DNA of 47,886 bases, taken from a virus (lineage: Duplodnaviria > Heunggongvirae > Uroviricota > Caudoviricetes). The stretch lies in IMG/VR virus record IMGVR_UViG_2563366951_000006. One strand, 5' to 3'. The translations under genes and the position numbers were made by a program. The notes under the pieces were generated by a model. That model had not been told where the DNA came from. It saw nothing but the letters and a program-made list of their open reading frames with translations, and ran no database searches. This document shows positions 1-47,886 of the stretch, one piece after another (positions within the stretch are counted from its first letter, which is position 1; every line of letters starts with the position of its first letter).

Positions 1-483
1 ATGACGAAGAAAAAAGCACATAAACCTGGTTCAGCGACCATCGCGCTTAACAAGCGCGCCCGTCACGAATACTTTATCGAAGAAGAGTTCGAAGCGGGAC
101 TTGCCCTGCAAGGCTGGGAAGTTAAATCCCTGCGCGCAGGAAAAGCCAATATCAGCGACAGCTATGTCCTTCTGCGTGACGGAGAAGCGTTCCTGTTTGG
201 CGCAAACATCACGCCAATGGCAGTGGCCTCCACGCATGTGGTGTGCGATCCTACCCGTACCCGCAAGTTACTTCTCAACCAGCGCGAACTGGACTCATTG
301 TACGGTCGCGTCAATCGAGAAGGCTATACCGTAGTGGCGCTCTCCCTGTACTGGAAAAATGCCTGGTGCAAAGTGAAAATCGGCGTCGCCAAAGGTAAGA
401 AACAGCACGATAAACGTTCAGATATCAAAGAGCGCGAATGGCAGGTGGATAAAGCGCGTATCATGAAAAACGCCCACCGTTAA
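1..483 (+). CDS. smpB: SsrA-binding protein SmpB (trans-translation)
   Basis: 160-aa ORF recognised over full length as enterobacterial SmpB ([25 protein letters not shown]...); sits directly upstream of the tmRNA gene. Confidence 0.96.
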
Positions 484-697
484 ACCTGCACTCCAATTAT
501 TGACCAGTTCCTCACCGCGCCTCCCTCTCCGGCGGCGCGAATGAACATCTTATTGGCTATCACATCCGACACAAATGTTGCCATCCCATTGCTTAATCGA
601 ATAAAAATCAGGCTACATGGGTGCTAAATCTTTAACGATAACGCCATTGAGGCTGGTCATGGCGCTCATAAATCTGGTATACTTACCTTTACACATT

Positions 698-1060
698 GGG
701 GCTGATTCTGGATTCGACGGGATTTGCGAAACCCAAGGTGCATGCCGAGGGGCGGTTGGCCTCGTAAAAAGCCGCAAAAAATAGTCGCAAACGACGAAAA
801 CTACGCTTTAGCAGCTTAATAACCTGCTTAGAGCCCTCTCTCCCTAGCCTCCGCTCTTAGGACGGGGATCAAGAGAGGTCAAACCCAAAAGAGATCGCGT
901 GGAAGCCCTGCCTGGGGTTGAAGCGTTAAAACTTAATCAGGCTAGTTTGTTAGTGGCGTGTCCGTCCGCAGCTGGCAAGCGAATGTAAAGACTGACTAAG
1001 CATGTAGTACCGAGGATGTAGGAATTTCGGACGCGGGTTCAACTCCCGCCAGCTCCACCA
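698..1060 (+). ncRNA. ssrA: tmRNA (SsrA), 363 nt
   Basis: Starts GGGGCTGATTCTGGATTCGACGGG; internal tag-peptide frame ANDENYALAA-stop at about 787..819; tRNA-like 3' end GGGTTCAACTCCCGCCAGCTCCACCA. Confidence 0.95.
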
Positions 1061-1065
1061 CTTTT
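1026..1065. repeat. attL core: 40-bp direct repeat (1 mismatch) of the ssrA 3' end
   Basis: ttcggacGcgggttcaactcccgccagctccaccactttt at 1026..1065 recurs at 42485..42524 with a single mismatch. Confidence 0.85.
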
Positions 1066-1182
1066 GATAGGACTGCAACCGGACAGTGGCAATAAAAACA
1101 GCCACTTACGGACACTAACCAGACAGCATGCAGACCGAGAAAAGACAAAAATATGCACGTGAAATGCACGTGCACTTTAAAA

Positions 1183-1212
1183 GAACCCCAGATTTCACGG
1201 TCTGGGTTTTTT
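1183..1212 (+). terminator. Rho-independent terminator-like hairpin downstream of ssrA
   Basis: cccaga-loop-tctggg stem followed by a T6 tract. Confidence 0.5.
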
Positions 1213-1331
1213 CTATTTGTAACTAAGGGTAACAAATTCCCCTCCCCCTTTCGCGTCCCGCTCGCCTTGACACTGTTTATTTTTACAGTAAAAATACTGT
1301 ATGCAATCACAGTGGTTTTCCGGAGGCATTT

Positions 1332-1571
1332 ATGTTCGTTGAACTGGTTTATGACAAACGCAATGTAGAGGGGCTTGAAGGGGCCAGAGAAATTATTCTG
1401 GCCGAGCTGACGAAGCGGGTGCACCAGATTTTCCCTGATGCCGAGGTGAAAGTGAAGCCGATGCAGGCAAACGGCCTGAATAGCGATGCCAGTAAAAGCG
1501 ATCGGGAAAAGCTGAACCGCATGCTGGAGGAGATGTTTGAAGAGTCGGATCATTGGTTAAACAATATTTAA
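1332..1571 (+). CDS. DinI-like protein
   Basis: 79-aa ORF with the DinI-family pattern (EL..R....FPD.E..V, C-terminal acidic segment ending DHW). Confidence 0.65.
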   Translation: MFVELVYDKRNVEGLEGAREIILAELTKRVHQIFPDAEVKVKPMQANGLNSDASKSDREKLNRMLEEMFEESDHWLNNI

Positions 1572-1665
1572 ATTCAATCTGTTAACGGCTAAGGAATATT
1601 TTTAGGAATATTTTGTTGTCATTTTTGTTGTTGATGGTACTCTTATCATTATCATCAATAACAGA

Positions 1666-2286
1666 GTGCGAGTTATGTCCCTTATCTCTAAAGAAGAAGC
1701 ATTGCTGGAACTTGAACCCTATTTCCCTCTGTTGCGAAAAGCTGTACATGCTGCATGGAACTCTTGGGTTACGGGTCCAATAGCACCTCGCATGCAGCAC
1801 AAGCGCGTCCGTGCAAATCTCGTATGGAATGATTATTTTTTCGAGATGATAAAAGAACTTTCAACAGGTGAACACAAAGGCATTAGGTTTGCAAAAATAC
1901 CTTATAATCAAGGGTTTGCAGTTAATGACAGATTCTTCATTAAGTTTAAAAAGGCAGACTCCAACTTCCTTTCCTCCAACCTTCAGACTCAATCAGCTAT
2001 GAAATATCATGACCCAGAGATTGATATGTTTGGCGGAGAAGTTCGCTTAGAGTTGCTGTATGTTTTAGACGATGATGGGATCAACATTGACAAAATTGCA
2101 ATTGTTCAAAGAAAAGACAAATTTGTCGCTTGGGCAATAGATATTGAAGGCGATAATGTTGCTGAAATTCCTCATACATTTGAACCAAGCACAACCGAGA
2201 CAGCTAAAACTGTCGCGAAAAAAGTTATCAAACCTCGCAAACATGCAAAAGAAAACGTGGTAAACAAAGATGGCACAAATTCCTGA
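1666..2286 (+). CDS. Hypothetical protein (206 aa), upstream partner of the HTH-ImmA gene
   Basis: AT-rich ORF; alternative ATG at 1675; 3' end overlaps the next ORF by 17 bp, suggesting translational coupling; no family recognised. Confidence 0.55.
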   Translation: MRVMSLISKEEALLELEPYFPLLRKAVHAAWNSWVTGPIAPRMQHKRVRANLVWNDYFFEMIKELSTGEHKGIRFAKIPYNQGFAVNDRFFIKFKKADSNFLSSNLQTQSAMKYHDPEIDMFGGEVRLELLYVLDDDGINIDKIAIVQRKDKFVAWAIDIEGDNVAEIPHTFEPSTTETAKTVAKKVIKPRKHAKENVVNKDGTNS

Positions 2287-3355
2287 ATCTCTCTCTTTGA
2301 TTAGAAATGAGATGATCGAGCTTCGCCGCAGAATGCTTGGAATCAGCCAAAAAGTTTTATCAGAAAAAGTGGGAATGTCCCAAGGAACCCTTTCGAAGAT
2401 AGAACAGGGACTTAAAGCTGTAACACCAGAACAAGCTCAGAAACTTTCTGAGGCATTATCATGCCCACTAAGTTTTTTTACGATGTCAGAACGCTTATAC
2501 GGTGGGCCAATCAGCGCGGCTCCAATGTATAGAAAAAAAGCATCTGTGGGTATAAAGGTTTTAGATCGCCTCATAGCAGAGATTAATGTACGAATAGCTC
2601 ACATTAGAAAACTTCTTCAGTTCGTTGATTTTGAACCAGAGTTTGAATTACCTTCATATGATCCTGACGACTACAACGGTGATGCGACTGAAATTGCAAG
2701 AAATACGCGAAAAAGTTGGTATATGCCCGCAGGTCCGGTGAAAAACTTGATCGAGGTTCTTGAAAGAGCTGGATGCTTAATAATCGAGTGTGACATGGAT
2801 GACACTGGCTTATCTGGGGTTAGCTACAACCTTCCAGGATTACCACCGATTATTTTCATCAACAGAAATCAGCCCCTTGACAGATATCGTTTTACACTAG
2901 CGCACGAGCTTGGCCATTTAGTCATGCATAAATCGCCCAATCCAAACATGGAGAGCGAAGCTGATGCTTTCGCAGCAGAATTTTTAATGCCTGCACGTGA
3001 CATATCTCCCTATCTTCGTGATATGAGCATTGAAAAAGCTGCAACCTTGAAGCCTTACTGGAGAACCTCAATGGCCTCCGTAATTTTCAGAGCCAAAACT
3101 TTAGGATATTTAAATCAGGGACAAAATGAATATATCTGGCGTCAGATGTCTGCACGCGGATACAGACTCAATGAACCAGTACAATTATCTCCTGATAATG
3201 AAAAGCCAACATTGTTAAAAGAGATATTTGAACACGTCAAACAAGAGCTTGATTATGACGAAAGCGAATTATCGCAAGTATTCTCAATACATTATGATGA
3301 AATAGAACAACTTTACCCTATTAACAAAAAAACTGGCTTAAGATTAGTTAAATAG
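2270..3355 (+). CDS. XRE-family HTH fused to ImmA/IrrE-type zinc metallopeptidase (COG2856-like)
   Basis: N-terminal HTH (ISQKVLSEKVGMSQGTLSKIEQG); C-terminal HEXXH motif (LAHELGHLVMH) with downstream EADAFAAEFLMP. Confidence 0.8.
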   Translation: MAQIPESLSLIRNEMIELRRRMLGISQKVLSEKVGMSQGTLSKIEQGLKAVTPEQAQKLSEALSCPLSFFTMSERLYGGPISAAPMYRKKASVGIKVLDRLIAEINVRIAHIRKLLQFVDFEPEFELPSYDPDDYNGDATEIARNTRKSWYMPAGPVKNLIEVLERAGCLIIECDMDDTGLSGVSYNLPGLPPIIFINRNQPLDRYRFTLAHELGHLVMHKSPNPNMESEADAFAAEFLMPARDISPYLRDMSIEKAATLKPYWRTSMASVIFRAKTLGYLNQGQNEYIWRQMSARGYRLNEPVQLSPDNEKPTLLKEIFEHVKQELDYDESELSQVFSIHYDEIEQLYPINKKTGLRLVK

Positions 3356-3357
3356 AA

Positions 3358-3386
3358 CCAACCCGGCCACCGCGCCGGGTTTACTT
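3358..3386. terminator. Bidirectional terminator hairpin between convergent genes
   Basis: cccggc-caccgc-gccggg stem-loop followed by a T-rich run. Confidence 0.5.
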
Positions 3387-3389
3387 TGA

Positions 3390-3695
3390 TTATTTTTCCG
3401 GCATGTTAAGCATTTGACGCAATTTTTTATTAACTTCTTTCTTCCGTCGAGTAAACGCCTCCTCAGCATCAGCCTTTCGTTCCTTGTCTCTTAGCTTGGT
3501 CGGCTCAACTTCCACTGCTAACAAAGCAGCCTGACAATCTTCTTTCGTAAACAGATAGGGTGATTTTGGCCTGTCGCTTACCCGGTAGGCTTTGAGCCTG
3601 CCTTCAAGAACCCATTTAGTCACTGTGGCCGTCGAGATACCCAGCAATTCAGCAACTTCCTTTCTCGTCATTGTAAGTCTATCCATATCATTCAA
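3390..3695 (-). CDS. Excisionase/AlpA-type HTH DNA-binding protein
   Basis: LTMTRKEVAELLGISTATVTKWVLEGRLKAYRV matches the excisionase-family HTH pattern; basic C-terminal tail. Confidence 0.65.
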   Translation of the reverse strand: MNDMDRLTMTRKEVAELLGISTATVTKWVLEGRLKAYRVSDRPKSPYLFTKEDCQAALLAVEVEPTKLRDKERKADAEEAFTRRKKEVNKKLRQMLNMPEK

Positions 3696-3737
3696 CCTAA
3701 ATCACGCCCTACGATTAAGCCTTATTGACTCAAAACG

Positions 3738-4118
3738 TTATACCCCTTTAGATTTCCATGTTTTTATCTCAAACAAAACAGCGCAATCTCCTTCGTCATT
3801 CCAAACTGCAGAATTTACCCCCCAAAAAAGAGTAAACCTTTTCCCACCCTTGTTTCTGTCCGGTATTATATTTTTACCTGGCCGCGTATATAAAATAATT
3901 TCATCACCTTTTTTAGCATCATAAGAAGGCATCCAATAAGAATGCCTTAGCTTTGACGAAATATAACCATCATCTGTATAAGTTGTGTCCTGGAGCAGGT
4001 AATATTGCAATTTGCAATCTTCAATCACGTCCAAAACCACAAACTCTTCTTTCGCATCCCCATGATTATGGATACTTCTTATGCTTACTTTCATATTAAC
4101 ACCTCGCTTTTTAATCAA
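3738..4118 (-). CDS. Hypothetical protein (126 aa)
   Basis: AT-rich ORF upstream of and co-directional with the AlpA-like gene; no recognisable motif. Confidence 0.45.
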   Translation of the reverse strand: MIKKRGVNMKVSIRSIHNHGDAKEEFVVLDVIEDCKLQYYLLQDTTYTDDGYISSKLRHSYWMPSYDAKKGDEIILYTRPGKNIIPDRNKGGKRFTLFWGVNSAVWNDEGDCAVLFEIKTWKSKGV

Positions 4119-4173
4119 TCTTAGAGAGGTATTAGCTCTGAAACAACAAGGTTTTACGTGACTGTGGTCACGA

Positions 4174-4740
4174 CTAGGTAGTTTTATTAGCTGGAAACTT
4201 CTTATAAAGAGTGCATACCGCTACATCATAAATAATTGCCACCTGCTTCCTGTTCATGCCATTCGCAATCAGTCGGCCCGCCTGGTCCCATTGTTCTTGA
4301 GTAAGCTTCGGACGCCTGCCGCCTATCCGCCCTTTCTCCCGAGCTGCAGCCAGGCCTGCCCGGGTGCGCTCAACAATCAACTCTCTTTCCATTTCCGCCA
4401 GTGCTGACATGATGTGAAATATAAAACGCCCCATTGGGCTGGAAGTGTCGATGCTGTCAGTAAGGCTCTTGAAGTGAATGCCACGTTGTCGGAGTTCGTC
4501 CACCAGCAATACCAGGTTCCTCATGCTTCGCCCGAGGCGATCCAGCTTCCAAACAACCAGCGTATCCCCCTCCTTCAGCGTTCGCAGAAGCTTTTTAAGC
4601 GCTGGCCGGTTCGCTACCGTCCCGCTCATTTTTTCCTCAAAAACCTGTTCACATCCTGCGCGTTCGAGAGCTTGCCGCTGAAGATCAGTATTTTGGTCAT
4701 TTGTTGACACCCTTACATAGCCAATTTGCATATTTTTCAC
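4174..4740 (-). CDS. Serine DNA invertase, Gin/Pin/Hin/Cin family
   Basis: MQIGYVRVSTNDQNTDLQRQAL...VWKLDRLGRSM...YDVAVCTLYKK is near-collinear with Mu Gin; catalytic Ser in the VRVSTNDQ motif. Confidence 0.92.
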   Translation of the reverse strand: MKNMQIGYVRVSTNDQNTDLQRQALERAGCEQVFEEKMSGTVANRPALKKLLRTLKEGDTLVVWKLDRLGRSMRNLVLLVDELRQRGIHFKSLTDSIDTSSPMGRFIFHIMSALAEMERELIVERTRAGLAAAREKGRIGGRRPKLTQEQWDQAGRLIANGMNRKQVAIIYDVAVCTLYKKFPANKTT

Positions 4741-4797
4741 CCAATAAATTCTGCAAAAAAATCAGGTGAAGTTATCGGCCAGGCCGCTCAAGAGCAA

Positions 4798-4821
4798 TCT
4801 ATAAAACGTCGGTTTAGGAAG
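4798..4821. other. gix/hix-like recombination site (left boundary of invertible segment)
   Basis: tctataaaacgtcggtttaggaag; inverted copy of the site at 6347..6370; resembles Mu gix TTCCTGTAAACCGAGGTTTTGGATAA. Confidence 0.6.
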
Positions 4822-4861
4822 CAGCGCCACGAAGGACGTCGGAACGGCGGCCGGAAACGTC

Positions 4862-5602
4862 ATGCAAGTGGGAGCATTTGGGCTTGGAACTATCAACGGA
4901 GACGGCCCACTGTTGGACGCTATGGACGCATTTACACCGACCTGTTTCTCCTCCCATCAAAATGACGGGATGACCCAGCTTGGGTTAACTGCAAATACCG
5001 GTATTACGTCTATAGTCGTCAATCGGGGCAGCCGACCAACCCGTATTCATCAGGCCTACATTCTAAGGCGGACGTGGTTTTCGTATTACGGTGGTTCGTC
5101 CTGGTCATATCAGGAGGCTTACACCACGGGCAATACCACAAAGTCCAGCGATGGTACCCTGAAGGCTGCGTCTCCGGTTGCGCGCATAGTGACGAGTCGG
5201 GATGCATGCCAGCGCGCTGACGTAGCCGAAGATGGTTTCTCCTGGTGCGGCTGTGGGACAGCAAACGCAGAGGCGGAGGGCATAACCCTTTCTCGCCTTG
5301 AGGCGGGCGTTTACCTGCTGACAGGTGCAGCAGGACTGGCTTCAGAGGGATGGCAGCTACTGCCACCGATGGACCCTGGTGGAATGGGAGAACTTGGCGT
5401 GGTTGAAGCTGAGCAGACGGAAAGCGGAGGCCTGACAATCCGTCTTTTCAAGCAAAAATACATCCTGAGCGGTGAAGGTGAGATCATTAAAACCAAAGGT
5501 GAACCGATGGACGTGCCGGCGAACAGTTGGATCGATGTTCGCCTGGATATGCCATCTGATTCTCTGTTTAACCAGCGGATGAATCAGGAACTTCAGCCAT
5601 AG
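4862..5602 (+). CDS. Tail-fibre variable C-terminal cassette A (inside invertible segment, currently opposite to the tail operon)
   Basis: Frame is open from the gix site (NVGLGSSATKDVG...); shares motifs with cassette B (SDGTLKAASPV, DMPSDS.FNQR). Confidence 0.55.
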   Translation: MQVGAFGLGTINGDGPLLDAMDAFTPTCFSSHQNDGMTQLGLTANTGITSIVVNRGSRPTRIHQAYILRRTWFSYYGGSSWSYQEAYTTGNTTKSSDGTLKAASPVARIVTSRDACQRADVAEDGFSWCGCGTANAEAEGITLSRLEAGVYLLTGAAGLASEGWQLLPPMDPGGMGELGVVEAEQTESGGLTIRLFKQKYILSGEGEIIKTKGEPMDVPANSWIDVRLDMPSDSLFNQRMNQELQP

Positions 5603-6221
5603 CCTTGCGCTGATTCCAGATACTGTCCTGCGGCATCTGAACACGTACAGAGACAAATTGGTCAGAAGGGATGTCTATCGGCTCGCCATCGCTGACACCC
5701 TGTAGCTCGTTCCTGGCGAACTCTGGTGCTTCAGGATGTGTGCGGTGAAAGGTTTTCACTAACACCGATCCGTCAGCATGAACCTCATAATCCAGCCATA
5801 TCAGAGGCTGCTTGTTGCGGTCGGTGGGAATATCAAAACCGCCATCAATGCCGCCCCAGGCAGCGTCAGAGTTAAGCCCTTCACATCCTTCAATCAGATA
5901 TTCACCGATGGTCAGACGGGTTACGGTGCAGCCTTCAGATTCGTCATTAGTCTGGTATGCGCCATCTGTAAACACTTTGACCACAGGCGATGCTGCTTTA
6001 ATGCTGCCATCTGATGCAACTGTAGTGTTTGCAGTCGTGTATACCTTTTTCCAAGTGTATTGGCCTCCTTGATTGTGAGTAGTCTGAATATATGCTTTTC
6101 CATCATTAGACCAAACGAACCATGAAAAAGATGGGGCACCATCATACTGCAACTGCAGCCCGACTCCTCCACCTCCGGGGGAGTTGATCGTTGATGTTGT
6201 ATACCTACCAAATCCAAGCAC
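5568..6221 (-). CDS. Tail-fibre variable C-terminal cassette B (inside invertible segment, co-directional with the tail operon)
   Basis: GTG start at 6221; same frame stays open upstream through the gix site to 6371 (KVGLGDAATRGV...); homologous to cassette A. Confidence 0.55.
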   Translation of the reverse strand: MLGFGRYTTSTINSPGGGGVGLQLQYDGAPSFSWFVWSNDGKAYIQTTHNQGGQYTWKKVYTTANTTVASDGSIKAASPVVKVFTDGAYQTNDESEGCTVTRLTIGEYLIEGCEGLNSDAAWGGIDGGFDIPTDRNKQPLIWLDYEVHADGSVLVKTFHRTHPEAPEFARNELQGVSDGEPIDIPSDQFVSVRVQMPQDSIWNQRKAMAEVPDSSAG

Positions 6222-6346
6222 ACTCGTATCTGAAAAGTTTTCAATATGTCGCGGATTTCCCAGTCCAATAGCTCCTACAGTAGGGAGAGTATTGTGGCCA
6301 ATGCCCGGAGAGATTTTATCGCTGGTTACTCCCCTTGTGGCCGCAT

Positions 6347-6370
6347 CTCCTAAACCGACCTTTAAAATAT
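6347..6370. other. gix/hix-like recombination site (right boundary of invertible segment)
   Basis: ctcctaaaccgacctttaaaatat; shares cctaaaccgac with the reverse complement of the site at 4798..4821. Confidence 0.6.
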
Positions 6371-6410
6371 TTCACGATCCGATATGCTAGGCCGGTTCCT
6401 CTTCTGCATT

Positions 6411-7547
6411 TCACCCTTTGCTATTGTTTAAATTTTCTCCACTGCTCATTTCGTCGATTTGGAGTTTCAACCCTTTTACAGCAGCAATCAGATAGCCGAT
6501 CAGCCCCATATAATCGGCAACAAGATAATCTGTTGCTTCATCATGAATAACCAGGTCGGGAATCACTAAATCGAGATCTTGCGCAAGCGCGCCAGCGGTT
6601 AATCTCTTTGAATCTGCATTCTTATAGCGGAACGTGTAACCATCAAGCGCGGCTATCTTTTCCAGAGCCTCCGCAGGCTCGATAATGTTCACTTCCTCTT
6701 TCGCGTTCCAGTCTGACGTTAGAGTAACGCCGTTCGCCTGAACTGCACCCTTCGCGTTTATCGTCCCGTTACGAGTGTTTATGAACACCGCAGGTTTCCC
6801 GGCAACCACGCCATTTACTGGCTTGTTGTATGCAGTACAGAAGCCGATTCCGTACCAACTGACAATGTTGATGTTGGACATTGCTTCGAATGAGGCTGTG
6901 TCAGTACCTGCTTCAATAGCCCCGAACCCTCCAATTGCTACCCCGGATGATGTATCACTTGCCGCTGCAGGGATACGGATAGCAGCCGATGCAAACAAAG
7001 ATTCCCCATTCACCATGAATCCACTGACAATGACATTATTTGAATCCTGAGTAGCCAAGCTTCCTAAACCGAGGTTTTTGCGAGCGTCTTCTGCCTTCGT
7101 TGCCCCGGTCCCGCCGTCAGCGATTGCAAGCGCACCATTGCTCCCTTTCTGCGCAAGTTTACCGATGCCTGGGATGGTTACGGCGGTGCCGTTGATGGTA
7201 ACTGTGATGCTTTGGTTTGCTGAGGTGGTGGCGAACGTCTCCCACGCGCCAATATTCTCGTCATATTCTTTGATGAGCTGCGACATTGCCTGGGCCAGTC
7301 CGTCGACGGAGATAATGTCTGACACCAGAATGGCGTATTTCTGGCCGCTCAGCGCCGGAGAAGCTGCAGGCGTAATCGTCATTGACGTGGCGCTATTCAC
7401 GGATGAAATCTGGAACATCTGAACCGGGTTAGACATGACAATAATCGTCTGGCCAGCGCGAACCTGGCTGGCCGGTGCAGTCCAGTTTGTACCGGAGCCG
7501 GTTGCGGTATTTCCGTTAATAGAGATAGTTCCGGTGCTATAAATCAT
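6411..7547 (-). CDS. Tail fibre protein with C-terminal intramolecular chaperone (peptidase S74-like) domain
   Basis: C-terminus SDWNAKEEVNIIEPAEALEKIAALDGYTFRYKN...YMGLIGYLIAAVKGL matches the auto-cleaving chaperone domain of phage fibres; RBS aggag upstream. Confidence 0.8.
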   Translation of the reverse strand: MIYSTGTISINGNTATGSGTNWTAPASQVRAGQTIIVMSNPVQMFQISSVNSATSMTITPAASPALSGQKYAILVSDIISVDGLAQAMSQLIKEYDENIGAWETFATTSANQSITVTINGTAVTIPGIGKLAQKGSNGALAIADGGTGATKAEDARKNLGLGSLATQDSNNVIVSGFMVNGESLFASAAIRIPAAASDTSSGVAIGGFGAIEAGTDTASFEAMSNINIVSWYGIGFCTAYNKPVNGVVAGKPAVFINTRNGTINAKGAVQANGVTLTSDWNAKEEVNIIEPAEALEKIAALDGYTFRYKNADSKRLTAGALAQDLDLVIPDLVIHDEATDYLVADYMGLIGYLIAAVKGLKLQIDEMSSGENLNNSKG

Positions 7548-7624
7548 AACAACTCCTAAATTTAGACAACATGAAGCCCGGAGAGGTATATAACCCTCAC
7601 CAGAAATAATTTCTGAATTGGTTT

Positions 7625-7971
7625 TTAATACATGTTGGGCAACGCCAGTGTTGGCATAGCTATAGTTGTATCAAATGCCATTGACCACCCACCCAAATAA
7701 TAATTGCCGACTACTTTATTCCTTTCTGCTCTGACATTCCCACCTGTCATTACAATTCCTTTATACCTAATATTTCCGTAACCACCAACGTGTCGACAGT
7801 TAGCCCCGGTATAAACAATCTGGCAAAATTCATCACCAATATTCAGGTTCGCATTGGCGATATTTATTGTCCCATCAAAAATGAATGGCTTCGTGCAAGT
7901 AAGAAGACGTTTGCGTTGACGATTGGTTTATTCAATCCATCAACTAAAATACCATGTAAACGAATTGCCAT
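7625..7971 (-). pseudogene. Side-tail-fibre (Stf)-like N-terminal fragment, apparently interrupted
   Basis: ATG at 7971 encodes MAIRLHGILVDGLNKPIVNANVFL, which resembles the lambda Stf N-terminus as I recall it (MAVKISGVLKDGTGKPVQNCTIQL); stop after 35 codons, open frame continues in another phase to 7625. Confidence 0.4.
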
Positions 7972-8052
7972 AACATTTCCCACTTTATTTTACTTACTCA
8001 ACACAACAAGTATATTAAAATTGAACCTTGTCAACAACACAAAGGAGTCCCA

Positions 8053-8283
8053 ATGAAACTCGCTCTAATTATGCTGCCATTATGTCTGTCCCTCACTGCA
8101 TGTGGTAGTGGCCTGAATACCGGTAAACCGAATTCCGGCGTTATCCCAAAACCCTTGGATTGGGATAACGGTTCTTTAATTTATGATACCGAAAAGCTTC
8201 CAATGACTGGGCAATGGTGCCATGAGATTGCTCACGAATACCGAAGAATTGGAAGCCCTTCAAACTGTGTGATTGATTATTGA
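8053..8283 (+). CDS. Small lipoprotein moron, possible Cor-like superinfection-exclusion protein
   Basis: 76 aa; signal peptide with lipobox LTAC; opposite strand to the tail genes, immediately downstream of J. Confidence 0.5.
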   Translation: MKLALIMLPLCLSLTACGSGLNTGKPNSGVIPKPLDWDNGSLIYDTEKLPMTGQWCHEIAHEYRRIGSPSNCVIDY

Positions 8284-8284
8284 A

Positions 8285-8312
8285 AATTAACCCCTCAAAC
8301 GAGGGTTAATTA
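8285..8312. terminator. Hairpin between convergent J and lipoprotein genes
   Basis: attaaccc-ctcaaacga-gggttaat, 8-bp perfect stem. Confidence 0.5.
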
Positions 8313-8316
8313 TTTA

Positions 8317-11300
8317 TTACGACCAACTACCAGTTCCGCGAGTCATTAATATTACAGACGGGCGCAAGTAGCTCCCATAGACGTTCGTATACTCCTCCTC
8401 AACGCTTATTGTTACGCTCGACGCTGTCTTTCCTTTCACTGCTAAAGGTATGGTTACATCCATGCCAGGACCATTAGCAGCTCGCTCAATGCTCCTTGTA
8501 ATTGATGTCCCCCCTATGTTAGCAGTCACAATTATACGACTTGCCTGATTTGATGTATATGCAGTTAAACTATAACTTAATAGCAACACAAAGTCTTTAG
8601 ATAATGCTGAACCGGATGAGTCTTTGAAAGTTTTTGTCCAGGTTCTTGAACTTGTAGTTTGTGTGTTTGGTATTGCAGACTCAGCAATGACACACATATT
8701 CGCAACATCACCCACAAAACTGGTAGCTTCCACATTCCCTTTGAATTTACCGCTTGTTGCTTGGATCTCACCAGTAAAGCTACCGCCACTAGCATATACT
8801 ACACCTCTGACGGTCACATTGTTGAATTCAGCATCTCCAGCTTTATTCAACTTCCAACCAGCAGAACCAGCTGCATAGTTGTTGGACTGGATATAGTTGC
8901 CGATTTTGGCGTTCTCAATGGTGCCGTCCTGGATGAAGCTGGCCCGGATGAATGTCTGCCCGTTCTGGATCACGAACGGCAAAGCTACGCTATTTCCGGC
9001 TGCCGTGGTGACGGCGAAGCGGTCAGCCAGGAAGATAACCTGCGACTGCATCCCGGACGGCGTATTCTCAACGCCGATCCCCATCCCCGCAGCGTAATAC
9101 TGCCCGTTGCTGGAGACACCAACCTTGATGTTGTACATCGCGCTGAGTTCGCCATTAACGTTGGCTATAGCCTGAGCGTTAGTGGTGATGGCGGAGGTAT
9201 GCCCGTTCACGGTCGCCGTGATGCTGTCTATCTGCGTGGCGGTGGCCTGCTGATAGTCGGAGAGCGTCTGATTCAGGCTGTTGATGGATGCCTTGTTGCC
9301 GTTGACATCCGTCTGCAGGCTCAGCAGAGAGCGCGCCGTTGCCTCCTTCTCGTTAACGATTACCTCATCAATACGATCCAGCTGCGCACTGTTACCGGCG
9401 ACCGTCGCGGAAAGCCTTTTGCGTGTGGCCACCTGCGCCAGCCCGTTCTGGATAATGGCAATGGCTGAGTTCTTAACCCCGCCCGTCATGCCGTCCATCG
9501 ACACAGAAATCTCGTCGATCTTCACTTCGGCCTGAGCCAGCCCGTCAGCGTTCTCCAGGATGTCTTTCGCCTGCTGCTCGAGTTCGTCGGCATGGTTTTT
9601 AATTTCGTCAGCCATGCCAGCAATTTTTTCATTGCTGTCCACAGCGTTCTCGATCATGTCTTTGAACGTATCGGAGCCTTTCATGTCCTCCAGGATCACA
9701 TCTGTGATGTCGGAAACATCGATGCTGGCCTGTCCTCGCACCCATTCTGTGTACCCTGATTCGTTGCCGCTGCGGTCCACCAGCTGAGCGCGGTACCAGA
9801 AAATCTGCCCAGCCTTGAGGCCCATCTGCTGATATTTGCGCTGCGGATAAGGCACATCGGCCAGCAGCATCGCATCGTCCTCGGTTCCGGTCAGGCTGTA
9901 CTGAATTTCCGTCTTCAGCGTGTCGTCGGTATTCGCCGGGAATCCCCAGTTCAGCTCGATGCCGAAATCCACATTTTCAGAAGCGATGAAGCCAACCGGC
10001 TTCGGTGGATTGCCCACTTTACCCGTAAGATTTACTTCTGGTGATGTCGCCCACACTGATGAAACGTCGCTGGCGTTCACCGCCCTGACGCGGACCAGAT
10101 AGCGACCCGAGTAGATACCCTGCACTTCAAAGCCGAGAGAAGACGTTCGTGGCACACTAATCCAGTTGCCGCTGTCACGCCGCCATTCCGCCTCGTACGC
10201 AACTGCACCCTGAACAGCATCCCAGGCAACGCGCATGGTGGTAATCGCAATGTTCTGGTTAACCGTAGAGTAACTGTCTACGACGATATTTCCTGGGGGA
10301 GCCTGAACCCCTGGCGGAATGACACTGACTGGCCGCTCGTCCAGTCTTGCGCCGGTATCAACAGCGGAATAGATATCAGGGTTGTAAGTCGTCCCGGTGA
10401 CCTCGAAAGTACCGTCGTTGTTGTCCCGCGTTCCCGTAACACGGAAAAGCGCTATAAACAGATCGTCAGAGTCCACACCCCAGTTACATTCAGCCTCCGG
10501 CGTTTCGCTGTAGGGTGTGGTGACAGTGACTGTGTTTCCGTTAACGGCCTGGACGGTTCTGGCCTGAGCTGTGCCTGACGGAAGATTCAAAAACAGCCTG
10601 TTACCGGCTTTCACATCAGCAGCGCGATCGAGGGTTATGTTGCGGCCGTTAACCGCACTCACCCTGCCGCCGATAGTTCTTCCGGCCAGCTCGTTAGCAG
10701 CCACGCCGATCACCTCACCAACAGGGGGGACGTCCATGCCTGTGCTGAAGGTCACCACCTCGCCGATACCGTTGGTAAGCAGCGCCCAGCGCCCCCGCCG
10801 GTTTGCCTCTGACTGCCTGGTGCAGCCGATCGCAGTCATTTCGAGCTGACGATAATCGAAGCGCATGGCCAGATCGCTATCGTAAACAGGCTCAGGCGTA
10901 TCTTTGTAGTGGTTGGCAGGGTCTGACCAGTTCACCAGCGCGGCAGTGTTTCGGGTGGTTTCACTCGGGTCCGCAAAGGTAAATTTACCCTCAACTACGC
11001 TGGCGTGGTTATAGATATGCCACACATCGCGGGGCATATCAGCCAGGACATACATCTTATTGTCACCCCAGTACGTCATGCCGCGAAATATACCCGCCAG
11101 ATCACGAAGTACGGTCCAGGCGTCATTACGGTCCTGGATATAAACGTTGCAACGAAAACGCGGCTCCGTCCCGCTGCCGCCCTTGCCGTCTGGTACCAGC
11201 TGATCGCAATACTGGGCGATGCGATAAAGTTCCCACTTGTCTATCTGAGTCGCATCGATTCTTTGCCCCAGCCCGAAACGCTCGTTCAGAATGATGTCGT

Positions 11301-12171
11301 AATAAATCCAGGCTGGGTTATCCGTCCATGCCCATTTAAACACACCTTCCCATGTACCAGAGTAAGTGCGGGTTTCAGGATCGTAGGTATCAGGTACACG
11401 GATGATTCTCCCCTTCGGATTGCACACAACCTGAGGAATGCCATTAGGGAACTGCTTTGCGTCAAACTCTACATACAGCAGCGCTGTGTTAACGTAGCGA
11501 AGTTTGGCGTCAATAATTTCAGTTACAGCTACAACGCGCATGGTGTCCACGATATTCACGCTCGTGGAATCCGGCGTGATTCTGCGAACCCGTAACTGCC
11601 AGCCAGTCGAGGATTTTGGAAGGTTAACGCGGTGACTGCGCTCATAAAGCGACGTGGTTTTGTCATCGACAGCACCGTTAACCACCGTTTCATACGGCCC
11701 GCCATCTACCGACAGATCGATAGCATACTCGACGCGGGTGCCGACTTTGTCGCCGTTGTTTTTCTGGAGCAAGAGAGTTGGCCATCCCAGGCGAATTCGC
11801 AGCGCAGAGAGCTGCGTGTTGGATACCGCGCGCACGTACGGCACAGCCTGTTTCAGCTCGTATGAAACCTGAAGTTCGTTTTCAATGCCGGGGAAGCCCT
11901 GAATGTAGTCCTGGTCCTGAGTACCGGAACGGAACTCATATTTCACATTATTGAAGTTATAACTTCCGTCGGCGTTCTGAAGAGGCGTGTACGAAGATGA
12001 GTCACCAAGAAAAATGTTTTTACCATCAAGCCCGCCAGCGAACTCACCCTCTCCAAGCGCAATCAGCACCTTTGCCCTTGCAATGGACTGAATGCTGTCC
12101 GGTGCTTCAACGGGTGTTCGGGTCTGATTGCTGCCACCTTTACCGCGGCCTTTGATGATCGTCGTCGTCAT
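8317..12171 (-). CDS. Host specificity / central tail fibre protein (lambda J family)
   Basis: 1284 aa; conserved lambda J blocks (NTALLYVEFDAKQF, YCDQLVPDGKGGSGTEPRF). Confidence 0.95.
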   Translation of the reverse strand: MTTTIIKGRGKGGSNQTRTPVEAPDSIQSIARAKVLIALGEGEFAGGLDGKNIFLGDSSSYTPLQNADGSYNFNNVKYEFRSGTQDQDYIQGFPGIENELQVSYELKQAVPYVRAVSNTQLSALRIRLGWPTLLLQKNNGDKVGTRVEYAIDLSVDGGPYETVVNGAVDDKTTSLYERSHRVNLPKSSTGWQLRVRRITPDSTSVNIVDTMRVVAVTEIIDAKLRYVNTALLYVEFDAKQFPNGIPQVVCNPKGRIIRVPDTYDPETRTYSGTWEGVFKWAWTDNPAWIYYDIILNERFGLGQRIDATQIDKWELYRIAQYCDQLVPDGKGGSGTEPRFRCNVYIQDRNDAWTVLRDLAGIFRGMTYWGDNKMYVLADMPRDVWHIYNHASVVEGKFTFADPSETTRNTAALVNWSDPANHYKDTPEPVYDSDLAMRFDYRQLEMTAIGCTRQSEANRRGRWALLTNGIGEVVTFSTGMDVPPVGEVIGVAANELAGRTIGGRVSAVNGRNITLDRAADVKAGNRLFLNLPSGTAQARTVQAVNGNTVTVTTPYSETPEAECNWGVDSDDLFIALFRVTGTRDNNDGTFEVTGTTYNPDIYSAVDTGARLDERPVSVIPPGVQAPPGNIVVDSYSTVNQNIAITTMRVAWDAVQGAVAYEAEWRRDSGNWISVPRTSSLGFEVQGIYSGRYLVRVRAVNASDVSSVWATSPEVNLTGKVGNPPKPVGFIASENVDFGIELNWGFPANTDDTLKTEIQYSLTGTEDDAMLLADVPYPQRKYQQMGLKAGQIFWYRAQLVDRSGNESGYTEWVRGQASIDVSDITDVILEDMKGSDTFKDMIENAVDSNEKIAGMADEIKNHADELEQQAKDILENADGLAQAEVKIDEISVSMDGMTGGVKNSAIAIIQNGLAQVATRKRLSATVAGNSAQLDRIDEVIVNEKEATARSLLSLQTDVNGNKASINSLNQTLSDYQQATATQIDSITATVNGHTSAITTNAQAIANVNGELSAMYNIKVGVSSNGQYYAAGMGIGVENTPSGMQSQVIFLADRFAVTTAAGNSVALPFVIQNGQTFIRASFIQDGTIENAKIGNYIQSNNYAAGSAGWKLNKAGDAEFNNVTVRGVVYASGGSFTGEIQATSGKFKGNVEATSFVGDVANMCVIAESAIPNTQTTSSRTWTKTFKDSSGSALSKDFVLLLSYSLTAYTSNQASRIIVTANIGGTSITRSIERAANGPGMDVTIPLAVKGKTASSVTISVEEEYTNVYGSYLRPSVILMTRGTGSWS

Positions 12172-12224
12172 ATCGCGTCCATAAAAGAAGCCACCGTCAG
12201 GTGGCTTGAAATGGGTAGTTTGGT

Positions 12225-12812
12225 TTATTGCTGATCTTCTGCATAAATCCCGGCTGAGATAATCGCACCGCCTATTTCCCTCTGTCCGTAAAGCAAAGGA
12301 ACGGGGTTACCGGATGCCGTAGTATTGACGGGTCCGCCAAACGCATAGGAAGGCTTATTATCTGGGTCCTGTCGCATCCTCAGACCAGCAACCTGAGGGG
12401 AAAGCATTTGCACTACACCACCCACAGCCATAGAACCAGCTGCGGCATATAGCGCCATTTGTGTACCTGCTGCCCATCCTATTGGGTTCCACCAGGTAAA
12501 AGCCGCAATTGCGGCGGCAGTAACAATTTGAAAGAGGCCCGCCCTTTTACTGCCGCGTATTACAGGGATAATGCGAAGTTCATCGCCAGGTCCAAGAAGA
12601 TCAAACTCTTCCTTTCCTATGTTTATTTGGTTTCGGAAGATGACAAAGTCCAGCCCCTTCGCTCTGGTCTCACGCAGGTAGGCATCAAATCCATCAATTG
12701 TGTTAGATAGCGCCCTGAATACCTCACTGGCAGACGTTAACGCGCGGCGGTGGGTCCTGCCAAATCGCTGAGCCATTGAACCACTGAGTTTAATGACGGT
12801 TTTTCTTTCCAT
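12225..12812 (-). CDS. Tail assembly protein (lambda I family)
   Basis: 195 aa; position and hydrophobic C-terminus as in lambda I. Confidence 0.8.
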   Translation of the reverse strand: MERKTVIKLSGSMAQRFGRTHRRALTSASEVFRALSNTIDGFDAYLRETRAKGLDFVIFRNQINIGKEEFDLLGPGDELRIIPVIRGSKRAGLFQIVTAAAIAAFTWWNPIGWAAGTQMALYAAAGSMAVGGVVQMLSPQVAGLRMRQDPDNKPSYAFGGPVNTTASGNPVPLLYGQREIGGAIISAGIYAEDQQ

Positions 12813-13522
12813 TACATCAAATCCTTATAGCGCAGAATTTTGATGGTACGGTCACGATAATAGCCACCGTATGGAATGCGCTGACTTAGCTGGCCATACA
12901 TGTGGTGAAGGAGCACATTACCCTCAAGCAAAATACCCGCGTGGTTTGGGACTGCGGACTGTACCTGCATGATCACCATGTCACCTGGCTGGGAAGGCCC
13001 GTCGAACTCCCTGAATCCACACTCATACCAGTTGTCCATGTAGAGGTTTTCGCCCTGCTCCCACCAGTGACGATCCACGCTGTAATTCGGTAACGTAATA
13101 CCGTGCTCAGTACGGAAGTAATCCATGATGAGAGACCAGCAGTCGGCGTGACCGAGCACAAACTGGCGACCAGTTAACGGGCGATCACCACGAGGCATGA
13201 CGGTACGAATATCCCCTTCAGGCCAGGATGCAATTACCCAGGGCAATTCAGTGGCATCGCACATCAGCATGTCGAGTTCACTGGGCTGGGTTGTCGCGCC
13301 GTCACCAGGATGGCTGTGCACGATAGCAACTACTGTGCCCTGCTCTTCAGCCGCTGCATAATCTTCAGGAGACAATTCAAACTGCTCAGTCGGGGATTCA
13401 GCCTGATTTCTGCAAGGGATGTATTTCTCTACTCGCCCCTTCTGTATGACAACGCCACAGCATTCGTCTGGACACGATGCGGCCGCGTGCGCCAGAATGG
13501 CGCTAACTGTTTTGTCGCGCAT
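12812..13522 (-). CDS. Tail assembly protein (lambda K family, MPN/NlpC-P60)
   Basis: HSHPGDGATTQPSELD (JAB/MPN motif) plus a Cys-His peptidase-like C-terminal region. Confidence 0.88.
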   Translation of the reverse strand: MRDKTVSAILAHAAASCPDECCGVVIQKGRVEKYIPCRNQAESPTEQFELSPEDYAAAEEQGTVVAIVHSHPGDGATTQPSELDMLMCDATELPWVIASWPEGDIRTVMPRGDRPLTGRQFVLGHADCWSLIMDYFRTEHGITLPNYSVDRHWWEQGENLYMDNWYECGFREFDGPSQPGDMVIMQVQSAVPNHAGILLEGNVLLHHMYGQLSQRIPYGGYYRDRTIKILRYKDLM

Positions 13523-13524
13523 GA

Positions 13525-14283
13525 TTATCCTCTCAGAAGTGAAGCCCCGGGGAACCCGCCATAATCCAGCTGCTCATTCTCTCCGAAACGAGGTTTGCAG
13601 CCCGTTGACAGCAGTCCGGAGCAAACATCCTGTGAAGGATCGTCCACACGGTTGCCGTCTTTATCGAACCAGCCGTTTTGCCCGGCGTAGGTGCAGCCGT
13701 TCCCGGTTTTGTACCAGCCCCGCATGCACCACGTGCACATTGGCTGAATTTGCCGGGTCGGAATAAGTTGCCCGCGCAGATCGGCTGGACTGGAAAGCTC
13801 AAACTCTACGGTTTCATCGTCTGACCCTGATTTACGGTCAATGTAATAAACCTGTTTGCGCTCCTCGTTGGGATTCGCAGTCGGGTTCCCGCCAGGAAAA
13901 TTTCTTGCGTCCAGGTAGTGTGCAAAGGTGTCATGGATGATCACCTTTGCTTTAGCCATCCCCTGAAATCTTCGGCACAGCGCGCCAATCGTGCCGCTGA
14001 TGTTTGCCACGGTGAGAGACGGCCGTGAACTCTGCCCGTCACTGCTGACAGATATGCCGGTCAGTTCATACGGCCACGCGCCATACTCCTGCCCCTGCCA
14101 CCACACCGACTTCGGCTCAAGTTTTGACTCGTCGCCGCCTGCGGCGATGATTTCCGCCTCGGTATGCGGGATTGTCTCGTTGTGAAAGCGAAGAATACCC
14201 GCACCGAACGCTGAGCCGTCCACCTCGATCAGGCGGACGCGCTTACCCGGTTCCAGTTTCTGGACATCAGATGAAATACTCAT
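13525..14283 (-). CDS. Minor tail protein (lambda L family)
   Basis: Similar to lambda L (TCTWCMRGWYKTGNGCTYAG... cysteine cluster); start chosen at internal ATG 14283. Confidence 0.85.
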   Translation of the reverse strand: MSISSDVQKLEPGKRVRLIEVDGSAFGAGILRFHNETIPHTEAEIIAAGGDESKLEPKSVWWQGQEYGAWPYELTGISVSSDGQSSRPSLTVANISGTIGALCRRFQGMAKAKVIIHDTFAHYLDARNFPGGNPTANPNEERKQVYYIDRKSGSDDETVEFELSSPADLRGQLIPTRQIQPMCTWCMRGWYKTGNGCTYAGQNGWFDKDGNRVDDPSQDVCSGLLSTGCKPRFGENEQLDYGGFPGASLLRG

Positions 14284-14618
14284 GGATGGTATGCCTGTAT
14301 GAATGTGCTGCTGAGGGTGTATTTTTTGTTGCCGTGGGTAGATATCTGGAAGGATTCCGCGCGCCATAAACATGAAGGCTCAAGCGGCGGCTTCCAGATA
14401 AATGACTTCCACCCGGCATGTCTGTTGAGAAAGTTTTTAATGGCCTGAATGTAAGCCTCGTCACCGGTAAAGCTCACGCTCCACTGAGGTGTTACCGGGT
14501 TGATACCGTCTCCGGCCACCTGCGCATAGCCATCGCCAAACTGTGCCTTTCGGGTACGAAAATTTGTATCAACCTGAGAGGCAACCTTTGGGCACCAGCT
14601 GAAGGTTTCGACTGCCAT
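14280..14618 (-). CDS. Minor tail protein (lambda M family)
   Basis: FGDGYAQVAGDGINP...GWKSFIWKPP resembles lambda M; ATG at 14618 directly after the tape-measure stop. Confidence 0.85.
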   Translation of the reverse strand: MAVETFSWCPKVASQVDTNFRTRKAQFGDGYAQVAGDGINPVTPQWSVSFTGDEAYIQAIKNFLNRHAGWKSFIWKPPLEPSCLWRAESFQISTHGNKKYTLSSTFIQAYHP

Positions 14619-14620
14619 GG

Positions 14621-17600
14621 TTAAACCCCCTTGATTAAACGCCACAGAGGCGATCCAGGCATGCTGGCCTGTTCGTTAATGACGCCAGTGATGGCATCCT
14701 TAAGCTGCCAGCCTGCTGCTCCGGCAGTACCATGACTGGACGCCTGTGGAGATCCGCCCTGAATATTGATATCGCCGAAGTTAACTGAAGGCACGCCGCC
14801 AGAGACCTGCGGCATCCCTACTGCGCGAACAGCAAGATCACCATTAGGTGCCCGCGTGAGTGGCATAATGGCTTCAGGACCTGCCTCGCCGAAAATCCCC
14901 GCACCTTTGGCAAAAGCAAACAGCTGAGGCGTCTGAAAAACGCCATTGCTGTATGCGCTCAGGGATGGGGAGTCGTAAACATTACCTTTGGCATTAAAGG
15001 TGAAGTTAGCACCAGCATTCTGAATAGCGGTACCGCTACTGGCGGTCGCTGCCGAAGATGCGCCGAAACTGAAGAGAGAACCAATCGAACTGACGCCGTT
15101 GGCAACAGCCATATTGACCAGAACATTCTGGATGATCTTCAGTACACTAACGCCCCAGTCTTTCCAGCTGTCGACGTTACCGTTAAGCATGTCAGTAATG
15201 GTGGTAACCGCCCCGCCCATAGCCTGCTTCATGCCATCTGCCGCCATAGAGGAATAATCCGTCGCCTCATCCACCCAGTTTGCATAGCCTTCAGACAAGC
15301 CCGTCATCCAGTCGTCACGCTGCGCATCAGAAGCTGCGTAATATCCCTCCTGGTCGCGCAGGCGCTCTTCGAGGTAGCGCTTATTAAGTGCCAGCCCCTG
15401 CTGATAGAACGTCTCGTCGATTTCACCAGCCTGACGCTGGCGGAGAAGATCGGTATTCTTTTGCTCAAACTCCTTACGAAGATTGAACTGCTCCTGAAGT
15501 CTTTCACGGAACCGGGAGCCCTGCCCGTATCCCAGCAGTTGCGCTTCATTGGCTGCGCGGGCGCTGGCGTTACTGTCGGCAAGGTTGGCTTCGTAATTTC
15601 GCAGTTGCTCACGTAATTTAACCTGGTCAATCAGCGCAGCATTCTGCAATACCGTCTTTTTCTGGGCTTCTGTCAGAGAAGCAAGTTCGCCCTGGCTGAC
15701 CTGGTATTTAACCTTCGCCAGTTCAGTATTCTGGCCTTGCAGGGCAATCTGCTCTTTTTGCTGCTTGATAAGGCGCTTATACACATCCTCGGTTTTCTCG
15801 CCTTCGGTTTTACCGCCCTTCGCCTTAGGTTTGTTGGCCTCATTATTCCGCCATTCAGCAAGGCCGTTATTAATCAACTCCTGACGGCCTGTCTGGAATT
15901 GCGGATCACTGGTTAACCCCAGGTCATCGGCTGCATAACTCAGACGCAGGCGCTCTTTTGCTTCACCCTTCAGGCGTGACAACTCCAGATCCCGGCGGCT
16001 CTTTTCGAGGGCATCGGTTTGCTTTTTGTCGAGATCGGCCTGCGGAAGTCTGAGCGGGACGTTAGCCAGCCCCTGGCGCGCCATAAGGAGCTGGTTACCC
16101 AGGCCGAGTAATCGATTAAGTTCATCGTGCTGCCCATTCATCAACAGAAGTGATTGATAAGCCCGGTTCTGATTCGCTGCCTCCTCCCGAATTAGCGTCA
16201 CACGCCGATGCTCAAGACCTTCAAGAACCTGTTGGATAGACGCAGATTTCTCCTGCATCTGGGCAAGCCTTTCCTGCTCAACAGATAACTGTTCAGTGAC
16301 TGTAGTCAGTCCACGGGTCACGGTATCCAAAGATGTCAGGTGGTTAATCATGAAACCACCACTGGTCGTTGGACCGGGATTACTGATCACTGACTGATAA
16401 CCAGCCATCTGCTCTTTCAGATTTTCTATCTTGCTCTTTTGTTCATCTATCAGCCTGTTCTGCTCATTCAATGCTGCGCGCGTTTTCTCAGCATTGTCTG
16501 AAGCTTCAGGCAAAGACATTGCCTTCGACTTTTTACTGACTTCATCAATCGTGGTGGCGTATTCCTGCGCCGAACGACGGGCCTGCTCCTGATTTTGATA
16601 GACCGCATACCAGGCACCAGCACCCAACATGACCAAACCCGGTATTCCGCCGATGAGACCAAGTGCACCACTCATCAGGCGAGTACCAACTGATGTTACA
16701 TTGTTGAGATTTCGCTGGGTGGAGACGCGATTTGCCAGATTCCTGTCTCTGGCTGCCTCCGCAGAAGCCAGCCGTCTTTCAGCAATAGCCTGAGCGTCGG
16801 CATTTTTTGCAGCCACCAGCCCTGCCTGCGCACGCTCAAGCGCAGTTCTGGCCCTGACTTTTTCTGTGGCGGAGCCACTTGCAAGAGCAGTGGTCAGCCT
16901 GGCTTGAGCTGCTGTGACTTTGGCTTCCGCTGCCGCAATTTTTTCTTGCTGAGCGGCCTGAACATCTGCACTTCGCGATCTTTGAACAGCTTGCTGGGCT
17001 CGATAAACTTCTGCCCTTGAAGCTGCAACAGCAGACTGAGCCGCTTTATCCTGCGCGACAGCAAGGGCAACCTCTGATTTCGCAGCTGAAATTAGCGCAC
17101 CTGTTGCGCTACTGGCGCTGGTTACAACTCCGCTGAGGTATCTTGCCAACCCAACACCAACAAGCGCCCCAGCGACTGTTGTAATTGTTGACATATTGTC
17201 AGCAACGTCATTCAGAGCGCCGCTCACTGCTGATGAAGTAAAAGAATCAAGCGTCTGGGCAACATTATCCAATCCGCCAGACAACGCATCAGTAGCACCG
17301 GTTGCCTGGTTTACACCGCCCACCCAGGCCATGAATGAGTTTGTGACTTTTTGCAGGGATCCGGAAACTGTTTGCGGCATGCTGGCAAACTCACCCTGTA
17401 ATGAGCCCAACTGGCTCATTAATGCAGGAACAACCTTATCAATCGTAAGTTGCCCCTGGTCAGCCATGCTCTTCAGGTCTTTGCGGGCCACGCCCATTCC
17501 GGCGGCAAGTGCGCGGATAACACGATCACCTGCTTCGTTAACGGCGTTGAATTCTTCACCTCGAAGAACGCCCTGCGCCAGAGCCTGGCTGAATTGAGTG

Positions 17601-18112
17601 ATAACAGAACTCGCTTCCTGAGTATTAGCCCCCGAAAGTTTAAGGCCGGTAGAAACAGCTTCGGTAATTTTCAGAACTTCGTCAGAGCTATACCCAAACT
17701 CACGCATTGAAGCAGCTGCGCGTGAAAAAAGGTTTGCGTTGTCTGAAAACGCGGTGCCAGTTCTTTGGCTGATTTCCATTAACTGGCGCTGAGAGGCAGC
17801 AAAATCATCAGCTGAAGATGATGCCTGCTTAAGACGGGCGTTTACTGAATTCCACTCATCAGCAATCTGCACGAGCTTACCAGTCGCAAAAGCGGCCGTA
17901 GCAGCAGCAGCGGCTCTTCCTGCCGATGCAAACCCAGCGGTCAGATCAGATAACGCCCTTTCGCTCTCTCGGGCGGCAGCGGCAGCCTGACGGCCACCAT
18001 TTTGCATGGTGCGGTAATAATCCTGCCCCATACGTGAAGCGCGGGAAATTTCCGTCTGGAATGATTGCGAGTTAGCGGAAATTTTGATTATTAACTCACG
18101 TAAAGTTGCCAT
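14621..18112 (-). CDS. Tail tape measure protein
   Basis: 1163 aa; Ala/Gln-rich coiled-coil composition; between G/T and M. Confidence 0.9.
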   Translation of the reverse strand: MATLRELIIKISANSQSFQTEISRASRMGQDYYRTMQNGGRQAAAAARESERALSDLTAGFASAGRAAAAATAAFATGKLVQIADEWNSVNARLKQASSSADDFAASQRQLMEISQRTGTAFSDNANLFSRAAASMREFGYSSDEVLKITEAVSTGLKLSGANTQEASSVITQFSQALAQGVLRGEEFNAVNEAGDRVIRALAAGMGVARKDLKSMADQGQLTIDKVVPALMSQLGSLQGEFASMPQTVSGSLQKVTNSFMAWVGGVNQATGATDALSGGLDNVAQTLDSFTSSAVSGALNDVADNMSTITTVAGALVGVGLARYLSGVVTSASSATGALISAAKSEVALAVAQDKAAQSAVAASRAEVYRAQQAVQRSRSADVQAAQQEKIAAAEAKVTAAQARLTTALASGSATEKVRARTALERAQAGLVAAKNADAQAIAERRLASAEAARDRNLANRVSTQRNLNNVTSVGTRLMSGALGLIGGIPGLVMLGAGAWYAVYQNQEQARRSAQEYATTIDEVSKKSKAMSLPEASDNAEKTRAALNEQNRLIDEQKSKIENLKEQMAGYQSVISNPGPTTSGGFMINHLTSLDTVTRGLTTVTEQLSVEQERLAQMQEKSASIQQVLEGLEHRRVTLIREEAANQNRAYQSLLLMNGQHDELNRLLGLGNQLLMARQGLANVPLRLPQADLDKKQTDALEKSRRDLELSRLKGEAKERLRLSYAADDLGLTSDPQFQTGRQELINNGLAEWRNNEANKPKAKGGKTEGEKTEDVYKRLIKQQKEQIALQGQNTELAKVKYQVSQGELASLTEAQKKTVLQNAALIDQVKLREQLRNYEANLADSNASARAANEAQLLGYGQGSRFRERLQEQFNLRKEFEQKNTDLLRQRQAGEIDETFYQQGLALNKRYLEERLRDQEGYYAASDAQRDDWMTGLSEGYANWVDEATDYSSMAADGMKQAMGGAVTTITDMLNGNVDSWKDWGVSVLKIIQNVLVNMAVANGVSSIGSLFSFGASSAATASSGTAIQNAGANFTFNAKGNVYDSPSLSAYSNGVFQTPQLFAFAKGAGIFGEAGPEAIMPLTRAPNGDLAVRAVGMPQVSGGVPSVNFGDINIQGGSPQASSHGTAGAAGWQLKDAITGVINEQASMPGSPLWRLIKGV

Positions 18113-18124
18113 TTAGTCTAACTC

Positions 18125-18153
18125 CAGACGTAAAAAAACCGCCGAAGCGGTTT
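18125..18153 (-). terminator. Rho-independent terminator downstream of the moron gene
   Basis: aaaaccgc-ttcg-gcggtttt stem-loop with flanking T tract on the minus strand. Confidence 0.55.
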
Positions 18154-18158
18154 TATTT

Positions 18159-18494
18159 TTATTGTTTCCAGACCTTTTGCCTGGCTTCTTCGAGGTATTC
18201 TTCATCAGTCTTAACCGGTGGGGAATCGACTGCTAAATCACTACCACAGTGCTTACATTTAATAGCTTCGCTTTTGATTAACTCTGCACAGAATGGGCAC
18301 TTCTTCATACCATCGTTTTCAATTAAGTCTTTTTCTTCTGCCGCAACATCCTTCTTTATTACCAAAGAATGTACAAAAGCAATTATAAATAGCAGAGCAC
18401 CATACACCCACCATGCAAAGAAAGATCTTCCTTTGCTTTGAGCAATTAAGGCTGGAATTAAGCCTATAACAATTGAAACTAGTAAAATTTCCAT
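18159..18494 (-). CDS. Membrane protein with C-terminal zinc ribbon (moron)
   Basis: Two N-terminal hydrophobic helices; CPFC...CKHC zinc ribbon; AT-rich; own terminator; inserted between G/T and tape measure. Confidence 0.6.
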   Translation of the reverse strand: MEILLVSIVIGLIPALIAQSKGRSFFAWWVYGALLFIIAFVHSLVIKKDVAAEEKDLIENDGMKKCPFCAELIKSEAIKCKHCGSDLAVDSPPVKTDEEYLEEARQKVWKQ

Positions 18495-18548
18495 TTTGGT
18501 TCCCCAGCATTATCAGTCTAAGAATCCTAATATTATCTGGGTCAAAAG

Positions 18549-18827
18549 TCACTGCGTCGCGGCAGTAAGTGCAGCCTCAAGCCCAGCAAACGGGTCCTTC
18601 GGTTCTGATTGCTCATCACCACCCCAGCGCAGGATCGCATCGTCCAGCGGTACTTTTGCCCCCTGCGAGCCGTAGATGGCAGAGACAATCTGCGCTGCAT
18701 GGATATCACCGCGAATATCGCCAACCGGGCTTTGCCTGTCGTACTCAATCCACATCAGAAGCTCGCTTGCCGTCATATTCTGCCGAAGCTCTGAGAGCGT
18801 GCGCCCCATCCGGAGCGCAAGCGACAT
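18549..18827 (-). CDS. Tail assembly chaperone, T portion (probable G-T frameshift product)
   Basis: ORF in a different phase overlapping the end of G, upstream of the tape measure, as in lambda G/GT. Confidence 0.6.
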   Translation of the reverse strand: MSLALRMGRTLSELRQNMTASELLMWIEYDRQSPVGDIRGDIHAAQIVSAIYGSQGAKVPLDDAILRWGGDEQSEPKDPFAGLEAALTAATQ

Positions 18828-18835
18828 CAGAAACT

Positions 18836-19219
18836 TTACGCCGGGGGTTGAGACTTTTCCCGCGCTTCGTCCGCATTGTTGATCAGGTCAAGCGCCTGTT
18901 TGAGCAGACGTGAGTGCACGGGCCCGTAAATTTCACGCACCTGCTCTTCTTCGTCTACGCTGAATACCGGTTGCTTATCGGTGTCACACAGAACGTCAAT
19001 GAAGAGCACCACGTCAGCGCAAAGATTACGGTGCGCCTTTTCCGATACCGACACATTTTCATCGTCGGCCCCCCCTTTCACCACCTCCTGCCAGCGCAGC
19101 CAGGCTTCACCTGACGGCTCACGGAGAACCACTTTGACGCCTTCCCACTCAGGAACGGCGACCGTCTTATGGCGAAATCCCGACATCTTAGCCAGGGCGA
19201 GATTTTTAATATTCTTCAT
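18836..19219 (-). CDS. Tail assembly chaperone (G-like)
   Basis: 127-aa acidic protein between the major tail gene and the T frame. Confidence 0.7.
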   Translation of the reverse strand: MKNIKNLALAKMSGFRHKTVAVPEWEGVKVVLREPSGEAWLRWQEVVKGGADDENVSVSEKAHRNLCADVVLFIDVLCDTDKQPVFSVDEEEQVREIYGPVHSRLLKQALDLINNADEAREKSQPPA

Positions 19220-19227
19220 GAGACCTC

Positions 19228-19671
19228 TCAGGAGCCAGACTCGATGTTTTCAGGCTTACCTTTCAGGCGCAGGGAGAACGTTGCCGCCACTACGCCGTTG
19301 GTACCGGAAGACCAGGTGTGCTGGCGGATTTCAGCCAGGAACTTAAAGCCCTTGCCGGACGGGAAGATAACCTGGAACGCGTAGGTCGTATCGTTGTCAT
19401 ACGCTTCACGCAAGGCGTCCTGCGCCGGATTCTTGTAGAAGTTACCGGATAGAGAGATTTCTGACGGAGAAGGCAGGCCGTTGATGTTCTCCTGCTCGGT
19501 AGAGCAAAGCGTTGTTACGTCGATATCCTGCTTCTGGCCACCAGTGAACTGAATTTCTTTGATGGTGCAACTCAGATCGAGGAAGGTTGCGGTATCCATC
19601 GTTTCTTTGGTGGCTGGCGCAGAGGAAATAAGGATCTTCGTCAGCTGCGATTTTTCATAAAGTGCAGACAT
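19228..19671 (-). CDS. Putative major tail (tube) protein
   Basis: 147 aa; position immediately upstream of G/T; good spacing to neighbours. Confidence 0.55.
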   Translation of the reverse strand: MSALYEKSQLTKILISSAPATKETMDTATFLDLSCTIKEIQFTGGQKQDIDVTTLCSTEQENINGLPSPSEISLSGNFYKNPAQDALREAYDNDTTYAFQVIFPSGKGFKFLAEIRQHTWSSGTNGVVAATFSLRLKGKPENIESGS

Positions 19672-19730
19672 AGCTGTCTCCTGGTAAAAGAAAACCCGCC
19701 ATTAAGCGGGTTCGTTGGGTGAATTTATTG

Positions 19731-20078
19731 TCAGGGGATAACTTTAAAATCCAGGGTGGCACGGTAGAGCCGATAATCTGGCTCGTAACCGGGGATTTTT
19801 ACCACCTCCGTAGGGTTTAAGGGCTTAAGCGAAGCGAGCGCCAAATCTCTCAGGGTGCGTGATTCAGTGATCGTAGTGGAATACACATCTACCTGAATGG
19901 AAACCCTGCTCTCTGCCTGGCCACACAGCACGTCAGCGGAAACATCATCGACGATGGAAAAGATAATCCAGGGTGGAGAGACAGACGGTTTTCCGTCACT
20001 ACCTAATGGCGCAACGTAGGGATATACCCGCCCTTCTGCCAGGGGAGAAAGCAAAGCGTAGATATCATCTTCATTCAC
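19731..20078 (-). CDS. Tail completion / neck protein (DUF3168-like)
   Basis: 115 aa; position in the HK97-type head-tail joining block. Confidence 0.5.
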   Translation of the reverse strand: MNEDDIYALLSPLAEGRVYPYVAPLGSDGKPSVSPPWIIFSIVDDVSADVLCGQAESRVSIQVDVYSTTITESRTLRDLALASLKPLNPTEVVKIPGYEPDYRLYRATLDFKVIP

Positions 20079-20524
20079 TTGCTCAACACCTCATCAATAG
20101 CCTGATTCATCCTAGCAATGGCGACGCTGGCGGCCTCTTCCTCGCGCGTATCGTAAGCGGGTCGCACAAAAGGATGCGCAGGCATGTTCGCAGTGCCAAT
20201 CTCCACAAAGCGCCAGTAAAAGGCGTTTCTCGGGTTACTCGCCTTCATTGTGTTATCGCTGTTCCCGGTGCGCGGGTTAACACCACGAATATGGACGCCG
20301 GAAGAAATTTCCCCGCGGCGACGGCTTTTTTGGGTCACCACCACCACGTTTTTTTTCAGTTTCCCGGTACGCACGGGAGCGCGGGCGATCACTTCTTCCT
20401 TAAGCACTTCGGCTCCAGCGCGCGTTGCATCACGCAAAACCTTGTTGTTTTCGGCACGGCTCAGTAATTCCAGATCGCGGGATATCTCTTCAAGGCCAGA
20501 AAAATCAAGACTGATATCAATCAT
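20075..20524 (-). CDS. HK97 gp10-family tail component
   Basis: APVRTGKLKKNVVV...FVEIGT pattern typical of the gp10 family. Confidence 0.7.
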   Translation of the reverse strand: MIDISLDFSGLEEISRDLELLSRAENNKVLRDATRAGAEVLKEEVIARAPVRTGKLKKNVVVVTQKSRRRGEISSGVHIRGVNPRTGNSDNTMKASNPRNAFYWRFVEIGTANMPAHPFVRPAYDTREEEAASVAIARMNQAIDEVLSK

Positions 20525-20859
20525 TTTTCCGCTCCATTTTTACAGAGTATTTCCAGCCTGGTGGCTTTACTGTCTGGTATGGGGGGGCCGATGATATTCA
20601 GTACCGCGCCTTTAAATGGTCCTGTGAGCACCTTTAATCTTGACGCAGCAGTCACATCACGCCGGAAACGGACCCACACCCGGATCGTTGCCTGCGCCGT
20701 TTCCGCACCCGATTGCAACTGCTCCCTGCCGCTGATACCCAATACTTCCGCCCATATGGTCTTTCCCTCCTGCCACTCTTCAACCGGCTGGCCTGTCGTA
20801 TCACGAAAAGAAGTAAAGTTCAGGATAGTAACGCGATGGCGTAATCGACCTGCCTGCAT
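20521..20859 (-). CDS. Head-tail joining (head closure) protein
   Basis: N-terminal MQAGRLRHRVTIL motif typical of the family. Confidence 0.75.
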   Translation of the reverse strand: MQAGRLRHRVTILNFTSFRDTTGQPVEEWQEGKTIWAEVLGISGREQLQSGAETAQATIRVWVRFRRDVTAASRLKVLTGPFKGAVLNIIGPPIPDSKATRLEILCKNGAEK

Positions 20860-20867
20860 AATACCTC

Positions 20868-21188
20868 CTACGTTCCCGGTCTTTTGCGGTGCTGTTTGAG
20901 AATCGCCTCAACACCGAATGGAATAGTATTGACGCTGTCGTGACTTACTGGCTCTCTGTTCTCATACCAGTGCGATACAAGCAACATCAGGGCCAGCTTG
21001 ACATCGTCATCAATTACCAGTCCATCCGGGTCATCTTCCGGAACAGCGTCATCATAAAGATGGCGATTAACAATTTTTTCGGCATGTTTCAGAGAGGCAT
21101 TAAGGTACAGTTCCAGCATTACATCTTCGGCATCGTCATCACTGTCGATGCGGCATTGGTAGCGAAGCTCTTGTATGGATGGCTTCAT
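20868..21188 (-). CDS. gp6-like head-tail connector protein
   Basis: ELRYQCRIDSDDDAEDVMLELYLNAS pattern. Confidence 0.7.
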   Translation of the reverse strand: MKPSIQELRYQCRIDSDDDAEDVMLELYLNASLKHAEKIVNRHLYDDAVPEDDPDGLVIDDDVKLALMLLVSHWYENREPVSHDSVNTIPFGVEAILKQHRKRPGT

Positions 21189-21409
21189 TTGGTTTTCCCG
21201 CGTTTTGTTACCGCTGGCTCTGGCTCTGGCTCTGGCTCTGGCTCTGCAGGGACATGAACACCGCCACCACCAAATTTGATAATACCGAGTTCGGTAGCAA
21301 TTTCCTCAGCGCGAGCAGGTAGCTCACCGTCCGGATACACTCCAGCGGGAATGGATTCGACAATACAACCATCTGGGGACCACTTAAGTTCACGCAATAA
21401 TTCAGGCAT
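21185..21409 (-). CDS. Hypothetical small head-region protein with (EP)5 repeat
   Basis: 74 aa; contains EPEPEPEPEP encoded by a hexanucleotide tandem repeat. Confidence 0.45.
   Translation of the reverse strand: MPELLRELKWSPDGCIVESIPAGVYPDGELPARAEEIATELGIIKFGGGGVHVPAEPEPEPEPEPAVTKRGKTK
21215..21244. repeat. Hexanucleotide tandem repeat (TGGCTC)x5
   Basis: Perfect 6-bp unit x5 inside the coding sequence. Confidence 0.85.
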
Positions 21410-21447
21410 AAATCACCTCGAAAAATCGGGGCCGAAGCCCCAGAGAA

Positions 21448-22656
21448 TTAAGCGCCAGTGCCGATCTGCAGCAGTTTAATGGCCTGAGAATCCACCAGCA
21501 TCCCCCCGGTGCGTTTGGTGGTGTAGAAACCAACGAATGGTTTTTTGGTGTAGGGGTCACGAAGAATGCGGGTGCCGATGCGGTCAACAATGGTGTAACC
21601 ACGCTTGAAATTGCCAAATGCAATTGCTTTAGCATCAGCCGCGATATCCGGCATCTGTTCGTTCTCTGCCACACCGTACCCGGCCAGAGAGGAAGGCTGA
21701 CCCAGTTCCAGACCAGGACGCCACAGGTAGTTGCCTTCTGAATCTTTCAGGATTCGGATAGCAAACAGACTGTTGTTGTTCATCATGAACTTAGCGCCAT
21801 TACGATGCACTTTACGCAGCGTGTATACCAGTTTGATGATCGCATCAGCCGTTACGCCTGCCGCAGCTCCAGAGAGAATGTGCTGGAGAGTACCAAATGC
21901 ACGAGTCTTGTCCGGATCAAGCGTGGAGGCGTATGCCAGAAAACCTTTCGGCTTCTTCGTCCCGTTACCGCTGGTAAAGGCGATTTCTTCCTGCTCTGCA
22001 AACTCAATTGCCAGTTCGCTGTTGATCCAGTCTTCGACGTTGAAAAAGGCATCATCCAGCATGGTTTGAGTCGCCTGCGGGTTACCGTAAATTTCTCCCA
22101 TGAACGGCTCAATCTGACCGAGTTTAGACGCATCGGTTTCCGGGCGGGCATCAGTTTCACCAACCCAGCCGGAAGCCGTACCGCCGAGATTAACCAGTTT
22201 TTTATAGTTAGCGCCGCCGACTGTGATGGTTGTCGCCTCCTGGCGCATCACCACTTCATCTTTCAGAAGATTAAGGATCGTGCGATCCAGCTCTTCCGGC
22301 ACGGCGTAGCCACCATCTTCATCCACACCGACCTGCAGAGCTTTGCGTTCAAGTTCGCGCAGCCCGTCATCTTTACCCTTACGCATAAAGCCAATGAAAG
22401 CGGTTTTATGCTCGCTTGCGGCTTTGCTCTGAGAACCACCAGTTGGACGTTTAACCTGCTTCAGTTCCTCTTCCAGCGCGGATTTAAGCTCATCCAGTTC
22501 AGACAACTTGCCGTTTAAGGTTTCAACCTCCCCCGCCAGCTTGCCCTTTTCCTGTTCAACTGCTTCCAGGCGCTTATCGTTCTTTTCTTTGAACGCATCA
22601 AACTTCGCCTGCAGTTCCTGCGCGACCTGCTCTACGTCTTTAACGTCAACTGACAT
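21448..22656 (-). CDS. Major capsid protein, HK97 family, with N-terminal delta/scaffold domain
   Basis: 402 aa; N-terminal coiled coil then HK97-fold region. Confidence 0.9.
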   Translation of the reverse strand: MSVDVKDVEQVAQELQAKFDAFKEKNDKRLEAVEQEKGKLAGEVETLNGKLSELDELKSALEEELKQVKRPTGGSQSKAASEHKTAFIGFMRKGKDDGLRELERKALQVGVDEDGGYAVPEELDRTILNLLKDEVVMRQEATTITVGGANYKKLVNLGGTASGWVGETDARPETDASKLGQIEPFMGEIYGNPQATQTMLDDAFFNVEDWINSELAIEFAEQEEIAFTSGNGTKKPKGFLAYASTLDPDKTRAFGTLQHILSGAAAGVTADAIIKLVYTLRKVHRNGAKFMMNNNSLFAIRILKDSEGNYLWRPGLELGQPSSLAGYGVAENEQMPDIAADAKAIAFGNFKRGYTIVDRIGTRILRDPYTKKPFVGFYTTKRTGGMLVDSQAIKLLQIGTGA

Positions 22657-22669
22657 AATTAACTCCTGA

Positions 22670-23323
22670 TTAAAATTTGATGTTTTTCAGTGCATCCAGT
22701 GCGGTACTCACTTCATCAACATCACGCTGTGAAAGTGAGCCATAACCCCCGGCCATGAATGCTTTAGCCTGGGTGCGTGAGAGCCCAACATCGCGCAGGA
22801 CTCGTTCAATACTTTTTTGAGAAGGGATTTCTCCGCGGGAAAATGCGCTTTTGACATCACTTACCCGCGCTTCATCGTTCGACGGAAACGTTACGAGACT
22901 GACTTCCCACAGGTCGATCTCTTTGAGAAGGAACACGCCCTTAACACGGTCGTACTCCCAGTCTTTCAGCATGTAACCAATAGAAAGGCCGGTTAAAGAA
23001 CCGGCCTTCATGTGGGCGTGTGCGCGTTTCGAAAGGGGATCGTCATCAATGAGTAACCGGCCTTTAACATAAAGGCCAACCTCATCTTCTTTCATCTCAG
23101 TGTAAATACCGATGGGTTCATCCATACGGTGCTGCCAGAGTAATGCAGGGAGAGCATTCTTTTCTTTCCATGCCTGAAGGGAGGCCGAAAAAGCGCCTGG
23201 CACAACAACATCATCGTAGCTGTCCTTTACGCCAAAAACAGAGCCATAGCCTTCAAACTCCCCGCTGTCGCTGACAGACTTTAGCTGTAGCGGAATATCC
23301 AGCCGCTGTTTAGTCATCGGCAT
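22670..23323 (-). CDS. Prohead protease (HK97 family)
   Basis: 217 aa; position between portal and capsid. Confidence 0.88.
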   Translation of the reverse strand: MPMTKQRLDIPLQLKSVSDSGEFEGYGSVFGVKDSYDDVVVPGAFSASLQAWKEKNALPALLWQHRMDEPIGIYTEMKEDEVGLYVKGRLLIDDDPLSKRAHAHMKAGSLTGLSIGYMLKDWEYDRVKGVFLLKEIDLWEVSLVTFPSNDEARVSDVKSAFSRGEIPSQKSIERVLRDVGLSRTQAKAFMAGGYGSLSQRDVDEVSTALDALKNIKF

Positions 23324-24539
23324 TATGTTGCTCCTCGGTTGTTTTGTTCTTGCTGCTGTCTGACGGCTTCGTCGTCATGTTCATTGGCGTAAGGTAAATA
23401 TCTCCGCCTGCGCGTGGGTTAAGTTCTTCAAGTTCCCGGCAGTCATTTGGTGAGTAAATCCCCCAGTTAATGCCTGTTGAATACGCCTCAAATCGCGACT
23501 TCATATCCCCGCGCAGCAATGCGCCGGCATTGAATTTTGCGTAGTACACACCCTGCTTTGATTCCTTCACCAGCCCAATGTTGATTCGCTGCTCAATGCG
23601 GGTCATATACGGAACGAGTGAATAATTGATAAACCCCATGCCGAGGTTTTCAATATTGTTAAACGTAGAGCGGTCAGTGTTCTGCACCATGTGCATCGGC
23701 ACCCGGAACAGGCGGCATATTTCCTCCAGCTGAAATTTTCTGGTCTCAAGGAACTGACTGTCTTCCGCATTGAGCGCCATCGACTTCCAGTCCAGTCCCA
23801 TTTCGAGAATCATTGGTCGGTGCGCGTTGCTCAGCCCGAGGTGACGATCCTCAAAATCTTTTTTCAGCCTTGCGTAAGCAGCATCAGTGAGAGTTTGTTC
23901 AGTACGGAGTACGCCGGAGGTAACCGCGCCATTTGAGAACAACCGAGCCCCATGTTCCTCTGTTGCCATTCCCAGAGATATTGCTTCTCTTGCATAGGCT
24001 ATAGGGTTGAGCCCCACCAGTCCGTCAAAGGTAAGCGTTCTGACATGCCAGATATCATCCTGCCCAAGCACATCTGTTGAACCATCGGGGAATGTTACCT
24101 GGTAAACCGGCTGCCACTGGCTGTTAAGCTTTGGTTCAACACACCCGGGGTCAATAGGAAGCAGCTCCACCACCTCGCCAAGCGCTTTAACTTTGTAGGC
24201 GTAAAAATTACCGCGAAGACAAAGACAGACAATGACCAGCTCCCAGAACTCCTGGGGGGTCATGTAATCATTTGGCTTCATCGTCAGTAATTTATGCAGC
24301 CTTTCAGAAGTCGCTTTTTGTTTACTGTTTCCGGTTATCTTGTACAGGTTACAGGGCAGCATACCCATCGACTCAGCAAGAACCCTGATACAACCGAAAA
24401 CTGCTGTAAGCCGCATGGCTTTCTGGCTGCTTACCCTTTTCCCTGTATAGGTGTCGTAAGTCATTCCCACTGCTTCAGCGAGTTCTGCCGGAGTAGTGAC
24501 AGGGGCGTCACTTTTTTTGAACATTCCGGGGAAAAACAT
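23310..24539 (-). CDS. Portal protein (HK97 family)
   Basis: 409 aa; downstream of terminase large subunit. Confidence 0.9.
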   Translation of the reverse strand: MFFPGMFKKSDAPVTTPAELAEAVGMTYDTYTGKRVSSQKAMRLTAVFGCIRVLAESMGMLPCNLYKITGNSKQKATSERLHKLLTMKPNDYMTPQEFWELVIVCLCLRGNFYAYKVKALGEVVELLPIDPGCVEPKLNSQWQPVYQVTFPDGSTDVLGQDDIWHVRTLTFDGLVGLNPIAYAREAISLGMATEEHGARLFSNGAVTSGVLRTEQTLTDAAYARLKKDFEDRHLGLSNAHRPMILEMGLDWKSMALNAEDSQFLETRKFQLEEICRLFRVPMHMVQNTDRSTFNNIENLGMGFINYSLVPYMTRIEQRINIGLVKESKQGVYYAKFNAGALLRGDMKSRFEAYSTGINWGIYSPNDCRELEELNPRAGGDIYLTPMNMTTKPSDSSKNKTTEEQHNADD

Positions 24540-24724
24540 CAGTCAGTCCCTCCTCGCAATGTTTTCCCGGCCAGCGAAAGCGTGCGGGAAACCAGCCATG
24601 ACCAGATAAGGCAAAGCATACCCGCACTGATTAAGCCTCCAGGCGGATAAATCATCCATACACCAAACGAAAGCAAAATAGCGCCCATCACCCCGATCAG
24701 TGGGGCGAGAATCATCAGGATCAT
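24539..24724 (-). CDS. Small hydrophobic protein (hypothetical)
   Basis: 61 aa, two hydrophobic segments; fills the terminase-portal gap. Confidence 0.35.
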   Translation of the reverse strand: MILMILAPLIGVMGAILLSFGVWMIYPPGGLISAGMLCLIWSWLVSRTLSLAGKTLRGGTD

Positions 24725-24734
24725 AACTGCCTCT

Positions 24735-26492
24735 TTATAATGAACGGACGCCGTAACTTTCCAGATGGTCAGAGAGGCTGTCCTGTTGTTCGCCGCCGTT
24801 TACAAGCATGCGGCTCATTGCGGTAAACAAGGCGGCAGGCCCGTCTATTTTCGCTTCTGGCGTGGATTTGTTCGGAAAGATATTGTCGTTTTTGTCAGGC
24901 TTGACGGTGACGTTAGACATCATCCAGTTCATAACCGGATGATTGCTGTGATGAAAACGCCCACCATAAACCAGAGACTCCACTTCTTTCATTGACTCAG
25001 AAAAGTTTCTGACCGTTTGCGGAACCTCTACCAGCGGCACACCCTCTTCTGCCAGAGCCAGGCTAAACTGCGTTGCGCTCCAGGGGTCAAACCCGGTTTC
25101 CTTCAGGTTTTCGCCGCTAATCCATTCCAGAAAATCAGCTTTAATCTGCGCATGATCGATAACATCACCATCGGTCAGTTCCAGCTTTCCAAGCTCGGCC
25201 CATTTGCGATACATCTGCGCCATTTGAGCGGAACATTTTTCCAGCCGCCCTTCGGGTAACCAGAATTTAAAGTCTGCATGCGCGTGGCCGTTGTCTGCCC
25301 GCCAGAGTTTTACTGCTGCGCAAATATCAATCTTGTGGGCCAGATCCACGCCAGCCCACATCGGGTAGGTTTTCAGCTCATGACGGGGGGCTATAAACTC
25401 ACAGTTTTCCCACTTAATCATGTCCATCCAGGCTGACTCTGCCGTCACCCAGATATTCATGTGTTTGGTAAAAAAGTTAACCCTGGCGGAAACCTGTTCT
25501 TTGGCCTTCTTAGCCAGGCGGCGAAGATCATCCCAGCGCTTACAGATACCAAGCCCAGGGTTAGCCTTTTGCCAGACCGTTTCATCAAACGGATCATCAT
25601 CCTTATCCAGGGTGAAGATGATGGCGAAAAAGGTATCGTCTTTTACCGCGCCTTCCACTTCGCTGTTATAACCACGCAGCACCTTAATGGCATAATCGCG
25701 CAGCTCGTAACAAATACCTTCTTTGTTAAAACCCGCTGTCGTTATGCCAAACAGAAGGGACTGCAATCGTGCGCCGGTTGCAGTCTCCAGAACGTCCCAG
25801 ACATCACGGGTTTTATGCGCATGAAGTTCGTCGACGATGCCACAATGGATATTGAGACCATCCAGATTGTTGGCATCAGAAGAAAGCGGTTCAAACTTGG
25901 ATGCTGTCTGCTCCTGGTAGATCGCCAGTTTATTGAATTCAAACAGTCGCCCCAGTGTGGGTTTCGCTTTTTTAACCATGTTTTTCGCATCTTCAAAAAC
26001 GATGCGAGCCTGATCCCGCGTTGTCGCTGCGGAATAAACCTCTGCCCCGCCCTCACCATCGGCGCCAGCCATATAGAGACCAACGCCAGAGGATAATGTC
26101 GACTTGGCGTTTTTACGGGCTACCTCGTTATATGCCGTGCGAAACCTGCGGACCATCACAGGACGGCCACTGCCATCATTACGCAACACAACTTCGCCTG
26201 TTTCTTCATTTACCAGGGGGATAACAAAACCGAAGATGTTGATAAGAATGAAAACATGCCAGTCCATCAGCTCAATCGGCTGGCCTGCCAGTGCTCCTTT
26301 AACATGAGGCACGAATTTATAGAAGTTGAGGATGTGCTGTGCGCGGGGCTCGCTGAAATAGATACCACGTTCTTCACCGTACTTCAGATCATCAAGAAAA
26401 CGCTGGCAGGCGAGACGGACAAATTCACAAGTGATAACTTCACCGGCAACGACGCGTTCGGCGTAACGTATCCCATCGGAAACTTTAGCCAT
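24735..26492 (-). CDS. Terminase large subunit
   Basis: 585 aa; ATPase and nuclease-region motifs. Confidence 0.93.
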   Translation of the reverse strand: MAKVSDGIRYAERVVAGEVITCEFVRLACQRFLDDLKYGEERGIYFSEPRAQHILNFYKFVPHVKGALAGQPIELMDWHVFILINIFGFVIPLVNEETGEVVLRNDGSGRPVMVRRFRTAYNEVARKNAKSTLSSGVGLYMAGADGEGGAEVYSAATTRDQARIVFEDAKNMVKKAKPTLGRLFEFNKLAIYQEQTASKFEPLSSDANNLDGLNIHCGIVDELHAHKTRDVWDVLETATGARLQSLLFGITTAGFNKEGICYELRDYAIKVLRGYNSEVEGAVKDDTFFAIIFTLDKDDDPFDETVWQKANPGLGICKRWDDLRRLAKKAKEQVSARVNFFTKHMNIWVTAESAWMDMIKWENCEFIAPRHELKTYPMWAGVDLAHKIDICAAVKLWRADNGHAHADFKFWLPEGRLEKCSAQMAQMYRKWAELGKLELTDGDVIDHAQIKADFLEWISGENLKETGFDPWSATQFSLALAEEGVPLVEVPQTVRNFSESMKEVESLVYGGRFHHSNHPVMNWMMSNVTVKPDKNDNIFPNKSTPEAKIDGPAALFTAMSRMLVNGGEQQDSLSDHLESYGVRSL

Positions 26493-26965
26493 TAGTCCCT
26501 CGCTTTCATAAATTCAGCAATAAGATCAACTTCGCCCGGAGTTTTTGTACTTACTTTCGATCGACTGGCAGGCGTCATTCCGAACTCACCAAGCATGGCT
26601 CGCAGCCTTTTCCAGGCGTCGGCTTTCATAATTGCTGCCGGATGTGCCTTTATCATGACGTCACCAGTCTGCGTTTCAGTTCGGTACGTATACCCCTCAA
26701 TCTCCAGCGTGTCGCAGTGATGTCTGTATTCGGTATACGCTTCCACAAGCAGTTCAAGGGCTCGCCCGTCAAGCTGGGAGATCACGCCGATGGCGTCCAA
26801 CTCTTCAGCCATCCGCTTAAACCAGTACTTCCCCTGCTTGTCGAAATGCTTGGGAACTGGGGGGACCCCTTTAGGTGGTTTCGGCTCGTTATTGTTGATC
26901 GGTCGTTTTGATGGGTTACCCCTCACCAAACGCAGATGGGTAGGGGTTTTCGGCGGTCCTGACAT
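26492..26965 (-). CDS. Terminase small subunit (P27 family)
   Basis: 157 aa; directly upstream of and overlapping the terminase large subunit. Confidence 0.85.
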   Translation of the reverse strand: MSGPPKTPTHLRLVRGNPSKRPINNNEPKPPKGVPPVPKHFDKQGKYWFKRMAEELDAIGVISQLDGRALELLVEAYTEYRHHCDTLEIEGYTYRTETQTGDVMIKAHPAAIMKADAWKRLRAMLGEFGMTPASRSKVSTKTPGEVDLIAEFMKARD

Positions 26966-27121
26966 AATCGAAAACTCCTATTAATCATCGGCTGGGGAAC
27001 CCCAAAAAAAGTTTTCTAACCTGCGGCGATGTGAAGAAAGGCTAGGCGGCGGTCCTTTTGGCGCCCGGTTACAGGGATTTGACCTCCCCCTCCCCTCCAC
27101 ATCCGTTGATGGTAATCATTA

Positions 27122-27472
27122 TCATTTGAAGCGTTCACGCCCTGTTTTCGAGCGGTGGCAAGGCCAGCACAGGCTTTCAAGGTTCGAATCATCATCGGTA
27201 CCCCCATGAGCCTTAGCCTTGATATGGTCAACGGTTGTGGCCGCGACAGCGCGTCCAGTACGCAGGCAGTTCTGACACAGATGATTATCACGCTTCAGGA
27301 TGCGCGCGCGCTTGATATCCCACTTGCCGCCGTAACCACGCTCATGGCGGCTCTTACCCTGCTGGTGCTGTTGCCAGCCCTCATTTCGATGCTGCTCACA
27401 GTAGCCTGAACGGTCCGTAGTCGTACCGGGACAACCTCTCTTGCGACATGCGCGAGGGATTAACGCTGGCAT
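27122..27472 (-). CDS. HNH endonuclease (terminase-associated)
   Basis: CQNCLRTGR...VDHIKAKAHGGTDD.SNLESLCWPCH HNH motif; located upstream of the terminase genes as in HK97-like phages. Confidence 0.88.
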   Translation of the reverse strand: MPALIPRACRKRGCPGTTTDRSGYCEQHRNEGWQQHQQGKSRHERGYGGKWDIKRARILKRDNHLCQNCLRTGRAVAATTVDHIKAKAHGGTDDDSNLESLCWPCHRSKTGRERFK

Positions 27473-27693
27473 GGTTCAATCCTCACGGAACCGTAGAGCG
27501 TATGCCGCTTCACTTCACCGTTCTCTGCCGTCATATAACCACGCTCATCAGGAACGGCTGCGATTACTTCGCCCTTCTCATCGTCAGCAGTGAAGACATG
27601 CTTAACTTCAACACCATTGAGATAAACGCTATACCGCTCTTTGCTGAGGTTTATTTTTCTTCCAGGATCATCATCTAAAACGGTTAGTCTCAT
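27460..27693 (-). CDS. Hypothetical phage protein
   Basis: 77-aa ORF in the late operon. Confidence 0.45.
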   Translation of the reverse strand: MRLTVLDDDPGRKINLSKERYSVYLNGVEVKHVFTADDEKGEVIAAVPDERGYMTAENGEVKRHTLYGSVRIEPCQR

Positions 27694-27781
27694 TCTTATC
27701 CCCTACTTGGTATATTGATTATCTTATTCGCTTGAAGGGATAACCATTATCAAGCCCACCCGTAAATGGGCTTTGTAATGG

Positions 27782-28045
27782 CTACTTCACTTTTGCTTTT
27801 GCTTCCGCTCGCTTACGCCGGCGCTCTTCTTTCCTCTCGGCTTTTGCCATGTCCATGAATGCCTGCATGATCGAGTTCCGCATCATGTAGCTAACAAAGT
27901 GATGATTGACACAGCCGTTTAGGCGCAGCTGCTCGCCAAACTCATCCACCGAGGCCAATGCTTCCATCATGCCCTTCTCGCCTTTCATGAACTCTGAGAA
28001 GTCGCGCCCCGCTCTGGAGGCGCATTCAATGACACGATCACTCAT
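27782..28045 (-). CDS. Hypothetical phage protein
   Basis: 87 aa with Lys/Arg-rich C-terminus. Confidence 0.45.
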   Translation of the reverse strand: MSDRVIECASRAGRDFSEFMKGEKGMMEALASVDEFGEQLRLNGCVNHHFVSYMMRNSIMQAFMDMAKAERKEERRRKRAEAKAKVK

Positions 28046-28539
28046 CCCGGAAGCCCGGGGATCGTAATCTGCAGCTGGTTAGCCAGGGAGTTAATCTCAG
28101 CGACCAACACTGGCTTCGTATAGCGCCATGCCGCCAGCCCTTGTCCGCAGAAACTCGCCATGTCTTTCTTCTGGTCAAACTCATGACATTTCATGTTGAG
28201 CTGCGCACTTAAGCTGTTGCGATGCTGAAGTTCTCCGGTGAAGTAGTCATCGAGGACTTTATAGGCCGCGTACTTGAACCCGGGGTTTAACCAAGCCGCA
28301 TAATCGTAAGCAACAAACTTCCCGCCATATGTTCCACCGTGTACACCGCGCTCAGTAAAAACCACAGATTCGTGGTTTTTCTCCAGCTCGGCTAAGAACT
28401 CTTTGGTCTGCTTGTTTCGCAGGTAGTGGTAAGGCGATTCAGATTCACTTTTACCACTGGCTTTCCACATATCAGTGAGGCAGATCATGCCATCTTCACC
28501 GATACGAATTGGTTGATTGAAGAGGGTTAATGATTTCAT
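28042..28539 (-). CDS. KilA-N domain protein
   Basis: DGMICLTDMWKASGK...KQTKEFLAELEKN fits the KilA-N pattern. Confidence 0.6.
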   Translation of the reverse strand: MKSLTLFNQPIRIGEDGMICLTDMWKASGKSESESPYHYLRNKQTKEFLAELEKNHESVVFTERGVHGGTYGGKFVAYDYAAWLNPGFKYAAYKVLDDYFTGELQHRNSLSAQLNMKCHEFDQKKDMASFCGQGLAAWRYTKPVLVAEINSLANQLQITIPGLPG

Positions 28540-28740
28540 AGCGTGTACCTACTCTTTGAAATGAACCTTTGCCGCACAGGAAACCAGCCCACCGAGGCTC
28601 GCCAGCACTAACTGGTATCCTCAAAGGCCCATTCCAAAGGGGCAGGTTCGGTGTAAAAAACATGCGTTGCGGTACGCATTTATTGCAAAAAGCCCCGCAT
28701 CGCGAGGCTCATTAAATTGACTTTGTGATTTGCAAAAAAA

Positions 28741-29208
28741 TTATTTCAGGCATTGCGTCCTGATGTATTCCTGCAGGTAGTTAACCTGCGCGGTTATCTT
28801 GTCGATTCCACTTCGTAGACGGTAATAATTGAGTTCAGCATCTGCTGTAAGTCTTGGGCTTTCTCCATCGCCCATGCTGCTGGCTCCGGTCGTTGACTTT
28901 GCACAGGTGGCGGCGACTTGCAGCCGCTTACGGCCAGCAATGACATCGCTATGCAGACGCTCAATGGTTTCTTTCGCATCAGCCAGTTCTCCGGTGTATT
29001 TGGCATCCAGTGCAGCGACATCACGCTGGCGGGTCTGCATGTCTTTAATGGTGGCGGTCGCCAGGAGGAGTTTCTCAGTGGCCTTATCGCGCTGGTCTCT
29101 GTAAGTGATGGCGTTGTCGCGGTAGTGGTTCACGAAGAAAGCCAGTGCGCCGATTAACGCCAGCACCAGCAACTGCAGCCAGTAACGCTTAACCAGTGCG
29201 CTAATCAT
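28741..29208 (-). CDS. Spanin, inner-membrane subunit (Rz-like)
   Basis: Near-collinear with lambda Rz ([19 protein letters not shown]...[23 protein letters not shown]). Confidence 0.88.
28794..28979 (-). CDS. Spanin, outer-membrane lipoprotein subunit (Rz1-like), embedded in Rz
   Basis: +1-frame ORF inside Rz; lipobox LLAVSGC then a Pro-rich segment; start taken at internal Met. Confidence 0.6.
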
Positions 29209-29654
29209 GACAGGAACAGAGCTCGCTCTGCCTTGCGGCGATTCGTGAGCCCCGGCATCACCTTTCCGCCTGATTTATTCCAGCGCAGAAATTCATCTGC
29301 CGCGCCTTTTATATCGCCAGCATTCAGCTTTTTCAGCAGTGTAGATGTGGAAAGAGCACGCGACCCAACGTTGTAAGCGAACGACACCAGTGCGTCGAAC
29401 TGGCCTTGTGTCAGCTTCACCCTGACAACTTTCAGCACGTCATTCTCATAACCAACAAGCCCTGTTTTCAGAAGCCTGTCAGCGGTTTGCTGGTCGATAG
29501 TCATACCGCGCTTTACTGGCTTTCCGTCAACCGGATGGGTCCAGCCATAGCCGATGGTCCACGGCGCATCTCCCGTTCCGGGGTCGGGGTAAGCAGTCAG
29601 CCGACAACCTTCAAATTTTTTTATCAGAGCAATTCCGTCAGGACTGGTTTGCAT
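29205..29654 (-). CDS. Phage lysozyme (endolysin, T4-lysozyme-like)
   Basis: [18 protein letters not shown]...GYGWT and C-terminal [11 protein letters not shown]; start chosen at internal ATG 29654 (track ORF extends to 29726). Confidence 0.85.
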
Positions 29655-29970
29655 CGTCAACTCCCGCCTTTTTTGCTGCAAGTTTTTTAATAAGATTGCC
29701 GATCGAATCGGTGCCGATGTATCCAATAAAGACGCTGGCTATGTAGGCGAGGTTGCTGCTCAGGCCGATAAAGTCCAGAAGGTCACGAACGAACCAGGCA
29801 ATCATCGCGCACATCAGCGCATCAATTAGCGTTTTTGTTACCGCGCCGCCGTTATAGCGACCACGCAGATACGCCATGATAAAAGCCAGCATTGCACCAA
29901 TACCCTGCTCCTTGGCGGCAAGTAGCGCAGCGATGAAATCTTGTTTGTATGGCATTTTCATAGGCCTCAC
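29638..29970 (-). CDS. Holin (lambdoid class)
   Basis: 110 aa; three hydrophobic segments; dual-start-like N-terminus MRPMKM; directly upstream of the lysozyme. Confidence 0.85.
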
Positions 29971-30169
29971 CTCCGATTTTTCGGATGGCGCTGTGTGTGT
30001 GTTTGAAAAGGGTCAGGCTTCACGGGCTGGATTTATCAACAAAGCACGTAGCGGATGATTCCCGTGAGCCTGAAATTGATGAATATGTCTGAAATAACTA
30101 GACCATTAGTAAAACAACTCGATAAATGTGGTTAAATGAGACTACGTTCTCACAACTTAATTAGTACCA

Positions 30170-30340
30170 ATGATTATCAAGCCCTGTCCCTACTGCGGAA
30201 AGTTAATTAACCCAGAATCACTTGTGTGTAGCCACTGCCGGATAGTGAATCCTTTTGTGAAGGCCAGCAGAAGAGAAAAAGCGAAGAATGTATTAGTAAT
30301 CGCTCTCGTTGCTGCTTTTTTAATTTGGATGATTCTCTGA
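30170..30340 (+). CDS. Possible small zinc-ribbon membrane protein (56 aa)
   Basis: ATG ORF below the track cutoff: MIIKPCPYCGKLINPESLVCSHCR... then a hydrophobic C-terminal helix; weak RBS. Confidence 0.3.
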   Translation: MIIKPCPYCGKLINPESLVCSHCRIVNPFVKASRREKAKNVLVIALVAAFLIWMIL

Positions 30341-30778
30341 GTTGCCAGTTTTCAATGAAGATAATGCGGGCAAAAAAAGCCTGCTCGGACGAACAGGCAT
30401 GAAAAATAACAATACCGTCAAGGAGGTGGCGCCGGGTGCCTCCCGGTGGAACAGCCCCAGCCGACTAGTTCCGCGCAAACAAACCTGGACAAAAAAGTTT
30501 GACTGGACGCCCCGCCGCATAGGGGGATTCACCACGAACCAAAAGATAAAATCATCCGGTGACCGGGGCAATATCTAACCGGAACTTTTCAGAATCACTT
30601 ATTGTTTCCTGGAGAGTACATGAGCGTTGGTGAATTCACGTGATGCTTTTGGATGAGCGCTGAACCCAAAGGTCAGTATTTTCACACAGCAATTTTGCAA
30701 AAAGCAGCGCCCATTCAAAACCAGGTCGCTTTCCAGTCACTCCGGGGACCCCATCATCGCAGACCGAAAAGCTTAAAC

Positions 30779-30853
<75 letters not shown>

Positions 30854-30856
30854 ATA

Positions 30857-30932
<76 letters not shown>

Positions 30933-30934
30933 AG

Positions 30935-31008
30935 TGGTCCGCCACCGGAGCCTCGAACCCCGTACCACAACACCTGGGTTGCCGCTCTTCCCGATGAGCT
31001 AGTGGCGG
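30935..31008 (-). tRNA. tRNA-like gene with non-canonical anticodon arm (anticodon unassigned)
   Basis: Perfect acceptor (CCGCCAC/GTGGCGG), D and T arms; best anticodon-arm fold is GCAAC/GTTGT around a 6-nt loop CCAGGT. Confidence 0.5.
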
Positions 31009-31010
31009 TC

Positions 31011-31087
31011 TGGTGGCCCTTGCTGGACTTGAACCAGCGACCGGGCGATTATGAGTCGCACGCTCTAACCAACTGAGCTAAAGGGCC
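31011..31087 (-). tRNA. tRNA with CAT anticodon, Ile2-like (lysidine) or Met
   Basis: Manual fold: anticodon loop CTCATAA; resembles enterobacterial ileX as I recall it. Confidence 0.75.
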
Positions 31088-31212
31088 GGGAGCAAGAAGA
31101 TACATAGGTAAAACTACCCTTGCAATAATATGGTTTTATGATGAAAAACAATCAGGGAAATGGTTAAATATCAAGCGGCAGTGCTTTCAATCTAACCAGA
31201 GCAAGGGAAGAT

Positions 31213-32163
31213 ATGATTTTTATTAAAAACGGCAATAGCTTTGATCGCATTAATGACTGGACAGAAATTCAAGCTCGGGAAAGCTATCATTCCAGGCTGG
31301 AACTGACCGATCAACAATTATCCGATGTTTTTGGTTATTATGATGACCTCCCGGAAGAAATCCCGTGTGGCAAGTCGAGCTGTCGAACAGGCCATAAAAA
31401 AGGGTTTCTTGTTCTTACTGAGGATGGTCTGGAGACGAACCTGGGTCACGTTTGCGGTACAAAAGTCTTCGGTATAGCATTTGAAAACCTAGCCACTGAC
31501 CTCGAGAAAAAGGCAAATTTCCACAGATATCTAACAGCCCTCAAGGAAGCCAAGAAAAATATTTTTCTCCATTACCAAGCAAAAGCCAAAATCGAAGCCA
31601 GTGAACCATCATTAGAATGGGTCGCACATAAAATTTTAGATTTAAGAGATTCTAAAGTAGTTGGCCGAGCCGGGAGTCAAGCTTTGAAACGTATGGCTGC
31701 TTTAGGAGATGGAAAAGTTTTACTTCCCAGAAGGAAAACCAAGGAAGAAATGCAGTTGTCGAATGTTATGTCTCAAAAACCTTCCGATAACGAAGATGAA
31801 AATGCTGAGGATAATGTAAAACCACAATTCATCGACGAAGTAATTGGCATTGTTCGTAATCCTGAATGCCTCCTCAACGATTATAACATAGCGCTAATCT
31901 TCGAAAGAGATATTCGCCTTGTGCTGGAAGAACTCAATAATTGCAATCCTGACGATATTCCTGAGAAGAAGGTCATGTCATTAGGATTAAAAGTTTCCAG
32001 GCTGAATGAAAGATTTCAATTCCTTCAGGATCGTTTTGAGAAAGCATGTATATATCTCACAAAGGAAAACTTTAAACCTTTAAATCATCAACTACATTTG
32101 AAAAAATCAATTAGCAATAAAGATAAGGCCCTTTTCAGTTCTTTCGTTAACTCGCTGCCATAA
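31213..32163 (+). CDS. Hypothetical protein (316 aa), moron between the Q-like gene and the tRNA/lysis block
   Basis: AT-rich ORF on the strand opposite to the late operon, followed by its own terminator; no family recognised. Confidence 0.65.
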   Translation: MIFIKNGNSFDRINDWTEIQARESYHSRLELTDQQLSDVFGYYDDLPEEIPCGKSSCRTGHKKGFLVLTEDGLETNLGHVCGTKVFGIAFENLATDLEKKANFHRYLTALKEAKKNIFLHYQAKAKIEASEPSLEWVAHKILDLRDSKVVGRAGSQALKRMAALGDGKVLLPRRKTKEEMQLSNVMSQKPSDNEDENAEDNVKPQFIDEVIGIVRNPECLLNDYNIALIFERDIRLVLEELNNCNPDDIPEKKVMSLGLKVSRLNERFQFLQDRFEKACIYLTKENFKPLNHQLHLKKSISNKDKALFSSFVNSLP

Positions 32164-32165
32164 AA

Positions 32166-32193
32166 AAGCCCCGCAAGGGGCTTATTGTTGAAA
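32166..32193 (+). terminator. Rho-independent terminator of the moron gene
   Basis: agcccc-gcaa-ggggct hairpin followed by a T-rich run. Confidence 0.6.
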
Positions 32194-32271
32194 TCTTTCA
32201 GGCGTTACTCCGCATGATTAGAAGCATACACGACAACTTCGGACAAAATCAAGCCTTATGTCGTAATAATG

Positions 32272-33108
32272 CTAAATTTCGTCACCTTCTTCGCCTAAAC
32301 TGGTTGCAGATTGAAATTCTCTTGCGGCGTTTCCCTCCTCCTGCTGACAAATGCTTACCAGCGCCTCAAGAAACGGTTTCCAGTTGCGAGTCCATGTTCT
32401 GACGTGCAGATCCGGAACGCGCTTCAGTATCACTTTATAGGCTGCGGTAGACGGCACCGCAGAAAATCCATTTCCGCTGCAGCGCTCGCAGGTTTTAAAC
32501 ACCGGCGCGCCGCGCTCGCTTGTGGCCTTGCGGTCTAGAACCTCGCCTTTACCGCCGCAACGACAACGGGCGCTGATCGTTCCCTTGCCTTCGCAAGCAT
32601 CACAGACCGCCGGTACAACCTCTGTTACCTCCATCCACTGCTCCCAGTCAGACGGTCGAACAGCACGAGAGCGGCAGGCCCAGTATGGAGCTTTACCCCA
32701 TGGGTACGAAACCTTGCGGGTAATCTGTTCGCGGGTTGTTCGTCCGGTACCACTGCAGCTGTGACACGTCACGCTTGTAGCCGCCGAACGTGAATAATCA
32801 GCAAAGGCAAATTGTGCCAACATCTGCATGCACCATCCGAACTGCCCACCAGCTGCTTTGCGAACATTCTTCGGTGCGACATCCATCGCATATCGCGCCA
32901 GCGCCTGAACTGCGAGCTGTTCATCCGTTTTGCTGATTCCCGCTTTACCGAAGAACGCCGCCAGTCCGAAGCGCGCACGGCTGCTGGTGGTGCCAATTGC
33001 CGCCATTACATCTGTTCCTGTAAGGCGGTCCGGAGAGGTTCCTTTCACGTCGTCGCTGATGTGCACACCCTGAGGGCTAAAGTGTTTTAGTGATGCTTCC
33101 AACTTCAT
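32272..33108 (-). CDS. Putative late-gene antiterminator (Q-like) with DnaJ-type zinc-finger repeats
   Basis: Four CxxCxGxG repeats (CHSCSGTG, CDACEGKG, CRCGGKGE, CERCSGNG); located upstream of the late operon. Confidence 0.5.
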   Translation of the reverse strand: MKLEASLKHFSPQGVHISDDVKGTSPDRLTGTDVMAAIGTTSSRARFGLAAFFGKAGISKTDEQLAVQALARYAMDVAPKNVRKAAGGQFGWCMQMLAQFAFADYSRSAATSVTCHSCSGTGRTTREQITRKVSYPWGKAPYWACRSRAVRPSDWEQWMEVTEVVPAVCDACEGKGTISARCRCGGKGEVLDRKATSERGAPVFKTCERCSGNGFSAVPSTAAYKVILKRVPDLHVRTWTRNWKPFLEALVSICQQEEGNAAREFQSATSLGEEGDEI

Positions 33109-33416
33109 TGAATGGTTTCCCCCTTTTCAGCAGTGCCAAACCAGCCAGGGTGCGCCCACTGGACATCAGTCACTTTATCGCCGTTACCCCACAGCGTCAG
33201 AACACGCATAGCAACGTAGTGCATAAGGATTTTTTCATGCTCTCGCCACTCATCATCAGGAGTGTCTTCAACAAATTCAGCGATGGCGTCAGCAATAAGA
33301 CCGAAACACTCAGGAAAATCACTATGACCGATTGCGATGTCTTTTGCCGTTTCCTGAAGCTCCATAAAACGCTGCTTGGTAAAGAGATACGACATTTCTC
33401 TAATTAGGCGATCCAT
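33105..33416 (-). CDS. Hypothetical phage protein
   Basis: Start taken at ATG 33416, adjacent to the stop of the primase-helicase gene. Confidence 0.45.
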   Translation of the reverse strand: MDRLIREMSYLFTKQRFMELQETAKDIAIGHSDFPECFGLIADAIAEFVEDTPDDEWREHEKILMHYVAMRVLTLWGNGDKVTDVQWAHPGWFGTAEKGETIQ

Positions 33417-33417
33417 T

Positions 33418-35289
33418 TTAATACCTCGTTGCGTTGGTGGCTTCCCACTCAATATCAAGTTCACTTTGCTGTTTGCCGGCCAAGTAATTGAAGGGCCCTT
33501 TATCACCCTCGATAAACTGGTGTGAGCGGGAATCAAAGTTAGCCCCTATGTCTCCGATCCAGCCTTCCCCTTCACGTTGTTTCAACAGGCGGATCATCGA
33601 AGCGGGCATTTGGATAGCAGTCTGTTCGTCCTTATCAAGGCTCTCATACCCCATTCTTTCAGCTTTGCGCTGCGCCAGTTCGCGCGGGATATTACGCCAG
33701 ACCGCCATAACGTTGTCGGGCATGTCAGTTAAAGCGCCAGTGCCTTTTACGTCCATCTTTCCTGTTGGAGCGGAGTCGTTTGTTTTTCTGGCGTGGGTAA
33801 CCAGCAGGACGTGACAGTTATGCTCGTTCTTGAAGTCGCACAGCGTATCGATGAAGTCCTTCTGACCTGTGTAGTCTTCTTCGTCTAAGCCACATTTAGC
33901 CAGGTTATCTATGACGAACAGCTCAATGCCATAGCGACGCCGGGCATAGGCAAAAATCTCAAGAAGCCGGTCTGCTTTGGCAGTTCCGGTAAGTTTGAAT
34001 ACCCAAAGGCGGTCAGAAAACCATTCGTTGGTCATAATGATTTCTTCACGTTTCGGTGAGGAAGTGCAGATGGTTTGCCGCGTGAGTCGGGCAAGCATTT
34101 TGCCTGGTTTAAGCTCCAGAGAAGCAATACACGTCCTGACGCCCTGACTCATCGCATCAATCGCGATATGTCCAACGAGCTCTGTTTTTCCATGCCCATT
34201 AACGCCATTAACGAGGGTCAGTTCACCGGCACGGAACTTAAAGTTGTTGTTCAGCGAAGCCCATGGGCTTGTAAACAGACCGGTATCCCGATGTTCGAAT
34301 GCCTCGATAGTTTCCTGAAGCAAGTCCCCAGCTGAGCAAAGCTCATCGGGATCGAAGAATTTGGCGCGCTCCATGTATTCCAGAATGGAGTCGCTGTCCA
34401 TGCCGTTCATCAGGCAATCGTTGATATCTTTGTGGGGAAGTTCAACCATGCGGCAACGATGTTCCCCAAGACGTCTGGCGATTTCTTTTGCAGCTTCACG
34501 GCCTACATTGTCGTTGTCCAGGCACAGCCAAATTTCCTGGAAGCGATCGAGGTTATGGTATTCATATTCAATCCACTGCTGTTTGGCCCCTTTGCCACCG
34601 CCAAAGGGAACAGACAGGGCATCATAGCCAAGCTGCGTAAAGGTCATGCAATCAATCTCACCTTCGCACAGAACTACCAGGCGGGTGTTTTTATCCAGAG
34701 CCTGCCAGCCAAACAGACATGGTTCGCAATCAGCTTCAGCCATAATCAGTTTTTTGCCGTTTGGCCTTTCGGTTCCAATACGTTTTACCTGTAGCAGTTC
34801 ACCATTCCGGATGTACGGGAATGCCACTGCTGGTACCTCGCGGCTTTCGTCGTGATACCAGACCACCGCATCTGTTACCTTAAAGCGATCGGCTGTTTCA
34901 CGGGTAATGCCACGTGAAGCAAGGTAGTCATAGCATTTGCTGGCCGATTTAACGCCCTTTTTCGTCGGACGAGAGAACAGTTTTTTCTTCGCTTCGAAGT
35001 GGTGGTCGTCATCTTTCAGGCCAAGAAACTCTTTCGCCTCTCGCATTGCATCATGCAGCTGGCAGTTACGAACCAACACCCAGAGATCCAGCAGGTCACC
35101 GCTGTCACCGCTGGCAAAGTCAGCCCATGATTTTTTACCGCCGATATTGACCTTGAGGCTTTTGCCTGAGTCACCGTTCGTATTGCCAGCACACCACTCC
35201 TTCCCCTCCAGATGTCCTTTCGGAAGGAGAAACTTAGCGACGCGTTCAGCGTTATCCCATAGTTTTTCTGATAGTTCAGCTGGGCTCAT
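33418..35289 (-). CDS. Bifunctional primase/helicase (TOPRIM + DnaB-like)
   Basis: TOPRIM-like LVVLCEGEIDCMTF; Walker A GVNGHGKTE; 623 aa. Confidence 0.85.
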   Translation of the reverse strand: MSPAELSEKLWDNAERVAKFLLPKGHLEGKEWCAGNTNGDSGKSLKVNIGGKKSWADFASGDSGDLLDLWVLVRNCQLHDAMREAKEFLGLKDDDHHFEAKKKLFSRPTKKGVKSASKCYDYLASRGITRETADRFKVTDAVVWYHDESREVPAVAFPYIRNGELLQVKRIGTERPNGKKLIMAEADCEPCLFGWQALDKNTRLVVLCEGEIDCMTFTQLGYDALSVPFGGGKGAKQQWIEYEYHNLDRFQEIWLCLDNDNVGREAAKEIARRLGEHRCRMVELPHKDINDCLMNGMDSDSILEYMERAKFFDPDELCSAGDLLQETIEAFEHRDTGLFTSPWASLNNNFKFRAGELTLVNGVNGHGKTELVGHIAIDAMSQGVRTCIASLELKPGKMLARLTRQTICTSSPKREEIIMTNEWFSDRLWVFKLTGTAKADRLLEIFAYARRRYGIELFVIDNLAKCGLDEEDYTGQKDFIDTLCDFKNEHNCHVLLVTHARKTNDSAPTGKMDVKGTGALTDMPDNVMAVWRNIPRELAQRKAERMGYESLDKDEQTAIQMPASMIRLLKQREGEGWIGDIGANFDSRSHQFIEGDKGPFNYLAGKQQSELDIEWEATNATRY

Positions 35290-35396
35290 AACTCACAAAC
35301 TCCGTAAATCGAATTTAACAAAAAACCATCTCACAAATCCCTCGCACAGAACGCCGTGGTTATATCCGGCCACCAGCACACGCTTGAGGAGTATTT

Positions 35397-36380
35397 TCAT
35401 GGGCGATACCCGCCACGGTTCATGCGATCGATCGCTGACTGATTGATAAACACCTCGGCAGAGCCGTCATCAGACTTTGCGTACCACTCGTAGCGAGACT
35501 GGTCTTGTCGGGTAGGGACTTTGTTTTCCTGGGTCTCTACCAGCCACGGTTCATCGAAATGTTTATCCGGCCCGAAGAACGTCGCCGCCTGCTTGACGAA
35601 CGAAGTACCGATCTTTCCCTCAGAGGCCATGAAAGCTGCGTAGCGCTTAACCCCTTCCAGCATCGTCTCTGGTTTTACGCCCTGTTTAATACGTGCGTTC
35701 CAGGCTTTGAATGCGCTTAGCTTGTTATTTCCACCGCTACGTTTTGGGTATGCCTGCCAGGCTTCTTCAAATGCAGGAGAATAATCAGTTGAAGATTTCA
35801 CTTTCGGTGTGTCGGCTTCAGCCGATGCACCAAGATATTTATTCTCTGTATTAATCTTCTGTGTAGTCTCCTGGTAATCTACTGTATGAATGGATGCGGA
35901 ATTTCCACATGACTGCTCGTTGGTTTTCCCCATACCTGCATGCTGGTTTTCCGCATCACTGTTTGCGGAAATTCCGCATCCTTGTTTGTTGGTTTTCCCC
36001 ATACCTGCATGCTGGTTTTCGCCAAGTAGAAGTTCTTCCAAGCGCTCCTGGTTTACTCTGAAATATAATTTTGCTGGGATGCCACGTTTTGCTTCTTCCA
36101 GTACGCCACAGGAAACCAGCTTTTTACGCGCTCCCTCTTGTTCGTAACGCGTTAATCCAGTCTCTTCTTCGAGATCTGTCTGGGTTTTGTAGAACCAATT
36201 CCCTTCCATGCGGTTCTGCCAATAGACAATCTGTGACAATAGCAATGCACCTGTAATACCCACGCCAAGGCGAACGAAGGACCGTTGAAAGGCTATTGGA
36301 CGATCAACGAGCTGTAAGAAATTGCTCACTCCACAACCCTCCTGAAATAATTTTGAAACTTCCAGACAGGCTGCATGCAT
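35397..36380 (-). CDS. Replication initiation / replisome organiser protein
   Basis: N-terminal winged-helix-like region; internal tandem protein repeat ENQHAGMGKTN encoded by iteron-like DNA repeats. Confidence 0.65.
   Translation of the reverse strand: MHAACLEVSKLFQEGCGVSNFLQLVDRPIAFQRSFVRLGVGITGALLLSQIVYWQNRMEGNWFYKTQTDLEEETGLTRYEQEGARKKLVSCGVLEEAKRGIPAKLYFRVNQERLEELLLGENQHAGMGKTNKQGCGISANSDAENQHAGMGKTNEQSCGNSASIHTVDYQETTQKINTENKYLGASAEADTPKVKSSTDYSPAFEEAWQAYPKRSGGNNKLSAFKAWNARIKQGVKPETMLEGVKRYAAFMASEGKIGTSFVKQAATFFGPDKHFDEPWLVETQENKVPTRQDQSRYEWYAKSDDGSAEVFINQSAIDRMNRGGYRP
35891..36021. repeat. Iteron-like tandem direct repeats plus 15-bp palindrome (candidate origin)
   Basis: 33-bp perfect repeat gttggttttccccatacctgcatgctggttttc at about 35919 and 35989; palindrome tgcggaaattccgca at 35964..35978. 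Confidence 0.6.
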
Positions 36381-36523
36381 TCATGCGGATAATTCTGCCT
36401 GGTGAAGTACACCTGCTGTTTATCCCGATTCCAGCCGGTGACATGCACAATCACACCGCGCGGATCGCGATAATCGATATCCAATGGCTTAACTTGGTTT
36501 TCGGTAGTGATCGAGTGCGACAT
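36326..36523 (-). CDS. Hypothetical small protein (cII-position ORF)
   Basis: 65-aa ORF between the cro-like and replication genes; overlaps the annotated replication-gene start by 55 bp. Confidence 0.3.
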   Translation of the reverse strand: MSHSITTENQVKPLDIDYRDPRGVIVHVTGWNRDKQQVYFTRQNYPHECMQPVWKFQNYFRRVVE

Positions 36524-36524
36524 A

Positions 36525-36770
36525 TCACACCTCAGAACCGCTCTTGAAAACCAACTGTTCTTTTGTAATAACTGGCTTATTCACGAATGACTTTGATGCG
36601 CTCTCGATCGCCAATGCCAGTCTGGGGGAAGCATTGCGATGACCATAAGCAATGAGATTCAGGTATCCCGGAGATGTGCCTGATTTTTTAGCAAGATCTG
36701 CCCACTGCTCTTTTGTTGAGCACTTACGCCAAGCAAGTAATTGGTTGTTCATTACGGTCTCCTGTTGCAA
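36525..36770 (-). CDS. Cro-like HTH DNA-binding protein
   Basis: 81 aa; divergent from the cI-like repressor across an operator-containing intergenic region. Confidence 0.6.
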   Translation of the reverse strand: MQQETVMNNQLLAWRKCSTKEQWADLAKKSGTSPGYLNLIAYGHRNASPRLALAIESASKSFVNKPVITKEQLVFKSGSEV

Positions 36771-36863
36771 TGAATCAACTTTAGCTTTTTGCTAAATTAA
36801 ATGCAATAATCATTTAGCAGTTTGTGTATTTACCACATTGCTAAATAATGAGATTATTTTGAC
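36771..36863. promoter_or_regulatory. Right operator/promoter region between the cro-like and cI genes
   Basis: Three copies of the half-site TTGCTAAAT / ATTTAGCA at about 36790, 36813 and 36839. Confidence 0.55.
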
Positions 36864-37553
36864 ATGGACATAAAAAGCATACGCAAATCAAACCTTGAGC
36901 AGCTCATTGTTGAGTTCCTGAAGCGCGACAGACATACGACAAAAGCAGCTTTCGCAGAATTGTGCGGGATAAGCCCTGCCCAGTTGAGCCAGTTGCTTGG
37001 GGGCAATAGCCATCGAAACATAGGGGACAAAATGGCCAGAAAGATTGAACAGGCCTTGGATCGTCCGTTTGGGTGGCTGGATAGTCCACACAATGCTCCT
37101 GGCAGTATTAAAAGCGAGTTGGAGTATGTCGGATCAGTCCGTCCGGGAGCTGTACCAGTTGTAGGGGAAGCGATTCTTGGGATTGACGGAATGATCGATA
37201 TGCTAGAGATCCACGCTGGATGGCTACAAATATACAGCGCGGATAGGGATGCCTATGGGCTGAAAGTGAAGGGAGACAGCATGTGGCCACGCATACAGTC
37301 TGGAGAATATGTCGTCATAGAGCCAAACACCCAAGTTCATACAGGTGATGAGGTTTTTGTGCGAACAAAAGATGGGCATAACATGATAAAAATCATGAGT
37401 AAAACTCGCGATGGCGATTATCAATTCTCAAGTGTAAACAGTGATCACAGGCCCATCACCTTAAGTCCTGATAGCATCGAGAAAATGCATTTTGTTTCAG
37501 CTATTGTTAAGCATACGCGTTATGTTGACAATGATGAAATGCCCGCCCTGTAA
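36864..37553 (+). CDS. cI: Prophage repressor, CI-like (HTH + S24 LexA-type peptidase)
   Basis: N-terminal HTH (TKAAFAELCGISPAQLSQLL); C-terminal S24 motifs (KVKGDSMWP ... EVFVRTKDGHNMIKIM). Confidence 0.9.
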   Translation: MDIKSIRKSNLEQLIVEFLKRDRHTTKAAFAELCGISPAQLSQLLGGNSHRNIGDKMARKIEQALDRPFGWLDSPHNAPGSIKSELEYVGSVRPGAVPVVGEAILGIDGMIDMLEIHAGWLQIYSADRDAYGLKVKGDSMWPRIQSGEYVVIEPNTQVHTGDEVFVRTKDGHNMIKIMSKTRDGDYQFSSVNSDHRPITLSPDSIEKMHFVSAIVKHTRYVDNDEMPAL

Positions 37554-37659
37554 ACCCCATCTTTATCCCCCTCCAACCGACCTGATGGTCGGTTTTTTTA
37601 TGCCCACCGAAGAATAATAATAAATAATTATATTATTTATCAAATACATAAAAGAAAAA

Positions 37660-37715
37660 GTAAATAATTTAGCATTTATCATTTGCATGGCTTTTACCAT
37701 TTTGCTAAATTCACT
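37660..37715. promoter_or_regulatory. Left operator/promoter region downstream of cI
   Basis: Same half-site as an inverted pair: aatttagca at 37666 and ttgctaaat at 37702. Confidence 0.45.
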
Positions 37716-37742
37716 TCATCAGCAGACAACGGAGCCTATGAA

Positions 37743-37955
37743 ATGAATGTAGAGCAAATGCTTTCCGAGAACGGAACTGTCCACAAAATTGCGATGGATA
37801 TTGATCGTGTAATCAATGCGCTTGAGTACGCAGAATCAGATCCAGGTGTTGCATATAAACCAGCGGCACTCATTAAAATTTGTATCAATCAGTTAAGGGA
37901 TAATCTTTCTGTTCTAAACCATGAACTTGGTTATGATTGGCCGGAGAATAAATAA
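37743..37955 (+). CDS. Hypothetical early protein
   Basis: Start taken at ATG 37743 with GGAG 8 nt upstream (track ORF begins at 37683). Confidence 0.4.
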   Translation: MNVEQMLSENGTVHKIAMDIDRVINALEYAESDPGVAYKPAALIKICINQLRDNLSVLNHELGYDWPENK

Positions 37956-38378
37956 ATGAAAACTCCATTAGACATGCTTCATGATATCGTCGCTCAGATT
38001 TCCGAAGGCAATACTCTTCTGGAAATGATTTATAGAAACACCGAAGAAATGAACGAGGAAACTGATTGCGGCTTAGCCTGCCTCATTCGCTCTTTCGATA
38101 AAACCCGTGAAACAGCTTACGCATACATCGAAGAGTTAGCAAATACTGCAAAGACAGTTAACCCCCCCCCCATCGGGAATAGAGATGATATTGCCGATGA
38201 TATTTTTTATGCCACAGTCAGCGCTGCAAAACTCAGGGAACTGGCTCACGTATATAACGAATCATATTTTTCAGGAAAAGACAGTGATGACGCTGATTGC
38301 CTGATGGCATCACTTATTTTCGATAATACCATTAAGGTACATGAATTACTGAAAAGCATCGAAATAAAATTAAATTAA
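37956..38378 (+). CDS. Hypothetical early protein containing a C10 homopolymer tract
   Basis: 140-aa ORF; ten consecutive C at 38162..38171 encoding NPPPIG. Confidence 0.5.
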   Translation: MKTPLDMLHDIVAQISEGNTLLEMIYRNTEEMNEETDCGLACLIRSFDKTRETAYAYIEELANTAKTVNPPPIGNRDDIADDIFYATVSAAKLRELAHVYNESYFSGKDSDDADCLMASLIFDNTIKVHELLKSIEIKLN

Positions 38379-38447
38379 TTAATAGGTAGTTTAAATCACA
38401 CCATCCCTGGTGGGGATACGTGCAACCAAATTTCAGAGGAGATTGAA

Positions 38448-39107
38448 ATGAACCAATCTGAAATAGATAGTCTTCTTGAATCAAAAGTTTCGCGGCGTAG
38501 GCATTTAAAAAGCCTGGAGTATGGTGTTGGTCATTATGACGTAGAATTCCCCAGCACTATTATCATCGACGGAATAATGTGCCACCACAGCGCTCACCGT
38601 CGTTGGAGCGGCATGTTATCTCGCTGCTACAAACCGCACACAGAACAGTTAGAGCACAGTTACGCCGGATGTACTGTTGCCGATGAGTGGCTGCGATTCT
38701 CAAACTTTCTGGCGTTCTGGAAAGAAAACTATCGCGATGGATATGTGCTAGATAAGGACCTGCTACACCCTGGTAACAAGATATATGGTCCTGAATACTG
38801 CGTATTTGTTCCCCCAGCACTTAACTTATTTACAGGTGATCGCGCCCGTTTACGAGGGAAATACCCACAGGGTGTTATCTGGCATAAACAGTCCGCTAAG
38901 TTTCGGGCACGAATCAACGTAAACGGAAAGATTTCACACCTTGGGCTTTTCAACACCACACAGGAAGCCCACTTAGCCTGGCACACAGCCAAGATGCAAC
39001 AGGCTAAGGACTGGAAGCCCACATGTGATGAGATTCACCCACTACTACATGCAGGCCTGATGAAAAAAATAGCGGGAATGCAACAGCGATTTACTCAACC
39101 ACGTTAA
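38448..39107 (+). CDS. Hypothetical early protein, possible AP2-like DNA-binding domain
   Basis: GVIWHKQSAKFRARINVNGKISHLGLFNTTQEAHLAWHTA resembles the AP2/HNH-associated pattern. Confidence 0.5.
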   Translation: MNQSEIDSLLESKVSRRRHLKSLEYGVGHYDVEFPSTIIIDGIMCHHSAHRRWSGMLSRCYKPHTEQLEHSYAGCTVADEWLRFSNFLAFWKENYRDGYVLDKDLLHPGNKIYGPEYCVFVPPALNLFTGDRARLRGKYPQGVIWHKQSAKFRARINVNGKISHLGLFNTTQEAHLAWHTAKMQQAKDWKPTCDEIHPLLHAGLMKKIAGMQQRFTQPR

Positions 39108-39243
39108 CCAACTTTTAAATGGGTAAGTAAATGTTAATCGATAAAGCGGCATACAAAACAGCACGGCTTTTCTTCGCGACCTATGGTGAGGAATACCGCC
39201 ATATCTCTAACCTTTTCATGCGCAAAGCTTACGGGGTCTGAAT

Positions 39244-39447
39244 ATGCTCAGTAAAGACAGCTCTCTAGAAACCGCAAAAAACACAGCAGATAACCTGTAT
39301 CAATTAATGGAATTAATTAACTCCAATATTATTGATATGGATATCGAGCAAATAATTTCTCTGTCTGGCCTCTGCCTTGACTTGTCGGCTCAGGTCTCAA
39401 TGTGGATGGATTCGGAGTTTGAACGTCGTGAAAAACAACGTAATTGA
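39244..39447 (+). CDS. Hypothetical small protein
   Basis: 67-aa ORF in the early-left operon. Confidence 0.4.
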   Translation: MLSKDSSLETAKNTADNLYQLMELINSNIIDMDIEQIISLSGLCLDLSAQVSMWMDSEFERREKQRN

Positions 39448-39796
39448 AACCTACCGCCGCCGAATTTTAAAGGCAGCGTTATTACGCCACCAGCGTAAAA
39501 CGGGCAGTAACTGCCTTGTTATTAAGCTCAATAAAGGCGGTATTAACACGGTCGAGTTAACAGAGATTCTTCTCGATGGATTATTACGAAAATTCGAAAG
39601 GCTCGCGATCAGTGAGTACGGAAATGTCGAAGGTGTAAAAGCTATTAAGGGGATTTACAGCAGCTCTGTTGATGTTAATGGCAGCGGTGAATTCCTCACA
39701 AATAGCGGAAAGGAATTAATCGACGAGCTCATTTCTGAGCTGGTTGAGTTCGTCAAAAAGCAGAAACCAGTTAATGCGGAGATCGGCAATGGCTGA
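39428..39796 (+). CDS. Hypothetical protein
   Basis: Frame of track ORF 39377..39796; start taken at GTG 39428 overlapping the upstream stop. Confidence 0.35.
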   Translation: MKNNVIETYRRRILKAALLRHQRKTGSNCLVIKLNKGGINTVELTEILLDGLLRKFERLAISEYGNVEGVKAIKGIYSSSVDVNGSGEFLTNSGKELIDELISELVEFVKKQKPVNAEIGNG

Positions 39797-40043
39797 CCAA
39801 CAAACAATGCTCTATCAGGGTGTGCTGATCCCCCGCCCCGTGTTGAACGTGGATCTGCATGTCCTCCCTGATTTTACCGGGCGGGTAGTCCTGCACATCG
39901 AGAACGGGAGGGTGATATGCGACCGCCGGTTGTTCGACGACGAGCACATTTGCTCACTGGCCACATTTATCGAAATGGCGCGCGAAATGGAGCTGAGATT
40001 TGAGGAGGTAGCTGGTGGCACTTACAGCGATACGAATTCCTGA
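39792..40043 (+). CDS. Hypothetical protein
   Basis: Start at internal ATG (MADQQTMLYQG...) of track ORF 39744..40043. Confidence 0.4.
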   Translation, partial: ADQQTMLYQGVLIPRPVLNVDLHVLPDFTGRVVLHIENGRVICDRRLFDDEHICSLATFIEMAREMELRFEEVAGGTYSDTNS

Positions 40044-40236
40044 GTGGGTTCACCTCAAAGCAGCACACGTTTTAAGCCAGTTCAGAGCAAGGCGCATTCA
40101 CCCCTGCCGTATGCACGGCTCCGGTAATTTGAGCCTCAAGGTTAATCACCGCTGGCGGCTACTCTCCCGCGATGGCGGAAAGAACTGGGAAGTAATGAGT
40201 CACGAACGATACAGCAAAGTTAAGGACCGGAAATGA
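40015..40236 (+). CDS. Hypothetical protein
   Basis: 73-aa ORF, basic. Confidence 0.35.
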   Translation: MALTAIRIPEWVHLKAAHVLSQFRARRIHPCRMHGSGNLSLKVNHRWRLLSRDGGKNWEVMSHERYSKVKDRK

Positions 40237-40646
40237 ACGATAAGCGCACCGTAAGCATGATTGACCTGGCATTACAGAAACACGATACGCCAGTTGGCCC
40301 ACTGTTCGTGGCAGTACGCCACGGTCGTATCAAAAAATGCTTCACGCGAGATACGGCGATCCGCTATCTGGCTTTCTTCATGACCACCGAGGCTTTTGAG
40401 CGTTCAGGTTTTGCGCAGCGTCACCCGCGGGTGCGTATTGATCGCGATGACAGGGAAGTATGGCGAGACGGGGAAACAAAGGCTGAGTATCTGGCCGCCC
40501 ACCAGCGTTGTGTTCGCCGTCTGCGTCGCATCCTGGCGCGCAAGCGAGAAATGGAGAAATGGTGTGAGAAATGGGACGCGATGCATGACCGATTCGTTAA
40601 AGAGGTTGATGCACTGCAGGCCATCAAACCAGCAGGGGTGAAATGA
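40233..40646 (+). CDS. Hypothetical protein
   Basis: 137-aa ORF overlapping the previous stop by 4 bp. Confidence 0.5.
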   Translation: MNDKRTVSMIDLALQKHDTPVGPLFVAVRHGRIKKCFTRDTAIRYLAFFMTTEAFERSGFAQRHPRVRIDRDDREVWRDGETKAEYLAAHQRCVRRLRRILARKREMEKWCEKWDAMHDRFVKEVDALQAIKPAGVK

Positions 40647-40749
40647 TGAAGCCCTTCACTTTCAGCATCATTGTTTCCCTGCTACTGGCGGCCACCGTTA
40701 TCGGCGCGCTGATTGAATATAAATTTTTGGTGAGGTAGCGAGGCGCTCC

Positions 40750-41034
40750 ATGAATAAGCCAGTTTCAGAAATTATTAAGCGTTGGACCCGTCTGGCAACG
40801 AAGGCCAAGCAGCTGGGGCTCACCACCATCCCTGTCGACCCGGAAAACATGCTGATGCTCGTGGGAGATCTGCCAGCCAGTGAAGACTATCAGGCTGCAA
40901 TCGATTTTTTGCGCAAGAGAGCGGCCAGCGAACTTGATGGCGGTTTTAGAGCGCACCACAACGCACTTATCTATGCGGCAAATGAACTGGAAAATGCCCA
41001 GGCATTCGGGCGGGAGGTCGGTCATGAGTCTTGA
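40750..41034 (+). CDS. Hypothetical protein
   Basis: 94-aa ORF upstream of xis. Confidence 0.45.
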   Translation: MNKPVSEIIKRWTRLATKAKQLGLTTIPVDPENMLMLVGDLPASEDYQAAIDFLRKRAASELDGGFRAHHNALIYAANELENAQAFGREVGHES

Positions 41035-41233
41035 TTGCGTACCACTTTCAACCTACTGCCGGGACGCCGGAGAAACGGTTGAAGCCGTTAACAAACGGAT
41101 ACAAAGGGGGTTATGGAAAGAGGGTGTCCATGTATTAAAAGTCGATGGCGTTAAAGAACGCTGGATAGACTTAACGGAGGTTTCAAAGTGGGCAAGAAAG
41201 AACAAGGATCATTATCTCTCCCAAGAGGAGTAA
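41024..41233 (+). CDS. xis: Excisionase (Xis-like)
   Basis: ATG at 41024 with RBS gggagg; 69-aa basic protein overlapping the int start by 46 bp, as in lambda xis-int. Confidence 0.55.
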   Translation: MSLDCVPLSTYCRDAGETVEAVNKRIQRGLWKEGVHVLKVDGVKERWIDLTEVSKWARKNKDHYLSQEE

Positions 41234-42360
41234 CCATTCGCCAGCATAAAACTGGCGACACCCTGGTGATCACATTCACCTACAAGGGGGTTCTCTGCCG
41301 GGAGCCCCTTTCCAGAATGGAAGCAAACGCGCGCGGCGTGAAGTATGCCGAGCGCCTGCTGGGGGAGATACAGAATCAGATCGCCGGCGGCACATTCGAT
41401 TATGCGAAATACTTCCCCACCTCCAAAAAACTGGAGCTGTTCGGGGTAGTGAAGAAAACCAAAAATATTAAGTCCTACCTGGACGAGTATCTGAAAATCT
41501 GCCAGAACCGCAACCTTTCGCCGTCCACTATTGGCGGTTATGAAAAGTGCCTGTCTGCGCTATCTGCGCTGCACAAAATGCATGTATCGGAACTGACCCC
41601 TGCGGTCCTCAAAAACTGGATCGCCAGCAGAAAAACAAAGCTGAAAACAATCAGGAATAACCTCTCGTTTCTGCGCAGCGCCATAGATGAAGCGGTGACA
41701 GACGGCCTGCTGACTATCAACCCGGTAACCCTTGTCAGCGCGAGTCGGTACCACGTGATCGACAGCAGCCCGAATAGTGACGATTACGAAGTTGATCCGT
41801 TCACACCAGCGGAAATCAGCGCCATTTACCAGAGCTGCAGTTATCCGGAATGGGAAAACCTGTTCCGTTTCGCATTCAATACAGGTTTACGCAGCTCTGA
41901 GCTGTGTGCGTTGCGCTGGCCTGATCTCGACAATATCGCTAAAACAGCTCACGTTCAGGCGGCGAGTGTTGTTGGCGTTCTGAAAGGCACCAAAACAAAA
42001 GCCGGTACCCGTAAAGTAGAATTAAACAGCGAGGCGCTGGCCGCGCTGCAGGCGCAGAAACAATTCACTTTCATGAAAAGCGAGTTTATTTTCAGCGACC
42101 CTAAAACGGGAGAGCCCTGGGCGAACGCCGACGCAATACGAAAAAAAGCATGGGTGCCAACCCTCAAAAAAGCTGGCGTTCGATACCGTAACCCGTACCA
42201 GACCCGCCACACATTCGCCACCAGACACATTAGCCAGGGCGTAAACCTTTTCTGGCTTGCCGGGCAGATGGGGCATAAAGGGCCGGAAATGCTGTTCCGC
42301 AATTACGGTAAATACCTGGCTGAATACGACGGGAAAACCGCCATTTCAGCAGCTCTGTAG
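41188..42360 (+). CDS. int: Tyrosine integrase (prophage)
   Basis: 390 aa; C-terminal catalytic region with RHTFATRHISQG...HKGPEMLFRNYGKY (R-H-R-Y signature); adjacent to attR. Confidence 0.9.
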   Translation: MGKKEQGSLSLPRGVTIRQHKTGDTLVITFTYKGVLCREPLSRMEANARGVKYAERLLGEIQNQIAGGTFDYAKYFPTSKKLELFGVVKKTKNIKSYLDEYLKICQNRNLSPSTIGGYEKCLSALSALHKMHVSELTPAVLKNWIASRKTKLKTIRNNLSFLRSAIDEAVTDGLLTINPVTLVSASRYHVIDSSPNSDDYEVDPFTPAEISAIYQSCSYPEWENLFRFAFNTGLRSSELCALRWPDLDNIAKTAHVQAASVVGVLKGTKTKAGTRKVELNSEALAALQAQKQFTFMKSEFIFSDPKTGEPWANADAIRKKAWVPTLKKAGVRYRNPYQTRHTFATRHISQGVNLFWLAGQMGHKGPEMLFRNYGKYLAEYDGKTAISAAL

Positions 42361-42484
42361 CGTCGTGAGTATTTCAAAATGTTGGACGGAATCAGGACGT
42401 TAGAGGGACCACGATATGCACGTAAAATGCACTTGAGGCCTTTCAAAAAAGACAAAACATTAATATTCAATAGGTTAAGCATTA

Positions 42485-42524
42485 TTCGGACACGGGTTCA
42501 ACTCCCGCCAGCTCCACCACTTTT
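42485..42524. repeat. attR core: second copy of the ssrA 3'-end repeat
   Basis: ttcggacAcgggttcaactcccgccagctccaccactttt. Confidence 0.85.
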
Positions 42525-42556
42525 TAGTTGTTTGAAGTACAATGAAGTCTACTAAG

Positions 42557-42594
42557 CCCGCATGGAATCAGCCTTGCGGGCTTTTTTACGTCTA
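42557..42594 (+). terminator. Terminator-like hairpin after the att core
   Basis: aagcccgca-loop-tgcgggctt stem followed by a T-rich run. Confidence 0.5.
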
Positions 42595-42684
42595 TTGTCG
42601 TCCAGTGAGAATTGCTGAGAACTATCACATATGGCACCCTGAATGGGACCCACTAAGAAGGGTCCAAAAACCGAGGGTCCCAAA

Positions 42685-43914
42685 ATGGCAAAAATCGCTA
42701 AGAAGCTCACTGACACTGAAATCAAAAGCACCAAACCAGCCGACAAAGAAATCAACTTGTTTGACGGAGATGGTTTGATACTACGAATCGCTCCCCTCTC
42801 GAAAGGAGGAAAGAAGAATTGGTATTTCAGGTATGCAGTGCCAGTGAGTAAAAAAAGAACCAAAATGAGCCTTGGGACCTATCCTCACCTTACACTGGCA
42901 AGAGCCAGAGCCTTACGAGATGAATACCTTTCCTTGCTTGCTAATGGCATTGATCCCCAAGTTCATAACAACGATAAAGCTAATGCCTTAAAGAATGCTA
43001 CTGAACACACTCTCCAAGCCGTGGCAAGGAAATGGTTGGATGAGAAGGTAAAGACCTCTGGTATCTCACAAGACCATGCAGAAGACATCTGGCGAAGCTT
43101 GGAGAGAAATATATTTCCCGGCTTGGGTAAGGTTCCTATCAATGAGATCCGACCCAAACTCTTAAAGCAACATCTCGACCCTATTGAGCAACGAGGAGTC
43201 CTCGAAACCTTACGGCGAATCATTTCCCGATTAAATGAAATATTTCGCTGGGCCGCGACTGAAGAACTTATCGAGTTCAATCCGGCTGACAACCTTGGGC
43301 AACGGTTCAGTAAGCCTAAAAAACAGAATATGCCAGCATTACCCCCTTCCGAGTTACCCCGCTTCCTAATGGTGTTAAACAATGCCTCAGTTCGTATGGA
43401 GACAAGATTGCTGATTGAATGGCAATTGCTGACCTGGGTTCGTCCAGGGGAAGCCGTTCGTGCGAGATGGGCCGATATAGATACTGAAAAATCGATGTGG
43501 AACATCCCGGCTGAGTTTATGAAAATGAAGAAGCCTCACAAAGTTCCACTAAGCAAAGAAGCTTTGCGAGTCTTGGATTCAATGAAAGCCATCAGTGGGC
43601 ACAGAGAGTGGGTTTTCCCCAGTATCAAAGCTCCACTCAATCATATGCATGAACAAACAGCGAATGCGGCCATAATCCGTATGGGCTTTGGTGGAGAGCT
43701 TGTAGCCCATGGAATGAGATCTATTGCACGAACGGCCTCAGAGGAGTCGGGTAAGTTCAGGACAGATGTCTTAGAAGCGGCCCTTGCTCACTCGAAGAAA
43801 GATGAAATAATTGCCGCATATAATCGCGCAGATTATCTTGCAGAACGAGTGGTTCTCATGCAGTGGTGGAGTGATTATGTGCAAGCTCAAAGGCTAAAAG
43901 CCATTGCAGCTTAA
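42685..43914 (+). CDS. P4-type (CP4-57 IntA-like) tyrosine integrase
   Basis: N-terminus KLTDTEIKSTKPADKEINLFDGDGLILRI typical of P4-family integrases; start taken at internal ATG (track ORF from 42643). Confidence 0.88.
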   Translation: MAKIAKKLTDTEIKSTKPADKEINLFDGDGLILRIAPLSKGGKKNWYFRYAVPVSKKRTKMSLGTYPHLTLARARALRDEYLSLLANGIDPQVHNNDKANALKNATEHTLQAVARKWLDEKVKTSGISQDHAEDIWRSLERNIFPGLGKVPINEIRPKLLKQHLDPIEQRGVLETLRRIISRLNEIFRWAATEELIEFNPADNLGQRFSKPKKQNMPALPPSELPRFLMVLNNASVRMETRLLIEWQLLTWVRPGEAVRARWADIDTEKSMWNIPAEFMKMKKPHKVPLSKEALRVLDSMKAISGHREWVFPSIKAPLNHMHEQTANAAIIRMGFGGELVAHGMRSIARTASEESGKFRTDVLEAALAHSKKDEIIAAYNRADYLAERVVLMQWWSDYVQAQRLKAIAA

Positions 43915-44238
43915 TAATTAAAAAACACATAATAAACAAAGGTAATTACTAGGATTGCATCTCTATTTTCAACGAACAACTTAGAACCATACACCCAGCA
44001 TTAACCAATTAAAGCCCTGTTTTAGCTTCTGAGATTAAGCAATAGCTGGTCAAATAATTTCAGAAGCTTTTTTTTTGATCCAAACCAAACAACACTACTT
44101 AACTCATTGTATATATTGTTTTTTTATGTTAGCAATAAATACAATGTACAGCATACATGCATATGTTGGGGCGGTAGCATTTAAATGTACAATTCTCATC
44201 CGTAAAGTTCACACAGCATTTATGAATAAGGTTGGTCT

Positions 44239-47200
44239 ATGAGTGAAAATAAACTGTTTGATAATTATGAGATTATAGAAAGAAATCTACTAAAAACAGA
44301 ATCAAATAGAAATATTCCTGAAGTAATTCTTACCCTTAAAGATGGAGAGAGTTACATTATCAAACATTGGCCAAGAAATACCTCAAGTGATGAACAAGTT
44401 CTTGAAAGTATTTGGCAACATGAATTACGACAACTACAAAGGTTAAAGGGATATCCTGGAGTAGGAGATTATATAGTAAATCCTGTTGAATCAAAAAAAA
44501 CAAATGAAGGGTACTATCTTGTTTTAAATTCTGATGGTAGAGTACCTACTTCTTACTTATTGAATAAAAGAACATTATCTCTCCCAAGAAAAAGCCACTG
44601 GCTCACCCGTTTAAAAGATCCGGCAGTTAGAATCAGATTCTGGAAAAATATCTGTAGAATTACAAATGCTATTGGTTTGCTTCATGCGCAAGGGTTGTTA
44701 CATCGACATTTAGATGAAAATTCAATTCTAACATATGATTATGAATCAGATGATTATAACGATTTTCAATTGACCGGCTTCGAGTGGTCAATCCGAATGC
44801 CTACACTTACCAGAGCTAAAATTGAGCCTGTTGGTGAACACGGTAAAATATCAACTTTTGCTACAGATTGGATCGATTTAGGAATTTTAATAGCAAACTT
44901 TTTAAAAATAGATATAAATGAAATTAAATCTCTGCAGTTCCCAGCAGAATACTTCATTTCTAAGTACGATCTGACAATTAGTGAAGTAGCTATAATTCGT
45001 AGTCTATTAGGAATCCAACCTATTCAGCAAAATGCTATAAAAGAACTTCTTGGTGAAAAAGATATTCTACAGTTTTTAGATGGTATAATTGATGAGCTTA
45101 CTGAATTCTATAAAAAAACGAAAACTATTCATGGGTTAGCAATAAACACTAAGTATGAACAATCTGATAATACCAAAGATAAAAAAGAGCTATTTCACTG
45201 CATACAAAAAATAATCTTTGAGAAAAGTGAATTCACAATATCCAGAGATGACTCTGATATAATAAAGAGTTTCGTAAGCGAAGATTTATCAGATTCACCA
45301 GTATTATTTGTTAATACCTCAGAACACAATCGATATGATGTAGTATTGAAAGGGAAAGAACTTTTTTATGTACTAACACCATTTCAACCTGACCATCGAA
45401 CGAGTGACAAAACATGGGATTTAGGTTATTCACAATATGCATATTTAGAGTTGCCAAATAGATTCTTTGGTAAAGATAATTACATTGAACTAAATAGTAA
45501 TAATATATCATGTTATACTCATTACGAAGCCAGGAAATTTTTGAATAGTAATGATAACTCATTAAGCCTACTGTCTTGGGAAATGATTTTCAAAGATATA
45601 GGTAAAACTAAAAACAAAAGAAATGAAGAACATCTTCGATTATTGGAGGGCCTAACTGCCGTTCATATTACAAATATCGCATATGCAAAAGCAGAAATTT
45701 TCCCTGTAGAAAACATCAGTGAAGAAAGCGAACCAGATAATATTAGCTCATGGATCTTTAAATTCATTCCCAAATTTGACGAAACAACGGAGGAACTGTC
45801 TAAGTCGCTAAGTATCGACTCACCATCTGTCAGGCTTGAAAAGATTATAAATAGTAGTGAAAACAACGATAAGGTATCCTGGAGTTTAGTAGACAATAAT
45901 GATTTCAGTAGAGTTGACGAAGAGATTCTTTTAGAGTTTTATGGCTATGAAACAGATCAAGACAATCAAGAAATATATAGCTTCATCTCTAAAAAACCTC
46001 TTCCAGAATGGAGGAATTTTTATATTGTTCCCGACTCGATTGAAGGAACTCTGCGCCAAATAACAAGACATGCAAATACATTGGATATGCTTGAAAATCA
46101 TATCGAATTGATGAATGTAATTACTTCCCCTAATTCAAATCTCACAGTAAGCAATGAAGATATAATTGCAAAAGATATAATGGACTCATTGGATGAATCT
46201 AAACAAAGAGTTTTTACAAAAGTATTATCAACATTGCCAATGAACCTTGTACAAGGTCCACCGGGAGTAGGTAAAACTCACTTAGTCAAAGCAATTTCTA
46301 AATTTATCTTTAAAGAAGAACCTAATAGCAGGATACTCTTTACCGCACAGAGTCATGCAACCGTTCAACATCTATATCACGAAGTTGTCAAAGATTTACT
46401 TACTGAAAACAAACATACAAATGATCCCATAATTATTAGATGCAACAAAATATCTGGCGAAGATAATATAATATTAAACAGTGCCGATGAAACTGGATTA
46501 GAATATTTGCGGAAGTTCGTAGAAAGCCCTTTATACAAAAACTCTTCCAATCAAAGTTTAAAAAGTAATATTTCCAGTTTGCTTAAAGCTCCTCCAGTAA
46601 AGAGATACCCACTAATTAATCAACTAATTAAATCAGCAAGCTTAATATTTGCTACAACTAATTCAGATTATGTAGAGAGAATGATAAAAGAAAGAGCACA
46701 ATTTGATTGGTCGATCATGGAAGAAAGTGGAAAGGTTACAGGTATAGAATTAATAAGCCCACTTTTATTATCCTACCGACGATTAATGATCGGTGATCAC
46801 AATCAATTGCCACCGTATCGTTCAATTGAGTTAAGAAACATTTTAACCAATAATACAAAACTTAAAAACACCTTTGAAGAAGTTGACAGCATAAGTAATT
46901 TTAAATTAAAAAATGAACTAATGCGTAATAGTCACTTTTCATCAATAACCGATGATCAAGCAAGAGAAATAGGATTACGGGCAGCCAAATATGTAAATCT
47001 ATTTGAATCTCTTATTATTGATGATGAAAGACAAGACGTAATGTATGAAAAAATAAAGGGAAAAGATTATAAAAGAAACAATAAATTATCCTCAATGCTG
47101 TCAGTCCAGCACCGTATGCATCCTCATATTGCAGAAGTGATTTCAAATGTTTTTTATAACAACAAATTAGTTACCGATAAAGATAAAGAAAGGAAGTATC

Positions 47201-47886
47201 TTACAGAAGATTTTCAATCAGTACTTAACTTAAAAGAGGAATCTCACCTCACAAATACACCAGCACTGGTATGGATTAGTCAACCAGATGTACAAAAAAC
47301 TAAAGGTAACAGAGCAGGAGAGCATACACCAATCTGGTCAAACGAAAGTGAATGTAAGGCAATCATAGATATTCTCAAAGATTTGGACAAGAACTCCAAC
47401 CCAACAAAAAAAATAAAGTTGGCAATTCTTTCTCCATACTCAAATCAAGTTAAATTAATTTCAAAGCATATTGAAATTGAAAAGAAAAAAAATCAATTCA
47501 AAACACTTTTAAATAATTACATTCCACCAGATGATAATGATGGTTATTGCCTTACTGTTGATTCGTTCCAAGGTGGCGAAGCTGATATTGTCTTAATTTC
47601 ATTAGTACGAAACAATGGTAAAAGCACAATTAAGAGTGCATTAGGATTTTTATCAGATCAACGCCGTATAAATGTTTTACTTAGTAGAGCAAAGTACAAA
47701 TTGATCATAGTCGGTTCATATGAACTCCTCAAGGCTTGGTCTAATCGTATATCCAGAGAGAACTCAAAAGAATATGATTTTATTCCAAGACTAACTGATA
47801 AACTGGATTTGTCTTTAAATGAGAGAAAGCTTTCATTAATTACATCAAACTTTATAACAAACAAAGGAAATAAAAATGAAAAATAA
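44239..47886 (+). CDS. Kinase-like N-terminal domain fused to Upf1-like SF1 helicase (1215 aa); candidate defence protein, MkoA-like
   Basis: Kinase-like motifs YIIKHW, HRHLDENSIL, LTGFEW; helicase motifs LVQGPPGVGKTH, IMEESGK, LMIGDHNQLPP, VDSFQGGEADIVLISLVRNN, RRINVLLSRAKYKLIIVG; very AT-rich. Confidence 0.85.
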   Translation: MSENKLFDNYEIIERNLLKTESNRNIPEVILTLKDGESYIIKHWPRNTSSDEQVLESIWQHELRQLQRLKGYPGVGDYIVNPVESKKTNEGYYLVLNSDGRVPTSYLLNKRTLSLPRKSHWLTRLKDPAVRIRFWKNICRITNAIGLLHAQGLLHRHLDENSILTYDYESDDYNDFQLTGFEWSIRMPTLTRAKIEPVGEHGKISTFATDWIDLGILIANFLKIDINEIKSLQFPAEYFISKYDLTISEVAIIRSLLGIQPIQQNAIKELLGEKDILQFLDGIIDELTEFYKKTKTIHGLAINTKYEQSDNTKDKKELFHCIQKIIFEKSEFTISRDDSDIIKSFVSEDLSDSPVLFVNTSEHNRYDVVLKGKELFYVLTPFQPDHRTSDKTWDLGYSQYAYLELPNRFFGKDNYIELNSNNISCYTHYEARKFLNSNDNSLSLLSWEMIFKDIGKTKNKRNEEHLRLLEGLTAVHITNIAYAKAEIFPVENISEESEPDNISSWIFKFIPKFDETTEELSKSLSIDSPSVRLEKIINSSENNDKVSWSLVDNNDFSRVDEEILLEFYGYETDQDNQEIYSFISKKPLPEWRNFYIVPDSIEGTLRQITRHANTLDMLENHIELMNVITSPNSNLTVSNEDIIAKDIMDSLDESKQRVFTKVLSTLPMNLVQGPPGVGKTHLVKAISKFIFKEEPNSRILFTAQSHATVQHLYHEVVKDLLTENKHTNDPIIIRCNKISGEDNIILNSADETGLEYLRKFVESPLYKNSSNQSLKSNISSLLKAPPVKRYPLINQLIKSASLIFATTNSDYVERMIKERAQFDWSIMEESGKVTGIELISPLLLSYRRLMIGDHNQLPPYRSIELRNILTNNTKLKNTFEEVDSISNFKLKNELMRNSHFSSITDDQAREIGLRAAKYVNLFESLIIDDERQDVMYEKIKGKDYKRNNKLSSMLSVQHRMHPHIAEVISNVFYNNKLVTDKDKERKYLTEDFQSVLNLKEESHLTNTPALVWISQPDVQKTKGNRAGEHTPIWSNESECKAIIDILKDLDKNSNPTKKIKLAILSPYSNQVKLISKHIEIEKKKNQFKTLLNNYIPPDDNDGYCLTVDSFQGGEADIVLISLVRNNGKSTIKSALGFLSDQRRINVLLSRAKYKLIIVGSYELLKAWSNRISRENSKEYDFIPRLTDKLDLSLNERKLSLITSNFITNKGNKNEK

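Follow-up and report, generated by a model that had tools for sequence, protein, structure and literature searches.

Six 23-bp units, arranged head-to-tail inside the gene of a prophage replication initiator, probably constitute the initiator-binding part of a vegetative theta-replication origin; like oriλ in gene O, this origin would lie within the coding sequence of its initiator. The units lie in a lambdoid prophage adjoining a tmRNA gene, which makes up the stretch of 47,886 nucleotides (47.9 kb) that we analyzed and refer to below as the window. A lambda-like origin within the initiator gene was the core of the original prediction made for this DNA, and all computational tests of this reading (gene identity, context, position, AT-rich order, and relatives) agree with it.

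The iteron array occupies positions 35887–36024 on the minus strand, which is the strand of the gene. Its true basic unit is 23 bp, a period that was also returned by a repeat finder and by Tandem Repeats Finder, and the six copies run from 36024 down to 35887: unit 1 (36024–36002, TGGCGAAAACCAGCATGCAGGTA), unit 2 (36001–35979, TGGGGAAAACCAACAAACAAGGA), unit 3 (35978–35956, TGCGGAATTTCCGCAAACAGTGA), unit 4 (35955–35933, TGCGGAAAACCAGCATGCAGGTA), unit 5 (35932–35910, TGGGGAAAACCAACGAGCAGTCA), and unit 6 (35909–35887, TGTGGAAATTCCGCATCCATTCA). The gene-strand consensus is TG[C/G]GGAAAACCAGCA followed by an 8-nt spacer; the part before the spacer is a dyad core of the TGCGG-N5-CCGCA type, which is found in each unit, the dyads of units 2 and 5 being weak (TGGGGAAAACCAAC). 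Pairwise identity among the units ranges from 57 to 91%.

The self-identity of the array at lag 23 is 0.678, whereas none of 500 shuffled versions of the gene exceeded 0.471. Nowhere else in the 47.9 kb of the window is the periodicity as strong, the runner-up reaching 0.514. As a positive control, the same autocorrelation scan gives lag 24 at the annotated iterons of lambda. The unit motif has 12 matches in the window against 2.2 expected, and the eight with the fewest mismatches all fall within the array; neither a second cluster of the motif nor any other strongly periodic region was found anywhere in the window.

The original prediction had described the locus as a 33-bp perfect direct repeat, present twice about 70 bp apart, with a perfect 15-bp palindrome between the copies. 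The repeat, GTTGGTTTTCCCCATACCTGCATGCTGGTTTTC, is indeed present on the plus strand at 35919–35951 (parts of units 5 and 4) and at 35988–36020 (parts of units 2 and 1), with a start-to-start distance of 69 bp, and it cannot be extended by even one base. The description of the repeats as iteron-like was also correct, but the iterons are six units of 23 bp rather than two of 33 bp, and a duplication of 69 bp, or three units (lag-69 identity 0.81), accounts for the 33-bp repeat. The palindrome TGCGGAAATTCCGCA, at 35964–35978, has perfect arms and does lie between the two copies, but its structure is 7+1+7 with the central base unpaired; because of this single base between the 7-nt arms, it differs from its own reverse complement. 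Nor is it a separate element, since it is the dyad core of unit 3 and hence itself part of an iteron. A near-copy of it, TGCGGAATTTCCACA, is located at 35895–35909 in unit 6.

As 23 cannot be divided evenly by 3, the reading frame shifts from each unit to the next (2, 1, 0, 2, 1, 0), and the core GGAAAACCA is translated as ENQ, KTN, or (in a variant form) GIS according to the frame, that is, into three different peptides. Since the units occupy all three reading frames, selection on the protein cannot explain their similarity. The tandem peptide repeat that had been expected as a consequence of the DNA repeats is seen in the translation as the 23-aa sequence ENQHAGMGKTN(K/E)Q.CG.SA. The observed lag-23 identity of 0.678 exceeds that of all 2000 synonymous-codon shuffles in which both the protein and this 23-aa repeat were kept (maximum 0.652). 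When 62 units taken from 11 diverged genes are compared, information is concentrated in the 15-nt core TGcGGAAAacCcGCA, which consists of short inverted arms flanking an A-tract, and the 8-nt spacer carries little of it. The locus can be regarded as a clean case of overlapping codes, in which sites are kept in three frames within a protein linker.

On the coding strand, unit 6 is immediately followed by an AT-rich stretch (35833–35886, minus strand), a putative DNA-unwinding element that contains four 11/12-nt repeats of the form ACAGnAGAyTAC and encodes TVDYQETTQKINTENK. Its GC content is 0.30–0.35 in 40-nt windows over 35830–35889 (30–36% for the stretch), versus about 0.49 for the gene. The motif AGAnTA recurs at nt 450, 461, 473, and 485 of the gene, and the core AGAyTAC is read in two frames. 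An 11/12-nt repeat is located right after the array in 15 diverged relatives as well, and in the tracts of these relatives the Glu codons are divided between GAG and GAA as 37 : 1, as against 147 : 194 in the remainder of these genes (Fisher p = 8e-12, a value in which independence is overstated, the genes being related). This codon usage points to the repeats as a second element maintained at the level of DNA, and the tract may well be the unwinding region of the origin.

The 11/12-nt repeats are conserved in both of the iteron classes described below and in phages of Enterobacteria, Vibrio, Pseudomonas, and Burkholderia, where they are dual-coded with the peptide ETTxEIT. We suggest tentatively, and with less than even confidence, that the ACAGnAGAyTAC repeats act as a sequence-specific element for unwinding or helicase loading, beyond being mere AT-rich DNA. 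In this case, their role would resemble that of the oriC 13-mers, the DnaA-trios, or the 13-mers of RK2, with the initiator or a conserved host factor recognizing them as single strands. The strict phasing of the units by 21–24 bp, mostly 23 bp, would on this view reflect a fixed structural property of the initiator–DNA complex throughout a family that comprises over 14,000 protein clusters.

The longest open reading frame that contains the repeats and the palindrome extends on the minus strand from the ATG at 36380 to 35397 and encodes 327 aa. The start of the initiator is probably the GTG at 36329, which gives a gene at 35397–36329 with a product of 310 aa; this GTG (36329–36327) overlaps the TGA stop codon (36328–36326) of the upstream DUF4222 gene. 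The 310-aa form is annotated in RefSeq, and the 327-aa form in the record of phage SaltyDalty. The protein matches PHROG 9773 (phrog_9773, aa 19–198, E = 2.8e-49) and PHROG 270 (phrog_270, aa 47–312, E = 3.6e-48), both named 'replication initiation O-like'; this name is an annotation only, and the initiator role that it indicates is accordingly a putative one. Searches of Pfam, NCBIfam, and PDB sequences with the initiator, the family alignment, and the C-terminal domain gave no meaningful match.

The order of the operon, all of it on the minus strand, is a cro-like HTH regulator (36525–36770), the DUF4222 protein (36326–36523), the initiator, and a primase/helicase of 623 aa (33418–35289), and it is opposed by a divergent gene for a cI-like repressor with HTH_3 and Peptidase_S24 domains (36864–37553, plus strand). 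The primase/helicase matches PHROG 239 'DNA primase/helicase' with E = 5e-145 and the Pfam families Toprim_2 and AAA_25 above the curated cut-offs, with DnaB_C below the cut-off; it is probably the replicative helicase that is recruited at the origin. A gene for a Q-type antiterminator lies beyond it. By analogy with lambda, where transcription from pR traverses oriλ, transcription from the cro-side promoter would traverse the array; a promoter scan found nothing. DnaA boxes were not enriched (14 against 9.8 expected), with none in the array and no cluster nearby, which counts against the origin reading. The units were also considered as operators of CI and Cro, an idea that was rejected, as the palindromes in the cI–cro intergenic region (TTTAGC-N6-GCTAAA) are unrelated to them.

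An AlphaFold2 model of aa 1–110, calculated from an alignment of 109 diverse relatives (mean pLDDT 90, pTM 0.81), predicts an N-terminal winged-helix domain at aa 1–105 (36015–36329, minus strand) with helices at 24–38, 50–57, and 61–74, a beta-hairpin at 77–92, and a closing helix at 94–105. The array starts at aa 103, and the winged helix as modelled ends near aa 105. Among solved structures, those nearest to the model in fold include RepA_N initiators, which bind iterons, and N-terminal domains of DnaD, at a sequence identity of only 9–18%; because generic winged-helix regulators score equally well, homology to RepA_N or DnaD is not established, and the initiator has no Pfam match to either. 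The RepA_N plasmid initiators in question (RepA of pSK41 and pTZ2162; 4pql, 4pt7, 4pta, 5kbj) belong to Gram-positive hosts and have other partner proteins. Predicted structures of phage 'replication proteins' match the model at a TM of about 0.8.

The C-terminal domain (aa about 180–310; 35397–35790, minus strand) is marked by the conserved block YSPxFExAWQxYPKR...FVKQAATFFGP and has no Pfam or PDB sequence match; we infer that it is a module for the recruitment of partners. Relatives that have the N-terminus and the array in common carry other C-termini, the tblastn matches ending at aa 152–188, and in these comparisons the N-terminus and the array behave as a single module, separable from the C-terminus. 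The idea that the C-terminal domain co-varies strictly with the type of helicase found no support, since the same domain is found beside the primase/helicase in the window and beside DnaC-like and DnaB-like genes in L042 and the Stx phages. The neighbors of the relatives vary in general, with DnaC-like and DnaB-like genes in some and no helicase gene in others.

The initiator belongs to a family with 14,040 cluster representatives (50% identity, E ≤ 1e-3). The original prediction depended on the repeats being present in related genes, and arrays were found in all 59 relatives from viral contigs and, among the 80 genomic relatives at species level, in 62. In a set of eight homologues from phages and prophages (Stx2 and Stx1 phages, Burkholderia BcepIL02, Vibrio Rostov 7, Salmonella F1055, Pseudomonas CF63a, E. 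coli EC2001, and the window itself), the top periodicity is lag 23 at the same position in the gene in all eight; six of the phage homologues have a protein identity of about 40%, and the EC2001 protein is identical save for 23 extra residues. All 59 distinct IMG/VR genes contain a 21–24-nt array at the same gene position, with lag 23 as the top lag. The 80 genomic relatives span a range from Enterobacterales to Chloroflexota and Deltaproteobacteria MAGs, and their top lag is 23 in 40 cases, 22 in 10, 24 in nine, and 21 in three. The array is mostly in the same position there; those with lag 24, nine in number, and a few more are located elsewhere in the gene. Nine of the 10 lag-22 arrays come from Acinetobacter. 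In the controls taken from upstream flanks, lag 23 was the top lag in one of 78.

The family falls into two N-terminal classes, in both of which the 23-nt period is kept. Class A (DRPIAF..., which includes the window protein) is paired with the unit consensus TGCGGAAAACCnGCA, and class B (G[HR]PVAYYPGLVK, the Stx-phage type) with GGGAAAyCC..TTTCGCGG, a pairing that is as expected of an initiator and its cognate sites. The number of units among the relatives is 4, 5, 6, 7, or 9, from which it follows that the arrays are not merely multiples of the 69-bp duplication. Steps of 69 bp, which preserve the frame, do occur: E. coli EC2001 has exactly 69 extra bp, giving nine units and a protein of 333 aa, and 333-aa forms are also present in Enterobacter and Klebsiella. 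Some close relatives contain degenerate units, which, like the weak dyads of units 2 and 5, count against the origin reading. In one Halomonadaceae clade, the N-terminal domain is present and no array was found (open frames of 234–260 aa, proteins of about 215 aa if counted from the probable ATG start), which means that the initiator fold does not strictly need an array within the gene. Among the comparative results, this clade is the chief reservation about the origin reading.

The parallel to lambda, with ori inside gene O, formed part of the original prediction; it holds for the organization but does not detectably extend to the sequence of the initiator. Comparison of lambda O with the initiator by hhalign gave a probability of about 1% (1.2–1.6%). 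Neither the window protein nor its relatives match TIGR01610 (phage_O_Nterm) or Pfam Phage_rep_O, whereas lambda O itself matches TIGR01610 with E = 5.4e-39, and lambda O is absent from the top 50 structural matches in BFVD. Because no similarity could be detected between the sequences of the two initiators, the loci resemble each other only in their organization.

This resemblance includes several features. The lambda record shows four iterons at nt 349–433 of the 900-nt O gene, spaced by 20, 24, and 23 bp and followed by an AT-rich tract, and the array of the window is likewise in the middle of the gene, at nt 306–443 of 933. In both cases, direct repeats with internal dyads are found just past an N-terminal DNA-binding domain, the AT-rich tract comes after the iterons on the coding strand, and the initiator gene belongs to an early operon after cro (here, a cro-like gene). 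Even the sites are built similarly, with arms around a central AAAAC in the iterons of lambda (TCCCTC-AAAAC-GAGGGA) and in the units of the window (TGCGG-AAAAC-CAGCA). The differences are that lambda has four unevenly spaced iterons of 18–19 bp and the window six strictly phased units of 23 bp, that lambda uses P and the host DnaB as partner where the window has a phage primase-helicase, and that the AT-rich tract of the window is built of conserved 11/12-nt repeats.

Iteron plasmids such as RK2, P1, F, R6K, and pPS10 have initiator-binding repeats of about 20 bp beside an AT-rich unwinding element of 13-mers, and their Rep proteins are winged-helix proteins. The window shares with them an array of repeats of about this length adjoining an AT-rich element of short repeats. 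In the plasmids, the iterons are outside the rep gene and accompanied by DnaA boxes, whereas the array of the window is inside the coding sequence and has no DnaA-box cluster. In the Stx phages 933W and P27, origins with six iterons have arisen by an in-frame duplication that also lengthened O (PMC7466680). Copy number varies among related phages there as it does here (four iterons in lambda versus six in 933W and P27, six versus nine units here), but 933W and P27 have true homologues of lambda O with lambda-type iterons, and both the protein family and the iteron sequence of the window are different. Other Stx phages (e.g., Stx2_112808 and Stx1_499) carry the class B version of the window initiator family.

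If the array is the initiator-binding part of an origin, we can envisage its action as follows. Dimers of the N-terminal winged helix would bind the dyad cores (TGCGG-N5-CCGCA type) of the six units, and the bound units, exactly 23 bp apart, would build a nucleoprotein complex similar to the O-some. The complex would destabilize the adjacent AT-rich 11/12-nt repeats at 35886–35833, and the C-terminal half of the initiator would bring in the phage primase-helicase encoded just downstream.

The same binding sites could instead serve mainly for control, through autoregulation, titration or handcuffing, or the exclusion of related phages, with opening and helicase loading taking place elsewhere in the genome. 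Iteron arrays of plasmids do have such control functions, nine-unit variants occur in the present family, and the Halomonadaceae clade has the same domain without an array. In addition, only four of the six iterons are bound efficiently in the six-iteron origins of Stx phages (PMC7466680). Against this, the conserved AT-rich repeat tract always comes directly after the array, in the classic pairing of iterons and unwinding element, and the window has no second motif cluster and no other strongly periodic region; these two facts argue that the array is the origin, and we consider a purely regulatory role unlikely. A reading at the level of the protein is the least credible of those considered. 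It would make the array a flexible linker rich in Gly, Asn, Gln, and Ser that was expanded by slippage, the DNA repeat having no function of its own, and it would account for a low-complexity 23-aa tandem peptide between two domains and for copy numbers that vary in whole 23-aa blocks. It is opposed by the similarity of DNA in three frames, as neither protein selection nor the 69-bp duplication alone maintains a sub-period of 23 nt, and by relatives whose unit counts of 4, 5, 6, or 7 are not only multiples of 3. The dyad cores are, moreover, the most informative positions in the 62 units of the 11 diverged genes, and the consensus of the units changes together with the class of the DNA-binding domain.

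We also find it very improbable that the array acts as a folded single strand, either in the mRNA, where a structure would adjust initiator translation or the coupling to downstream genes, or in unwound DNA, where hairpins or a cruciform would serve as a priming or recognition signal. Folding as such is pronounced: as RNA, the array has an energy of −51.2 kcal/mol (z = −5.6), and nine of 10 homologous arrays fold better than their shuffles, with z from −3 to −5.2. The iterons of lambda are likewise said to be predicted hairpins or cruciforms, at which Lamassu is enriched during infection (bioRxiv 10.1101/2025.04.02.646746). However, excess folding is expected of any array of dyad-symmetric sites, the topologies differ among the homologues (local hairpins versus long-range pairing of different units), and one homologous array does not rise above its shuffles (z = +0.35). 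There is no Rfam match, and the single terminator-like match, at the palindrome, is antisense to the gene and within the expectation from shuffles.

With the array as an origin embedded in the initiator gene, the locus would allow the origin to be annotated concretely, with iterons and a putative unwinding element, in a widespread family of initiators not covered by Pfam, NCBIfam, or the PDB. The lambda layout would then recur, with a very regular 23-bp phasing, in a family that has no detectable similarity to O. The principles of replication initiation are unchanged by this finding, and the kind of element is a textbook one. A search of the literature on the iterons of this family, their motifs, SaltyDalty, BcepIL02, and F116, with most subscription journals outside its scope, returned no description of the origin, which is not proof of absence; what proved relevant was work on O of lambda and the Stx phages and a preprint on Lamassu.

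Possible uses are the annotation of prophages, the design of mini-replicons and incompatibility tools, and the analysis of mosaic junctions in lambdoid and Stx phages. The arrays are also candidates for the DNA structures at phage origins that defense systems such as Lamassu may sense. The 1.2-kb initiator region of the window is 99.3% identical to that of Escherichia phage SaltyDalty and 98.3% identical to that of a prophage of E. coli MS 115-1. The exact window protein occurs on 808 contigs, mostly of Enterobacter, under the names 'hypothetical', 'replication protein', and 'primosomal protein I'.

The spacing of the iterons varies among relatives of the initiator gene (35397–36329, minus strand). 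The array has a period of 22 nt in an Acinetobacter subgroup (gene sequences L112, L115, L118–L122, and L124) and of 24 nt in a set of relatives from betaproteobacterial and other MAGs (L147–L163, Burkholderiales and others), where it also lies earlier in the gene, at about nt 186; the phasing of the array is therefore clade-specific, within a range of 21–24 nt.

After the iterons come 11/12-nt repeats of the form ACAGnAGAyTAC (positions 35833–35886), which occupy the equivalent position in relatives L004–L009 and L039–L073 and are kept in both iteron classes, A and B, and in several host genera. These repeats code for the peptide motif ETTxEIT, and their Glu codon is GAG nearly always (37:1), with two reading frames being used across the motif.

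In Halomonas, Modicisalibacter, Billgrantia, and related genomes (L129–L146), a well-conserved clade of shorter proteins lacks an in-gene repeat array. The proteins of this clade, about 215 aa long when counted from the likely ATG (their open frames span 234–260 aa), combine the winged-helix domain as in the initiator with a remnant SITENTTQ motif, and AT-rich TAAGAATAA/TTATTCTTA-type repeats lie about 500 bp upstream in some of its members; the clade may represent a variant that has been domesticated or is organised differently. Other members of the family, 450–620 aa long (protein relatives P0241–P0256 and others), show two distinct regions of similarity to the N-terminal profile, and these may correspond to tandem winged-helix domains. 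Many database entries for the family (among P0121–P0240) are "partial" proteins of 110–230 aa, perhaps, to speculate, as a result of assemblies or gene calls breaking at the repeat array.

Two candidate starts of the initiator lie within positions 36326–36380: GTG at 36329, giving 310 aa, versus ATG at 36380, giving 327 aa, the longest open frame. Since the GTG overlaps the stop codon of the upstream DUF4222 gene (GTGA), translational coupling of the initiator to that gene is suggested. Both forms are present in protein databases, the 310-aa form as the RefSeq initiator and the 327-aa form in the record of Escherichia phage SaltyDalty.

The cI/cro-like intergenic region (36780–36846) contains palindromes of the TTTAGC-N6-GCTAAA type at positions 36780–36797, about 36811–36824, and 36829–36846, which are unrelated to the iterons and are probably the immunity operators.

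The prophage appears to extend from about 1.1 kb, next to the tmRNA (ssrA) gene at the left end of the window (698–1060, plus strand), to the tyrosine integrase gene (41188–42360), its putative far end. Beyond the latter lies a second integrase gene (42643–43914), followed by an ORF that exceeds 1215 aa, carries AAA_11/AAA_12 (SF1-helicase-like) domains and is open at the window edge (47886). This arrangement suggests a second island in tandem with the prophage.

Inside the prophage, downstream of the Q-type antiterminator gene (32272–33108), there is a cluster of four tRNA genes (30779–31087, minus strand), namely Gly-tcc, Thr-tgt, one to which ARAGORN assigns an odd 2-nt anticodon (30935–31008), and Met-cat. 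Near the ssrA end, an ORF on the plus strand (2270–3355) combines HTH_3 and Peptidase_M78 (IrrE-like) domains, a domain combination characteristic of ImmA/IrrE-type anti-repressor proteases.

Follow-up and report, generated by a model that had tools for sequence, protein, structure and literature searches.

A few bacterial pathogens provide the classic examples of homopolymer contingency loci. To our knowledge, the Enterobacteriaceae rarely use homopolymer phase variation, and in phages the reports are limited to those on Campylobacter phages and, very recently, on T-even and other virulent phages. The bacterial examples of homopolymer phase variation, in Neisseria, Haemophilus, Campylobacter and Bordetella (e.g. 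PMC5084427, PMC1891110), concern chromosomal genes, mostly with surface or restriction-modification functions that are expressed in the cell. The polyG tracts of Fletchervirus, which are Campylobacter phages, are described as hypermutable (Sorensen et al. 2021, Cell Rep 35:109214, as cited in PMC10877375 and PMC12633550). As these citing papers present them, the phages are virulent, the tracts of 7-11 nt lie within ORFs at several places per genome and in receptor-binding proteins, changes in tract length shift the frame and create subpopulations, and the host itself has pervasive polyG phase variation. The contingency loci of T2 agt and T4 rIIA (Gomez, Barrick & Waters 2025 preprint, PMC12633550) are runs of 6-9 A residues in virulent phages, for which both switching rate and phenotype were measured. 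The homopolymer frameshifts of T2 and T4 are reversible and revert about 1,000 to 10,000 times more often than point mutation; phage contingency loci are read there as a bet-hedge against defence systems, and regulatory and hypothetical genes contain more of them than expected (PMC12633550).

The tract described here is a run of ten C residues in a temperate lambdoid prophage of Enterobacteriaceae. It resembles the Fletchervirus tracts, as far as the citing papers describe them, in that long G/C homopolymers lie within phage ORFs, several per genome, and in that length changes shift the frame. However, the tracts of the present phages are found in small immediate-early genes beside the immunity region. 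With T2 agt and T4 rIIA it shares the position of a homopolymer inside a phage ORF, but the runs here are of C or G, 7-14 nt long, conserved across genera in prophages and known from sequence comparison. The likeness to bacterial contingency loci consists of poly-C/G in coding regions, multiple independent loci ('phasotypes') and slipped-strand ON/OFF switching, which is here proposed; in contrast to those loci, the gene is carried by a phage, and in the lysogen it is probably silent. Systems of this kind are known; what is new, on the present comparisons, is a member in temperate phages of enterobacteria, where, unexpectedly, several tracts occur together.

The window, that is, the whole stretch of 47,886 nucleotides that was analysed, consists of E. 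coli chromosome with a prophage of about 41 kb inserted at ssrA. The tmRNA gene is located at 698..1060 and the integrase gene at 41188..42360, and the right flank is identical to ssrA-adjacent DNA from other E. coli. The prophage also carries a tRNA cluster (30779..31087) of four tRNA genes (Gly-tcc, Thr-tgt, Met-cat), one of which, at 30935..31008, is given an odd two-base anticodon by ARAGORN. The C10 tract occupies positions 38162..38171 (plus strand) within the ORF at 37956..38378 (plus strand, 140 amino acid residues, here called ORF140), as stated in a first-pass annotation of this DNA. The ORF reads '...TVNPPPIGNRDD...' around the tract, which provides the third base of the AAC codon of Asn69 and the three CCC codons of Pro70 to Pro72. 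This is the only long tract of the window and its longest homopolymer; the next-longest C or G run has 7 residues. About 0.04 C runs of 10 or more would be expected in the window under a first-order Markov model of its sequence, and CCC is the least used proline codon, with 16% of the proline codons in the long ORFs of the window. The tract appears kept or over-represented beyond chance and codon usage, with the caveat that the loci compared are homologous and hence non-independent.

The gene lies next to the immunity region of the prophage. A CI-like repressor with HTH_3 and Peptidase_S24 domains (36864..37553, plus strand) is divergent from the gene of a Cro-like HTH regulator (36525..36770, minus strand). 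A strong intrinsic terminator located 3' of the repressor gene (37575..37594, plus strand) divides the repressor transcript from the early-left operon. The palindrome TTTAGC-N5-GCTAAA is found at 36780 and 36829, in the cro-repressor interval, and again at 37693..37709 as TTTACCATTTTGCTAAA, an operator-like site (putative OL) located 5' of the early-left genes. There are seven matches to this palindrome, with 2.4 expected, and these three are the best. Because the repressor, the terminator and then the matching operator-like site precede it, ORF140 would be the second gene in a repressor-controlled early-left operon; the 'early-left' label of the first-pass annotation fits this position. Upstream of ORF140 is an ORF of 70 residues (37743..37955, plus strand), for which no family match was found. 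Its TAA stop codon abuts the ATG of ORF140 (TAAATG), so that the two are probably translationally coupled partners. In five of five annotated relatives the ORF140 homologue lies on the same strand, 1-3 genes downstream of the repressor. The next early-left gene (38448..39107, 219 residues) matches the PHROG 'HNH endonuclease' family phrog_953 (E = 2e-80), while its product in Pfam has only a weak match to the AP2 DNA-binding domain, under the curated cut-off. In a close relative (L009:2611) a non-coding C9 run is found between the repressor stop codon and the terminator; the counterpart of this run in the window, at about 37566..37573, reads CCCCCTCC.

The AlphaFold model of ORF140 has a mean pLDDT of 79 and consists of two helical hairpins, at residues 4-67 and 79-139, with a disordered linker between them at residues 68-76. 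The N-terminal domain (residues 1-67, 37956..38156, plus strand) contains the helices 4-28 and 34-67. The linker (38157..38183, plus strand), with pLDDT below 50, holds the tract, and the C-terminal domain spans residues 79-140 (38190..38375, plus strand). In the family alignment the linker is the sole region of variable length, and its sequence is variable too. According to the model, the linker between the hairpins would be a place that tolerates gain or loss of proline. All PHROG matches of the protein are to families of unknown function; the match to phrog_27579 extends over the whole protein, that to phrog_6882 (63 positions) over the N-terminal part only. No match was found in Pfam or NCBIfam, and nothing significant was obtained with a sequence profile against the PDB or with Foldseek on PDB and BFVD. 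A PADLOC match to Lit was dismissed as weak (E = 0.02). In E. coli VREC0864 (L003:3350-3775) and in the proteins P0048, P0053, P0062 and P0063, the N-terminal domain is joined at the linker to an unrelated C-terminal domain. This suggests domain shuffling at the tract site. In a relative of 196 residues (P0037), the upstream small ORF is fused with the ORF140 homologue.

The reading frame of the second domain is set by the length of the tract. Alleles with 7, 10 or 13 C residues encode both domains in full, joined by a PP, PPP or PPPP linker, and only with these in-frame tracts is the C-terminal domain translated. Alleles with 8 or 11 C residues meet a TAG stop codon in the third frame (38180..38182, plus strand), which yields products of 74-75 residues ending in ...NPP(P)HRE. 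Alleles with 6, 9 or 12 C residues continue through an alternative-frame stretch (38185..38304, plus strand) and yield products of 114-116 residues, which carry an out-of-frame tail of 43 residues and end in ...EKTVMTLIA. The N-terminal domain is predicted from the sequence to be produced regardless of tract length.

The first-pass annotation had suggested that the gene could be phase-variable, to be checked by a comparison of tract length across related genomes, and that an invariant length would speak against it. Among complete E. coli genomes the gene is present in only three. In EC2001 the tract is C8, and the frameshifted gene is annotated as a CDS of 74 residues; in MS 115-1 it is C7, in frame, with a product of 139 residues. 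Over the rest of the gene both copies are 100% identical to the window, so that C10, C8 and C7 occur in copies that differ in the tract alone. A protein search gave 65 clusters, chiefly from Enterobacter, Citrobacter, E. coli and Klebsiella, and many of them have products of 74-77 or 114-116 residues in which the frame is lost exactly at the proline run. For the allele lineage of the window, contigs were counted by exact-sequence look-ups of the predicted products, the tract lengths being inferred from these products. The full-length forms were found on 134 contigs (C10, 140 residues), 63 contigs (C7, 139 residues) and three contigs (C13, 141 residues). The short products occur on 97 contigs (C8, 74 residues) and 32 contigs (C11, 75 residues), and those with the out-of-frame tail on 45 (C9, 115 residues), two (C12, 116 residues) and one (C6, 114 residues). 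In total about 200 contigs are in frame and about 177 are out of frame. In a sister lineage C9 was found on 173 contigs, C8 on 89 and C7 on 25. The loci and the contig counts are phylogenetically non-independent, and duplicate deposits are possible. The tract lengths were directly confirmed in the DNA of 67 IMG/VR loci, 2 genome loci and 5 metagenome loci. As to other searches for homologues, tblastn gave 5 phages, a scan of one genome per species gave 2 loci only, and megablast against the phage collection gave no match. Far from being invariant, the tract ranges from C6 to C13 on hundreds of contigs and from C5 to C14 in diverged homologues; at the population level, this length polymorphism among relatives supports the suggestion of phase variation.

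The tract is also present across deep divergence of the family. A C run of 4 or more is present at the homologous linker in 55 of 60 loci, and its length is 5-14 nt except for one interrupted C4; one locus has G9. Pure-C tracts of 5-14 nt occupy the same linker in homologues down to about 47% identity, with C14 in a diverged lineage, and uninterrupted C8-C14 tracts are found there in at least 8 lineages with different flanks. Decay of the tract is observed as well: it is interrupted in two loci (L015, L057) and absent in others (L040 to L049). In the phage locus L041 (L041:3203, IMG/VR UViG_2718218027_000003) an out-of-frame G9 replaces the C run at the linker. One of the homologues belongs to OM284015.1, 'Elizabethkingia phage EKP1' (L004/L075, 26344..26764), where a C7 out-of-frame allele is annotated as two overlapping hypothetical CDS; the immunity region of this phage is of enterobacterial type, and the stated Elizabethkingia host looks doubtful.

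Tract length is the fastest-changing character of the region. Two relatives with C12 and C11 (L030 and L051) have 0 mismatches in 2.4 kb. Five near-identical prophages differ at 7 SNP columns in about 5.2 kb, and their sole indel sites are two poly-C tracts: the ORF140 tract has 11, 12 or 14 residues, the second tract has 8, 9 or 10, and the two vary independently. These comparisons imply that the rate of indels at the tracts is at least about 1,000-fold that of substitutions per site. An excess of about 1,000-fold is of the same order as in phage contingency loci (PMC12633550).

Further tracts of this kind are present in the neighbouring early genes. About six other homologous sites in related prophages also bear C/G runs of at least 8, whose length varies from 8 to 13 nt. 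Those in phrog_340 genes lie close to the N- or C-terminus; a phrog_4439 gene in the rightward operon has one at a GGG site, and another is a G run that joins two small ORFs. Examples are L030:4361, L030:1358, L018:4195, L047:3739 and L033:4168, with homologous places in many of the loci L013-L074. A census of G/C runs was made over the 10-kb flanks of the related phage loci, 1.0 Mb in total. Of 112 runs of 8 or more, 108 fall within -3 to +2 kb of ORF140, and 4 are found in the remaining roughly 680 kb. Such runs are about 50-fold concentrated around the immunity region with respect to the rest of the same phages. In the window, the phrog_340 gene at 39792..40043 contains at 39829..39838 (plus strand) the sequence CCCCCGCCCC, which encodes I-P-R-P, where the relatives have an uninterrupted run of C6 to C13 that encodes I-P-P-P. 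This looks like a second tract that has been stabilised by a C-to-G interruption.

The reading that we prefer, with a probability of roughly 0.7, is that C10 is a slipped-strand switch of the contingency type, which toggles a two-domain early protein and is kept by second-order selection. Several features known for contingency loci are found here: an uninterrupted SSR, in this case a homopolymer of at least about 7, in an ORF, length polymorphism in near-identical copies, frame switching with the remainder of the gene intact, and the retention of the tract. With regard to phage contingency loci, what is observed is an SSR of at least 6 in a phage ORF, with indel variants between genomes. In the proposed mechanism, slippage of the polymerase would add or remove C residues in the tract. 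A given phage genome would then specify the full protein (C7, C10, C13), the N-terminal domain alone (C8, C11) or this domain with an out-of-frame tail (C6, C9, C12). Since the gene is repressor-controlled, it is probably silent in the lysogen; tract length could drift freely there and would be sorted only upon induction or infection. A lysate or lineage that always has both states would be hedged against hosts that differ in whether the full protein is of benefit or does harm, for example in defence versus counter-defence, and second-order selection for this hedge would retain the tracts. We infer that the bet-hedging is adaptive from the retention of the tract, the convergent G run, the clustering in immediate-early genes and the precedent of the described systems.

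The main rival to this switch is a neutral mutational hotspot, which we consider rather unlikely. It would consist of a slippery CCC-coded linker in a dispensable gene silent in the lysogen, in which frameshifts accumulate and drift with no adaptive switching. Much of the allele distribution is compatible with this. Of the 50 loci whose tract has at least 7 residues, 25 are in frame and 25 out of frame, and among distinct alleles the in-frame fraction is 11 of 27, which does not differ from one third. In-frame enrichment (p = 0.016 for loci, 0.42 for distinct alleles) was considered too weak as evidence of selection and is not relied on. The sister lineage is mainly out of frame (the C9 and C8 contigs given above), the gene lies behind a repressor-controlled promoter, and the tract has been lost or interrupted in some lineages. 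Other frameshifts in the family occur at T runs. One is in P0027; the other is in Klebsiella phage ST16-OXA48phi5.3 (L005:2501-2907), whose distant homologue has no C tract, is annotated as a truncated CDS and is apparently frameshifted at a T8 run in the C-terminal domain.

Several observations speak against the neutral hotspot. The C-terminal domain of 63 codons, from the DIADD motif to the stop codon, is intact in 60 of 60 loci, all out-of-frame alleles included. In comparison of the window with deep lineages, identity at third codon positions is 0.38-0.48, while at first and second positions it is 0.68-0.77. Because third-position identity is so far below that of the other positions, the comparison indicates purifying selection on the C-terminal domain of a real protein over deep divergence. 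The pure-C tracts have persisted, although synonymous sites are near saturation and CCC is a minority codon, and the G9 of L041 stands at the same linker. In addition, the concentration of G/C runs in immediate-early genes would not be expected from a neutral process acting genome-wide.

A second alternative, which we regard as very improbable, is programmed recoding. In this case slippage of the RNA polymerase, or a ribosomal +1 or -1 shift at CCC-C during a poly-proline stall, would produce all frames, and the genomic length of the tract would be immaterial. Known recoding systems such as dnaX and IS elements likewise have a homopolymer at a domain boundary, with a common N-terminus and differing C-termini. 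A run with the length of the RNA:DNA hybrid can slip and leave no mismatch. PPP motifs stall ribosomes, and CCC-C is a site prone to +1 shifts. In E. coli, frameshifts at G and C repeats can be phenotypically bypassed (PMC3812077), which would make such recoding possible. However, in E. coli the insertions made during transcription occur mainly at runs of A or T (PMC5574713), which speaks against slippage of the polymerase at C runs.

The sequence around the tract argues against recoding in three respects. Recoding sites are characterised by a fixed motif and a conserved second frame, and usually also by a conserved stimulator; none of the three was found here. The slippery motif differs in length even between near-identical copies, and its overall range is 5 to 14. 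The alternative frame stays open over 40-60 codons, as expected from the main-frame protein, and the remaining frame stops after 2-6 codons. In 15 lineages the openness of the alternative frame does not exceed that under synonymous resampling (p = 0.06-0.55), and the main frame, through its conserved DD and CLM codons, accounts for the ATG codons and the TGA stop of the alternative one. Dual coding of the 115-residue product was rejected on this basis, and the stretch at 38185..38304 is probably a by-product rather than a selected coding frame. As to the stimulator, an RNA hairpin (CAUCGG...CCGAUG) is predicted at 38171..38200 and begins at the last C of the tract; the 86-nt segment that contains it has a folding energy of -15.7 kcal/mol (z = -2.7), which taken alone would favour recoding in the lineage of the window. 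This fold is limited to the closest lineages (A-C), while 11 other lineages are without a comparable one, and a conserved stimulatory hairpin was rejected for this reason. The possibility that poly-C serves as a Rho-binding (rut) element was also rejected, several sister tracts being poly-G on the sense strand (T6-T10, L041).

Homopolymers are error-prone on several sequencing platforms, and a single difference of one residue, such as the C8 of EC2001, could be a read error; but the view of the first-pass annotation that a sequencing or assembly artefact is equally possible can be set aside, together with a constant true length, since C10 is repeated on 134 contigs and in two IMG/VR loci (L006, L007) from independent assemblies, C7 and C8 are frequent (63 and 97 contigs), 2-3 nt away from C10 and recurrent across sources, in a manner unlike the scatter of one-residue read errors, and lengths from 6 to 14 appear across independent collections.

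The contingency-type switch may also be one of a set. We tentatively propose that a widespread group of temperate lambdoid phages, with hosts in Enterobacter, Klebsiella, Citrobacter and E. coli, carries a multi-locus 'phasome', although this wider scheme is given less confidence than the single switch and is somewhat short of an even chance. Its several conserved, long poly-C/G tracts would be confined to small immediate-early genes that flank the immunity region, and they would vary independently and give combinatorial ON/OFF mixtures in each induced burst. The C10 tract would be one such switch, and the interrupted site at 39829..39838 a locked one. The early accessory proteins of this proposed set are possibly counter-defence or host-takeover factors.

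The comparisons place the same device in temperate prophages of clinically important Enterobacteriaceae; it is conserved in more than one genus, with a concentration in the genes that are the first to be expressed upon induction. Annotation pipelines split or truncate genes of this type, and the results appear as 'hypothetical proteins' of 74 or 115 residues or as the N-terminal-only family phrog_6882. The length of the tract could serve as a fast marker within outbreak clones. If the variation is adaptive, temperate phages would hedge their early accessory repertoire against variable host defences, and the proteins of phrog_27579, phrog_340 and phrog_4439 would be candidates for functions under antagonistic selection.

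Follow-up and report, generated by a model that had tools for sequence, protein, structure and literature searches.

The 47,886-nt window of viral DNA analysed here (the whole stretch, on one strand) closes on one large AT-rich gene, which raises the question of whether that gene is a new kinase–helicase, part of a described defence system or a helicase of ordinary host metabolism. The open reading frame (44239..47886, plus strand) is intact: it opens with ATG and its stop codon forms the final three bases of the window, so that the gene is complete (1,215 aa plus stop). Its GC content is 0.30–0.34, against 0.44–0.54 in the 8 kb upstream. A preliminary description of this DNA had recognized a single gene of this kind and quoted a series of motifs, all of which are present in the translation and can now be placed: YIIK (residues 39–42), HRHLDENSIL (155–164) and LTGFEW (178–183) in the N-terminal region, and GPPGVGKT (673–680), GDHNQLPP (852–859), VDSFQGGEAD (1107–1116) and RRINVLLSRA (1142–1151) in the C-terminal region. 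An AT-rich intergenic region (43915..44238, plus strand), presumed to hold the promoter, precedes the gene; no significant consensus promoter was found within it, sites in the scan being no more numerous than in shuffled sequence. The cloned and verified construct from E. coli ETEC H10407 begins in the homologous intergenic region (Millman et al.). As set out below, we conclude with high confidence that this is mkoA, which opens the two-gene type I Mokosh anti-phage operon mkoA–mkoB, and that the operon comes first among the cargo of a small island with a P4-type integrase at the ssrA hotspot of an E. coli chromosome, placed in tandem after a lambdoid prophage that had used this attachment site too.

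The preliminary description had proposed MkoA of type I Mokosh from the motifs and had suggested a search with PADLOC models. In that search the MkoA profile (PDLC03920) matched the protein end to end (residues 3–1189 against profile positions 4–1097 of 1,112; E = 3.3e-269, 894.6 bits), and a gap-free alignment over 1,215 aa showed 81% identity to MkoA of H10407, which bears out the proposal. The H10407 protein is listed as ‘Kinase-Helicase MkoA’, construct SG202, ‘Mokosh type I’, and is verified (Millman et al. 2022). Millman et al. define type I Mokosh as a helicase + STK gene plus a separate PLD gene, and report that Mokosh systems lost defence when the helicase ATP-binding site or the PLD active site was mutated. 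This ortholog, which occupies the same locus, confers phage protection on E. coli.

The two loci share the order smpB–ssrA–P4-type integrase–mkoA–mkoB, an ungapped MkoA of the same length, an 11-nt overlap between mkoA and mkoB and, in both MkoA proteins, a His at the HRD Asp position; MkoB, like MkoA, is 81% identical between them (the H10407 genes are IMG 2597791081 for MkoA and 2597791080 for MkoB). They differ in that the present locus carries an allele of its own (84% identity at the nucleotide level), in that MkoB has 602 aa in H10407 but 605 aa in the loci of the present allele, and in that the island lies directly at ssrA there, whereas here it lies behind an intervening prophage. At the protein level, the present MkoA departs from the verified H10407 allele at 19% of residues.

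Type II Mokosh (MkoC; for example, YjhR of E. coli K-12) has the same chemistry of Upf1-like helicase plus PLD nuclease. This type, however, is one fused polypeptide without a kinase-like domain, in contrast to the two genes and kinase fold found here. The MkoC profile gave partial matches only, to MkoA (1.3e-19, residues 822–1170) and to MkoB (3.4e-19). With separate genes, a partial MkoC match and a kinase fold, the locus was not assigned to type II.

The second gene of the operon begins inside the window. The last 11 nt on the plus strand (47876..47886, ATGAAAAATAA), encoding MKN..., overlap the end of mkoA and are the start of mkoB, the remainder of which lies beyond the window. E. coli G3/10 matches positions 42485–47886 at 99.98%, with the sole mismatch in the copy of the ssrA repeat, and there the mkoB coding sequence opens 11 nt before the mkoA stop (product MKNKNIYV...). 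The G3/10 MkoB has 605 aa, matches the PADLOC MkoB model (3.2e-105) and Pfam PLDc_2 (7e-18), and carries two HxKxxxxD motifs, HAKVIVCD (H371–D378) and HAKILSWD (H557–D564). By its sequence, MkoB as known from such near-identical loci belongs to the PLD-family nucleases and carries the HxKxxxxD motif twice. Among the matches listed with an identical MkoA (10 contigs) or an identical integrase (10 contigs; the two assembly sets overlap), a PLD gene followed mkoA with the 11-nt overlap in all 20 places, encoding 605 aa in 19 and a truncated 568 aa in one.

The PLD partner that the preliminary description had expected downstream is therefore in place, both in G3/10, whose locus differs from the window by one base, and in the 20 listed places. 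Its fallback had been a kinase–helicase standing alone, as an undescribed single-gene system with no PLD partner. Its one point of support is that no sequence follows the mkoA stop codon in the window. The start codon and first 11 nt of mkoB lie inside the window, a PLD gene follows mkoA in every related locus and the MkoA model is matched throughout its length, so that a single-gene system is highly improbable; the fallback is not needed and is effectively refuted.

A different concern is that mkoA is present here but the locus is decayed or silent, for example through truncation or interruption of mkoB just past the window, leaving a non-functional system. Decay of this sort does occur among relatives, with mkoA split in one locus (L015), mkoB cut to 568 aa in another (L021) and IS elements beside or within the island in several genomes, and of mkoB itself the window displays 11 nt only. 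Against it, mkoA is complete and encodes the very protein found in contigs from 1,568 collection blocks, positions 42485–47886 differ from intact loci by one base, inside the ssrA repeat, and mkoB is complete in 19 of the 20 places listed. We consider decay of this copy improbable.

The tmRNA gene ssrA, a chromosomal attachment hotspot, lies at 698..1060 on the plus strand (ARAGORN tag ANDENYALAA; Rfam RF00023, 295.8 bits). A 40-nt repeat of the ssrA 3′ end (direct repeat family D2) occurs twice in the same orientation, proximally at 1026..1065 (plus strand), where it forms the left att core of the prophage, and distally at 42485..42524 (plus strand), where the island starts; the distal copy is 98% identical, with one mismatch at 42492. 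Between the two lies a lambdoid siphovirus prophage of ∼41.4 kb inserted in ssrA (1061..42484), with PHROGs matches to tail J, tape measure, major head, large terminase, primase/helicase and O-like replication protein, and with its own tyrosine integrase at 41188–42360. The island has a P4-type (PRK09692) tyrosine integrase at 42685..43914 on the plus strand (NCBIfam NF007246, 438.7 bits, cutoff 434; precomputed Pfam Arm-DNA-bind_3, Phage_int_M and Phage_integrase), which is annotated with 409 aa in RefSeq and G3/10, the longest open reading frame beginning at 42643; the distal repeat sits 160 nt upstream of the annotated start. The preliminary description had placed mkoA directly behind an integrase at the ssrA hotspot. 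It was right that a P4-type integrase precedes the gene, but the true ssrA is 41 kb upstream, with the prophage between, and the island stands behind a duplicated 40-nt ssrA 3′ end.

Comparison with other genomes marks the same boundary. Among the E. coli matches listed to 42400–47886, nearly all begin exactly at 42485 (query base 86), as does every mkoA-bearing locus among them. Where strains lack the prophage the island starts at ssrA itself, and in both G3/10 and H10407 the integrase comes directly after ssrA. On the far side, a search of ∼60 kb downstream in G3/10, the one genome searched, yielded no further ssrA 3′-end copy (≤3 mismatches) that could serve as a distal attR; the region there is a mosaic in which IS elements mix with recombinase pseudogenes, and it gives way to core genes at glaH. 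Across hosts with an ssrA flank of just ∼94% identity, the 5.4-kb module reaches 99.98% identity; such hosts, their flanks differing by ∼6%, probably represent several enterobacterial lineages.

We turn now to the protein. The helicase core of MkoA occupies residues 666–1165 (46234..47733, plus strand) and matches Pfam AAA_12 (2.5e-43) and AAA_11 (1.4e-22). It carries the SF1B motifs I (GPPGVGKT, 673), II (MEES, 827), III (GDHNQLPP, 852), IV (QHRMHP, 957), V (VDSFQGGEAD, 1107) and VI (RRINVLLSRA, 1142), the key residues of which are conserved at 0.9–1.0 in an 88-sequence alignment made up of the query and 87 full-length cluster representatives. Both the complete Upf1/DNA2-like motif set claimed earlier for this region and the Pfam matches anticipated with it are thus confirmed, at levels well above chance. 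The closest solved sequences are Upf1, Sen1, DNA2 and IGHMBP2. Between this core and the N-terminal domain, residues 296–665 (45124..46233, plus strand) form linker domains; residues ∼296–460 were assigned no fold, and the later part is similar to the barrel and stalk accessory domains found ahead of RecA1 in Upf1-like helicases (Sen1/SETX, IGHMBP2, Upf1). MkoA thus shares core motifs and an accessory barrel/stalk with eukaryotic Upf1, Sen1/SETX, IGHMBP2 and DNA2. Unlike them, it has no CH or other eukaryotic accessory domain and carries an N-terminal kinase-fold domain that is specific to bacteria; sequence identity is low, and mkoA and mkoB are arranged as an operon within a mobile island.

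Similarity to Upf1, Sen1, DNA2 and IGHMBP2 is also what would be seen if MkoA were a housekeeping helicase of host RNA or DNA metabolism, the case that the preliminary description had named as one that would overturn its proposal. Yet the module is found in only 6 of 5,426 complete E. coli genomes, its GC content is low and it resides in an integrase island; moreover, the TIGR00376 IGHMBP2 model scored 152 bits, far below its cutoff of 348.9, and the ortholog is experimentally verified as anti-phage. The probability of a housekeeping role is close to nil, distribution and ortholog phenotype together refuting it.

The N-terminal domain spans residues 1–295 (44239..45123, plus strand). The family profile matched solved kinases, namely GCN2 (3.5e-5) and also PKR, PERK and TTK. 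Pfam Pkinase (PF00069) matched 9 of 12 relatives but gave no match for the window MkoA by itself, which fell below detection. An AlphaFold2 model of the domain (pLDDT 85, pTM 0.85), compared by Foldseek with the PDB, returned 1,914 matches at E ≤ 0.001, and all 50 of those listed were protein-kinase or kinase-like domains. On this modelling, the MkoA N terminus clearly has a protein-kinase fold, as the preliminary description had surmised, having suggested structure prediction as a check and suspected a divergent kinase or pseudokinase.

Of the catalytic residues, MkoA keeps the β3 Lys (K42), the αC Glu (E62) and the DFG Asp (D175); in the 91 sequences of an N-terminal alignment, position 42 is K or R in 90, position 62 is Glu in 90 and position 175 is Asp in 75. 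This conservation suggests selection for nucleotide binding. D175-F176-Q177 takes the DFG position, with D175 18 residues past H157, a spacing equal to that between D166 and D184 of PKA. The motif series read earlier was correct in placing a His at the HRD Asp position (H157) but not in taking LTGFEW for the DFG equivalent, since LTGFEW is the segment just after it. Position 157, scored in the 88 sequences, is N in 57, R in 7, K in 5, G, S and A in 4 each, H, Q and D in 2 each and L in 1, the two with Asp reading HRD or HGD. The catalytic-loop Asn position is Ser in MkoA (S162), and S (49), A (23) or N (7) in the 91-sequence alignment. No Gly-rich GxGxxG loop was found between strands β1 and β2 of the MkoA domain. 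By comparison with a competent ePK, then, the Lys, Glu and DFG Asp are present, and the HRD Asp, catalytic-loop Asn and Gly-rich loop are not. The suspicion of a pseudokinase thereby extends to the whole family. Its consensus LHxQGLLHRNLD aligns with IHSQGIIHR[D/N]LKPMNI of GCN2, and the best PDB sequence match is GCN2 kinase-domain entry 1zxe, in which the sequence is printed with HRN. HER3/ErbB3 is a pseudokinase in which HRN replaces HRD. Such HRN pseudokinases resemble the MkoA domain in keeping the kinase fold and the Lys–Glu–DFG Asp triad with the catalytic Asp substituted, but there is no evidence of descent shared with it beyond the ePK superfamily.

Because the family almost universally lacks the HRD Asp, catalytic-loop Asn and Gly-rich loop yet keeps the Lys, Glu and DFG Asp, the predicted domain is more likely to regulate or sense by binding nucleotide or ligand, as a pseudokinase, than to act as a conventional phosphotransferase. 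Going further, we lean somewhat towards the view that the ‘STK’ domain defining type I Mokosh would be a pseudokinase, not a kinase, across the family, and may serve the Upf1-like helicase and PLD nuclease as a sensor or allosteric switch gated by nucleotide or ligand, or be a non-canonical catalyst as in some kinase-fold enzymes. Some kinases and kinase-fold enzymes function without the canonical Asp. In the literature library searched, no paper pairs ‘Mokosh’ with ‘pseudokinase’.

The published label implies instead an active Ser/Thr kinase that phosphorylates phage or host proteins in a sensing or effector role, like other kinase-based defences. The clear fold, the conserved ATP-positioning residues and the HRD or HGD of two sequences are consistent with such activity, and Millman et al. 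name the domain STK. However, the catalytic-base Asp is replaced in 86 of 88 sequences (by His here and mostly by Asn elsewhere), the catalytic-loop Asn has usually given way to Ser or Ala, the Gly-rich loop is absent and the window protein itself escapes the Pfam Pkinase model; nor is a kinase-site mutant among the Mokosh mutants described in the available text of Millman et al. We regard an active kinase as doubtful, and prefer the pseudokinase.

How the two proteins might stop a phage can be sketched by analogy. MkoA and MkoB probably work jointly, as do other nuclease–NTPase defence pairs; a parallel is the piRNA pair MOV10L1 and PLD6/Zucchini, likewise a helicase and a PLD nuclease (Cury et al.). 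The helicase would engage phage-derived nucleic acid, whether RNA, an RNA/DNA hybrid or a replication intermediate, and move along it 5′→3′, driven by ATP, and this movement would license or deliver the PLD nuclease, so that the nucleic acid would be cut and phage replication stopped. To escape a type I Mokosh, T-even phages depend both on glucosylation of their DNA and on the ADP-ribosyltransferase Alt, and a type I Mokosh from UPEC strain CFE331 restricts T4 delta-alt, Bas37 mutants and Bas54 (HIDEN-SEQ preprint). This dependence suggests that the status of phage DNA is sensed or targeted, and that a host or defence protein can be neutralized by ADP-ribosylation. One systematic study failed to purify type I Mokosh.

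In conclusion, the gene is already known, an instance of the catalogued type I Mokosh that PADLOC or DefenseFinder would call automatically, and as a close allele of an experimentally verified system at the same chromosomal hotspot it carries little weight as a discovery. It does confirm that a defence architecture could be recognized in the preliminary description from raw letters. The locus is a clean case of tandem accretion at ssrA, in which a prophage is followed by a defence island. The family-wide loss of kinase catalytic residues offers a testable hypothesis on the regulation of type I Mokosh, a modest side lead.

The kinase-like and Upf1-like helicase gene mkoA (44239-47886, plus strand) is a single 1215-codon open reading frame, complete within the window since both its ATG start and its stop codon, the final triplet of the window, lie inside it. 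Its GC content is 0.30-0.34, versus 0.44-0.54 in the 8 kb upstream. The preliminary description had proposed from sequence alone that the product is MkoA of type I Mokosh, and the PADLOC MkoA model PDLC03920 indeed matched end to end (E 3.3e-269); the observation on this gene is confirmed. Passages of Millman et al. define Mokosh by a COG1112 RNA-helicase gene and a PLD nuclease, type I being the two-gene form in which the helicase gene additionally has an STK domain. In their supplementary tables, construct SG202 from E. coli ETEC H10407 appears as a verified ‘Mokosh type I’ system whose ‘Kinase-Helicase MkoA’ starts MSENKLFDNYEIIERNLLKTESDKNIPEINLALK. The H10407 locus runs smpB-ssrA-integrase-mkoA (1215 aa)-mkoB (602 aa), and its MkoA aligns gap-free with that of the window at 81% identity. 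These data support the mkoA locus being an already known system, a close allele of experimentally verified type I Mokosh. A housekeeping helicase was rejected as a reading of MkoA, as was Mokosh type II as a reading of the locus.

All the motifs quoted in the preliminary description were found in the protein, namely YIIK (39-42), HRHLDENSIL (155-164), LTGFEW (178-183), GPPGVGKT (673-680), GDHNQLPP (852-859), VDSFQGGEAD (1107-1116) and RRINVLLSRA (1142-1151). Pfam returned AAA_12 (2.5e-43) and AAA_11 (1.4e-22), which are both halves of the Upf1-like SF1B core, and the solved structures closest by sequence to the helicase are Upf1, Sen1, DNA2 and IGHMBP2. In an alignment of 88 sequences (MkoA and 87 full-length representatives of 50%-identity clusters), key positions of helicase motifs I, II (M-E-E-S in MkoA), III, IV, V and VI were 0.9-1.0 conserved. 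Residues 296-665 were modelled by AlphaFold2 with a pLDDT of 81.7 and a pTM of only 0.48, and we therefore regard this as a multi-domain region.

The window ends in ...AAAGGAAATAAAAATGAAAAATAA, and a PLD-nuclease partner had been predicted beyond that point. We read this partner in E. coli G3/10, whose 5.4 kb from the att copy, the second copy of the ssrA 3′ end at 42485-42524, to the mkoA stop differ from the window by one base, within the ssrA-repeat copy. The G3/10 mkoB coding sequence begins 11 nt before the mkoA stop, and its 605-aa product, beginning MKNKNIYV, matches PADLOC MkoB (3.2e-105) and Pfam PLDc_2 (7e-18), carries two HxKxxxxD motifs (H371-D378 and H557-D564) and is 81% identical to H10407 MkoB. 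Exact-sequence look-ups found identical MkoA in 1568 collection blocks and the identical P4-type integrase in 1417. The fallback reading, a kinase-helicase without a partner, is unsupported because the related loci all carry the order int-mkoA-mkoB, with mkoB following mkoA in 20/20 places displayed from the two, partly overlapping, look-ups. We infer the window's own mkoB, beyond the window end, from loci that differ at 0-4 positions (99.93-100% identity). Among the 20 places, mkoA was split in one and mkoB truncated in one, and some strains show signs of locus decay. In assembly L015 (11554-15202) the split mkoA leaves open reading frames of 130 and 1029 aa, in L021 (15190-16896) the truncated mkoB encodes 568 aa, and in ECONIH5 and strain 135 IS elements interrupt the matched stretch.

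The window opens with smpB and ssrA (698-1060), both 100% identical to those of E. coli G3/10 and H10407, and the host is therefore E. coli. The 40-nt ssrA 3′-end repeat occurs at 1026-1065 and 42485-42524, with one mismatch at 42492, and between the copies (1061-42484) lies a lambdoid siphovirus prophage of ∼41.4 kb, integrated into the ssrA 3′ end, with genes for tail J, tape measure, major head, terminase, primase/helicase and an O-like replication protein as well as its own integrase (41188-42360). The distal repeat is followed by the P4-type integrase gene (NF007246, 438.7 bits), a 324-nt AT-rich spacer and mkoA. The earlier placement of mkoA right after an integrase in the ssrA hotspot thus holds in substance, except that the Mokosh island is the second element of a tandem array, after the prophage. 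A promoter and terminator scan of 42300-44400 gave nothing above shuffled expectation. A 23-nt direct repeat, 91% identical between its two copies, is shared by mkoA (44567-44589) and the prophage integrase gene, at the 5′ end of the latter (41204-41226); the match probably arose by chance.

Among the complete E. coli genomes of the collection, none has the prophage junction together with mkoA, the mkoA-containing matches starting at the att copy, and none of the 20 places from the exact MkoA and integrase look-ups has the window's prophage in front. Identical int-mkoA-mkoB modules lie behind a P2/186-like prophage, beside a SEFIR/TIR protein gene, in one assembly (L019, 1-9700), whereas in a second (L013, 1-9400) the element in front is a BapA-type adhesin/T1SS island, so that tandem accretion before the P4-type integrase is recurrent. 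The 5.4-kb att-int-mkoA stretch (window 42485-47886) is 99.93-100% identical in ∼20 assemblies (L002-L022). Its near-identity (99.98% for int-mkoA) in several hosts whose ssrA flank is only ∼94% identical to the window, together with the presence of the mkoA module in only 6/5426 complete E. coli genomes, argues for recent horizontal spread; the contrast with the diverged flanks implies that this spread was very recent and probably crossed enterobacterial lineages. The distal ssrA/att repeat of the island was not found in ∼60 kb downstream in G3/10, where the region past mkoB is a mosaic ending at glaH. There, 3′ of mkoB (22276-35402 of the G3/10 locus), genes for a relaxase/mobilisation nuclease, an ankyrin-repeat protein and several hypothetical proteins accompany frameshifted DNA-binding-protein and tyrosine-recombinase genes; this gene content suggests that the rest of the G3/10 island is a decaying mobilisable element.

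The prophage itself carries further features. An open reading frame at 2270-3355 (+) encodes an RmrA-like HTH and zinc-metallopeptidase protein (PADLOC RmrA, 2.9e-54); RmrA is the antitoxin of RosmerTA. Its 5′ end overlaps another frame (1666-2286, +, 206 aa), which has no family match and could be the toxin, and the pair (1666-3355) would then be the second candidate for defence, lying at the prophage end next to the proximal att site. A resolvase/invertase gene (4174-4740, −) adjoins two opposed open reading frames with phage tail-fibre C-terminal domains (4862-5602, +, and 5568-6221, −); 4174-6221 is thereby arranged like an invertible switch of host range, as in Mu Gin/G or e14 Pin. A tRNA cluster on the minus strand (Gly-TCC, Thr-TGT and Met-CAT, within 30368-31087) lies with an STnc100 sRNA match (30368-30560, −); at 30935-31008 ARAGORN also reported an unusual ‘tRNA-???’, its anticodon having two bases, which the Rfam tRNA model did not report at its gathering threshold. 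Four tandem 23-nt iteron-like repeats (35886-36020) within the gene for the O-like replication initiator (35397-36380, −) are probably the prophage replication origin.

Pfam Pkinase gave no match to MkoA alone, even at E≤1. The conclusion that this is not a kinase fold was dropped, as family profile, relatives' Pfam matches and structure prediction concur. A 12-sequence family profile matched solved kinases, with GCN2 best (3.5e-5), followed by PKR, PERK, TTK and PAK4, and 9/12 MkoA relatives matched PF00069. AlphaFold2 modelled residues 1-300 confidently from 36 sequences (pLDDT 85, pTM 0.85), and Foldseek against the PDB returned 1914 matches to this model at E≤0.001, the 50 listed all being protein-kinase or kinase-like (query-normalised TM-score 0.53-0.60). 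Kinase homology of the N-terminal half is thus clear at the family level. A word-indexed homolog search with residues 1-491 gave only 18 matches, mostly fragments; 320 clusters came from an exhaustive representative search.

The family profile aligned LHAQGLLHRHLD onto GCN2 IHSQGIIHRDLKPMNI, placing H157 at the catalytic HRD Asp position, as had been suspected. LTGFEW, however, is not the DFG site as first proposed; it is a near-invariant segment directly after the DFG equivalent, D175-F176-Q177, which begins 18 residues after H157, the same spacing as from D166 to D184 in PKA. The β3 Lys (K42) is K or R in 90/91 sequences, the αC Glu (E62) is E in 90/91 and the DFG Asp (D175) is D in 75/91. 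Position 157 is N57, R7, K5, G4, S4, A4, H2, Q2, D2 and L1 (n=88), and the catalytic-loop Asn position, 162, is mostly Ser or Ala (S49, A23, N7). Because these two catalytic residues are substituted family-wide and the Gly-rich loop is absent, the ‘STK’ domain of type I Mokosh in general resembles a pseudokinase or, if not that, a kinase-fold module of a non-canonical kind. The domain may still bind nucleotide. No paper of the searchable library has ‘Mokosh’ and ‘pseudokinase’ together, and only the family-wide loss of kinase catalytic residues goes slightly beyond the searchable literature.

Millman et al. report that the H10407 ortholog is active against phages; they also state that helicase ATP-binding-site and PLD active-site mutations abolish Mokosh defence, and propose RNA as the target. 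Type I Mokosh of a uropathogenic strain restricts T-even phages without Alt or β-α-glucosyltransferase, and also Bas54; this glucosylation dependence hints at DNA as the type I target. Type I Mokosh resisted purification in one systematic biochemical survey, and our literature search found no resolved type I mechanism and no pseudokinase description. MkoA and MkoB would form a nuclease-NTPase pair, in which the 5′→3′ SF1B motor of MkoA may engage phage nucleic acid that the PLD nuclease would then cut, and the kinase-fold domain would serve as a regulator or sensor rather than by phosphorylating.
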